This document shows positions 1 through 64,000 of a DNA stretch of 64,000 bases, piece after piece. The DNA comes from Lepidodermella squamata (taxonomy: Eukaryota > Animalia > Gastrotricha): assembly GCA_047495785.1 (NCBI GenBank), contig JBLDXI010000021.1, forward strand, positions 1,178,001 to 1,242,000, read 5' to 3'. The translations under genes were made by a program, and so were the position numbers. Numbering within the stretch: the first letter of the stretch is position 1; each line of letters opens with the position of its first letter. The notes below the pieces were generated by a model. That model was not told where the DNA came from. It searched no databases and saw nothing but the letters and a program-made list of their open reading frames with translations.

Positions 1-889
1 GTGAAATTCGCGATATTCTGCAATCGCCAAAATTAGCAAGGAAGTCGTTTATCTCCGTGATGGGAGAGGAGCAATAATGATCGAAATTCAGGTCGGTATT
101 GCCGTTAACAGTTGCGAATGCCGAGTGCCGCTCATCTTCCCAGGGTCGAAAAGTTTTAAATGCACTTTTTCCGGGCGTCTTCAGGTCAATGTTGCCCGTT
201 ACGGCTTGCGGCTCAATTTCGGGTAAATCGCTCGAATTCAGCGGCGAATCAGCGAATAGGCCCGGTGACGGCTGCCTGGCTGCTGCGAGAAAATGTTTCG
301 GGGCTGATGCGAGGTCGAAAGGGTTGATCAGGTTGTCATTCGAAGCTCCAACACCTCGAGGTTTCACGTTTGGCGATGCCGGCGTTAATGGTTCCAGGTG
401 GCCGGACTGCTCGCGTGACTTGAGGGTTTTGAGTTTTGAGGGTTACGATCGCCTTTTTTCACGACTTTTTGCTGCCGAAGCGACTTTTCGTAGGTAATTT
501 TCGGCTTTTCGGCCCACGCTGCTTTTTCTCGGCCTTCTTGTTTGACGGGGCAGCTGGCGTGGGCAGTTCAGGCGATTGCGCCAACCCAAAACTTCTTTTC
601 TCCTCAGCTTCGAGTTCGAGGTTGCTGCATTCCCCTAAATTAAAAAATAATTGAAAAAACGATGCGTATTACAAGTTTCTTCGAATAAATCTATTTTATA
701 AAACGTAACGCGTTTATTCCGATTAATTATTTAAGAAATTAAATCGAATTTTAAGTCAAGTTAATAATTAAGGTGGATAAAAATTACAAGAAAAAATTAT
801 TATGACTAATTTTCGCTTTTTTGCGTTTTTCGCTAATCATAATCACTCGAGTTCGGTAAACTACTCAATAATAATCATTAATCTAACCT

Positions 890-1420
890 TTTGCGAAGTA
901 GTTCTTGAGTTGCCGGACGGGTGGATGGTAGCTCAGTGTTTGCGCGACTCCATGTTGACAGGGTCGACCCGGGCTAGCACCGCATTTCGGCCATTGTTCG
1001 TCAGCCTGACGATTCGATGCGGACCGATGTAGCGCATCGTCCGTACTTCGCCGCCTTCGCGATCAGCTCGTCTCATGTTCGCTAACATGACAAATTGACC
1101 GACCTTGAAACGCGTCCAGTGTTGTGCCGCCGGTTGTAGTCTCGTTGCTGCTTGGCTTATTGGGCCCTCACGATGTTCTTAGCCGCCTTAGCCCGGATTT
1201 TAGTTATCGCCGTAATTTCATTCTTCATTGACGCCATGATATCGTCGACTTCGAATTCGCCCCTAACAGCCTCCTCATCTTCGTCATCGTTCGTGTTGTT
1301 GATGCCGCTCTCGGGATTGCTCATCGATTCAGGAATCCCCTCGGTCGGATTCAAAGACAGCCCCAAAGCGCCCATCTTCAAATCGATGGGGGTGAGCATG
1401 TTGTAGGAGTATAACAAACC
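890..1420 (-). pseudogene. Decayed Ginger/Gypsy-type integrase C-terminal (GPY/F) region
   Basis: Minus-strand translation reads LLYSYNMLTPIDL...IRAKAAKNIVRAQ*AKQQRDYNRRH, then after a frameshift FKVGQFVMLANMRRADREGGEVRTMRYIGPHRIV. This matches the KQK..Y..R...F.VG..V...N.RR..R.GG.....GP(Y/F/H) signature. It has a stop at 1157-1159 and a frameshift, and no catalytic core is visible upstream. Confidence 0.6.
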
Positions 1421-1754
1421 CGGCGGCCTATAAACTGTTATAAACTGCTATCTGGTGCAGTTACCTGGTTTTTTATCACCGTTCACGTGACATTTCGTGT
1501 CCCGCTCATATATAGGTAATTGGCCAATGCGAGTCCTTGATTGATGCTATGCTGTTTTGTTAGATTTCGCAAATTTCAAGTCGCCAGTTCGACTATTTCT
1601 ATTTTCTATTAAAAACACTGAAATACCCTTAAAAATCTGTTTTGTTAACTGTTTTGGAAAAAGCAACTACCAAACCGAAATCCTGGCTACGCCCCTGGTA
1701 ATTCTCATTGAGAACATTTTCTACATGCAATAGAGCATCGCAATAGAGAGTATG

Positions 1755-2050
1755 TTTTTCCTACTTTGCCAGCCAGATGAATTTTTGAAAATATTCTGCA
1801 AATACAGCATTATAGAGGATGAGTTCTTGGGCTGTCGAATGCCGGTTTCTGCAAGTCCGGACGGTTATCCTTGATTCATGGCTAATATCGTTGTCACCTA
1901 GACTGCTGGCCGGAATTAGGGAACTGGGTGCCCTAATTTCGGCCACTTCACCCAGTTACGCTAATACCTTTAGTTTTATGCCGGCAAATTCGTCTTGGCA
2001 CGCTGAATGTGAAAAATTCCTTTGTTGCTTTACGTGTGAGCTTTTTCTTC
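1755..2050. repeat. Dispersed ~300-bp repeat (MITE-like); other copies at ~21060-21190 and ~37095-37416
   Basis: TTTTCCTACTTTGCCAG...GAATGCCG...GGCCGGAATTAGGG...GCCCTAATTTCGGCC recurs at about 37120-37320 and partly at about 21060. It contains the inverted motif pair GGCCGGAATTAGGG / CCCTAATTTCGGCC. Confidence 0.65.
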
Positions 2051-2283
2051 ACGACGTGATGCCTGAAACTCTGGTGTTTATGGTAACAAAGTACTTGAAA
2101 AACGGCATGAGCCAACATTTAGAATTATTTTATTTGCAATCACGTGCAAAAAACATGAAACTAATTTTTGGCTCAACAATGCACATTTTTTTTAGTTTCG
2201 TGCAAAAAACTGCTGCATAGCACTCAGTGTCCTATTTAATAGCTTGTTATTTTGTATTCATTTTAGGTGGTTGAGACAATAAC

Positions 2284-5200
2284 ATGCGGATTTTTCTCGC
2301 AACAGTTTTATCTTTCATTGCAATAATAACGCAGGTATAAACGAAATCTGCCCTTGAATTGATTGGGCTTGATTTGCTCCATTTTTTCTAGGTCGAATGC
2401 GTGACAAAATGCACCGGTCGACTTATCACCGACGTAGCGGCAATTAGAGCCAACATGACAAAATGGAACGAAACTTTCACCGCTGTTATGAATAACTTCA
2501 CCGAAGCAGACTGGAAATGGTCTTCAAATATCTCAATAGAAGCTGAAAATGTCAAGGTGGGTTGTTGAAGAATTCGCCAGTATACGAAAATAATAGCACT
2601 CAACGGGCCGCTACGGTAGCGCTACGGCGACGGCTACCACAGTATGCTACCACAGTGCTTCGTAGCATTTTCGCGTGCTACGGCAAGCTCAAACCATTTT
2701 AAAAACATGATAACCGTAATGGGATTTTCACGAATTTTCGCATACTCCGTCGATAAGAGGTAGGCTACCTGAAAACAAGTCGAAAACTGAAAAACACAGT
2801 TAGGATACAAATTTTAAAAAAATCAGCATGTAGCCAGCTGAATGGCATAGGCTGAATGTATATCGGTTGAACCACGAGTGATAGGTGCGCTCAATACTGA
2901 TTGCAGCGATCTGCTTACAAAGACGTGTCTTATAATATAAAGATGTGGACAATCCGCGATACGTTTGGGAGTCTTCGGAACCCGTGAAATTGGGCTGGAA
3001 CCCAAACTCTAAAATCAGCCTAAAATACTATGTTATGGCGAACTTTGGGAACCCAGGTTGACCAGGCGATTGATGACGGGCGGGTTCCAGCGTATGCATC
3101 TGATAGCTGGGATCCCAGGGAACCCGTTGGCTACCCACGATGGGGAATTTCGTTTGACCGTGCCGGCAGTACGGTGCGAGTGCTATTATTTTCGCCATTC
3201 TTGAATTTAAAACAATTTTATACAGGTGACTGAAAACGCGAAACTGGCACAACTCAGCAAAGAAATATGGCAAACAGCTGCCTGCTATGACTGCAAAACT
3301 GCTGGTTGTGCACCGGATGAAATACGCCGGTTGTCCTATTATGAAAGTATAGGAACGGCCGCTTTGCCCGCTCAGCAGTTTAAAGACGTATATTTCCTCG
3401 AAAATGACTAAATCCCTCAGATATTAATGTCTCTCCCATTTAACAGTATTCCTACATTCAAACTGCGATGGAAAATATCTACGCTACCGCTAAGGTTTGC
3501 CCCTCGAAATCCGGGAAATCAGAATGTCTTCAATTGGATCCTGGTACAACATTTTATACCAAAATTAATCGATTCAAATAGAACATATTTCAGACCTTTC
3601 TAACATAATGAGTGAATCTCGCGATTACTGTACTCTTCAATGGGCTTGGGAGGGCTGGCGTAACGAAACAGGTCGCAAGATGCGCGGCTTCTTCACATCC
3701 TACGTCATTGTTAGCAACGAGGCAGCTAAAATGAATGGTGAGTACCGTAATTTGTTGAATCATGCATTTTTTGGTTAATTTTATTTCATTTAATTGATTT
3801 TATTTTATTTGTTAGGATTTGCTGATGCTAAGGAAATGTGGACAAAGCCTTACACTCGCGATGAGCCGACATTTTTCGAGCAAATGGAGCAGGCTTGGCG
3901 AGATGTGAAACCGCTCTACCAGGAACTTCACGCTTACACCAGGCGAAAATTACTAACGACGATTTACAAAGATTACGCGAAACTCTTCCCGACTAGCCGG
4001 CATATTCCGGCTCACATTTTAAGCGACATGTGGGCTATGGATTGGACAGGGCTTTACGACATTCTTGTGCCTTACTCGGACGCATCACCTATCGACATTT
4101 CAGTCCTTTTGAAGCAAAACGTTCGGAGAAATTTCTACTTCTCTGGATTAAATTTATTGATTTCTCATTTTAGAATTCAGGGGTGATGGATTTGTTTCGC
4201 GAATCGGACCGATTTTTCCAATCGATAGGAATGGAGCCGATGACCACTGATTTTTGGAAAAAATCTATTTTCACGCGACCAACTGATAACACGCAAATGG
4301 TCTGCCACGCTTCGGCCTGGGATTTTTTCCGGAAAACAGATTTCCGCATCAAAATGTGTACCCAAGTCAACCAGGAAGATTTTCAAACGGTTCATCACGA
4401 AATGGGTCACATCCAGTACTTCATGCAATACAAAGACCAGCCTATGGAATTTCGTGATGGCGCTAATTCTGGTTTCCATGAGGCGATCGGTGACCTTATT
4501 GCGCTATCTGTCATGACCCCGAAGCACTTGAAGGCTATCGGCCTTTTGCCGTCAACATTCGTCGAGGATGAGCGTAATTTTCTTGAAATATCTGTAGTTT
4601 TCCTTGATTTTTCTGTTTTTGTAGATACCAATCTAAACGCTTTGATGATGACCGCACTTCAAAAGGTTGCGTTTCTACCGTTCGGATATTTGATGGATAA
4701 ATATCGATGGGCGATTTTCGAGCGGAAAGTCGGTTTCGCCGATTTGAATGCTGAATGGTGGAAGCTGCGGTGTCAAATGCAGGGCATTTCGCCGCCGGTA
4801 ATGCGAACTGAGGAGGATTTCGACGCCGGCGCCAAGTACCACATTCCGGCCTCGGTACCCTACGACCGTTACTTTTTCTCGCACATCCTCCAGTTCCAAG
4901 CTCACCGGGCCATTTGCCAACGGATGAATATTACAAAAGATTTTCACAAGTGCGATATTTTCGGGCAGAAGGAGGCCACCTCGGCGCTGCGCCGTGCCCT
5001 AGCGCTGGGCTCGTCCCGGCCGTACCCGGAAGTGATGGAAATTCTGACCGGAAGCCGGACACTCGACTCAACAGCCTTGGTTGACTATTTCGCGCCACTC
5101 TACCGGTGGCTGAAAGAGCAAAATAAAAACGAAGAAAAAACTTCTTGGGATGAAAGCTGTCCGAGCAGCACACCGACATCGCCCTGCGGTGATTATCAAG

Positions 5201-5304
5201 CCATTAAGCTTCAACAATCGAATAACGCGGTTATAACTGGGCAAAAATGGTCTGAAGTCTTATACTCTCTCGCTTTATTTATCATTATGACCGTAAGGCA
5301 TTAA
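2284..5304 (+). CDS. ACE: Angiotensin-converting enzyme-like peptidyl-dipeptidase (M2), copy 1; multi-exon, single domain
   Basis: Signal-peptide exon MRIFLATVLSFIAIITQ; motifs WAWEGWR, CHASAWDF, HHEMGH (HExxH), GFHEAIGD, FDAGAKYH; hydrophobic C-terminal tail; short GT-AG introns. Confidence 0.93.
2585..3194. mobile_element. MITE-like insertion in ACE copy 1 intron 2
   Basis: 17-bp perfect inverted repeats CGAAAATAATAGCACTC (2585-2601) and GAGTGCTATTATTTTCG (3178-3194). The intron is 669 nt here versus 45 nt in ACE copy 2. No clear TSD. Confidence 0.65.
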
Positions 5305-5909
5305 AATACTATTTTAACGCAATGGTGCTCTCGACTATTGAACGAAAATAAAAACGAAAAAAATTACCCCCTGATTTCTTTGCATTTTTACACGTTTCAG
5401 AAGGTCCTGATTCCAATGGCACCAGGATTCCGAATAGCCCTACGGATGGGGCTATTCGAACAGGTATGGTATCAACCGGTATCGGACAGGTATCAAGCGA
5501 GTTACTATCTACCTTTTTGTTATTATTGTTACGCGCCTATGTGTCGAAAACATGCAGTAAACACACATCCGACTCTTGTATATAATAGGATAGTTCTCAT
5601 CGTACGAAAGAGATCAGAGATAGATATACAGCAATTATTTTCCAGATTTACATCAATTTAAAAAATGGGACAACCGAAGTAGGACATAAAATTGGCCAAA
5701 AAGAACGAATTAAATTATAGATACGGCATTATCATAACATAACATAACATAACATTTTCTTTATTCTACAGCGCTTTTGCGATTAAAAGAACAGTACAAA
5801 ACAACAGTAGAAAAAACAACAAAAAGGCGTGCTGAGAATAAAAATCACTCCGGTGTACACACCCTGCTGGACAGGTCACGGTGGTGACCTGGCAAGCCCG
5901 AAAACCGTA

Positions 5910-6036
5910 CGAAACCCGAGCAATTTCTCCCAAGCCGGCTTGAAACACCAACCTCGAGTTGCATCGCTTGTTTTTGAGCGAAGTAATCCGAAGTCGGCAT
6001 TACAAGTCGGACTTGGGAGAAATTACTCGGGTTTCG
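5910..6036. repeat. Fold-back inverted repeat (~33-bp arms), probable MITE remnant
   Basis: CGAAACCCGAGCAATTTCTCCCAAGCCGGCTTG pairs with CAAGTCGGACTTGGGAGAAATTACTCGGGTTTCG. Nearby DNA repeats (CC)GAAGTAA and TACATCG motifs. Confidence 0.55.
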
Positions 6037-7379
6037 CACCTTACTTCGATTTACATCGAGGAAAACAGCCGAAGTAAACCGATGGTAGCAATCCGAAACA
6101 GCAATATAACAGTCATGCAGTCACAAGCAATGTTACCCTAGTCTACATCGCAAAAGAACTGAAGTAAGCCGAAAAACTGGGAATTTCCACCCACAAGTCC
6201 CCCATCTAGACACCTTACATCGGTCGACATCACCAAAGGCGATGTAAACAAAAGTAAGGTGCCGAGCTATCGAACTAGGGAATAATTCAAGTTTTTCGAC
6301 CAACATTCGCAATGTAGACCGAAGTAAGCATCATCCGTGGCATCAGCGAGATCGAGAGCAGAAATCGCACAAGGGCAAGGCCTTTACACTAATTTACATC
6401 AGTTTTATCGAAGAAGAGTGTCAGGAGCAAAGTTACGAAATTACCGGGAAAATTGGTATTTTCGAGAATTTTTCGCAAGTTTTTAGCAGAGTACCACAAA
6501 TTGCACCAAAACAAGATATCGAGGTAAATCTCAAAAAATAGCATAAATTCTGGCAAAATTGCGAATTTAGGAAAGCACAGCAAAATCACAGGTATCAAAT
6601 AAAGGTTAAAATTGCAAATTTTTTGGGCATGTCCGCCAGCAGGAAATCAGGTCGAATTCGGCCGAGAATGACTGAGCGCCCACCTCCAAATTGAACGCTT
6701 GGAGTCGCGTGTAGTCGCCGAGCCGAGCAGTAGAGCTGAGCCAGTCGCCAAGAGCCAAGGGCCACGAGTCCAGCAATTCTGTAAAATAGCAAAATTCAGC
6801 TATGTCGAATAATAACGATAATAACGATGACCATAGCAACCATCAACTTTAAACTTTAAACTGTAAAAAACAGCAAAAATTAGTTTAATGAATACAAAAT
6901 CGTCAACCTTACAAATTATAGAAAATCCCACATCGCGATGGCGAGTCTAATCGAATGTCGCATTTCCTGAAAAATGACACGAGAATCAAGTATTAAAGCA
7001 AAATCATAATAGGCTGTGCAAATAAAAAGCCGCCTTAAAACCGCGAGAAAATTTTATTTCAAGAGCCAAAATCATTCTATTTTGCATTTTGATATTTTCG
7101 AAATTTTGAAATTGACATCTCTTGACTTCGGCTATTTTCATGAAATAAACAAATGGAAGCCCTCTCCGAGAGGCCGGTCCGGAGTTTCGTCCGAGTGAAG
7201 ACGCTGGTATCGGTTTACAACAGTGAATTTCCAGCTTTACATCAATATCCATCAGCATTTTAGATGAAGTAAATAAAAGTAAGCCGTTTTGCAGCTCATT
7301 GTTCCTGCTCCCATCGCGAAAAACAGCTTCCTTCAGAAGACATCCATTATTTTCGAGCCTTACAACAAAATACATCGCC

Positions 7380-7510
7380 CATGCTGTCATCAATGTCATC
7401 AGTGCCCATATTGCGGGCCGAAAATCCCCTGCGACTGTCACGTTTATTTTAAATTGTTTATTAAATAATTTATATTAAATAATAATATTGTTAATCGGAA
7501 TAATATAAAA
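7380..7510 (+). repeat. Left terminal inverted repeat
   Basis: CATGCTGTCATCAATGTCATCAGTGCCCATATTGCGGGCCG... is the reverse complement of 16453-16583. Confidence 0.95.
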
Positions 7511-7724
7511 ATTATAACGACGTAGTTAATAGCAACGGGCAAGCTGTTTCTTTCGCGGGTTATCACCTCCATCTGTTGCAAGAGCAAGATGGTTCAACTC
7601 TCACGTCTCGTATTGCTGACATTGCATGTGCATTCTTTTACCATCTTTCCACTGTTTTAACCAATGATAGTCGCAATGATACTTTCATTAAGAAGAATCT
7701 CATTTGTTTTAGCCTGTTAATAAC

Positions 7725-10573
7725 ATGTCTACTTGGGGCCATTCTTCGGCAGGCTTGCTGAAGCAGCTATCTACGCCTTCAACCTCAGCTACTGATGGTA
7801 GCAGCACACCTCGCATTGTTTCTGGTTAGGCTTTTTTCAGATTATTTTATAGTGGTATCAACTCAACTTACTGTGTTTCATGCTAGTTCTCAATGGTGCT
7901 TCGCCACAACCAAGATCGCCTATGCTAGCGGGTTCGCCCTTGCTTACTTCTGCTTTCGGTAATCGCTCTGGTATGACTTTTAAACTGAGTGCTTTGCTTC
8001 TTACTAGCATTTCTCACATGTGATTTATTACCAGTTCCTATTAAGAAAGCGATTCCTTCCGTTCATGCCACGCCAAAGGCTAGCTCTAGAAATTGTTAGC
8101 TTCTTATTAATTGCTTTTGATTCCATTGACTTACTTTATAATCTAGTGACCTCTGAAAACCGAGCACCTCCTGCCGTTGCTACCCCAGCGAAGGTGGCGG
8201 TGAAACGGCCACTAGAAGATGACGCTGCGAAAGCAATTCATAGTCTCAGTAAGTATTAGCATTTTTGGAAGTAATGTCTAATTGCAGCTGTTGTTTGATA
8301 GAAACTCAACTCACTGCTGAAAAGCGGAAGTATGAGATTGCTCGGGCGCAAGTGCTACGCCTTAAGAAATTTGCTCCGAATGGGCGGCATGTTGGCCATT
8401 TGACTGCCGAGAAAGCTCAACTTCCTTTGGCTCAGTTGTCTCGGCAGAAGAGGTCTCTGAGGCATCGGAGTGAATTGATTCGACCAATTCAGTCGATCTT
8501 CGATGATGTACAAAGCCGCGGCGATTTCTATCCTGTGAAATCATTGTCTGTCCAGGTTTGACTAAAATTAAATCATTGCCAGATTGAAGAGAATTAATGT
8601 GTCTCATGTGTTCCTTCTAGGTCAATTTCGATGGTGGAATACCAGCGAGGAAGTTATGGTTTGGCGATGCCGATGCTAAAGCTAATACCCTGCGCGAGTA
8701 AGTTGCTGATATTTTTTAAATGCTATTATTATATTCTTTTCCCTGTCAACTTCAGTGTGATGCGCGATTATTCCTCTCGCTACCTCTCGGTTAAAGATGC
8801 CTTGCGCCAATGCAATACCTCCTGGTGCCAGATTACTCAGCGAGAGTTCTTGGCTGAAAAGAAGAAGCTTGGCTCTATCCTGCCGATTAGCGTGGTGGTT
8901 CCGCCAGAAAGGGATGTAACCGATGAGGTCGAAGGTTTTAGCAATGCTGCGTTCATCCTGCCCAGCAAGCAGATGCCTTATCTCTTCCGAAACGGAATTG
9001 TTCCTCGACCTAACACCAACACAGTAGTCTGCCGAGTACAAGGTATTATTCATAATTTCAATAGTTGCCGACTTTTCATTGGCTATATAATCTTTGATGA
9101 GCCCTTTAAGCTTTCTTAAATGTCTCTCATCTTGAATATGTCGGTTTTTCTAGGTGATGGTACCGTCTTTCGAACTGGGAAAGATCCTCATTATCGAATG
9201 AATTTCGCCTTTCATCATCAGAAGACGCGTGTTACTACAAAAACCGAATATCTGGCTGCTGTTTTGATGGGCAAGGAGACTCGTCACAACTTGGAGCTCC
9301 TCTCGCCTGTCTTCGCTGATTTCAACGCCATAAAAGTGAACGGTGTTCTTCTTGATGATGGCACTAAGTTAACCGTTAAATTGTAAGCAAAAATTTTGGC
9401 TTTTATGGCAATATTTATCTGAGAATTTTGCGGACAGGTCTCTATGCGCCGACCTGCCTGCCATCTGCAAAATCGTTGGCACGAGCTATACCGATGCTCT
9501 AGCCTGTCCGTTCTGCACCTTCAATTTCGTTGATGATGCCAAGCCTCTGGATGTCCTCATCACAGAGCTGGACCGGAAACCAAAGCGACCCTTGCCTGAT
9601 TCGCTACTCGATGTCGACAGCGATGACATCTATCTATGCACGCTGCATGCTGCTCTGAGAATCGCGTTTCTTTTTTTACGAGCCGTGAGTAGAAAATGAA
9701 GTCCTTTCAGCTTATTTACCTCACATTTACCTAATTTTTTAGTTATTCCTCTTCATGAAAAAAGAAATCGAAGATTATGAATCGAAAATTGTCTGCCTTT
9801 TGCGATCGTTCGATAAAAAGGCTGAAATCGCGTTCGTGAAAGAGGACATCGCCGTGCACCACATGAATCACCACACTCTTTTCAAGGTGGTTTTCGACTC
9901 GGAGGAGTCTTGGTGTCCTCTTCAACTGTGCCGGGGAGGCTGGGAGGCTAAATATCTTCTTGCTTCGTTCGGCCGCGCCAAGAAGCCTCTCATCAATTTC
10001 TTAGTCTCGAAAAATGTTATATTCGACAAGAAGTCCAGCCCGGCGGACTTGGCTCAGCTCTGCGTCGATGCTGGCATGCTAAATTCGCTGGAACCTAGTT
10101 CCATGCAAACGAAGTTGGTGCAATTTGGCGAGGCAAAAGCTCTCTTCAAGCAGCTTTTCGCTGTCATTCGCTGTGGCGACGGCTCCAAGCCAATCCCCGA
10201 GACACCCGCCGATTTCCATGACTTTGCCAACATTCTTCGACGACTAAGTGGATGCTATACTCCTTACCTCCACATCTTCCAGTTCCATTCGCACGATCGT
10301 CTGGCGAGGCTGAGGCAGGAGGGCACTTATCTGTCGGCTATATCGGGCGATAACGTCGAGCTCTCGAACAAGGTCGGCAAAAACCAGTTGTCGAACCAGG
10401 TATGCCGCGTCAACAACGACGAAAGTCAGCAGCTGATGAGGCTCTACAACATCCAGCTGGCTACTCTGGCGACTCGAGTCGAGGACGACGTAGCCGAAGG
10501 CAGGGCAGCGGTGATCTTCACTGCAGACGATTCTGTGGAACCGTTTGATTTCACCTGCGATGGTGATATGTGA
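7725..10573 (+). CDS. RAG1-core/Transib-like DDE transposase, about 10 exons
   Basis: Hand splicing keeps the frame across about 9 GT-AG introns, including 9043-9153, 9383-9437 and 9685-9742. Motifs: VQG-D-G (D at 9156), LMGKET, LCA-D-L (D at 9451), CPFC, CTLHAALRI, TPYLHIFQFH and SGDNV-E-LSNK. These parallel RAG1 GCDG / GYDE / CTLC / DALH / YFHKTLAH / SEGNESGNK. The 5'-most exons and the start codon are less certain. Confidence 0.85.
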
Positions 10574-11631
10574 TATATTTGTTTCTGTCATTGTTATATA
10601 TTTAATATAGCCGTCTTAATATTTCATCTTTTTCCTGATTATTTTCTTTCATCTGCGATGGCGCTGTAATTGTTATTATGATTCGCCAATTATATTGATA
10701 TCAAATCTTGGGATATTATACGTGTGTTTCCACGACTGTATGATAATTATTTGTGGTCTTAACTAGTCCCACTAAACGATGCTAATCGATGCTGGGCAAT
10801 AAATTTATGTAAAGCCGCCTTAATGATTTGCTCTCTCTGAGGATACGTCTTGCAAATCACGTTAATTGTGCTTTCATATAATATTTATACTGTATATTAC
10901 TTCGCCGCTTTTCAAGAAAGATGGTCAATCATTCTGTCCCTAAATAAGTTAGCAATATTACTTTGATTTCTTTGATTTTATTTATGACATTCTCAGCCGC
11001 CAGCCGCCTTAATGATTTGGGGTCTAACCCGTCCTACCTATATGTCGATAATTTATGGCCGTATATAGGCACCTTGATATTTTTTAATAATTCCTATGCC
11101 CTTCTATGAGCTCGTCTTTGATAACCAATTCTTGTGCTCGAGCAGAAAATTGCGCGTTTTATTATGTTATAACCACCATATTCTCGCATCGACTGGTTTC
11201 ATTGATAAATGCTTTCCGATTTCCTACGAATTAGCATTTTAGCTCGGCTATCGTAAAGCAACCTCGTTTTTTGTGAAATTATTCGACACGTTAAAATTGA
11301 TATTAATAATTTTATGAGCTCTATATCATTGAATCCTCCGATCAAAACTCAGCTCTTTCTCAGCCTTTCTGTTAATATAATTCCTGCCTAGAATCCAATT
11401 GCTGCTTTTGTTTGATGTTTCGAGGTCAAAATCATCAGGCACCGCTATTAACTACTTCCCAATTTATTCCAAAAAGGGAACAAATAAAAGCAGGCCAATC
11501 ATGCGTTTTTATTTCGTATTTTACGAATATTAATCCGAAAGTACAATATTGCGATGAAGCAACGATTGCGATGAAGAGCATTATTAAACATGAAGCATCG
11601 AGAAAATCAGAAAATCAGAAAATCAAAAGTA

Positions 11632-12024
11632 TCACTTCTTAAAAAGTCGCTTAGGTTTCGGCGCTGGTTGTATTTTGCCCATGTTCGAGCAAAACAGACG
11701 AAACAAAATACGGCGTTCCTGCTTGGCAGCACCGCTGTTGCGATTGTGATCGGGGTCAAGGCGGTATCGATTGCTCATAAGCACGCGAGGCTCGAGATCG
11801 TAATAGGCCGCCACCTCCTCGTCGGTTGTAGGTGTTTTCGGGTGGATGCGATGATCGGGATGCTGAAATATAAAATAACAGAGCCAATTAAAAAATTTAG
11901 AGTGAATTTAGAGTGAAATTACCTCTTCAACCTTTTTGCATGGCGACTTTTGGCGATCAGCTACAACGCGGGGCTGTCGCCGTTGCTTGGGGGTACTGGG
12001 AGGCGCCTTCAGTTTTCGCTCCAT
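11632..12024 (-). CDS. Transposon cargo: small basic ~110-aa protein, 2 exons (12024-11923, 11862-11632)
   Basis: In-frame phase-0 GT-AG intron gives MERKLKAPPSTPKQRR...KSPCKKVEE|HPDHRIHPKTPTT...IQPAPKPKRLFKK*. Confidence 0.55.
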
Positions 12025-12129
12025 TATGTCAACTTTACGACGGGGACGCTTATTAGACACCGAAGACATAACGTCGATATAGATATGTAAATAAAATGAG
12101 GAGATTCTAAAATAAATAAAAAACAGATT

Positions 12130-12720
12130 TCAGACTCGAACTGAATTGAGACGAATAATAGCCTTGCAAATGGCCTGAGGCGAGTTTTCAATTATGAGTT
12201 TTTTCATAGAGAAAGATACATTATTAACAAGGCTGGTTCTAGTGTTTCTTTTCAGAGCGAAAAGCGAGACGACAATATCGAAACGACGGAATATCTCTGC
12301 AAGATGTTCGGCCGAAATGCGAATGTAGCGCTTTTTCTCGCTACAAAATTCACAAATTTTAATCGTAATCGCGCATTAGTCACCGTTTACCCACCTTTTA
12401 AAAATTTCCTGCTGAGCCAACTTACCTGCGGGAAAAACGCAATGACGGGCTACGACCTTGAGCTGATTCAGCATTGGCTTAGCTGCATCGCGGTTGAGCT
12501 GGGTTTCGAGTGCTAAAACCACTTGATTGGCCAGGAATAGCATCTCTTTTCGGCGATCAAAAACAGCGAAAGGATCGAACAGCTGGAGTTCAAGGACGCG
12601 AACGAGCCGCACTTGTTGCTGTTTCTTTAAGTAATCGTCGACGCGCCGAAATTCAGTCACGGCAGAGCCATAAATCACAGGCTTCTTCAAAGTTGCGCGC
12701 TCCCGCAAACAATAGGCCAT
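12130..12720 (-). CDS. Transposon cargo: unknown ~180-aa protein, probably 2 exons
   Basis: The ORF MAYCLRERATLKK... can splice through a ~53-nt intron into EKKRYIRISAEHLAEIFRRF...RLNSVRV*. The donor choice is ambiguous. Confidence 0.45.
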
Positions 12721-13651
12721 AATTAAGGTGGATAATCAACAACAACTAAGGATGAAAAAGATACTTATAAAAATATTTATTAAGGCGTCTAATTAACGCA
12801 ATAGATAAATCGGAACAGGAGTCGAAGCGAGCGCAACAACGAATTTATAAAAAAATTGGGCGCGCAACTTAGGTAATTTGGTTGATAAAATGAGCGCATT
12901 TAGCGAGCGGATAGGAAATATCAAGCGTTTTGGCGCATGGGCCTACAAATACGCGCAAGCGCAATTCAATTAAACGAGATCTGAGGCGCGGAAAGCGAGA
13001 GAATTAATAATACTGCTTGGACCGCGCACGTATAGCAGTAACTCTTCGCGAAGCGATGTATTAATCTACAATCGAAAAACGAGGGCAATGATTTCGACAA
13101 TGAGTCGAAGCTGATTGGCGTATAATTTTAATATATTATTGCTACTACAAAACAGCCGGCGCCTAACAGGTGTAAATGGCGGCGATGATTCCGCTGCTAT
13201 GATAGCGGTGATTATAGATCAAACACCTAGTCAACCTTTTGATTCGGCTAAATAACACCGCTGTTTGATAAGTAAACAGGCGCGTTACAATCCATCCCTA
13301 GCGCGCACGCAAACACAAGTAGATGCACGCACGAACACGAACAGGTGCGCTCGGGCCTCGAAACCAAAATTCGACCACGGAAAACCACGGAAAGGTGTGA
13401 AAAAAGTAAGAACAATGCAGCTGGTTGACGCTGACAATAAGGCGTGAATTGAAATGAATAGAAGATGTGTGTGGCTATACAATAGCTATTCTACAGATCG
13501 CGCACAACAGCACTCGCTCACGCCGTAGCTGTTCCAGGTGTCAATCGATGATAAAATCATGTGTTGCTATTCTCGTCCCGAAATTGAATTGAAAAAAACG
13601 AAGTACACGTGAAAATAGGAAAATTATTCTTTCAATCGCAATTTTGAAAAA

Positions 13652-14080
13652 ATGCCAAGAACCCCTGAGCAATTGCTTGAACACAAAATTAGAATGCGAG
13701 TGTATCGCGCTAACCGCTCTGCTGAGAAAATAGCCGCGGATCAAGAACGCGATAGACTGCGAAAAGCGGCATTAACTGCCGCTACTGTAGAATCTGCGGA
13801 AAAGCGAGCGGCGGCAACAAAGCGAGGTTTGTTATAAAAATTACGTGTTTCAAATTATATTTTCTTTTTATCATTTTCAGCATTGGGTGATCAACCCGTT
13901 GTGACGTATATCGACGAAGATGACATTATTGACTGGGAGCAGCGGCCGGCTGTAAATTATAGCACTTGGGACCCGTTACCTCGATTTCAACTAGCTGGAT
14001 GTACAATTTCTCTAAAACCTTGTGATAACGCTGTCAGGCCAAAAAACACTCGTGAAATGAATAAAATAAACAATAATTGA
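13652..14080 (+). CDS. Transposon cargo: unknown ~125-aa protein with charged helical N-terminus, 2 exons
   Basis: ORFs 13652-13837 and 13883-14080 join in frame through a GT-AG intron at about 13827-13880. Confidence 0.5.
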
Positions 14081-14270
14081 GATAGATTGGTGCTTTTTCC
14101 TTCTGGTTATAGACGTGTAATATAGAACAAAAATCAAACGAAAATACCATCGTATATTTATTTTGCAGCTAGGGTGAAACTGGCGAGTCTTGAACAATTT
14201 AACAAAATTACAACACATCCACATTTTTCGTGAGGGCAAGTTTCAACATTACTCGCATTTGAAATCAAAA

Positions 14271-16080
14271 TCACACATGAAGAGAGGCGCACATAATCAA
14301 TTCAGAACCTTCAATATTGACAAGGATTTTTTCATTTTTCACAGCTAATAATAAGCCGAAGAACGCTTTCGAAACGTTTTTACGATCTAAATTATTCACG
14401 ACGTCATTGAAGCTGAGATTATTCGAGGCAACAAGGGAAGATAATTGATTATAGAAAAAGCGATCGCTATCATCGTCAAGTCGTAATAAACTGTGAAAAA
14501 TGTGCGAGCCAGCCGGAAACAAAGATTCATCATACGGTTGTACGCTAACAGACTCAATCTCAGTTTGTACCTCGGTGGCCTCAACAGCATCGGCCGTGGC
14601 TGAATTTTCACCATTATCGGGAAGACTCGGCATGAATGACGGTATAGATCTTTTCGCAACGGGAGCGAACCTTTGTAAAATTGAAGCAGCCGGTCGTTTC
14701 CGAGAATTTAGTTCGGAAATAGGTACAGTTGATGTCGGCGGTTCATGAGGCAAATCGATAGGAGCAGCTCCGACTTGAATAACTGGAACTGGCACCAGAG
14801 TCGCAGGAATGTTGTCAGATACAACGCAGCCTGAAAAAATTAAGTAGGATTAAATAAGTCACTAAATAAATTAATTTAATTTACCCTGAGGCCAGCTTTG
14901 ATCAGTTGTGAGATAACTAACAGGCTGAGGAGCTGAACTGGGAGGTAACGGATTCCGAAAACCTGAATAACGAATAATAAAATTATGAATATAAAACAGC
15001 GACTGGTTCAACTTACTAGGAATGAACAGAACGTTCTCGTCTTTTCCAGTGCTGGCCGGGCGGATGACTACTGCAGTAATAAATACAATCACGAAAAAAA
15101 TTGGTGAATAAAACAATTACCAGGCTCGTCGAACTTGGGTATATCCTCCGCCTTGGTTAAGAAAATCGGCAAATCTACAATAATTGAAAGGTGGTAGTTA
15201 TACACGAAATCTATTCATCACTTGTTACCTAAGGCACCAAAAAGCGTCTTCTGAAGACGATTGCAGACCTTGATGCTGGGTTGTCTGATAAGTTGAAGGG
15301 CGGGGACAAGGCGGTCTGACAGAAGACTGCCAACACGTTCGGTTCCTTTTGACCTCGTCGTGTGAAATTCCGTGTAGAATGGGTCAAGTTCAATCTCCTT
15401 CTCAAAGAAGGTGAGGGTTGTTGATGGCTGGAGAGGCTTCGACTCGAAGGCAGTTCGCTCATCCCATGCGAGGACTTCGTGAATAGTAAGCAGAGGTTCA
15501 GTCTTGAGTTTCATCTCTGCAAGAAGTTGGTTAAAAGGAAAAGCAGGAATAGCTGCAGCCTCGAAGATGGTCAAACCAAAGCCGTCATCAATAATCGGTT
15601 CTGCATCAATAGGGGCGATCGGATTTTCAGCCACGGAAGTCATGTCAGGGGTCAACCGAGGTAGCATTTCAAGCGGCTAAATAATTACCAAAGAATTAGG
15701 TGAACAATTCATAACTGCGAGCTTACCATATGCGAGGCAATAGCGTCAGAAATATCCGCACAACCAAGCTGAACAAGAGCGGTCGCCAGATAGGTGTTCG
15801 TATCGGGACGCTCCGCTCTCCGTCTAGACATATCTACTTGTAAAATGCACGAAGCATCATTAGCATCGTGAAACAGCCTGTCAATTTTCAGGCTGTAAGT
15901 GACACTAAGAGAATAAATTAACTGGCCTGAGGTTCGCAAGTCAAGATTTGGCAACGATTCGGCGCATTCACAGAGGGCCTTGATGTCGACATTGGCGATC
16001 AGGGAAGGCTCGATCGGCTGCTTAGCAATGGACTTGCGAAACACACGCCCGCGTAGGAACAATTCGAGTGAACTCATCAT
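14271..16080 (-). CDS. Divergent Rad21/Rec8-family alpha-kleisin (cohesin subunit), 6 exons, ~515 aa, inside the transposon
   Basis: The N-terminal segment NVDIKALCE...LDLRTSGQLIYSLSVTYSLKIDRLFHDANDA matches the Rad21_Rec8_N pattern (LaLRlSgqLl.GvvrIY.rK...L..D). The C-terminal segment LSFNDVVNNLDRKNVSKAFFGLLLAVKNEKILV matches the kleisin winged helix (R..aA..F..lL.L). All five GT-AG introns splice in frame. Confidence 0.8.
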
Positions 16081-16452
16081 CGCAATAAGTTAATATCTAT
16101 GGGTAGAAGCAATACATGCGAAGGTAATGAGAACCAGCAAACTACAGCGTATGATCGATGTTGGCAGGCTTTAGCTAGGGCTTGATCGGAGAAGGGAGAA
16201 ATAGGTCATCGATGATCGCTGTCCTATACTCATCCTGAAGCATTCGACAGCCGCTATTTGTCAACCAACCCTGTTTTTAAATGGAATGATCAAGACAGAC
16301 TCGAACAAGAATGCACATGCACCCTCAGCAATAGTAGACGGCAGACGTGAGAGTTAAACCCTCTTGGAACAGCTGGAGACGATAAACCGCGAAAGGACCA
16401 GCAACCCCGCAGCCCCGCAGCCCCGTTGCTATCAACGTCGCTAATTAATTTT

Positions 16453-16583
16453 TTTTATATTATTCCGATTAACAATATTATTATTTAATATAAAATATTT
16501 AATAAACAATTCAAAATAAACGTGACAGTCGCAGGGGATTTTCGGCCCGCAATATGGGCACTGATGACATTGATGACAGCATG
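16453..16583 (-). repeat. Right terminal inverted repeat
   Basis: Reverse complement of 7380-7510. Confidence 0.95.
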
Positions 16584-17340
16584 CCAAAACTTGCCTTACA
16601 TCTACTTACATCAACGAAATTTCGACCATTTACATCCGCTTAGTTCCAAAAACCCGCAATTATTTGACTTTACACGGCTTGACTTCAAACATTTTACCCA
16701 AAAATTTCAGTTCGGGTCCATAAAAGTAATAAAAAATAAATGCTCAAACTCAACACATTTTTCTATTAACTGTTTTAGCATGAAGGTACAATCGCCTATG
16801 CCTTTACCTTCCATGAACCCATGTTGGTTGTCTTCTAAAATTTTCAAACTTTTAACCGAAATTTGCGTTCCAAAATACGCGCGTAACATTTTGCGACTAT
16901 GCTTATATTAGGCTTATTCCTCGGTAATTCGCACATTTTTTCAAGTCACCTTTCTTGGGTATCGGAATCAAAATTAGATTAAGAAAATCGTCAGAAACTC
17001 GCCTTTCCGTCCCAATTCGGTTAAGCAGTACATACAGCCACTCTGTTCCTATTTCTTCTTCCGATTTCCTATTTGCCATTAGCATCTCTTTACGCACCTC
17101 GTCTTGACCCGGTGATTTTCCAAGCTTCTCTTTTTTTAGGGCTTCTACTATTTCGTCGCGCGAGATGTTTTCCATGGTTTGTGCCGGTTCATTTACGGCT
17201 GAAAAATGAACAGCCGTCATTTTTCTAGCTGAGATTTATTTTCTACTTTTATGGTCAGTTCAACGCCATCTACTACTCCCATGAAATGTTGCCTCCATCT
17301 CCCCGCTACCTTCTCTGCTTCCGTCAAAATTTCGGCGATC
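16584..17340 (-). mobile_element. Decayed non-LTR retrotransposon (RTE-like) reverse transcriptase fragment
   Basis: Motifs RWRQHF, GKSPGQD, IPIPKKGDLKKCANYRGISL and QHGFMEGKGIGDCTFMLKQLIEK, spread over several frames with stops. Truncated at the transposon's right end. Confidence 0.85.
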
Positions 17341-17624
17341 TGTGAATCCACAACAAATTTGCGCGCATACTGTGGAATTAGTAGATAATCTATAAATGAT
17401 CTGCAAAAATAGCTTTTCGTTTCCACCTTCTTCCTTTTCTTGTTAGGTTCCATTGTTCGAAAATAAGTAAAACCACAGTTCGGGTAAAAAGTGTTGGCAA
17501 AATATTACTGATTTCTGCATGCAAAATCGGCATTATCAGTATCGTAAATATCGAAATCGCGGCGAGAGATAATATAAAACTACGCATATAAATAGGAAGG
17601 TCGAATAATCGTGATTTCCGAGCT

Positions 17625-17810
17625 TGGGGAAGTTTAGTCGACGGAAATCGCAAAAGCTGCTGCTGTTCAAGGCAGTGAACGGCCCATGGGCGCAGCTGTT
17701 CGACGTCGTAGTCGACGGTGGCCGGATCCCCCCGTGTAGAATTTCCGTCAGGATGGCAACCAGGTGGAAGCCGCAATCGCTGCCATTTTGTTTTTGCGGG
17801 CATGCGACAA
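17625..17810 (-). pseudogene. Ulp1/SENP-like cysteine protease C-terminal remnant of the transposon-associated type
   Basis: Reads ACPQKQNGSDCGFHLVAILTEILHG, then after a frameshift DPATVDYDVEQLRPWAVHCLEQQQLLRFP. Contains the QxNGxDCG catalytic-Cys motif. Confidence 0.6.
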
Positions 17811-20359
17811 AGTCAATGGCGAGGCGGCTTTTCGCGTCGCTCGAGCATAAAATCTACCATAAAATCATGAGAATGCACGTAACAATTAGCAATATAACAA
17901 TTTATCGTGACCGCGCATGCGCGCTGCAAGTGAGATCTCACTTGCGATCACAAATTGTCATGAAACGGCGCATATGCGGCGTTGCTTTGAATTCTCACTA
18001 GCAATCATGATATTTTGACATTTTTTTTATTCCTGATGACGATCACCTGTCTGCATCAACCTCAATCACTTCGAATCACTCTCATTGCCCTTTACTGGAA
18101 AGCAAAATAACCGCAGCTTTTTCAAAACCGTAATTTGAAAGACCGGAGAAAAGTTTGTAGTGGCCGAAGATGAGTTGATTAAACCTTCCTGCGGGCTCGC
18201 ATTATCGAAAACTTCACCTTGGTTGACCATGGGAGATGGGAGGATTGATCGGCTGTCTGTTTGAAGCCTCAGCGGCTGCAGCATTAGGAATAGAAGAGGG
18301 CGTTTCTACGCGCTTCTATATATTCCCATCCCTTTTATCGCGATTGGCGGGAAAGGGAAAAGGATTTTATGACGGCTACCATGCAGGTTGACAACAGGAA
18401 CTAACAAACGCCAAAATCAGTAGCAGACCACAACAAACGTCCAAATTTGTGGCGGATTAAACGTCATCCCGGGTAATGCCGGCATTGCAACTCATTTTTA
18501 TATAAATTGACCATAAATCGGCTATCGTAAAACTGCATAGGAGATTAGAGCCGCGCTGGACCGCATTGCTGTAACACTAACAGCGACGTAACCTTGGGGG
18601 AATAGGAAATCGGACATAACCAATAACCGAATGGCTATACAACAAACAACGGTTGACTCTGACGACTGAGATATATTCAAATTTCGGAACTCGCGCTTTT
18701 TACGCCTTGATTTGCTCAGAATAACGTCCTCTAGCTGGCACACCGGTGGCACAATGTCCCAGATAGGCGAAACCTGGTGAATTTCTTGCCTGGTGAATTC
18801 ATCAACGTGTTCCAGTAACCGCCCTCCAGCGCGGAAATCAAGGCGTCCAAGCGCCCTTCATTCCATACCAAGTCGGCAAGAGCATACCAAGAGCATCCCT
18901 TCATTCTTCGCAGATTTGGCCGGTTTCGGATTGCCGAACTGCCCATCGTCGCCGGCCGGCACGAAAGCGGGGAATTGGTCCAAAATCGAATTACTCGGTT
19001 GATGCGATTGCTTTTTAGGACTTGGGACTTCGAAAATCAACGGCGGGGCTCGAGGTGGTTCAGGAGGCCATTGGTTTGGCATGGGCCTGCCTCATCGCTG
19101 CCTTGGTTGAAACAGAGGAGGTAAAGCAGGAGGAGCGAACCGCTGCAGCATCGGCTGTTGCATTTGATGCTGCATAGGTTGCTGCCGCATAGGCCGCTGC
19201 TGCTTTGATGGCTGCTGCATAGGCCGATGCATTGGCTGCTGGTCGACAACTGCATTCTGCTCATAAAAAAAATAGTTTCGCGTCATTTTTTGACCATGAA
19301 AATGCTGTAATTCTTAGCGCAAAATAACTCGAAATATGTCGAGGTTAACCACGTTTTCCGAATGACGAAACAGAGCTATTGCCCACAATTATGGTCGTAC
19401 ATTAATTAGAGTAATTAAGGTCAATGAGGAAAATTGACGAGGATCGCGTCACGGTTTGATCACTATCGAGGCTCATCAAGACGGGGGGTGATTTGTCTTT
19501 GTCATTCACCTCGTGAAATCTCGTCTCCACTCGCCTACCGGCTCGTTCCGCCTCGATTTCACTCGTTTCATTCGTTTTACTCGATTTATATTTCGTGCTT
19601 CACTCAAATCAACTCTCATGGTAATCAACTCTCACTACTACTACTACCGATTTTTTCAAAAATGGGGCAGCATCGGAAGTCGAATGGAAGCAGCCTAGTT
19701 CTATTGTAGTAGGGAATGTCATTTTAGTGGTCCATTGGTGTCAGGGGTTTAGAATCAATTGAGGAGTTTCAAGAGAAAATCGGCAAAAAAATGTGCTTGG
19801 AATAAAATCCAAGAATTGCTACCGGTGTAAGTTCTGCGATCAGACGAAGGACGCAAGCCGCCTGCTGTTTCCAACCTTTGCGATGGCTGTGTTCCCTGTG
19901 TGACCGTGGCAGCATCTTTTGTTACGCGCAACGCCTTCGCAACAACGTCGAGTTGATGATTACTGGAACTAGCGCTGATGTTGGAGCCACATGCGAAGCT
20001 GAAGTGCCATGTCCGCGCTATCACTAGGGCTACGAACGCATGATGTCGAAGTATCCAGCTATCGCATATTTTCTTGAGGACGCCCTTCTTCAAGTCAAGT
20101 CAAGGTCACGGCCGCGTCAACAATCGTGTAAATGTGAACTAATACTTATCTACCTGATCGCGAGTGGGCAGTACGCACGCAAGCCTGGTCGTAATTCATA
20201 ACTTCACAATTATCTGTTTGACTGGTGTTATTCGTAGGCTAAACAGGGAGGAACTGTCACATGATCATCGTGCATATATTAAGTGTGCACTTGGTAGCCG
20301 ACTCCGCTTCACACGGAAACACGTTCGTGCCAAAACGCCCTCGTTGAATATCGATTAGA

Positions 20360-20891
20360 GACCTTTAGACTTTCGATTATATATAAGCCCTTGTGCTTTG
20401 ACGGATAGTTACCGATTGTTAGACCGGTTGTTAGATTTGTTGTTATACCTGTTAGACCTGATAGTTATCTTTTGTTATCAGTAAATAAAACAGCTGTGAG
20501 TTGTGGAATCTGCTGTCTCTTACCAGATTAGAACCCTGCTACATTTGATGTCAGAAGTAACTCTGGTTAAGAACGGCAGATCCTACAGTCAAGTTGGAAC
20601 CCGTGGAACCTGTCGAACTGGTCGAACCGACGGCAGTCAAATCTCCTGGAGATTTTGCAAAAGTCTAAACAATCGAGGCCTAAAAAGTAGACTGCAGCAA
20701 CCGTGCCGGAAATGGCGATGACGGCGTTGGCAATGGACAAGGCGATGATTTCAAGCTGATTCCGAGAATCAGTGGGGAATCATGGCACACCTTCGACAAC
20801 GAATGGCGACGGTTTGTGGACATCGTACAGTCTGTACTATGGCGGAGCATGTACGATTTTTCTAATCTGACCAGATTAGAATCCTGTTGCA
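20360..20891 (+). mobile_element. Degenerate LTR retrotransposon remnant
   Basis: TATATAAG (~20380) and AATAAA (~20484) precede an LTR-like end ...AGAACCCTGCTACA at 20543. It is followed by a PBS-like TGATGTCAGAAGT (compare TGGTGTCAGAAGT, complementary to tRNA-Leu). The LTR 3' end recurs at 20870-20891. The 5' boundary is not determined. Confidence 0.6.
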
Positions 20892-21378
20892 GAATAAAAA
20901 CTCACAATTCCTTAGGTTATTTAATAACCTAAGGAATTGTGACGTTATTACGTAACGATCAATTTCTTTCGTTCATGTACGATTATAATTTTTCTCTTCA
21001 TTCAAGGGTAAATTGAGAACATTTTCTACTTGCAATAGAGCATCGCAATTGAGAGTAGATTTTCCTACTTTGCCAGCCAGATGAATTTTTAGAAAATATT
21101 CTGCAAATACAGAATTATAGAGGAGTTCTTGGGCTATCGAATGCCGGTTTCCGGTTTCTGTAATTCCGAACGATTATCCTTGATTCGTGGCAAATTTTGT
21201 TATCTATTTTGTTATGTAAAAACGTGAAACAGATTATGACTCAACGGCGCACAATTTTTAGTTGCGTGCAAAGAACTGCTGCATAACACTTAATGCCCAT
21301 ATTTCGGGCAGTCGCAGCAGCCGCGGATTTCTGTTCTATTTTCCTATTTAATAGGACTACTTAATAGGAGACAATAAA

Positions 21379-23779
21379 ATGCGGATTTTTCTCGCAAAAG
21401 TTTTATCTTTCACTGCAATAATAACGCAGGTATAAACTTTATCTGCCATGGAATTGACTGATCCTGATTCTCCTCATTTTTTCAAGGTCGAATGCGTGAC
21501 AAAATGCACCGGTAAAATTATCACAGACGTGACGGCAATACGAGCCAACATGGCAAAATGGAACGAAACTTTCACCGCTGTTATAAATAACGTCACCGAC
21601 GCCAAATGGAAGTGGGCTTCGAACATCTCAATAGAAGCTGAAAATGTCAAGGTGGGTTATTGAAGAAATTCGCCGGAATTTTAATCAATTTTACAGGTGA
21701 CTGAAAATGCGAAACTGGCGCAACTCAGCAAAGAACTATGGCAAAACGCTGCCTGCTATGACTGCAAAACTGCTGGTTGTACACCCGATGAAATACGCCG
21801 GTTGGCCTATTATGAAAGTATAGGAACGGCCGCTTTGCCCACTCAGCAGTTCAAAGATGTATATTATTTACCCGAAAATTGCCGAATTTTTTGGGGTTTT
21901 ATTCCAGTATGCCTACACCCAAACAACGATGGAAAATGTCTACGCTACCGCTAAGGTGTGCCCCTCAAAGTCCGGGAGATCAGAATGTCTTCGATTGGAT
22001 CCTGGTACAGCATTTTATACCAAAATTAATCGATTCAAATGGGGCATATTTCAGAACTTTCTAACATAATGAGTAAATCTCGTGATTACTGTACTCTTCA
22101 ATGGGCGTGGGAGGGCTGGCGGAACGAAACAGGTCGAAAGATGCGCGGCTTCTTCACATCCTACGTCATTGTTAGCAACGAGGCAGCTAAAATGAATGGT
22201 GATACCGTAATTTGTTTGAATCATGCATTTTTCCATTTTTTTGTTAATTTTTTTCATTTAATTAATGTTATTTTAATTGTTAGGATTTGCCGATGCTAAG
22301 GAAATGTGGACAAAGCCGTACACTCGCGATGAGCCGACATTCTTCGAGCAAATGGAGCGGGCTTGGCGAGACGTGAAGCCACTCTACCAGGAACTTCACG
22401 CTTACACAAGACAAAAATTACTAACGACGATTTACAAAAATTACGCGAAACACTTCCCCAGCAGCCGGCATATTCCGGCTCACCTACTCGGAAATATGTG
22501 GGCTATGGATTGGACAGGGCTTTACGACATTCTTGTGCCTTACTCGGACGCAGCAGCTATCGACATTTCCGTCCTTTTAAAGCAAAACGTTGGAAAAAAT
22601 TTCTGCCGCTTAATTTCTTGATTGAGTTTATTGGTTTTCATTATCTAGAAATCCGGAGTGATGGATTTGTTTCGCGAATCGGACCGATTTTTCCAATCGA
22701 TAGGAATGGAGCCGATGACCGCTGATTTTTGGAAAAAATCAATTTTCACGCGACCAACCGATAACACGCAAATGGTGTGCGACGCTTCGGCCTGGGATTT
22801 TTTCCGGAAAACAGATTTCCGCATCAAAATGTGTACCCAAGTTAACCAGAAAAATTTTCAAACCGTCCATCACGAAATGGGTCACATCCAGTACTTCATG
22901 CATTACAAAGACCAGCCTATGGAATTTCGAGGAGGCGCTAATGCTGGTTTCCACGAGGCGATCGGTGACCTTATCGCGCTATCTGTCATGACCCCGAAGC
23001 ACTTGAAGGCTATCGGCCTTTTGCCGTCATCATTCGTCGAGGATGAGCGTAATTTTCTTGAAATATCTGTAGTTTTCCTTGATTTTTCTATTTTTTTAGA
23101 TACCAATCTAAACGCTTTGATGATGACCGCACTTCAAAAGGTTGCGTTCCTACCGTTCGGTTATTTATTGGACAAATACCGATGGTCGATTTTCGAGCGG
23201 AAAGTTGGTTTCGCCGATCTGAATGCCGAGTGGTGGAAGCTGCGCTGCCAAATGCAGGGCGTTTCGCCGCCGGTAATGCGAACGGAGGAGGATTTCGACG
23301 CCGGAGCCAAGTACCACATTCCGGCCTCGGTACCCTACGACCGTTACTTTTTTGCGATTATCCTCCAGTTCCAAGCTCACCGGGCCATTTGCCAACGGAT
23401 GAATATTACAAAAGATTTTCACAAGTGCGACATTTTCGGGCAGAAAGACGCCACCTCGGCGCTGCGCCGTGCCCTGGCGCTGGGTTCGTCCCGGCCGTAC
23501 CCGGAAGTGATGGAAATTCTGACCGGAAACAGGACGCTCGACTCGACAGCCTTGGTCGACTATTTCGCGCCACTCTACCGGTGGTTGAAAGAGCAAAATA
23601 AAAACGAAGAAAAAACGTCTTGGGATGAAAGCTGTCCGAGCAGCACACCGCCGTCGCCCTGCGGTGATTATCAAGCCATTAAGTTGCAACAATCGAATAA
23701 CGCGTTTATAACCAGGCAAAAATTGTTTGAAGTCTTATACTCCCTCGCTTTATTTATCATTATGACCGTAAGGCATTAA
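21379..23779 (+). CDS. ACE: ACE-like peptidyl-dipeptidase (M2), copy 2; recent duplicate of copy 1
   Basis: Same exon structure and highly similar sequence to 2284-5304, with HHEMGH and EAIGD intact. Homology also covers upstream DNA (~21010 vs ~1705) and the 3' UTR. Confidence 0.93.
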
Positions 23780-23880
23780 AATATTATTTTAACGCAATGG
23801 TGCTCTCGACTATTGAACAAAAATAAAAACAAGAAATGAGGTAGTTAACTTGATTTATTCGAGGTATAAAAAAGCTAAAA

Positions 23881-26800
23881 TCAAGCTGCGATTGGTTCAG
23901 TGCTAATATCGATAGGTTCGATCATAGTTCCGTTCGGGAAGCGGGGCTGGTCGGTGAGTTCGGCCGGCCGTTGTGGGAAGAGGGTGGTCAGCGATAGGAT
24001 CATCGATATGACGTAGCCGATGAGGAAAAGCCGGTCCAACACCATGGAAATCATGCGCCACGCCTCAGCGTTTCGCTTATTCGCCTCCTTATCAGCCATG
24101 CGTTGGATAAAATGAGCTAAAAGCGATCTGATATGGTGAATTTCGCGCTCTACGCTGAACATTGGTGACGCTTCGTATTTACTAGTCCTGATTGGTGTCG
24201 CTGATGTTTCAACGTAGTCGACTTGCCGTTCAAGTTTGCGAAGAACTGGCTCCATCAAGAGCGAGTTGAGGGACGGAATTTCAGCGCTCATCTAGGAAAA
24301 GGAGAACAATTGTTAAAAAAAATTAAACCAGAAGGAGGGGAAGATAAAACTATAAGCAGGTTTTTTTAATTCGAAAATTGCCTTTAGCCGCAACAAATCT
24401 GAAATTTCAACCATTCCAAATACTCATGAATATGTTGAGAACTTTCGTACTTTTAATTCGCAATATTAGGCAATTTATAACGCGTTTGGCTCTCCTTGGA
24501 CTAAAGAAGGGTAATTTTGGGAAGTATATTCAGCAGGTGGATTTTTCATATTCACCTCAAAATGTGGGTCAAATTTCAGAGAAATTTAAGAAAAACTCTT
24601 GTTGGTTCAAGAAAAACTAAAACCAGTCGTCCTATCCTGATTTTTTTACAGAGAGGACAAGGCCAATTACTAATTTCGTTTAAGAATTTCCAATTATCTA
24701 GGACATATTGAGAGGGTCTCCAATCGATATCCGAAATTATGAAATTATGAATTATGAAAACTAACATTGAACTTGTTGTAATGTTTCAGGTCGAAGGAAC
24801 TAGACGGGAAGAATCGCGGCTTTTTCCGATGTTGCGGACTTTTCTGCTTCGGCCAGTTTGTCTGACGTCGAATTTTCGCCACCGGATCGTCGCTATTCGT
24901 CGCCAGGTCTGAGAAAGCACCATCTGCACCATCGTCACTAACGCAGCTCGACTCGATGCAACTCGGCCCCGAAGCTCGACTGGCTGCTGAGGATTGGCAT
25001 CGATGGGTGGCTTCGACAGTTGCCCCGACGAAAACTCCGCGCCTCGTCGGCGAAAACGTGGCAGAAGCCGCGACTAATGGCTCGCGAACTGTGGTTTTAC
25101 CGCAACTACCACCAGGCAGGCAAGAATCACAGGCGATCGGCGCCAAATCGTCTTCGATGCCCGAGAAATGGTAGTTGTTACTAACAGCGGCGTGGTAGCT
25201 ATTACACGGCGATGGTTTGTGTTCACAAAGCTTAATCATCGGCGAATGGCCGGTTGGATGGTGCAGTTCGTCGACGTAATCCCGGTTATTCACATCGCCC
25301 TTGCATATCTCGGAGCAAATGTTATCTGGCGCCAATTCACAGCCAATTTTCGGCGGCTTATTCTTCCGTTCTTTTTCCTGAAGAACGGTGTCGACGTAGA
25401 TGTCCTCCAGGCTTTTATCATTGCAAAGAACAATTTGACGGCAGGACGGTTTCATCGATCGGCTGGGCGCTTTGACAATCACGCAGTCGAACATTCGTTC
25501 GAAAAATATGACAATTCGTTGTTTTAAGGTGGTGGCACGGCGTTTTTTCGGCGATTCTTTCGCAGCGAGTTCGCGGCGTCTCGCTCGCAGTCGAATTTGG
25601 CGCAGGTGTTCGAGGTGTTGCATGCTTTGAAGTAGTCTCATCGAAGGAGGCACGTGGATGAACAGGGAACGGGCTATCACGCCGATGACAACGTAGACAA
25701 GCCAACGACTGGGTGGATTTCGCTTATCAGCCCGATAATGCATATCCACCAGGATTGAACATAGAAACGTTGAACACGTTGTCATTACCATATTGAAACA
25801 ATAATAGGCACCTGATGAAAAAATTCAAAAATTTCAGGTGAAAATTAATAATTTGTTTACCAATAATCGGAATTTGTTTCGCTGTAGGAGGCGTTGATTC
25901 TTTGAGGAGTAACAACAGCATGAAAAATGCGACAAAAATGTTGATGCCGAGAAGCATTTTAGCCGGCGTCTCGGGCGGAAGCATGAATAGAACCATTGTG
26001 ATGAAGGACAGCAAAACGCAAGGTAAAATCAGGGTGTAGCTGTAAAAAGTCGGCCGGCGGCGTAGTTTTAAATGGAAGGTCAGGTCAGGATACGGCTCAT
26101 TCGGGCAGCACTCGTAAAATGCGACATTTTTAACCGCATCGTGCTCGAGGATGATCCACTCCTGGGAGGCGACGTATTCCGACAGTTCAATGTACTCCTT
26201 GTCGTCGATAAAAAAGGGGTCGAGGGCATTGCCGTTGTACGTCCAGGAACCGAATTTCATTTTACACGTCTGTTCGTCGAACGGAAAGTAGGTCGTGTCA
26301 ATGAAGCACGTGCTTTTAAAAATGGCTGGCGGAATGTAGGTCACCTCGCCATCTGGGTTAATTAGAGCCATTGTGCTGCGGTGTTCTGCCAGCCGCTCGT
26401 CGGCATAGTTGTACAGGACGAAATCGGGTTTCCAGATGCTGCTGATCGGGACTCGAACTATCGTGATGTTATCATGCTCATCCGGAGACTGTCATCATTG
26501 TAAAAAGAGCAACAGTGATTTTAATTATTCGAAAAATCCGATATTAAAATTCAATTATTTATAATTGAAATAGATTTATTCAGTAGGATTTAATTGGGGG
26601 ATAAAAACTAAATTTTCCGTAAACAGGCTTCAAAACGAACCTATTTTTCCCTAGAAATGCAAGCGGGTCAAGCGAAAAAATTTAGCTAGAAAAACCTGAT
26701 TTACTGGATTATATTTAGATTGCAATCCTCACTATTTTAATAATTTAAAAAATCCACCTTAAATTTAATAAAATTTAAGAATTCGGAATTCGGAATTCGG

Positions 26801-27308
26801 AACGTGCGCTTAATTTAATCTACCGTTAATATACGAAAAAACTGGTAAAATTAAGGAAATTTCTTACCCAATGAAGCGATTCGTCTCGCCATCTCTGAAA
26901 ATCGAAAAATGGTAACTTTGACCTTCTCAAACAAATTTTCATTTCTAACATATTTGCACCAAACGTTGGTGGTGAGCACTTGATCCTTCTCGTCAACATC
27001 AATGATTTGAACCAGGCTGATGCCATAGCCGACTCGAAGGGTAGCATTCCTATTATAAATGTTAAATTTTACAGGAATTTATAATTGCTGTAATTTTATT
27101 ACATGTCCTTGATTGGTCGTCCGAATTTCCCGTCGACAGTATAGTTGTCCATGAGTTGTTTGATGAGGCGCTTTTCTTCGCTGAGTGTCACGCCAAGGTG
27201 GCATTCTGTAATTAGCACGACAGCAATGACGGCAACAATTAAACAATAACATTTGTTATTCAGTAGCCGGCAAACATCCGCCACAAAATCGCGCAACAGC
27301 AATAACAT
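23881..27308 (-). CDS. Cys-loop acetylcholine receptor alpha subunit, probably anion-selective
   Basis: Hydrophobic leader followed by EEKRLIKQLM, WKPD, Cys-loop CFIDTTYFPFDEQTC, FGSWTY and loop C YECCPNEPY. M1-M2 reads PPETPAKMLLGINIFVAFF and M4 reads WRMISMVLDRLFL. Includes a 27-nt exon at 26868-26894. Start codon tentative. Confidence 0.92.
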
Positions 27309-28649
27309 GGGCGCATCAATTGCGGAAAAATCGCGCCTGATTTTTGAACGATTGAAACGACAAGTTGAGCTCAAGAAGTATTAAGCGCAGCAGCGATTGC
27401 TATAATAATAAAGCTGCGGCTATTTATTTGGCTATTGCCTGTCATCTATCGCGTAGCAGCCGTAGCGCGTGTTGCTTACCAGTTAAAGCCGTCGAGGCGA
27501 AAATAACGGCCGCGAACAGGCGGAATTTGATTGCACCCGAGCCACTCGTCATCGTGTTATTATTATTGTTATTGTTTGCCGGACCGGCGCGGAAGTCACC
27601 ACTAAAACTTCGACTCTGAATTACTAATTAAGACGCTATACTCGGATTTATTGCGTGACAACTAGCCGTGTGTCTCGAATAACTGCGCGGTGGAAAATAT
27701 AATAAATCTGCGAGACGCAGATACGAAAAAAAATCACGCGTCTTGTCGAACAAATCGATGCATAAAAGCCGAGCTCAGGAAGCGACTTTCAATGATGACG
27801 ATGATTTGCTAGGCTAATCCGGGACCGGCCGGCCGTTTCCGCCGTCCATGCGAGCTTATTACTGGATAAAAGAAACAAATCTATATGGCCGAGAATCAAA
27901 AGGTATATTGAAATTTGGCAGCCATATTTGTTTATTCTATAGAATTGTGAGAATAGGAATAAATTAAAGAAAAAAGGCTTACAAATTCTAAAATTAATTT
28001 CTCCATTTGTGTTGATGAAAATTTAAATTTTGGCGTGCCGCTTTGCAATTTATTTGCGCAATTATTGGTGTCATCATTATTTGGAAGGTCGGCGCGCAGG
28101 GAAATGCAATTAGATAAAGGATGCCTTCGCACTACAAGTCACACAGCTACGACAAGTTTTCCAATTTGTACTCATGAATACCAACGCTATACACCCGATT
28201 CGACTCAGGCGCTATACACGAGCTAAAAGTTATATCTTGATACATTGTGGTAGGTGCAGCTTATTTCCTTGAACTGTGTTATTGATTATTTATTATTTCA
28301 CATGCTTACCGCCGGCTTATCGGCGGTAGGTGAAAAATCTTTACGCAAACCGCAGAGGCGCCGATTCATCATTGGCACCTTCAACGTTCGTGGCTACAAC
28401 TTCCCATCTGGTGTTTGAAAGAAATAATGGTAGCTGCAATCGTAATACCTAACTACGTTCTCCTAACCCCTGTTCGGAAGATTGAACCAGAAATTTGAAA
28501 CATTTCAAAGGCGATGGAAAGAAGGAGATTTCAAGATAGTTGAGCCAATTACTGGAAAATTTAATGACTGATATAAAATTGCGTTATGGCAAATCGAGGA
28601 GCAAGTTTGGCTCGCTGATCCTATAATATTTTGATTTTGTAAAAAAATA

Positions 28650-31539
28650 ATGGCTTGGTTCAAGCTTGAATTTTGCGTTTTTATACTTATTTTTGTTGAG
28701 CACAGTCTTCAGATATCGGTAAAAATTATCGCGTGAAAAACACTTGTGATTCTTGCGACTACAATTCGCGATGTTTTGTAGATTTCGTCGCATTCCGGAA
28801 CCTGCGACAGCACATTCACACCTGATATTTCCGCTATTCGCAATGTATTGGCAGAATGGAACCGGACGTTGTCCGAATCGCTGACGCAAAGCGCTGAGGC
28901 TGAGTGGAACTGGAACGTCAATATCACAAGTGAAAATGAGCAAATTATGGTAGACATTTTCTATTCGATTTCCGCCTGCCTTTAACACATTATTTTTTTC
29001 GATTTTTTATTCTACGAAAAGAACGCTGAAAGCGAGAAGAGCGCGGCTTTGCAGAAGAAATATTGGCAAGAGGCGAAATGCCTGAGTGACAAAGTTGTTA
29101 ATCACTGCTCGGAAGAATACCGCCGGCTCTCGGCTTACGACAACATTGGGGTCGCAGCACTACAGCCCATCGATTACAAAAACGTAAAATTTTCAAATTT
29201 TCAAATTTTTAAATGAAAATTACAATGATTTTATTCTTCAACTTCCCCGCGACTGAGCATCTATACCCTTTAGGGTTTTGAGGAAAAGGTTTTAATTTCA
29301 AATTAGGGTCAAGCTATTCGTACATAACTATGTACGCAGAAATTGCTATTCGTACATAGTTTTGCGCGAATTTTCAGAGTTATTCAGATGGGTGTGGAAA
29401 TTCGAGATTTGGCGATGATACCATGGAATTTCGCAGAGAGATGCAGCAAAGTGAGGCCTATCTAGTGGTCAAATTTCGTCAGATTATCTTCCAAAGTATT
29501 CACGCTAGGGTCGTGAAAAACAATTCAAATAATGATATTTTGCGAATCTACCTTAGGGGGTCCAATAGTGATTTTTTGAGGGGAGATAGGCCTGATGGTC
29601 AGCTATCAGCACGCAAAAAATTAGATTGATGGGATGAAAATTGAGCAAGCCGTTTATCTTAGAAAAAAGCATATCGAAACTATGTACGAATAGCAATTTT
29701 CGCGTACATACTATGTACGAATAGACATTCCGTTCAAATTAAGTTAAATTTTTTGATATATTAATTTTTTCAATTTTTTCAAATTTATTGCAGTTCAATT
29801 ATATTCTTAATAAAATGACGAACATTTATTCGACGGCAAAAGTATGCTATCCGCGGACCTGCAACAGCTCATCTTCAACGTGCCTGGATCTGGAACCTGG
29901 TTTGCCTACTTTTCTGAAAATTTATCAATTAAATAATGAATTGTTTGTGAAGGTTTGACAATGCTGATGAAAGAGTCGAAAGATTACTGTTTGCTACAAT
30001 GGGCATGGGAAGCTTGGCGCAATGAAACGGGTCAGAAAATGCGTGGCTATTTCACGACGTATGTTGTGCTGCAAAACGAAGCTGCCCAGGCTAATGGTGT
30101 GATTTTTCCAATTTTTTTATTAAATTAAAATTCGATTTTTATCACTCAGGCTTCAAAAGTGCGAAGGACATGTGGACGAGCGATTTCACAAGCGACGATC
30201 CGTCTTACTTTGACCAGTTCGAGAAAGCTTGGCAGCAAGTGAAGCCTCTGTACCAGCAACTCCACACCTATGTCCGTCGAATGCTTAGACACGTTCGATA
30301 CCGCACTTTTGCCGATCAATTTCCTATGACTGGCCACATTCCTGCTCATTTGCTTGGGAATATGTGGGCTCAGGATTGGACCTCGCTCTACGACTTGGTT
30401 GTGCCATACCCCGAGGCGCCATCTATCAATCTGACGGATCTTCTTAAACAAAACGTAAGACAGGAAAATAATTGAAAATCTCAAAAAATTCGACAAATTA
30501 AATTCCGATTCAGGGCTCAACTGTAAGCGATTTGATCTCCGAAGCTGATCTGTTCTTCCAATCAATCGGCCTCCGACCAATGACAAAGGACTTTTGGGAA
30601 AATTCGGTTTTCGAACGGCGTAACGACACAGAAATGGTCTGCCACGCTTCGGCCTGGGATTTCTTGCGCCAAACCGATTTCCGAATCAAAATGTGCGCTC
30701 AAGTCGACGCAGACTACTTCCAGACCATTCACCACGAAATGGGACATATTCAGTATTACATGCAATACAAAGATCAACCGGTTGAGTTTCGTAACGGAGC
30801 TAATCCTGGGTTTCACGAAGCTATTGGCGATCTGATAGCGTTATCAGCAATGTCTTCGACCCACCTTAAAGCTATAGGATTACTTCCGAACAATTTCTCT
30901 GAGAGCGCTGGTAAATTTATAAAAATGATTTATAAAATAATTGAGCTATTTTTTCGCACAGAGACTTCGATGAATAATTTGATGGCTATGGCGTTGGACA
31001 AGATCGCCTTCCTACCTTTTGGATATCTTATGGACAAGTATCGCTGGTCTGTTTTCGATAAGAACATCTCGTTCGCGAACCTCAATGAAGGTTGGTGGGA
31101 ACTGCGCTGTGACCTTCAGGGTGTATCGCCGTCCGTCAACCGCACTGAAAATGACTTCGACCCGGGCGCCAAATTTCACATCGCGGCATCAGTTCCTTAC
31201 GATCGCTACTTCTACGCCTACATCCTCGAATTTCAAATTCATCGAGCGATATGCCGGCGAATGAATATCACAGAAAATTTGCATTTATGCGACATTTACG
31301 GGCAGAAAGATGCGACGGCGGTTCTGAGGGAGGTAATGGAACTTGGCTCGTCCAGGCCGTATCCGGAGGTACTGCAGATGTTGACTGGAAGCCGAACTTT
31401 GGACGCGTCTGCTCTGGTTGATTACTTCGCCCCGCTTTATGAATGGCTGGTCGAGCATAACAAAAAAGCTGGCGAGGAAGATGTCGCTTGGTGCAGCAAC
31501 TGCCCGACCGAGGCACCTTCAAGCCCTTGCAAAATTTGA
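28650..31539 (+). CDS. ACE: ACE-like peptidyl-dipeptidase (M2), copy 3; no hydrophobic C-terminal tail
   Basis: Leader exon MAWFKLEFCVFILIFV; motifs [30 protein letters not shown] and FDPGAKFH; ends PSSPCKI*. Confidence 0.92.
29306..29732. mobile_element. MULE-type MITE in an intron of ACE copy 3
   Basis: About 48-bp sub-terminal inverted repeats (CTATTCGTACATA..TATGTACGC..AAATTGCTATTCGTACATAGTTT). 9-bp TSD TTCAAATTA at 29297-29305 and 29733-29741. Confidence 0.8.
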
Positions 31540-32029
31540 TAAAAATAACTGCTGATGAAAATAATGGTTCAATTCCCTGTCTTTCTCAAACTTTAACCTT
31601 GAAGTAAAATTTATTCTGCATCGATTCAAAGTTCTGGGTTATTTCTCTTGTTATATATTTTAATCTTGATAAAATCCTCGAAGATGATATCGCAAAACTG
31701 TCAATAGTTACTAAACCAGTTATCATCGGATTGTTCCGGATTTTCTCGAGTGAAGTTGCTGTTAGGGGCTTAATAATTAGAGTTTGATTGCACAGAAACA
31801 GGTGGATAATTCTCATAGGCATAATATCAGTATAGACTGACTAGGTACTCACGAGAAAAGGAGTGTAACGCCATGGGCGCCAGAGGTACGAATTTACGGT
31901 CACGAACTTGCTATGAATCGCGCTTGATGGTCTGCTGATTCATCGATTTCATGGAGCGCACAAATAAAAAAATTCCGATTTTCAATTTTCAATGTTTTTT
32001 TCAAAATCTTAATAAGTAAACCACGACAA

Positions 32030-32354
32030 GGGCACACAGTAGTTCAGTGGATAGTTGTCTGCTGTGTATTGAGCGTCAAGATCGATGGGCACGAGTTCGA
32101 TCCCCACCCGGGTCAACCGTGGTTTATCAATGACGCTCTACCCCGACGGTGGCCGACCACTCCATCGTGCTACAAAAGTGAAAAGTGGTAGATTAGGAGT
32201 GTCAGCGAGACTGCACTAATCGCTACCGAGCTGTCCTCAAGAGACCCCAACAAGCGACCCTAAGAGCGCTCATTCGGGACCCATGGCTTCGGCCCATCCA
32301 TTCAACGAATGGGACGTCTCAATAATAAAAAGGAATTTTCGAATTTTCGAATTT
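32030..32354 (+). mobile_element. tRNA-derived SINE
   Basis: A box TAGTTCAGTGG, B box GAGTTCGATCC, 3' stem-loops and a (GAATTTTC)n tail. Direct repeat TAAACCACGAC at 32017-32027 and 32355-32365. Confidence 0.8.
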
Positions 32355-33131
32355 TAAACCACGACTACAGCTTCGAAGACAGTTAAACTGAACGATTTTT
32401 TGAGGAAATTGGATTTGTCATAACAAGAGCTACATTGCGATTCTTGGAGCCAACTTGAAGGATTTTTTTCTGATTTTCTGGACATTTTAAAATCTTTCAA
32501 CAATAATGATATTTGCATTGATTATTAACATTGACCCAGTTCTGTACTCATTCGAGCTACGCCATGTGCGTGCGTCACACGTGCCTATAAAGCAAAGGTT
32601 CAGGATTGAATCCTCCAGCGAGTCGGTGGTTTTTTTCTAAGCAGACTTCTGTAAAATTCCCAGAAAATCATGATTTTGAAAAAAAATATTGCTGTGTTCC
32701 CCTTGAAGAGATCTATCTCTGATGTCTGTGTTGGTTCTTCGAAATGCTTCCTTTAATCGCTAAGAAATCGACGGTTGACAATTGGAAATTTTTTATTTTT
32801 ACCCTCCAAGAGATTGATGAATCAGCAGACCATCTGGATCCCATGGCGTTACACCCCTTTTCTCGTGAGTAGTCAGTCTGATACTGATCTATACTGATAT
32901 GTATTTTGTCTATTTTGTCATGCTTCATTCGTCGAAAAGCGTCGGAAATAGCTTTCTGATTCGAAACTTTTTCGAAACAATTAAAAATACAGACAATTTC
33001 GAGCCACTTTCTTCTTTTATTAAAACTGATGATGGCATACCTAACAGAAAGTCTAGCGGAAGTGAGAAACAATTTAGAGCAAAACACTTGAATATCTAAA
33101 ACAAAATAGCGACGAGCATGAAAGAGTTGCC

Positions 33132-35609
33132 TCATCGTGTGGCCTCATCGTGTGGCCTCAAGCTGAGCAACAACTTCCGCACAACCTCCGAATGATAGGA
33201 TTCAGCAGATAAATCCAACGCAGTCTTGCCGTCAGTATTTTCCGCCGTGATATTGGCGCCTCGATCGATTAGTAGCGTAACTACGTCCAAATGCCCCTCC
33301 TGCGCCGCTGCCATCAAGGCTGTCCAATTGTCATCGTTCTTATTATTCACAGCAGCATCACGATCGAGCAGCAGTTTGACTACGCCTAATTGTCCCGTGC
33401 CAGACGCTACCATCAACGCTGTCGAGCCATCATTTGTCTTACTATCCACGGCAGCTCCTCGATCGAGTAGCAACTTGACGACTTCGAGATGCCTATTGAA
33501 TACCGCAATCAGAAGCGTCGTCGCGCCGTCATTCGTTTTGCTGTCGATTTTAGCTCCTCGATCGAGCAACAACTTAACGACTGCCGTTCGATTATTATCA
33601 GCTGCAGCATGTGAAGCAGTGGCGCTTGTATTCTCCGATCTGGCGTCAACAACCGCGCCGAGACCAAGAAATACCTTACCGACTTCCTGGTCCCCCTCTT
33701 GGACAGCAAACATCATCGGCGTCCAGCCATCTTTTGCCTCACTGTCAACAGCAGCTCCTCGATCAAGCAGCAACTTGACGACTTCGAGGTGGCCTCTATT
33801 TACCGCAGTCATTAACGGGGTCCAGCCGTACTTAATTTTGCTGTCGATGTTAGCTCCTCGATCTAGCATTGACTGGACGACTGCAACTTGATTATCCTCG
33901 GCTGCGACAAACAGTGCCAGTTCAGTGTTGTTCAAATTGGTATCAATGCTTCGATCAAGAAGCAAGTTGACAACGTCAACGTGCCCTGAACTAGCTGCTA
34001 ACGTCGTTGCCGTCCAGCCTTGCCTGGATTTGCTTTCAATCGCTGCTCCACGATCCAGTAACAGCTCGACGACGTGGAAGTAGCCTCTGTTAGCCGCTTC
34101 CATGATCGGGGTCCAGCCGCGCTCTTCCTTACTATTTACATCAGCTCCTCTATCGAGAAGCAGCCCGACGACGTCCGAGTGGCCTTTTTTTGCTGCTAAA
34201 TACAACGCTGTAGCGCTGGTGTTGCTCTTGCTGTCGATATTCGCGCCGTGGTCGAGAAGCAACGTGACGACGTCCAGGCGCCCTGCATCTGCCGCATTCA
34301 TCATCGGCGTCCAATAGTCATTTGCTTCAGCGTCAACGGTGGCCCCTCGATCAAGAAGCAACTTCACGACAGTCAAGAGGTTATTTCCTGCTGCCAAATG
34401 CAGCGCTGTTTGCCCCCACTCATCCTCCTTGCCACTGATGTTTGCCCCGCGGTCGAGCAGTAGGCGGACGATTTCCACTCGCTGGTCCAACTTGTTCGGG
34501 CAATTGGCGACGCGGTGCAACAGAGTGAAGTTGCGCATTTGGTACATGCAGGCCGTGTCCAGGTTAGGATCTCGCCAATTCGGGTCGAATTTGCCGCCTG
34601 TTGCTGCGTCGATCTCGGCAACAAGTCGCCGCACAACGGCAGCGTCGGCGTCAGCAGCACAAGCCAATCCAAGCCGCTTGTAAAGGTCAAACACGGCAGC
34701 ATTTTGTGACTGAAAAAAATGAATCCTCAATAGCTTGTGAAATGAATGAATGTGGAACAAATCTCACATTCGATTCTGCGTGGATCTTGGACGCCGTCTT
34801 TTTAACTGGCATTGTTGTCGAAAACTGTTTGTTCTCGCCGCCGCGCGATTCCAGCGTTTCCCTGACGTTACTGGGACCGTAATCGGCGGGCAAGTTTGGT
34901 CCGGGAGTCTAGTGCACAAATAGTCAAGTGAATTTATGGTTTGTTTTATTTCATGATTCGCATGTTTAACCATGAAGGCTCAATCAAAAAGAATGAGCCA
35001 AAGTCACTTTTTTATAACTGATAGTAATTATATTTTAAATTCGGGTTATTGAAGACTTTCTTTCTTTGCAATAAAGATGCTGGAAAATCTACCCAATCGC
35101 GTGCTTGAACAATCTTTTGTGGATTTCGTGGATTCGGTGGTTCCACTGAGGTCAGTTCCTGATTCCTGAGTTGGCCACAGTTAGGACACCAAAATTAGGG
35201 ATAAGTAGTTGAAGTGAAAAAAGCCGAAAAAGTGAAATTTCTTATCCTGATTTCTAAGCCGCTATCCTATTGCCCGGCAACCCATCAGCTAATTTTATCA
35301 GCTTTTTTTGTTTTTGGAAACTTGACCTTATTTGACTTTACTTAGCAACTCGCCAAGTTTGAAATACCTTGAAAGTGCCCGAATAATCTTGAATTTAAGA
35401 GCATTTGACCTCCTTATTTTCAGTTGAGAATTTAAACCGTTTCTGGCAGTTTAATTTGCTATTCAATGAGTTATATTCCTCACCCCGGTTGAGGCCGATG
35501 GAACTGGTGACGTGGCGTCGTTGATTTCAGCATTTTCAACTCGATTGTTCATGCTATCAGCTAAAGCGGTTGCCGATATAAGAAGAATGCATAGGAGCAT
35601 CAACGCCAT
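33132..35609 (-). CDS. Ankyrin-repeat protein (~14 repeats) with predicted signal peptide
   Basis: Exons 35609-35484 (MALMLLCILLISATALA...), 34908-34768 and 34709-33132 join in phase 0. A further exon near 35100-35190 is possible. Repeats follow G.TpL..AA..GH..vVklLLdrGA. Confidence 0.88.
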
Positions 35610-36687
35610 CGTTTAATCGGTAGTTACGTGTGCAGTTTTGAATGTTCAACAAAAAAACTTCAACAAAAGTAGAAAAATGTTCTTCACGATGTTGTGCTCT
35701 TAAGAGAAAAAATCGGATCAAATGAAGAAATCACCTTTCAAATAGTATGGAAAGACATGATTTTACCAGCATTTTGTCAGCTGGCCGCGTGCCTTCAGCT
35801 GGCTGCACTGGCAACATCTGCAACCGCTGAGGTAAATAATCAGGCCCCATTTCTCCTCAAAAATGGGACATATCCTGTTTCCATTATTTTATTCAGATAA
35901 TGGATTTATTCAGAACGACAAATTTTCCAAAAAATTCAATCCGATCTGTAATAAACTTAATGATTTCATGTTCTGCGCGACTTTGACCTGACAGTGGCAA
36001 ATTTTACATGCCGAATCAGCTCCTTGCGTTGTATCGTTAAAGCTTGAGAGAAAAAACTTTAAAGAGCCATTTAATAAAATGTCTCTTTCAGACGCATTTC
36101 AAACTGAATTTAGTCGGTTAAAATTGTTCTGAACCTACCTACCGGCCAAACTAAATTCGATGCGCTTTTTCTTTTGCGCTTCTTTATTCCAGCAAAAATG
36201 GTGAGAAGAAGAGCTGTCAAGTAATGAAATCATTCAATTGAAACTGTAAAAAGGCTGCCGACTATCATTCTTAATGTTAGGAACATGTTAGGAGTCGCAA
36301 GGAAATTGATGTGGGAATGCTGGGGAAATTCTGGCCTCTGGCATTCTGGGTAAAACACTCCGTGAATTGCAGACAAATAGGTAGTAATTTATTCGAAAAA
36401 AGATTCTTCAATTACCGATTACCGCACAGCATTTTCCTATTATTTTCGAAAATATTTGAAAAATATTGAAAGCATGTATCATCTTAAATGCAAGCAATCC
36501 AGTCTTTTGGGCTAATATCTTGTCTTTATAACTTTGAAAAAATGTTAAAAGCTTGAAAAAAGTCGATCTTTTCTTCATGGACCAGGAACGGCCATCGCTA
36601 GAGCTTGCAAGCATTCCAGTCTGAGGCTAAACTGTCATGTCTTTACAACCTTGAGCTTATGAAAGCTTGAAAAAGCCGATCTTTTCT

Positions 36688-36909
36688 TCACGCACCAGGA
36701 ATGGCCATAACCAAAGCTTGCAATGTGGCAAAAACCGATCCAGCCGCAACGTTTCCGACAAAGGCCTGGGCTGCAGCAGCAAACGACCCGGCTATCGGAC
36801 CAAGAGCACCAAATCCGAGCCATCCAGCCACAGTAGTTGCGGCTCCAACGGGGCTCAATGAGATGATAGTTCCAACAGTGTTAACAACAAGCCACGCGAA
36901 CAAGCCCAT
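36688..36909 (-). CDS. IFI27/ISG12 (Ifi-6-16 family)-like small hydrophobic protein
   Basis: LGFGALGPIAGSFAAAAQAFVGNVAAGSVFATLQA matches the ISG12 motif. Confidence 0.8.
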   Translation of the reverse strand: MGLFAWLVVNTVGTIISLSPVGAATTVAGWLGFGALGPIAGSFAAAAQAFVGNVAAGSVFATLQALVMAIPGA

Positions 36910-37774
36910 TTTATGTTAAGAAAACTGAAGCAGAAAATGAAAAGCGAGACTGATGACTGGACTGATGTGTTGGTATTTAAGGACAAAATGTTATCTAATG
37001 ACAACGTGGCAAAATGCCGCTACCGCGCACGTTGATGCCACAATTATATTGTGATTCATCTTATATTTGTTGAAGTTGTGCGATATAGAGGACCCCGCCC
37101 TAATTTCGGCCGCTTTTCAGGTTTTTCCTACTTTGCCAGTCAGGTAGATTTTCAGAAAATATTCGGCAAAAGCAGAATTAAAGAGGCGTTATTAGGCTAT
37201 CGAATGCCGCTTTCCGCAAGTCCGGACGATTTTACCTTGATTTATGGCTAATTTTTAGTCACCCAGACACCCGGCCGGAATTAGGGAGCGGGGTGCCCTA
37301 ATTTCGGCCACCTTATCCAGGTACACTGCTAATACTACAAGTTTGGCATCGTTAGATTTGTCTCAAAAAGCTGACTATAAAAACCGCCTTTGTTGCTTCG
37401 CATGTGAGCTTTTCCTTGTTTTGGCAGGTAAAAGTGTGATAACTTGTTTTCTACCTAATAGCCTAACTGCGGTTGACTTTCTAAAATTCTGGAAAAATAT
37501 CTAAAAAATCCCTTGCCTCCTGTAGAATGAGAGTATCGATTTTGTTTTCCCGAATTCAACTCCACTATTGACTGCTAATTTTTGGAATCGAACACTCGAA
37601 AACCCTAAAATTGGCCCTCTCGATCACTTCACCTGGGCGGTTTTAGATAGAATTCGGTTTTAGATAGAATCGGTACAGCAACAGAAGCAATAAAACTAGA
37701 AAACTAGGTGAACAAATAATTTTATAATCTAACAATTAACTCTGTAATTCATTATTTCTTTTAATCTGAACCTC

Positions 37775-37861
37775 GAACGAATAGTCCATCGGGTTGGCTT
37801 GTCGGTCCCTGTTTCAGCTGCTACGGAGGCCGATATAAGAAGGATGGAGCATCAACGCCAT
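37775..37861 (-). pseudogene. Orphan, frameshifted copy of the ankyrin-gene signal-peptide exon
   Basis: ATGGCGTTGATGCTCC[4-nt gap]ATCCTTCTTATATCGGC matches the exon starting at 35609, with similar upstream sequence. No ankyrin exon follows before the IFI27-like gene. Confidence 0.65.
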
Positions 37862-38150
37862 ATTATAAAGATTCGTTTGCAGTCTTCAATTTTTAACAAA
37901 AACTTCAACTTAATATAAAAATGGTTATAGACAAAGTAAAATGAATATTCGCACAACTTCAAGCACGGCTGAAGCAAATAGGAATTGGTGCTGAAAATAC
38001 AATTCTCTACCTAAGGCCTAAGGGGTCAAATAATGGCCAAATAGTGTTGCTGCTGTGACCAACAAGGGATTAACTAAAGAAATAACATTTTACTTAGTAT
38101 TTTAATTGATCGCTTGGCTTGAATGCCAATTATAAAAGTTCACCCATGCG

Positions 38151-38399
38151 TTATAGGTAAACATGCTGGGCCTCGATTTTGGACCAGAAAATTGCCATAG
38201 CAGCCAATGCTTGCAATCCGGCAAAGACCGATCCAGCCGCAACGTTTCCGACATAGGCCTGGGCTGCGGCAGCCAACGATCCGGCTACCGGTCCACTAGC
38301 ACTGCATCCGAGCCATGCAACCATTGTTGGGGCTCCAATGGGGCTCAATCAGATGACAGTTCCAACGCCGGTAACAATAAGCCACGAAATTACTCCCAC
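38151..38399 (-). pseudogene. IFI27/ISG12-like pseudogene
   Basis: Paralog of 36688-36909 with ATG changed to GTG at 38399 and an in-frame TGA (TCA in the paralog) at about 38350. Confidence 0.75.
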
Positions 38400-38834
38400 T
38401 TAGTTTTATTAAACTTAGTTTTATTTAAGCTATTTATTCGGCTGTTAAAAACGTGAAATCGATTTCACCCCTGTGTTCGGCAGTGTATATGCCGGTCTGG
38501 GTTACAGAGAAAACACGCATATACGGAACAAGTTATTAGGGAAAGTAGGCTCTGCTAGATAGGCGAAGGGCTATTCTGCAATCTTGCTTGATTTCCAAAT
38601 AAAAAAACTGAAAATGACGTTGGGACCAATTTTGATTGTTCATTGTGATATCTCAATCGGCTATTGGAAGAAATTGCCCTATACGATGCGACATATATTT
38701 CAAGGGTACAAATCAGCGGTTCCTAGGCATAGAGGGAAAATTCTAGCTGAACTATAAAAAAGAAACGATGTCTTCATTTTTCAGAGCAACGCACGCAGTA
38801 GAATAAAGAATAACTCGCAACAGCTCCCGAAGGC

Positions 38835-41800
38835 TTAAAATACCAACAACATTGTAGCTTCGAGCTTGAAAGGTGCAACAGTGGCCTTATCGGGTTCCAT
38901 CTGTACCATTCGCGATTTAAGTAGTGCAGCAATCTCCGTATGATTTGATTCAACAGCCACATCAAACGCAGTCATGCCGTCAGTATTCACAATGTTGATG
39001 TTAGCGCCTCGATCGAGAAGTAGCTTAACAACGTCCAAATGTCCCTCCTCCGCAGCTGCCATCAAGGCTGTCCAATTGTATGTATCATTCGCAGCAGCAC
39101 CCTGATCGAACAGCGGCTTGACTTCGCCGAATTGATCCCTGTCAGACGCTGCCATCAGTGGATTATTGCCATCATTCGTCTTCCTACATGCAAAAGCTCC
39201 TCGATCGGATAACACCTCGACGACCTCAAGGTGCCCATTAATAGCCTTTATCAGCAAAGGTGTCCAGCTTTCGTTAGTTTTGCAGTTGTTGTTAGCTGCT
39301 CGATCGAACAACAACTTGACGACTGCCGATCGATCATTCTCAACTGTTGCATGCGAAGCTGTGGCACTGGTGTTCGTCGATCTGCTGTCAACATAAGCGC
39401 CTCGATCAAGAAGAACCTTGACGACGTCCACATACCCCTCTTGAGCAGCAACCATCATCGGCGTCCAGCCATCGTCCGTTTTACTATCTACAGCAGCTCC
39501 ACGATCCAGAAGCACCTTGACGACGTTCAAATGCCCCTCGTAAGCAGCTGCCATCACCGGCGTCCAGCCATCTCCTGTCTCACTGTCAACAGCAGCTCCC
39601 CGATCAAGCAGTAACTTCACGACCGCCGTCTGATTATTCTCGGCTGCGACATGCAACGCCGTAAAATCGTTGTTAAGGTTGCTGTTGATGTCAGCGCCTC
39701 GACCGAGCAGCAACTTGACAACTTCGAGGCGGCCGTTACTAGCCGCCACCATCAGCGGTGTCCAACCGTCATTTGTCTTGCTTTCGAGGTTCGCTCCTTG
39801 ATCCAGAAGCAATTTGACGACTTCAAGGTACCCCTCTTGAGCAGCAACCATCATCGGCGTCCAGCCATCTTCTGTCTTACTGTCTACTGCAGCTCCCCGG
39901 TCGAGCAGCAACTTCACCACTGCCGTCTGATTATACGCGGCTGCGATATACAGCGCCGTTGCATTGTTGTTCAGTTTGCTATCAACGTGTGTGCCTCGAT
40001 CAAGAAGCAATTTGACGACGTCGACGTGCCCTGAACTAGCCGCGTATATAATCGGCGTCCAGCCATCTTCTGCCTTATTATCCGCTGCAGCTCCTCGATC
40101 GAGCAGCAATTTGACGACTTCGATGTGGCCGTGATTTGCCGCTGTCATCACCGGTGTTATACTTTCAATTGTCTTACTTTCGACGTTAGCTCCTCGATCG
40201 AGAAGTAGCTTTACAACTGCCGTTCGGTTGCTCTCAGCTGCGACATACAACGCTGTATCATTGGTGATCCCTTTGCCTTCGATATCCGCGCCTCGATGGA
40301 GAAGAACTTTGACGACGTCCTCATATCCCTCTTGAGCAGCAATTATAATCGGCGTCCAGCCATTTTCTGTCTCACTGTCAACAGCAGCTCCCCGATCGAG
40401 CAACAACTTCACCACTGCCGTCTGATTATACGCGGCTGCGACATACAACGCGGTTGAATTGTTGTTCAGTTTGCTGTTAATATCGGCGATCGTTCAAGAA
40501 GCAATTTCACGATATCGACGTGCCCTGAACTAGCCGCAATTATAATCGCTGTCCAGCCATCTTCTTTCTTACTATCTACAGCAGCTCCTCGATCGAGCAG
40601 CAACTTGACGACTTCGATGTGGCCGTAAGTAACCGCCGTTATCAGCGGTGTCCAACTTTCATTTGTCTTAATTTCGAGGTTAGCTCCTCGATCGAGAAGT
40701 AGCTTTACAACTGCCGTGCGGTTGCTCTCGGCTGCCCAATACAAAGCTGTAGCATTGGTGTTTAATTTGCTTTCGATATCCGCACCTCGATCTAGAAGAA
40801 TCGCCACGAGTTCTAGGTTCCCTTCATCAGCAGCTGTCATCATCGGCGTCCAGCCGTCCTCAGTTTTACTATCTACAGCAGCACCTCGATCGAGCAGCAA
40901 CTTTACGACTTCGAGGTGGCCGTTAGTAGCTGCTATCATCATAGGCGTCCAGCCGTCATTAGTTTTGCAGTCAATTTTAGCTCCTTTATCGAGCATCAAC
41001 TTAACGACTGCTGTTCGATTAAACCGAGCTGCGGCATACAAAGCTGTTTCACTAAAGTTCGTCGATCTGCTGTCAATATTCGCGCCTCGATGAAGAAGCA
41101 ACTTGACGACGTCTAGGTATCCCTCTTGGGCAGCAAACATCATCGGCGTCCAGCCTTCGTCTGTCTTACTGTCTACAGCAGCTCCCCGATCGAGCAACAA
41201 CTTCACGACAGCTGTCTGATTATACTCGGCTGCGATATACAACACCGTTGCATTGCTGATCAGTTTGCTGTTAACATCTGCGCCTCGATTAAGAAGCAAG
41301 TTTACGATGTCGATGTGACCTGAACCAGCGGCTGACATCGTTGCTGTCCAGCCGTAATCAGTTTTACTTTCCATCGCTGATCCGCGATCGAGTAACAATT
41401 TCACGACGTCAAGGTGCCCATGATTAGCCGCGGTCATCGTCGGCGTCCAGCCGTCCTCAGTCTTACTATCAATTCTAGCACCCCGATCAAGCAGCAATTG
41501 AACGATTGCTATCTCATTATTTTCGGCGGCGATATACAACGCGGTTAAATTGTTGTTCAATTGGCTATCGACATCAGCTCCTCGATCGAGAAGCAGCTTG
41601 ACGACGTTCAAATGGCCTTTTCCGGCTGCTAAATACAACGCCGTAGCGCTGAAGTTGCTCTTGCTGTCGATATTCGCGCCGTGGTCGAGAAGCAACGTGA
41701 CGGCGTCCAGTTTCCCTGCCTCTGCCGCGGTCATCATCGGCGTCCAATTGTCATTTGCTTCCATGTCAACGGTGGCCCCTCGATCAAGAAGCACCTTAAC

Positions 41801-42514
41801 GACGATCAAGTGGTTATTTCCAGCTGCCAAATGCAGCGGTGTATGTCCCCACTTGCTCTCCTTGCTGCGAATGTCTGCGCCGCGATCGAGCAGTAGACGG
41901 ACGATTTCCAGTTGCTGGTTCAGCCAGTTCCGGCAATTAGCGACACGGTGCAACAGAGTGAAGTTGCGCATGTCGTACAAGCAGGCCGTGTCCAGATTAA
42001 GATATCGCCAATTCGGGTCAAAGTTGCCGCCTGTTGCTGCATCGATCTCGGCAACAAGTCGCCGAACCACGGCAGCGTCAGCATAAGCAGCACAAGCTGA
42101 TCCAAGCCGCTTGTAAAGGTCGAATACGGCAGCATTTTGTGTCTAAAAAATAAATCCTCAATACTCAATAGGTTGTGATACTAATGATTAAATGACAGGT
42201 GTGATCTGTCAACCTGTACAACCTGTTTTTTTCTTCATCAGCTTTTTCTGTTTTTTGGAAACTTTACAAGTGTGCAACTCGCCAAACATGTTATGTACTT
42301 TGTTCAGTTGAGAATTTAATATATTCAATATAATATGTTATAGAGCAGCGAGTTTTGATTGTAATCATATAACTATGCGACTTGATTCGCGATTCAATAT
42401 ATTATATATTCTCACCTGTGGTGTCGTGGCGTCGTCGCTTTCAGCGTCGTAGTCATGGCTTTCAGCTGAAGCGGTCGCCGATATAAGTAGAATGCATAGG
42501 AGCATCCATGCCAT
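38835..42514 (-). CDS. Large ankyrin-repeat protein (~28-30 repeats) with predicted signal peptide; 1-nt frameshift near 40489
   Basis: Exon 1 at 42514-42416 (MAWMLLCILLISATASA...) and exon 2 from 42142. ORFs 40466-42070 and 38835-40448 join if one base is restored in CGA-TC-GCC-GAT, where R-G-A-D is expected. Confidence 0.8.
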
Positions 42515-43923
42515 CGTTTAATCGTTACTGAAGTTTTGAATGTTCAACAACGAAATTTCAACAAAAATTAAGATAACGTACTTCGCGATGTTATGCTTTT
42601 AAGATAAAATTTACGAATAAATCACCTTGTAATTAGCATGGAAAGACATTATTACCAGAATTTTGTCAGCTGGTCCCGTGTCGTCAATTAAAATGTCTCA
42701 CTCCTACACTGGCGAACCTTCATAGACATAACTTACCATAAACTGGCGACTCACGATTAGAAAATCGGCGCCAGATGGTCAGCTGATTCATCAGCGCTTG
42801 GAGGGCGAAAACCGAAAATTTGCTAAGAAATATTCCCTGACCTTTTTGGACTTGCCGCGACTTAGCCAACCCCCGGGTCACGTACACACGCACTTATGGT
42901 ATCCACTGGTATCCTCTGCGACGTTTTTCGCGATTTTTGTAAAAAAAAGAATAGATTGCTTCATTCGATGCTGCTGATTCCGAATCTGTTTTTGTTTTAA
43001 AATTATGATGCACCGTTGCAAAGATATAAGACATCAAAATCGCTTCCGCATCGCGCACTTTTTTACGCATCGCTCGCTCTTTGGCATAGCCAAAACTGGC
43101 CAAAACCTAGGGTAAAAGCTCCCGTAAAAATGAATAGCCACTTAAAATTGACCCCAAACTACATAACCGTAACTTGTAAAAGAGCAGGTACCTTGTAAAG
43201 GCAGGGCTAGGGTAATTCGACCCCGCTGATTCGAAGTCAGATTTGAGCTACATCTCACAATTTTAATTAACGGAGGCGACCCCGAATTCAGATGTTGATC
43301 ACAATCACAATCAACTATGAGATAGGCTACAGCAACCTTGGCGGTTTCATTGGTTTTGAAAATTGATAGAAAGTCTGGCTAACAGCAGCCTGTTTTGAGG
43401 GTAAAAAGACCTTGAAATTCTATACGATTTCCTGAAAAGGCACGGCGTCTTTTCAGGTCTGAACTGACAATGAAAATAATTCTAGTAGGGATTACAGTCA
43501 CAATGAGCATTGAATGATGAAAATGTGTTAGAAACGAATTTTTCGAATATTATTCAGGATGCGTGCGCAATTCACTAAAATTACTCGTTAGCGCAAGTTA
43601 CTAAGTGCGCAAAAGGCTAAAATGCGCAAATTACTTTACTTTAGTGCGCAAGTTACTTTGCGCATGTTCCAATATACCCATAATTTTATAATCAAGCATT
43701 TAACTCCGGAAGATTTGCCGCAAACGGGCTACGTTGGATCAAGAATATTTGATGGCTTCACCTTTCACCTCAATGTTTAACGTGTTTAATATGACTATTA
43801 CTATAACTACGAGGTGCGTGTTTTTGCGACAATAAAATGGATGTCGTAAGGTGTGATAACTGGACCCAACATATACTATAAGCTCATTTTACCATCTCCA
43901 CTTTATTAATATTCCTCAGAGCA

Positions 43924-46067
43924 ATGAATCTAACTAATAGATATTTTCCTGTCTTCGCAATTCTCGTCGTAGCCAGTTGTTATGCATTGGTAAGTTTCGC
44001 CCATTTACTTTGAATGATTGTTCCCTATGGGGCCTTATATTCAAAAAATGCGCTTTCAGATCAGCCTGGCGAATGGGATCGTCCGTCCGCGCCCTTGCTC
44101 TAACCGTGCCGTTCGAGACATAGCGCAAATCAGGACGCTCCTCAGAGAGTGGAACGCTAGTGTGACAAGAGCATCGCATGAAAGCTACAAAGCCTCTTAC
44201 GAATGGGCCGTGGACATGAATCCTAGAACCCTAAATGCGATGGTATAAAGAAGTCATCAAAATTAAACTCCTCAACTAATTAAGCTCACTTTTAGAATTT
44301 CGCCTCGGTCGGCTATTCGGATATCAAATCAGAAATTTGGGAAATCGCCCCGTGTATCGCCTGTACAAACTGCACCCAGATGGAGAGAAGGCGAATAGAA
44401 CTTGGCTACCTTAACATTGGAGAATCTGCCCTCCCGCCTGGCCATTCAGTCGAAGAAGCATCCGTTGTTCGAATGACCAGCATTTACTCATCGGCTAAAG
44501 TTTGCCTGCCAAACCAGCAGCAGCATTGTTTGAAACTCGACCCAGGTATTAAGGTAGAATTTATTCAAAATTTGTCGTAGCACAGATATCTGACAGATCT
44601 GACTAATATCATGGCCCAATCTCGAGATTACTGTAAGCTGTTGTGGGCTTGGGAAGGTTGGCGAAATCAAACTGGCCGTCGTATGCGATATTTCTACCCA
44701 TACTACGTCAGTCAGGAAAACGCAGCCGCTGAACTAAATGGTACAACTGCTTTCAAATAAAAAAGCCTCCAATTTTTACGTCGAGTTTAGGTTTCGAGAA
44801 TGCTAAGGATATGTGGAGCTACGATTACACCTACGATGATCCAACTTTTTTCGAACAAATCGAGAGAGCCTGGATCGATGTCAAGCCACTTTACCAGCAT
44901 TTGCATGCTTATGTTCGGCGGAAATTGGTGGCTTTCTACGGCGAGGGGATCTTCCCGGATAGTGGCCACATTCCCGCTCATCTCTTAGGCAACATGTGGG
45001 CCCAAGATTGGTCGGGGGTTTACGAACTTGTTATTCCATACCCAGAAGCCCCCTTTATCGACCTTACAGAGCTCTTGCAACGAAAAAACGCAACGGTCCT
45101 CGATATTGTTCGCGATGCTGATGCATTTTTCCAGTCTATAGGAACGGAGCCTTTGCCTAATAATTTCTGGAAATATTCTGTTTTCACGAAGCCGCCTGGG
45201 GTTGAAATGGTTTGCCAGCCCTCATCGTGGGATATGTACAACACCGATGATTTTCGCATAAAGATGTGCGCCCAGGTTAATGGCTACGATTTCGGAGTAA
45301 TCCATCACGAAATGGGGCATATACAGTACTTTCGAGCCTATAAAAATCAACCGATTGAGTTCCGGAAGGGTGCTAATCCCGGCTTTCAGGAGGCTATTGG
45401 AGATCTTATCACTCTCTCGGCGTTAACTCCAAGCCACCTTAAAAACATCGGCCTATTACCTGAAGATTCTGTGGATAATAACGAAACTATGATCAATAAT
45501 TTGATGCTGATGGCTCTGAAGAAGGTCGCATTTCTGCCGTTTGGGTACCTCATCGACAGCTATCGTTGGTCACTTTTCAACGGCTCGATAGCTACGGAAA
45601 AACTAAACGAAGCTTGGTGGAAATATCGATGTGGTTTTCAGGGCGTCTCCCCGCCAATTTCAAGGTCTGAAAGTGATTTCGACCCTGGTGCTAAATACCA
45701 CGTAGCTGCCTCCGAGCAGTACATGATGTACTTCTACGCCTATATCGTTCAGTTCCAATTTCACCGCAGCTTATGCCGCCGAATTGGGAAAACATCACAT
45801 TTTCATAATTGCGATATTTTCAACTCAACAGCGGCAGGGAAAGTTCTGTTTGATTCGCTAAAACTTGGCTCGTCCGTTCCTTACCCGAGAATTCTGAACA
45901 GGTTAACTGGATCCTCAACATTGAATGCTTCGGCTTTGCTAGACTATTTCGCTCCGTTGTATGAATGGTTGATAAAGGAAAACGAAGGCTACGACCTCGG
46001 CTGGGAAGAAACTTGCCCGAATGAATTTCCCAAGCAAAAATGCAATTATGAATTTTTGCGATTTTGA
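43924..46067 (+). CDS. ACE: ACE-like peptidyl-dipeptidase (M2), copy 4; divergent, with fewer introns
   Basis: Leader [22 protein letters not shown]; motifs [23 protein letters not shown] and FDPGAKYH. Confidence 0.92.
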
Positions 46068-46444
46068 TATAGTTTATTAGTCCTTTTGCTCGTCTTAATT
46101 TCCGGTAATAAATTATTAATTAATTACTTTAATATTTTTTTAATTTGCTAACTAAGAATAACGTACATTCTGGAATTATTCCCCCACCCCATTTTGGCTG
46201 CCAATTTTTTGCTCTCAGATCTTGCCACCGTGGGCCTTGCGAGTGCAAACAATTTCATCAGCCCACCTACCACTGGCTAGAGACTTTTCGGTGGCGTGTA
46301 TACGCCTTATCTATCCTTCCGCCGGCCATGAATTCATTTTCGAGGACATTTTTTGCCCATTTGAACAGATATCGAAGCGAAATTACCAGTGCCATGGAAC
46401 ATCGTAGAAGAAACGGCGCTTGTTATCTTATCACAGCCTCAGGT

Positions 46445-46451
46445 TATAAAA
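46445..46451 (+). promoter_or_regulatory. Candidate TATA box of the FABP gene
   Basis: TATAAAA lies about 105 bp upstream of the FABP ATG. Confidence 0.4.
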
Positions 46452-46555
46452 TGGCCCGACTAGGATAATTCAGCTTCATTCTCCCTAAAAGCGACGAGAG
46501 GTCACCTTAATTTTCCAGCAACACGCGATAAATCCTCCTACCCACTCTCTAGAAA

Positions 46556-47128
46556 ATGCCAGCTCAAGTAGCAACCCTGTCGAACCATGCCGTGTACGAA
46601 AACAACAACAACAGCAAATTCAATCACAGCAACCCATGGGCTGAATACCACGGTGTTTGGCACATCGAGTCTGTCGACAACTTCGATGGCTATCTGAAGG
46701 AACTCGGCCTATCTTGGGTGCTGCGAATGGTCGCCGCGAGCGTGAAGGGCGGCAATGACTACGACATTGTTGTTGATGGCACCAACATCACATTCAACTT
46801 CATAACACCCGTCATTTCCCTACCTCCGAACACCTTTATTGTTGATGACGTCGAAACTGAGGCATACATCATGGGCAAGGTGTGCAAAGGCCGGACTGTT
46901 TGGGATGCTCAGTCGAACAAGTTGATCGTGGTGTTGAAAGATTCGGAATGTGGCAAAATGAAGGGCCAGCGAGTAGAGCGTGTCATCGAGGGTGACCGAC
47001 TAATTGAAGTAATTTTATAATCTCAATTGAAAAATCCACCTTAAAAAATTATTATTTTCCCACAGACTTACTACATTGGCAAAGAAGTCAGCAAGCGAGT
47101 GTTCAAGCGTGGCAACAAAAGTCACTAA
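46556..47128 (+). CDS. Fatty-acid/retinoid-binding protein (FABP family), 2 exons
   Basis: GVWHIESVDNFDGYLKELGLSWVLR signature. Intron 47009-47065 leads into TYYIGKEVSKRVFKR...*. Confidence 0.88.
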
Positions 47129-49283
47129 ACGAATCACTCAATCAAATTTTCTACCTTATGTATATCAAAGACACATAAAAATAATAACGTTTTTTCAATA
47201 TCCTGTGACTGAAATCGCGATGGTTCAATGACCGATTTCTCTCACAAAAATGCTCAACATATGAACTTTATCGTATTTGAAATGTGATGCTCTGTGAATT
47301 CTGGATGTTTTAAATTGTGAAGGAATTTCGGATATCACTTGGCCATCAGGGATCGTGATGTTTTGTGACCGATCCCTGCGGCCTTGTATGGCACTTCTAC
47401 ACGGAGCTTATGAAATCCCTGATGTGAAAAACTGTGACGGGATATCTCAAAGTGGAGTAGAGGCTAAAACTTTCTAACATTCCTGATGATGCCGAGTTCA
47501 TCAATTGACGGAATGATGGAAGCGCCAGCTTGCGCTTGCTTTCTATATCAGAAAACTTGAATACTTTGGCTTCAGCTTTCAACACTTGCGTATTATTTGA
47601 TGAATTCTTGAGGTTTTTAATGACAGAATTCGGTAATAAAAACGCGACTGATAAATTTGGAATAAAGACGGGATTTTATCTTCTTACTCCTTGCCCCGCT
47701 CGGGCGGCATTTGATCAAAAATTGCAGGAATTTTCCAGTTCCTATTGTGTTTTCCGCTCTCTCGCTATTTTCTCTCAGTAACAGGAAATCTGGCCAACAT
47801 TCGTGTTAATCATACAAAAATTATCCAAAAACCCCATTCACTCGGTGTAGAACGCAAGCACAATCGATAAGAATTAATGAATGAAGACTCAGTCTCCTCA
47901 TAGTAATAAAAATGGCTGGTATGTGACCCAGGTCACAGTGCTCCACAAAGCCCTCTCTTCTATTTGTAGCCAATCATATTATTGCCTCATTTCGCTTCTT
48001 TTTTACAAACAAATGAATGTTCCCCAACAACGTAAGCCGTCCTTAGCCTCTTGCAATATCTTCGATTGGACCACGGTATATACTTCCCACTGAAAAGCAT
48101 GGCAAGCTTGTTTTGGCTGAATTGTGGTGCCCTAAAATTTGATTTGCGATGAGAGCCCTAATACGCGCGTCCCCGCAGAGTCCAGAATCCTGATCTAAAA
48201 CAGGCTTGGCCAGCTAGACTAACTGGTCTAGTTTTATGCAGTTATTATGCTAAAATTCAAAAAATGCCGCTCTGATTAAAAAGGAAGAAATTTGAATAAC
48301 TCCACCATTTTCTAGTTATTCATTGGTTTCACTTTGACCGAATTCACTGAGACCTTAGACAATTTCGGTAGGCAGACACAAACTTCGCGATGCATGCGCA
48401 TTATAGCCATCGCGATTTCTTACGAAAATCGAAAATATTATAGCTAACGTAATGACCCTTGCGGATACTTATGCGATTATTCCGCCAGGTAGTAATCGCG
48501 TGGCAAAACGCACGCCTTCTCGGCACTTAAAGCTAAAAATGTGACACTTACCTCGGGCTACAACGAGAACCATGGAATTTAGAAAGTTGAAAAATGTGTA
48601 AATTTTCGATGTTATGCTCGCAGAAGATAAACATGAGTTGCGTCACTTGTGAGGTGTCATGCGTTGCGCAGATCATGACGTATCTGAATTTATCACTGTT
48701 GACTGGAGGGACCATTATTTCCACCAATTTCTAAATCAAATCGCAGACTGAATGACTAATCAATTTTCCGGTTTTCTAGGAAATCGAAGGTGTAATCAAT
48801 TACCTAAAAAGATGACGTCCTTAATTTTATTTAAACTGAACAACGCTTTGCTCAGCCCTGACGATCCAATAAATATATTCAACAGGAACTGACGTGAACT
48901 TTATTTTAAGCGGTCTCCTGCTTATGCTGAATTTTCCTATTTTTATCCTACTGATCCATGGTGGCCAGAATCAAAATTACCAGTAATATCTTAAAATTTG
49001 CGGGGTCAAAACTGCATTTGAAAAATCTTTCATTTTCACCGAGCGGATGCGCATCTTGCCGGCGATTTTACTGACGGCATGCTTTTTTTGAGCGTGTAAT
49101 CACCATAGTTTCGGTCTTTTCCAGAGCCTTTAATCGCTCAGCCTCGTGCGCTCTCCTCGTTTCTTAAAAATTGACAAAATTACGAAAAGATTTTTTCAAT
49201 TTTCTTGAACCGCGAGTTTCCGCACTAATATTATTTGCAGGTGCGTGCAGGTTTTCCTGATTTTTTATAGTTGTTTTCACCTC

Positions 49284-52146
49284 ATGGCTTATGCGCTACT
49301 GTTTGGTGAAGACGCCTGTCCAGGATCGCATCAAATTTTCGAAGTTATCTCGGCGTTGAAGAGCAGTCAAACTGCTAAGCAATTTTGCACAGATGTTCGG
49401 CTCAGAGCTGCCGGCGGTCGCGAGGCAGTCGCTGCTCGAAATAATCGCATTAAATCAACAGAACAGCAATTTATAAATGCCTTGGATGCTGGTCGGGTTG
49501 AAGATGCCTTGAAACTTATACGCGAAAACGCCGAAGTTGCGATGGGCTTTGAATTCCGAGGATTGAAGATCATGACCGCAATTCTATTTGGAATGGGCAA
49601 ATACGAGGAGGCCTTATCCATGGTTTTGATCGGAAAAAGGTATTACAACTACAAAGAAGCTGATATTTGCCCCGATTTCAATGAAATATGCGCCCGTTCG
49701 GGATACAACCGTGTTGACATTACGCACCTTCAGGAAATTTGCGAGCGTATTAAAGGAATTTCAAGCTGGGATGTCTTTCCGATATTTCTAGCTTATCACC
49801 TTATCGCGAAGACCAAGTCTAACAAACGATCGATGTTGAAGAAAATCGAGTCAGCATTGGTTTCGAATGCATTCATTGTAAAATCGCTTACCGAAGTGAA
49901 TTTCGCAGAGGACAGCCTCGATAAGATGCATTTTGTCGCTATGCTTCTCCGATTGATTCAATTGCTACCCGAGCCTTATTTAGGCAGCTCGCCTGGGCTG
50001 TTCGAATCTATGATTTCCGCGATGGGCGATTCGTTGATGTCCAGAGCTACGCTCGTAAGAATGGCATGCTCTACTGAAGGCGCTTTCGATTCCTTGGTTT
50101 TTGAATTCTATAATATAACCTTGGGCGAAATCACGGACTTGAATGAGAAATCGCTGGATCAGAAAAAATTGGCGCCTTACAACAAGATATCGTGGTACAG
50201 CAACGCCGTTGCTTTGATGATTTTCGGCGTATTTAGGCTAGATTTCGATTCGGAGGGAGATCTGGCAGCCAGATTAATTTGTTCTATCTTGATGCTTGAA
50301 AAGTTCATCTGCAATGACAAATATTTTACAGTTCTGGCTGGTGGCGCCAATTGTAACGCTGAAGGTAAATCATTGCTTTTTGTTTCCCAATTCTATTTTC
50401 ACCTGATTGTTTGCAATTTAAAACGTGCTTGGCTATTTTGCCTGGAAAAATTCAATTTTGGACGCTCACGTGGGCCAATTATTTTAAAACCGTCTGATTA
50501 TTCATCGAGGTGTACACCAAAAATGATGTTGACCCCCCTCTCCCTCTCTTTTTTGTACGGAATCTTGCTTAGCACCTTCGCAAACCGCTAGAAGTCTACC
50601 TCCCGAAATTTCCAACCCTTAATTTACCTGTTGGCTCAATTTTGAAATAATTCTATTAAAAATGCACCCGGTTATATTTGATAGAAATATTACTATTTCT
50701 ATCAAATTGACGATTTTCCGCCCATTTTTCGCACGAGGCGATCGGGTCGTGATGATCCTTTCAGCCGGAATTTTAAAAATGAATGTATTTCCCCTCAAAT
50801 CACAACTGCTAAGAGCATTTCATCCTCGATCATCCTCGATCATCATCCTCGATTTCACCGAGGGAAACCCGTGAATTTAGAAATACCTTTTGGCAATAAG
50901 ATGACATTCTAGTCTCATCGATCCCTATTTCCTCATTGTCTTCAAGCTTCTTTCCCTGCGTTATCAGACCCTTGAAACAGACCCATTTTTGTGAATTTCA
51001 GTTACCAAGTGCCATGCGGAGTCTTTCGATATTTGGTTGCTGTTCAACGCTTTGTCTTTCGGGATGTGGAGTGGAGGCTTTTTGGATGAACCCGACTTTA
51101 CTTCCACCGGTATATTTTTGCCCAGAATCAGCTTGCAATATTTCGAATCAAAAATTGAAGAATTGAATTCGAATTCCGTGAAATATTTGCTTCAAAACCG
51201 AATCTTCGTGCATTTGCTCACCGACCGCCTCAACTTTTTCTGGACAAACTCGGCAAAGCTTAACAGCATAGCCGGGGCTCAGCATATGTACACGCTTGGA
51301 GCCTTCGGTTCGCTAGTCAAACACAAAGCTGCCTCGGCAGAAATTTTCAAGCCCCTTGTCGAGTCGAAAGATTTTTGCGATTCATTTCTACCGCCAGCAA
51401 TCAGGGTAGCATCGGAAACGGTTGATTTTAACCTGATGCTCAAGTACGGTGTGCCACTCAGGCAATATGAAGATTTTCATCACCTGGAGTTTGGCAAAAG
51501 TTTAGTTCTAGTAAAAATAATATCGAAATTCGCCTCCATCTCAAACCAATTGATACCTCGATATTTTGATGACGCTGATTTATTGATCCGCCTCCTTTCC
51601 CGCATTCAGTCCTTCAGTGGTGAAGAAATGCATTTAACCAGCTTGATTTTCCGCAATGCTAACCAATCTATGTGCCTCAAGCTGAGGTCGATGAGTTTGA
51701 TGAAAACCTACGCCCGAAATATTCGCGATGAAATTTCGAACAGCCGAGCGATTTCGAATTCCAATAAATGCGAATTTCTTTGCTGTATCAACGCTGTTTT
51801 AGCGATGGCTGCCGCGCTTGATCGCAGTTATTTTTCGGCTCAATGTCTCGAATTAGACACTCCCAAACAACAAAGGTTGTTTTTCTTGAAGTTGACTGCT
51901 CTCATCTCCGGGGAAGCTATGGCTGAAATCGTGAAACCGGGCTACAAAAATACGAAAAATGGCGAATTTTCGCTGGGAACCATGCAGATTTTTCAGCTGG
52001 TCGGTTCACTTGCGAGCGGAATGGTTTTGGCAAAGCTAACCGCTGCTGATCCGCGATTTAAGCTCTCCTTCTACAAGAGCCCTTGCCGTAAACTGCTCTT
52101 GGAAAAGCTTCGAGAAAATGTTGGAAAACTGCGAAAATTGATATGA
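49284..52146 (+). CDS. Unknown ~741-aa alpha-helical protein, paralog A; 2 coding exons (49284-50364, 51002-52146)
   Basis: The spliced length is 2226 nt, which is in frame. It aligns end to end with 52528-54789 (FC..vR.RAAGGR.AV, GAFD.L..EF, SWY.N, FD.WL...ALSF, LA.G......AD.RF). Confidence 0.75.
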
Positions 52147-52527
52147 GCTGAACTATTTATTTTCATGAGTTTCAGGTTTTTGTAAATGTTAAAATATTGG
52201 CCTGTTCGGAGAGTTTATTTCTAACATTTCGGCTTTTGAAATTTTCGATTTTTTGGGATTTAAAATTTATAAAATAATTGAGACAATTTTTCCGAGTTTT
52301 TTGTTGTAATTAATTTTTTGTAATTTCGAATCACTTATTCCTTTGCGTTTTTGTTGCACGCGTTCATGATTCTTTCACATCACGTGGCTAAATTTCGCCA
52401 CTGAAGAAAGTTGCTTCGACAAACTAATGAAAACGATGCGAATTTTGAAGTCAAATGACTTGATAATTCCATAATAATTTATGAATTTTTTATTTCGAAT
52501 TTCGAATTTTTTAGAATTTACAAATCG

Positions 52528-54789
52528 ATGTCTTTCGAGCTGATTTTCGGGGAAAATACCCGTCCTGGCTCGGAAGAAGTCTGCTCGATACTTCAAAAGC
52601 TTCAAGACCGGTCTGACGCAAACCGATTCTGCGAGGAAATTCGAACTCGCGCTGCTGGTGGCCGATCAGCAGTTGAAAATCGCCGTGTCGAAATCACATC
52701 CCTGGAGCAACAAGCCCGCGAATTTCGCAAAAATGGCCAATTGGAACAGGCTGTGATCAAATTCTACGAATCTGCCAATCTTCAAGGCGCCTATGACGCC
52801 GAGCCGTTGAAAGAAAGTGTTGAAATGCTTCAAGATCTTGGCCGGCACGATGAAGCTGTTGCTATGGCGTTTCTAGGGACGCAGTACTACGTCTACGATA
52901 ATCCCTGGTTTGAACAGAAAATGGCGGATAGTTATCGGAAACTTGGATTCGAATCTGGTTCACCGAATCGGAACGATGAAGTCGCTCTGCAAACGACTTT
53001 CATCCACATTTTAGAGATTGGCGATCCTTTGGAAACGAAAATTCCACTCGCGAAAAGTTTGTACCACGTCGCTAATGCCATCAATGTTTTGGCGCCTACA
53101 GGCGCTAATCGAATTTCTAAGCTCGGCGAACGTCGATTTTGCTCAACTTTATCGAAAAACAAGTATTTAGCCTCGAAATTGATTTTGACCCCCCGATACG
53201 ATTTACTCGAATTGAATGAACTGCATTTAGCTGTGCTGATTTTGCGGCTTTTGAAGCCTTCGAAATACTCGGAAGATTCGATCATCTACACTCAAGAGCC
53301 GTTGTTCTACAGCAGCATAATTCACAAAGTCGGCCTCGCATTTTCGAGCCGGGAATTATTCGTTAAAATGGCGCGCAGTAAAATCGGCGCGTTCGATCCG
53401 CTGCTTCGTGAATTTATCGATTTAATCCGAATTCCTGTCGATGTAACGTGCCCGAATAAGGCCCTGATCGCGCCGGTTTTCTGCGAATTTTCTTGGTACT
53501 GTAATTTCAGTACTTCGATGATTTTCAGCGGTACTAAATTGGATGATAAGAAGCTGTTTAAAAACACTGGCCTCTACTGTGATTTGACTCTTATCCCGGA
53601 GCGGTTTTGTTTCGAAGCTAAAGAATCGTCATTAGACTCGATTTTTCCGAATCATCTCGTATTGAATGAGAACAAATTTGCGAAACCTTTCGATGTCTGG
53701 CTGGTTCTAATCGCTTTATCTTTCGCCGAGTTCAAATTAGCCTTGACAATTGATGAAAATGGCGAGAACGAGGACCATTACGATGAATCCGAGCTAACCC
53801 ATGTTGATATGTGTTTTATATGGAACGCTATCTACGTACCGTTTGGAATAGTCGAACAACTCGGATCAAGGGTAGTGCCTCAATTTTTGATTAAAAACAA
53901 ATTTCTACTCGTTCACCTCGCTGAAAGGCTGGAATTTTTCGCCGAAAATATTTTTGACATAGAACCAGACATGGCTGAAACACAGTTGACTCAAATCGTG
54001 ATTTTGCTGCATCGAATTATTAGTCATGGGAAAGTTTCGATGAAACAACTCGAATTGTTGGCACAATGGAGCGATTTTACGTATCCTCTAATCGTCGCGA
54101 CTTGGAAAATTCTGAAAAATGCTGAAAAGAGCCAGCATTTTACGAGCAATGAAGACGACGCAACTTTACCGGCGCAAATTGTCGCGAAACTCGCGGCTTC
54201 TAGTCGGCAATTTGCAGAATTCGTGTTGAACCACCAAAACTTGGTTACGGCAGTTTTCAAGAATCAATCCACGCTCGGTTTAGCGGATATTCAGCTCATA
54301 ACTGCGATTCTTCGCTTCGGAAATGACGCGACCATTAAGACTCTGGCTGCCCAAGAAAAAAGGGTGTTATTCAAATCGCTTGCCAAAGATTTATTGAACG
54401 ATATCACCAGTTTATTGAAAGAGCCGCCCTATCATGTTGACAATCGTTATTTGAGCAACGTTTTACTAGCTTTTAACGCTCTGATAACGACGCGGAAAAT
54501 TACTGGAAGGCCATTGGTGGCTTTCAGCGACATCGCGTGGAGCCCGAATCCATTGCAACGGCGGCGTTTTTTCGAAAATTTAGCAGCGACTTCAATTCGC
54601 GGGAATGACGCGAGAACTTGGGATCAAAGTGCCGCCTCTTTAGCGGCTGGAATTTTGATGGGGACAATCTGTGAGGCCGATTCGCGTTTCGCTACGATGT
54701 TTTCAAATTATACAGCGTGTCGTGGCCTTGTCGCGAAAATGAGCGCGAATATAGCCTGTTTGGCTAGCAAATTAAATGATGATGTATAA
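52528..54789 (+). CDS. Unknown 753-aa alpha-helical protein with TPR-like N-terminus, paralog B; intronless CDS
   Basis: Long ORF that is a clear paralog of 49284-52146, with TPR-like segments GQLEQAVIKFYES and LGRHDEAVAMA. Confidence 0.8.
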   Translation: MSFELIFGENTRPGSEEVCSILQKLQDRSDANRFCEEIRTRAAGGRSAVENRRVEITSLEQQAREFRKNGQLEQAVIKFYESANLQGAYDAEPLKESVEMLQDLGRHDEAVAMAFLGTQYYVYDNPWFEQKMADSYRKLGFESGSPNRNDEVALQTTFIHILEIGDPLETKIPLAKSLYHVANAINVLAPTGANRISKLGERRFCSTLSKNKYLASKLILTPRYDLLELNELHLAVLILRLLKPSKYSEDSIIYTQEPLFYSSIIHKVGLAFSSRELFVKMARSKIGAFDPLLREFIDLIRIPVDVTCPNKALIAPVFCEFSWYCNFSTSMIFSGTKLDDKKLFKNTGLYCDLTLIPERFCFEAKESSLDSIFPNHLVLNENKFAKPFDVWLVLIALSFAEFKLALTIDENGENEDHYDESELTHVDMCFIWNAIYVPFGIVEQLGSRVVPQFLIKNKFLLVHLAERLEFFAENIFDIEPDMAETQLTQIVILLHRIISHGKVSMKQLELLAQWSDFTYPLIVATWKILKNAEKSQHFTSNEDDATLPAQIVAKLAASSRQFAEFVLNHQNLVTAVFKNQSTLGLADIQLITAILRFGNDATIKTLAAQEKRVLFKSLAKDLLNDITSLLKEPPYHVDNRYLSNVLLAFNALITTRKITGRPLVAFSDIAWSPNPLQRRRFFENLAATSIRGNDARTWDQSAASLAAGILMGTICEADSRFATMFSNYTACRGLVAKMSANIACLASKLNDDV

Positions 54790-55039
54790 ATTTTTAAAAT
54801 AAACTTGAGTTCGAAAGGCGCTTTTAATCTCATGATTTTTTTTTTAAAACATAAATTGCTCGAGTATTTTTCCGGCAAACCACAATAAAACACGACACGC
54901 TTCAGGTATATTATAATTTGCTAATTACAGCTAACCAGAGCTTCGTGTCGCTATAAAGAATAAAACATGCTGCGATAATTTTCGATAAATTGATTTCTAA
55001 CGAGAAGTTCCGATAGTCTGAAACACGTTATATATTCTT

Positions 55040-56549
55040 TCATGATTGGAATTTTTGACTGCAATCGCTCGTTGAGTTACGAGCTGATGTGACGATTTCG
55101 CTGCTTGTCGAAGGCGAAGATGGTATTGACCCTAAAATGGCTCCGATACCGAATCGCAAAGAGTTCGGATGCATGACAGATTTTGCCTCTGCGGCTGCGA
55201 AATTGTCCTGAGAAAAATTAATTAATAAAAAATCAAAATTAATTCAAAATTAATTACCGGTGCAATTGATGTTAGGGAGGAAGGTGAGGACGTTGTTGGT
55301 GAGGTATTTTTGTTTTTATCGCCACCAATTTCGGGCACTCGATCATCGACTTGTACTGAGGACCCATCTGATGACATGTCGTCCATATCATCCACCTCAA
55401 TTGGCGACTGAGGTGCCTGGCTCTGATCTTGCCGGCTCGAATCATTTGTCGAAAATTTGCTTTTGTTATTGTTATTGTTCGTTTTTGAGGGTGGTACAAT
55501 CGGCTCGCCGCTACATGACGCGAGTCGAGAGGCGTGTGAAGGGCGGCCCGGACCTTTACGCGTATTTTCCTTTTTCCTCCACTTGGCGCGCCGGTTTTGG
55601 TACCAGACCTGTATTACGGAAATCGAGCGTAGAAATAAGTCACCGGCTTAATCATCGTAAATATTGAAATCGAATTAATTCGACAATTGATTGAAAGCAG
55701 GAAATTAATTGAATTAACTTTAGCGTTCAACTCGGAAATTACGAAAACGATTTATTGTCTCACTTTAAATCGCTCGGAAATTAACTCGGCCGCGGTTAAT
55801 AATATTATTAACGTTTTCGATAAATTTGTTTATTATTGCGAGCAAAAATTGATTATAAAAACAAAAATACCTGTATTCGACTTTCGGCGAGTCCGAGTGT
55901 ACTCGCTAACGTTTCACGAGCCGCTTGATCAGGGTAATGACAGCCAATGAAGGCGCGTTCCAATTCGACTGAATAAAAAATAAATGGGGCATAAAATTAC
56001 CCGAATTCCGAAAATTTCGTTCATACCTAGTTGCCAGTTCGTGAAATTCGTCCGCTGCCGCCTTCGACTCGACAATTTACAATTGTTAGGCGAGGCCATG
56101 GCGAGGGATGACATTCGAGATTGAGGGGGTGATTCGACTTTGATAGCGAGTTCTCCGTTCGATTTGTTATTATTCGACGACGACGTTGAATCAACAAGTG
56201 GTAAAATATTCGATGACTTATTCATCATGTCATCCTGAGGTTTCAGATCGATCGTGCCGTTATTCGTGCTCAGATTTGGTAAAACTTGCCGTAGCAAGAT
56301 TGTCACAGCTTCAGGGCTGTTCGCCAACGAGCCGCTGGTGATTAGCGAGGCGAGAAGAGCTGCTACGTCAGGTTGTTGGGTAATCGACATGTTGTTGGTA
56401 CTGATTTGCTGTTGGCTCTGGTTCGAGGCGAATAGGGTGTCGAGGAGCTGTTGCTGGAACCAGCTTTGGTGCCCAGTTGGTGTGAACAGGCTGGTCGGCT
56501 GCTGCTGTAGCTGGCTAAACGCAGTTAGCCGTCGTGTAAATTCCTCCAT
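55040..56549 (-). CDS. unc-4: Paired-class homeobox gene, Unc-4/Uncx family; 4 exons
   Basis: Spliced homeodomain RRQRTNFTNWQL|VELERAFIGCHYPDQAARETLASTLGLAESRIQ|VWYQNRRAKWRKKE, followed by the Uncx-type extension NTRKGPGRPSHASRLASCSGEPI. The last exon has an eh1-like FGIGAIL motif. Confidence 0.88.
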
Positions 56550-58540
56550 GATAGCTATAATTAGCAAGGTCTACCACTATTAGGTGAATAAGAAGTGACG
56601 ATTTTATAGCTAAATTTGCTCGCAATAAATTTCAAGTAATTGTTGACTGAGGCGAGCGCGCGCGCTGCTAATATGAAATATATTGTTATTGAAGGTGAGC
56701 GCGCTAATTTAAGCGCTCAAGGTATTTTAATTGAGAGCGTAGGGCGGAGTGGGTAAATGTCTCCCTATTTAAATTGTTTCGATATAATAATAATATGAAC
56801 TGGTGAGCAGCCACTCCAGCGCGTCAATAGAGTGTGGCCTATTTTCTATTAATATCGTATTATAATATATTAATAAGAGATGTGCGACGAGACTCGAGTC
56901 GCGCGGCCTAGATTGTTGCCGATTACTTTGGCTGAACCACCGAGCGGAAATGCTTCTAATTTGACGGCATTGACGGCGACACGAGCCAAGCGCATGGTGG
57001 AACAATATAAATAATATAATTATTTCGAGTCGCCAATTTTATTTTTATTTTCATAAAAGGGCGCCTTCTCTTTAATTACGGCAATAATATTAGAAACAGT
57101 AAATTACTCAAAACTCAAAATCAACAAGTCCATGTTAATAATTTTCTCGTCGTCGTCGTCGTCATTGTATTATCATTATTTTTATTTCATTTTCGTCATT
57201 CGTCAATACCGTGTAATTGAAATAATTTAAAATTCCAAGGCCACTGTCGCGTGTTAATTTTCAGTATCAACTTCTTAATCTCAATATAATAATTATAAGG
57301 AGGCGCATGCTTTTAATGCCAACACATCACAGCACCGCGCGCTTAATAAAATTATTTTATTATCTCTCGCTCTCTTCAGTAATTTTCGACGACAATGCCG
57401 GAGTGAGATGAGCATTACATACAAACATATACAGCATGCAAGTGCGCTATACTGCTGGCTGGTACTGGCGATGATAATGATGATGATGATGATGAGTTGA
57501 TTGAAATAGCGTGTTAACTCACTCTCTTCACGTTTACTTCTTATATTGCTTGCCCGCGCCGTATATTTTCATTTTAATTGCATATGACATTCTATTAGCA
57601 GCAAGTTCATCGCACACGAAAAATGCGCATGTGATAGAAGACAGCTTCAAGTAGTGATGCTGCAAATAATTACATCAATGTAATTATCTCTTGTGGTGGT
57701 GATGGTGTTGTAAAAAAAAGTTTAACCATCACCTTTGCACACTTACGTGCAGCTTAATAGAAAAAAATTGAATTAAATGATGAGAAAAAACGTAAACAAA
57801 TTAAGGTATCTTTTAATCTTCTAGTTATACTGCAATTGCAATTAGGGAATACGAGCTAGTTATTATTTCGTTCTTCATCTCAGGTCGCGGTTTGCATAAT
57901 CAGCTCAAAAAAGTGAAAAGGACATTCAAAGTGGCTTGTGGCCTATAATAAGACTCGGATTGATTCCGAAGCTTGATTCCCGTGTCAATGAGGGGTATAT
58001 CCAGCTCGAAAAATGGTCGCACTAAATCGGCCGCGGGAATTTCGCAATATTGTTGGTCCAAATATTGTTGCTGAACTCCATCAAAATGTTTATGTTGTAA
58101 TATTTTCCATTCTCCAAAACAGTGTTGTTTCTACCTGACTGCATTTTTATGGCGTTAGTCACGTATCCAAATGAACCAATCCAACCTGGAGAAGAGAATA
58201 TTTTTATGGAAGAAAAATTCTGACAACTATCGAAAAATAACTCCCGGTCAGCCTGCAAGCTTTATCGACGTAGTTTTGACAATTCACTCGTTGAACCTGA
58301 CGAAAAGTTGTATATTGAAATGTATATTGGGAGCTAAAAAAACAAGCCCAGAACAGCCCGCTTCACTTTTTAGATCAAGTAATGGATTGCTGAAATAACG
58401 CTTATAATTTATCATCTGTTCGCGGAGCAAATTCATTCATATATTCAAATGCGTCATAAGAATTACAGTTTTAGATTTGAGGGATAATGTTAGAGGTAAC
58501 GCAGGAATTCGAGTTTACTTGGAGAAAAACTTCAACTTTG

Positions 58541-59860
58541 TTTGTTTTATCATCGACTTGAGGGCTCAACAGCACACCTTTTTATTGCGAAGCTAGGATG
58601 AACCGCGCATTTCACGCGTGACGATGTGTGAAATGCGCGTGAAATTTCATTCAATGCAGCAATTGCAATTAATGCGCATATTTCCGGGGCCTCGCATAAT
58701 TCACGCTGCAATTAGACGCTTATTGTAATTAATGAATAGAATTGAATTAAGATATGTTCATGCTTTCTCTTGAAAATTGGAAAAGTCTCCGGAAAACGAT
58801 GCTGCGAGTCGAACCAAGAAATAACATTCTAAGATGCTAGAAAAATCTACCCAATCGCGTGCTTTAACAATTTCGAAGTCCAGCCGATAGCGATTTATTG
58901 AATGCCGTATTTCATCGAATAATATCCCACCTCAAATAATAACCCCCTCGAATAATAGCCCAAAAAATTCACAAAAGTTAATATAATATAGTCTGCCTCA
59001 AATAATCAGCAAAACAGGTTGAAGCGTCGAAATTATTAGGGAAGGCTTTTCCAACCGCGGAATCATTCCCGCTGAAAGATGTCTGGTTAGTTCGACCTGG
59101 CAAGCCTGTGGAAGCAGCTCATATCAACTATTGGGCTTGCCTGCCTTGAAAGCCCCTCGAATAATTGTCAGATTAATTTTCACTATTTTTCGAGTTCGAT
59201 AAATTACGGTACTAAGCAGTTATTATGAAAGCTCTCAATTTGTAAACACATAATTCATTAAGCCATTACTTGAATGGCATTTCGAAATGGATTCAGGGAA
59301 CACGGTTCCGCTGAAAGTGAGGCCCATTAACATTTGAGTCCTCATTCCTCTGCCACTCAGCTGGATCTTGACAGCATCGCATTCCTCAGTCGATGATATA
59401 TTTCCTACATATATCATAACATAATATTATATGCCCAAACATTTATCCAGGCTAAATAATTTCGGTATTAGCTTAGTGCTGTCTCGATCGGGCGCACGTC
59501 CAGAAGTCAAAGTCATTCAAAATAGCGCAATAAACGGCGCAGGGGATACGCGCACGACCAGCACGTGAAAGACGGCGATATGCGCGGCTTGCTTTGATGT
59601 ATTTCATTATCGGCATAATCCGGCCAGCTCACCTTGATGAGCAGCAGCCCTGTCGCTCGACATGTGAGCCTTGACGCGCTCGCGCGCGCCACCAAAAGAC
59701 ACGCCGGTTAATGCGCATTAATCTTTTAGCTCGAGCGACTTTATAGCGCCTTGACTCGGCTTTTATCACACATCATCACGCGTGAAATGCGCGGTTCATC
59801 TTTGCTTCGTAAAAAGGTGTGCTGTTTATACATGAGCCCTCGAGTCGATGATAAAACAAA
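58541..59860. repeat. 1.3-kb segment bounded by ~90-bp inverted repeats
   Basis: 58541-58631 (TTTGTTTTATCATCGACT...GATGAACCGCGCATTTCACGCGTGA.GATGTGTGA) is an inverted copy of 59766-59860. No TSD seen. Confidence 0.7.
58903..59211. mobile_element. Tc1/pogo-like MITE nested in the inverted-repeat segment
   Basis: Ends are TGCCGTATTTCATCGAA and TTCGATAAATTACGGTA, with internal CCCCTCGAATAAT repeats. Confidence 0.6.
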
Positions 59861-60507
59861 GCCGATTAAGTAGGTAATAACAAGCAACTCCAAATTTACG
59901 AAATCAAAACTTTTTTAATATAAACTGGAAATAATCGAGATAAATTTGTCAGTAATAATTATTAAATAATTGAAATAATTATTCGATGATTCATAATAGT
60001 AACTATTATCATCTTTACATAATTATATAAAAAAACAGAGACAAGTCTTCAAGTCGCGAGATGACACGTGAGAGATAGGCGAGATTCGTATTCCTCATCG
60101 TCATTATACAAATTGTTTGGTAATACACAAAAGGTCGTTAAAATATAAAGAGTAAAATTCGTTAAAGAGAGTTTTTGTTACATTAAAATTCATGCAATGC
60201 AATCATAGCGCGTTATTTCAACCTGTGAAAAAAAACTCGCCGAAATGACTTTGACAAAATATCAAGTTGAGATTATAGCAACCTCACAGACAATTTTCGG
60301 ATATTTCAGAAATATCAACGAAGATTCAAAACTAACTACACGAAGACGCGAAAATTCCAAACTATATACTACACTATAATTGCGTAGCTCAAGTGATTTG
60401 GGACTTCCTGAGATTCTAGTACAAGGTTGTTTCAGAATAAGAAAGTTATCTTTGATTGTTTTTACAATAATTTTTTCTGTGTCTATAAAAATTCTGAACA
60501 CGTCCGT

Positions 60508-63952
<3,445 letters not shown>

Positions 63953-64000
63953 TAGAGGACCGCCGGGGTAATTTAACAACTCGTCTAATTGCTTTCGGGC

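Follow-up and report, generated by a model that had tools for sequence, protein, structure and literature searches.

The window (the whole stretch of DNA analysed, 64 kb in length, from an animal genome with small introns) harbors a single 9,204-bp element at positions 7380-16583, which lies between 132-nt inverted repeats and holds two convergent intact genes, encoding a transposase (+ strand) and a kleisin-like protein (− strand). The features are the following:

7380..7511, + strand: left terminal inverted repeat (TIR), 132 nt, with the 5′ terminus CATGCTGTCATCAATGTCATCAG
16452..16583, − strand: right TIR, 132 nt, pairing with 7380-7511
7378..7379 and 16584..16585, no strand: possible 2-bp target-site duplication CC (single copy, chance 1/16)
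7725..10573, + strand: transposase gene, predicted 10 exons, 761 aa
7725-7824, 7887-7958, 8008-8094, 8147-8248, 8302-8555, 8621-8697, 8756-9042, 9154-9382, 9438-9684, 9743-10573, + strand: transposase exons according to the splice model
9156..9158, + strand: predicted first catalytic Asp D328 (GDGTVF), a motif assigned by analogy
9451..9516, + strand: predicted second catalytic Asp D408 (CADLPA), followed 18 residues on by C426-x2-C429; translation CADLPAICKIVGTSYTDALACPFC
10271..10360, + strand: H662-x4-H667, then the predicted catalytic Glu E691 (translations HIFQFH and NVELSNK)
10574..11420, + strand: probable 3′ UTR of the transposase gene
11421..14270, no strand: spacer between the genes, structurally variable between copies
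14271..16080, − strand: kleisin-like gene, 6 exons, 515 aa
16080-15727, 15676-15229, 15174-15121, 15070-15015, 14960-14884, 14829-14271, − strand: exons of the kleisin-like gene, taken from a spliced contig
15823..16005, − strand: N-terminal kleisin domain, residues 26-86, Pfam PF04825 Rad21_Rec8_N
14274..14423, − strand: C-terminal winged-helix domain, weak match to Pfam PF04824 Rad21_Rec8

The two TIRs are 98% complementary with 2 mismatches over 132 nt, in agreement with the preliminary description of a complete TIR-bounded element. Inward of the TIRs, a weaker inverted similarity extends to approximately 260-277 nt (left until ~7637, right from ~16307). When the left and right ends were compared by blastn, they matched at 93% over 160 nt and then at 77% over a further 95 nt. 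The genes start 345-503 nt inside their respective element ends, behind this partly repeated subterminal region. The first 40 nt of the element occur exactly twice within the 64-kb window (0 expected from shuffles), and the element itself is present in one copy only. Both ends read CATGCTG, the junctions being TCGCC/CATGCTG and CAGCATG/CCAAAAC. The match between the five flanking bases (TCGCC left, CCAAA right) is limited to CC/CC at this one insertion.

In X2, the word depth of the kleisin region equalled that of the remaining element interior. Two variants were present at 14979-15165 (0 and 10 differences; depth 212 and 87), and one X2 contig lacked 16341-16451. The structural variability of the spacer was seen as contigs that break or diverge at 12405, 12448, 12736, and 14032-14034, and the depth was raised at 12400-12800; the open reading frames of the spacer matched no protein family in a Pfam search. 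The TIR word depth was ~6x that of the interior, indicating that short derivatives exist. Variants, TIR excess, and the deletion variant are what a multi-copy family that has derivatives would show. The X2 copies are near-identical and, together with the 2 TIR mismatches, make the family look young. The TIR excess and the single copy in the window would also fit two separate small TIR elements flanking a host segment with two host genes, but this arrangement is extremely improbable given the perfect inverted orientation of the ends, the subterminal similarity decaying inward on both sides, and the uniform multi-variant depth of the interior in X2.

The predicted transposase model comprises nine GT..AG introns of 49-111 nt and an uninterrupted frame of 761 aa; certainty is lowest for exons 1-3 and for the start codon. 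The introns are AT-rich (GC 0.27-0.39 vs 0.50 in the coding sequence). Along the protein, the signature residues are ordered D408, C426PFC429, H662IFQFH667, and E691, and H667 and E691 are invariant across three members of the family, namely the window protein, P0002, and L001. The open frame of the predicted 10-exon model and the DDE-type signature uphold the earlier claim of an intact, spliceable DDE transposase on the + strand. Among 1.84 billion protein representatives, only two relatives were obtained, both fragmentary and with 47-49% identity; three large protein searches returned relatives of neither the transposase nor the kleisin within the searched length ranges. For the last exon, AF2 with a 5-row alignment gave a model with a pLDDT of only 46. 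The region downstream of the coding sequence is probably transcribed as the 3′ UTR of the transposase: contigs of X1, a public run whose label as RNA is a guess, are unspliced over 10600-11420, the strand not being given by the contigs.

RAG1 is related to the CMCT clade, and Transib and ProtoRAG make 5-bp target-site duplications. The transposase had been described as RAG1-like, a label that applies only in a broad sense. The Pfam RAG1 models gave no match at E up to 10 with any exon translation, P0001, or P0002, and phmmer and family-profile searches of the PDB retrieved no solved RAG1, RAG1L, or Transib chain at E 10; these Pfam and PDB comparisons were run exon by exon, not on the full spliced protein. 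Pfam Transposase_21 and Plavaka likewise gave no match among the exon translations, P0001, and P0002. A 5-bp target-site duplication was not found at the single insertion, where the flanks share 2 bp, and neither end resembles a CAC(A/T)GTG heptamer. The language-model neighbours of the transposase exons were mixed (RAG1, Transposase_21, Plavaka, and DUF1280): exon 8 had mixed neighbours below 0.9, and exon 9 had Plavaka and Transposase_21 at 0.93-0.95. For the last exon, two RAG1 ZnH2/ZnC2/C clusters (0.92 and 0.90) were the sole named ones among 40 atlas feature neighbours, which supports a likeness of the transposase to RAG1.

The CMCT clade comprises EnSpm/CACTA, Mirage, Chapaev, Transib, and Plavaka, along with ESTA and Lanisha, and a C(2)C motif following the second D is a signature of CMCT and RAG1 (PMC12730594). 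The complete order D..D..C(2)C..H(4)H..E is present as sequence motifs in the transposase, and the element has 5′-CA..TG-3′ termini as in CMCT; the CC flank pair fits a duplication of 2-5 bp, with a chance of 1/16 at one insertion. Judged from these motifs, the transposase would belong to a rare CMCT lineage and not to RAG1 or Transib proper. The element as a whole is probably a young CMCT transposon of the cut-and-paste DNA type and, as it appears, an autonomous one.

The joined coding sequence of the second gene is open throughout its six exons. A 1,450-nt X1 contig corresponds to these exons with 0 differences and lacks five GT..AG introns of 50-54 nt, so that the convergent, intact 6-exon gene proposed earlier is borne out, its five introns being fixed by this contig. 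The contig spans 16051-14340, which leaves 10 codons at the start and 22 at the end of the gene outside it. X1 contains neither the kleisin introns nor the spacer, with 11800-14200 essentially uncovered. With X1 presumed to be RNA, the kleisin-like gene is spliced and transcribed.

Kleisin signatures had been claimed for both ends of the product. The N-terminal one was confirmed by Pfam, where Rad21_Rec8_N matched exon 1 with 25.6 bits (cutoff 23.1, E 1.5e-5) over profile positions 30-91 of 110, positions 1-29 being unaligned. The C-terminal signature is weak: Rad21_Rec8 matched the last exon with 14.9 bits, below the cutoff of 22.7 (E 0.017 over 24,736 models, hence ~7e-7 for PF04824 alone). 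The AF2 model of the C-terminal domain shows the H-H-H-E-E topology of a winged helix at a pLDDT of 54. With this model, Foldseek placed RAD21 at rank 1 and ScpA-C and RAD21-C in the top 40, none of them significantly; Scc1-C was likewise among the weak fold matches. An atlas shape search returned ScpA in row 1 and Rad21_Rec8 in row 3. Of these results, the winged-helix topology, the place of the Pfam match at the C-terminus, and the weak fold neighbours, which are enriched in kleisins, speak for a kleisin, and the score below the cutoff and the non-significance of the fold matches speak against it.

Many CMC elements have accessory proteins, and the second gene might encode a lineage-specific one that resembles Rad21/Rec8 by chance. 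This would account for an N-domain just 2.5 bits over the cutoff, for a C-domain under it, for fold matches that all have E ~1 or more, Z <=3, or TM <0.5, and for the lack of a pairwise match to any solved kleisin when both terminal exons were compared with the PDB by phmmer. Chance resemblance is nevertheless very improbable, because the two Pfam models of one family are matched by two independent exons, each of them at the terminus where its domain belongs, and the C-terminal match has the low per-model probability given above. The shape-only search and Foldseek independently rank the C-domains of ScpA and RAD21 first or close to it, and the architecture of folded ends joined by a Pro-rich linker of ~320 aa is kleisin-like. 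The second gene therefore appears to encode a highly diverged alpha-kleisin-like protein of 515 aa, and no ExxR separase motif was found by a regular-expression search over the whole product. That the transposon carries a true kleisin is very probable.

DNA transposons (CACTA, MULE, Helitron) commonly capture host genes, and the cargo could be a fast-evolving host (meiotic) kleisin that brings no benefit and has not yet decayed in a young family. The 2 TIR mismatches and the near-identical X2 copies fit such a capture, as does the absence of relatives that would show long-term retention; in so young a family, the intactness of the kleisin alone proves little. Captured genes are, however, usually fragments, and here a whole gene is kept, which retains all six exons along with short introns of its own and is correctly spliced and expressed. 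The extreme divergence of the protein, which scores 25.6 bits where typical members match far better and has no phmmer match in the PDB, argues against recent capture, and the gene is placed symmetrically to the transposase gene behind the subterminal repeat. Passive cargo is accordingly regarded as unlikely, and we lean slightly toward a cargo that is functional for the element.

A kleisin is the strap closing the cohesin rings that hold chromosomes. Canonical alpha-kleisins bridge the SMC3 neck, bound by the N-domain, and the SMC1 head, bound by the C-terminal winged helix, and they bind HAWK subunits. By analogy, the protein may act via host cohesin SMC1/SMC3, which we propose tentatively. 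In the host, the SMC3 neck would be the docking site of its N-domain and the SMC1 head that of its C-terminal winged helix, and this docking would give a cohesin-like ring specific to the element, which separase would be unable to open. The likeliest benefit would be repair of the excision gap from the sister chromatid, which would restore the donor copy and result in a net gain; alternatively, the kleisin might bring together the element ends 9 kb apart. A specific role of either kind, in repair or synapsis, is rather doubtful.

Alternatively, a functional kleisin might be directed against the host and have no part in the transposition chemistry. The product could be a non-cleavable decoy that poisons an SMC-based silencing or restriction complex, or it could bias meiotic segregation toward chromosomes with the element: SMC5/6 restricts foreign DNA, as established from virology, ExxR is absent from all 515 aa, the two ends that would dock on SMC proteins are retained, and the linker has no family match. 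But the best profile match is an alpha-kleisin of the cohesin type and not Nse4 or CAP-H, and a dominant non-cleavable cohesin kleisin is expected to be toxic, which makes this reading decidedly improbable. Taken as a whole, the explanation that we favour by a modest degree is a CMCT transposon with a kleisin that would be a co-mobilised accessory factor on host SMC heads and not a passenger. The observation itself is confirmed, the function of the kleisin cargo is what we infer, and the interpretation in the preliminary description is partly supported. Its suggestion that such cargo had not been described before agrees with our literature search, in which no publication on a kleisin encoded by a transposon turned up.

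ProtoRAG contains RAG1L plus RAG2L between its TIRs, and the present element resembles it, as proposed earlier, in having two convergent genes between TIRs, a transposase and one partner. The transposase presumably also has in common with RAG1 a zinc-binding insert, C(2)C/H(4)H, and the catalytic motif E-x-x-N-K. In ProtoRAG, however, the partner is a kelch/PHD RAG2-like protein, whereas here it is a kleisin, and Pfam kelch or PHD models gave no match in the partner gene. The element also differs from ProtoRAG in lacking a RAG1 match in Pfam or PDB, a 5-bp flank repeat, and a heptamer-like end. With CMCT elements it shares the D..D..C(2)C..H(4)H..E signature, the CA..TG termini, and the presence of more than one gene, which is frequent in them, and its CC flank pair would fit their short duplications (2-5 bp); it differs in its CATG termini in place of CAC..GTG and in having a kleisin as the accessory gene.

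Among kleisins, Rad21/Scc1 and Rec8 have in common with the product the Rad21_Rec8_N domain with its LRTSG-type helix, a C-terminal winged helix (for the product a weak match only), a long, proline-rich, probably disordered linker, and a size of ~500 aa. In contrast to them, the product is transposon-encoded, extremely diverged, and without ExxR, and the first helix of its N-domain is not recognisable. Fungal elements of the hAT, Harbinger, EnSpm, Plavaka, and KDZ types carry TET/JBP dioxygenase genes (PMC12730594). Like the kleisin, these are whole extra genes of cellular origin that are mobilised together with cut-and-paste elements, ordinary in other respects, whose TIRs enclose them, and they are presumed to alter host chromatin for the element's benefit; there, however, the cargo is an enzyme in fungal hosts, and here it would be an SMC-complex subunit with a structural role, in an animal. 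In Paramecium, condensin I assists PiggyMac, a domesticated transposase (10.1101/2025.10.03.680307), so that a nuclease of the transposase family works together with an SMC-kleisin complex, analogous to what is proposed here. The Paramecium complex is host-encoded and its transposase is domesticated, whereas the active-looking element described here would bring its own kleisin.

The element occupies positions 7380–16583 (9,204 bp) of the window, which is eukaryotic with a GC content of about 42–45%. Its ends, 7380–7511 and 16452–16583, form inverted repeats of 132 nt with 98% complementarity; upon direct reading, the pair differs at two positions, and an inverted similarity of lower identity reaches inward to about 7637 and 16307. 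The first 40 nt of the terminal inverted repeat (TIR) are found at exactly two places in the window, one on each strand (0 in 100 shuffles). These features bear out the preliminary description of a complete TIR-bounded element. Both termini read 5'-CATGCTGTCATCAATGTCATCAG. The outside flanks (left ...TCGCC, right CCAAAAC...) share only the dinucleotide CC as a duplicated part, and a 5-bp target-site duplication (TSD) is ruled out for the window copy by direct reading of these flanks. A heptamer-like end is absent from the element termini. Neither a flank paralogue nor a second copy of the element, either of which would provide an empty-site check for the TSD, was found within the window. The window gave no Rfam match and the element contains no meaningful tandem repeats. 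The TIR tip carries the direct repeat GTCATCA-AT-GTCATCA (7386–7402, mirrored at 16561–16577), which begins 7 nt from the end and is a candidate transposase-binding site.

The second gene of the element is located on the minus strand (16080–14271) and converges with the transposase gene (plus strand, 7725–10573). Two public sequencing runs, X1 and X2, were aligned to 10600–16583. A 1,450-nt contig of X1 is identical to 16051–15727, 15676–15229, 15174–15121, 15070–15015, 14960–14884, and 14829–14340; the five skipped stretches are 50–54 nt long each and have GT..AG borders on the minus strand. Joined from the ATG at 16080, the exons yield an open frame of 515 amino acids ending at 14271. Because the contig skips five introns and the joined frame is open, the gene had been correctly described as an intact convergent gene of six exons, and its splicing and transcription are shown by the same contig. 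X1 behaves as a transcriptome (its RNA label is a guess of the tool), because neither the introns of this gene nor the 11800–14200 spacer are covered, while coverage is present at 10600–11420, directly after the transposase stop.

The product of the second gene is very probably a kleisin, the only coherent reading of a pair of Pfam matches and several individually weak fold leads taken together. Exon 1 matches Pfam Rad21_Rec8_N (25.6 bits vs. a cutoff of 23.1, E 1.5e-5; residues 26–86, profile positions 30–91). The last exon reaches 14.9 bits with Rad21_Rec8, below the cutoff of 22.7; its E of 0.017 applies to 24,736 models and corresponds to ~7e-7 for a single model predicted beforehand by the N-terminal match. 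An AF2 single-sequence model of the last 100 residues (pLDDT 54) displays the helix–helix–helix–strand–strand topology of a winged helix. None of the 350,542 PDB chains searched with this model in Foldseek was significant; RAD21 in human cohesin (6wge_C) ranked first, and ScpA-C (4i99_D) and two RAD21-C chains were among the top 40, also non-significant. With VIA-align, Z did not exceed 3 for an assortment of winged helices, Scc1-C and ScpA-C among them; when the ESM Atlas was searched by shape only, a ScpA cluster ranked first and a PF04824 Rad21_Rec8 cluster third (TM 0.40 and 0.39). As the AF2 model is weak, these fold matches are leads only. Of the kleisin signatures claimed for both ends, the N-terminal one thus stands, whereas the C-terminal one is weak. 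The middle 320 residues contain 12% proline and match no family, and an ExxR motif is absent from the entire 515-aa product. The idea that an upstream exon encodes the missing first kleisin helix was rejected, since a stop lies three codons upstream and no MFY-type ORF occurs within 200 nt.

That the second gene encodes a non-kleisin protein is an unlikely alternative. Phmmer found no PDB match for either terminal exon, and word-indexed protein searches with the first and last exons were blank. The latter result is weak because the target lengths of 0.55–1.75 times the exon exclude full-length proteins. The blank pairwise searches indicate that the protein is very diverged.

X2, which bears a different organism label, contained 94% of the sampled words. 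The word depth, which is not a copy number, was uniform over the element interior including the kleisin gene (about 260–330) and amounted to about 1,980 over the outer TIR (16400–16583), ~6 times the interior. The contigs diverge at 12405–12736 and 14032–14034, and one lacks 16341–16451 (111 nt). Another contig passes from the right subterminal region directly into sequence of the left interior. Of two variants found over kleisin exons 3–4, one matches the window throughout 187 nt (depth 212) and the other differs at 10 positions (depth 87). Such a pattern resembles that of a family present in many copies whose spacer varies and which has given rise to short derivatives; the TIR excess and the deletion and fusion contigs hint at short, non-autonomous members with the same TIRs. 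A composite locus is a very unlikely alternative: the higher depth of the TIR speaks for it, whereas the inverted orientation of the two ends and the even interior depth speak against it.

The transposase exon model was built from ORF segments, direct reading, and a frame check, and is a prediction. It comprises ten exons separated by nine GT..AG introns of 49–111 nt (GC 0.27–0.39 vs. 0.50 for the coding sequence) and predicts an uninterrupted product of 761 amino acids ending at 10573; the three 5' exons and the start codon are its least secure parts. By this splice model, the plus-strand DDE transposase is intact and spliceable, as had been proposed. The predicted protein contains the following motifs:

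D328, in GDGTVF
D408, in CADLPA
C426-x2-C429, 18 residues past D408
H662-x4-H667
E691, in NVELSNK

An exhaustive phmmer search with the last exon against 1.84 billion representative proteins yielded only two relatives, both ORF fragments: P0001 (49% identical; Logan contig of SRR21620664, 1,475 nt) and P0002 (47% identical; ENA metagenome contig ERZ27313165, 639 nt). A further match, P0003, was discarded as a repeat artefact. When they are aligned with the window transposase, H667 and E691 do not vary, nor do the QFH, LRQ.GT, and AIS..N.E residues around them. The Logan contig of P0001 (L001, SRR21620664) encodes in 1–1475 the 3' half of a related transposase of another eukaryote; this half is 49% identical, is also cut by short introns, and ends in the acidic EPFDFxCDxD tail that the window transposase has as well, on a contig too short to extend to a possible kleisin gene. 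A word-indexed protein search with the last exon (target lengths 0.55–1.75 times the exon) and two metagenome scans gave no match.

The transposase resembles mouse RAG1 well at the local level, with counterparts of the RAG1 spacings D-x19-CxxC, Hx4H-x20-E, and E-S-G-N-K; this serves as a lead only. Pfam RAG1 families matched neither P0001, P0002, nor any exon (searched one by one), and the PDB, searched at E 10 with four exons and two family profiles, returned no RAG1, RAG1L, Transib, or kleisin chain. The language-model neighbours point in several directions. Among 40 neighbouring clusters of the last exon, only two carry a name, both RAG1 ZnH2/ZnC2/C (0.92 and 0.90). The exon carrying D408 and CxxC has clusters of Plavaka and Transposase_21 ranked ahead of RAG1, and the neighbours of the D328 exon, namely DUF1280, RAG1_RNase_H, Transposase_21, and Plavaka, stay below 0.9 throughout. 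Members of the CACTA/Mirage/Chapaev/Transib (CMCT) clade, to which RAG1 is related, share the signature D..D..C(2)C..H(4)H..E and mostly have 5'-CA..TG-3' termini and TSDs of 2–5 bp (PMC12730594). The transposase carries this signature, the element has CA..TG termini, and the 2-bp CC flank match of this single copy fits as well; should a 2-bp duplication be confirmed, it would resemble Mirage and not Transib. The AF2 model of the last exon reached a pLDDT of 46. Since the Pfam, PDB, TSD, and heptamer tests failed and the neighbours disagree, we file the transposase with the CMCT clade, as a rare and deep lineage, rather than with RAG1 or Transib. The earlier label "RAG1-like" is retained only as far as CMCT-type motifs and some RAG1 neighbours are concerned.

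The element is located between the first two paralogues (4183–5304 and 22658–23779) of a tandem ACE-like gene family. Its surroundings comprise:

4183–5304, 22658–23779, 30532–31539, and 44811–46067, plus strand: large exons of ACE-like genes (Pfam Peptidase_M2, E 1e-135 to 1e-173)
16707–17260, minus strand: degenerate, frame-broken reverse transcriptase (RT)-like stretch, from visual reading of the motifs ..KCANYRGISLI.. and ..QHGFMEGKG..FITFMD
33132–34760, 38835–40448, and 40466–42070, minus strand: ankyrin-repeat ORFs, almost wholly Ank_2 (Pfam, E down to 1e-119)
49245–50591 (plus), 52528–54789 (plus), and 24745–25791 (minus): uninterrupted ORFs of 448, 753, and 348 amino acids, no Pfam family at E 0.001

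The insertion site is not a plausible conserved cohesin locus. The RT-like stretch lies ~120 nt to the right of the element; its pieces have no Pfam match and it does not continue across the insertion. The adjacent ankyrin ORFs 38835–40448 and 40466–42070 may be one gene. Long intact ORFs are unusual here, since other genes of this genome are cut by introns of ~50 nt, and the 448-, 753-, and 348-aa ORFs could be mobile-element or orphan genes.

Cut-and-paste elements must pair two distant ends, and a net gain in copies requires either that a sister chromatid serves as template for mending the gap or that the element jumps ahead of replication. Both loop extrusion and sister-templated repair are governed by cohesin, which also drives the scanning by RAG during V(D)J recombination; in canonical kleisins such as Scc1 and Rad21, the N-terminal end binds the neck of SMC3 and the C-terminal end the head of SMC1. 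The element kleisin would keep both SMC-docking ends and would have lost any separase motif. The gene starts are situated 345 and 503 nt inside the element ends, and because both lie behind partly repeated subterminal sequence, end-borne promoters may be common to the two genes. Most economically, the kleisin would close host SMC1/SMC3 into an element-specific, separase-resistant cohesin ring. Sisters would then be held together for templated repair of the excision gap, which would regenerate the donor copy, or the ends, 9 kb apart, would be brought together via loop capture or extrusion. We advance this reading tentatively and consider it rather unlikely as it stands. Alternatively, though with low probability, the kleisin might have been captured passively, or might act as an anti-silencing or drive decoy. 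For help from an SMC complex of the host, a precedent exists in Paramecium, where condensin I assists PiggyMac, a nuclease derived from a transposase (10.1101/2025.10.03.680307).

If the cohesin reading is true, transposition in a lineage akin to the RAG ancestors would have enlisted SMC–kleisin machinery as a cofactor, offering a natural and testable link between an SMC complex and DDE transposition in the clade where RAG arose; an element equipped with a kleisin of its own would be the first known case of a mobile element contributing a subunit of the cohesin machinery. Even as a passenger, an expressed many-copy kleisin without a separase motif could give rise to new meiotic kleisins or to host conflict. 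Full-text literature searches found no paper describing a kleisin, Rad21, or Rec8 cargo in a DNA transposon, in agreement with the novelty suggested at the outset. DNA transposons with a co-mobilised cellular gene are already known, for example, RAG2L in ProtoRAG. TET/JBP genes in fungal elements are likewise co-mobilised cellular cargo (PMC12730594). Compared with these systems, what is new is the kleisin as cargo and the implied link to an SMC complex.
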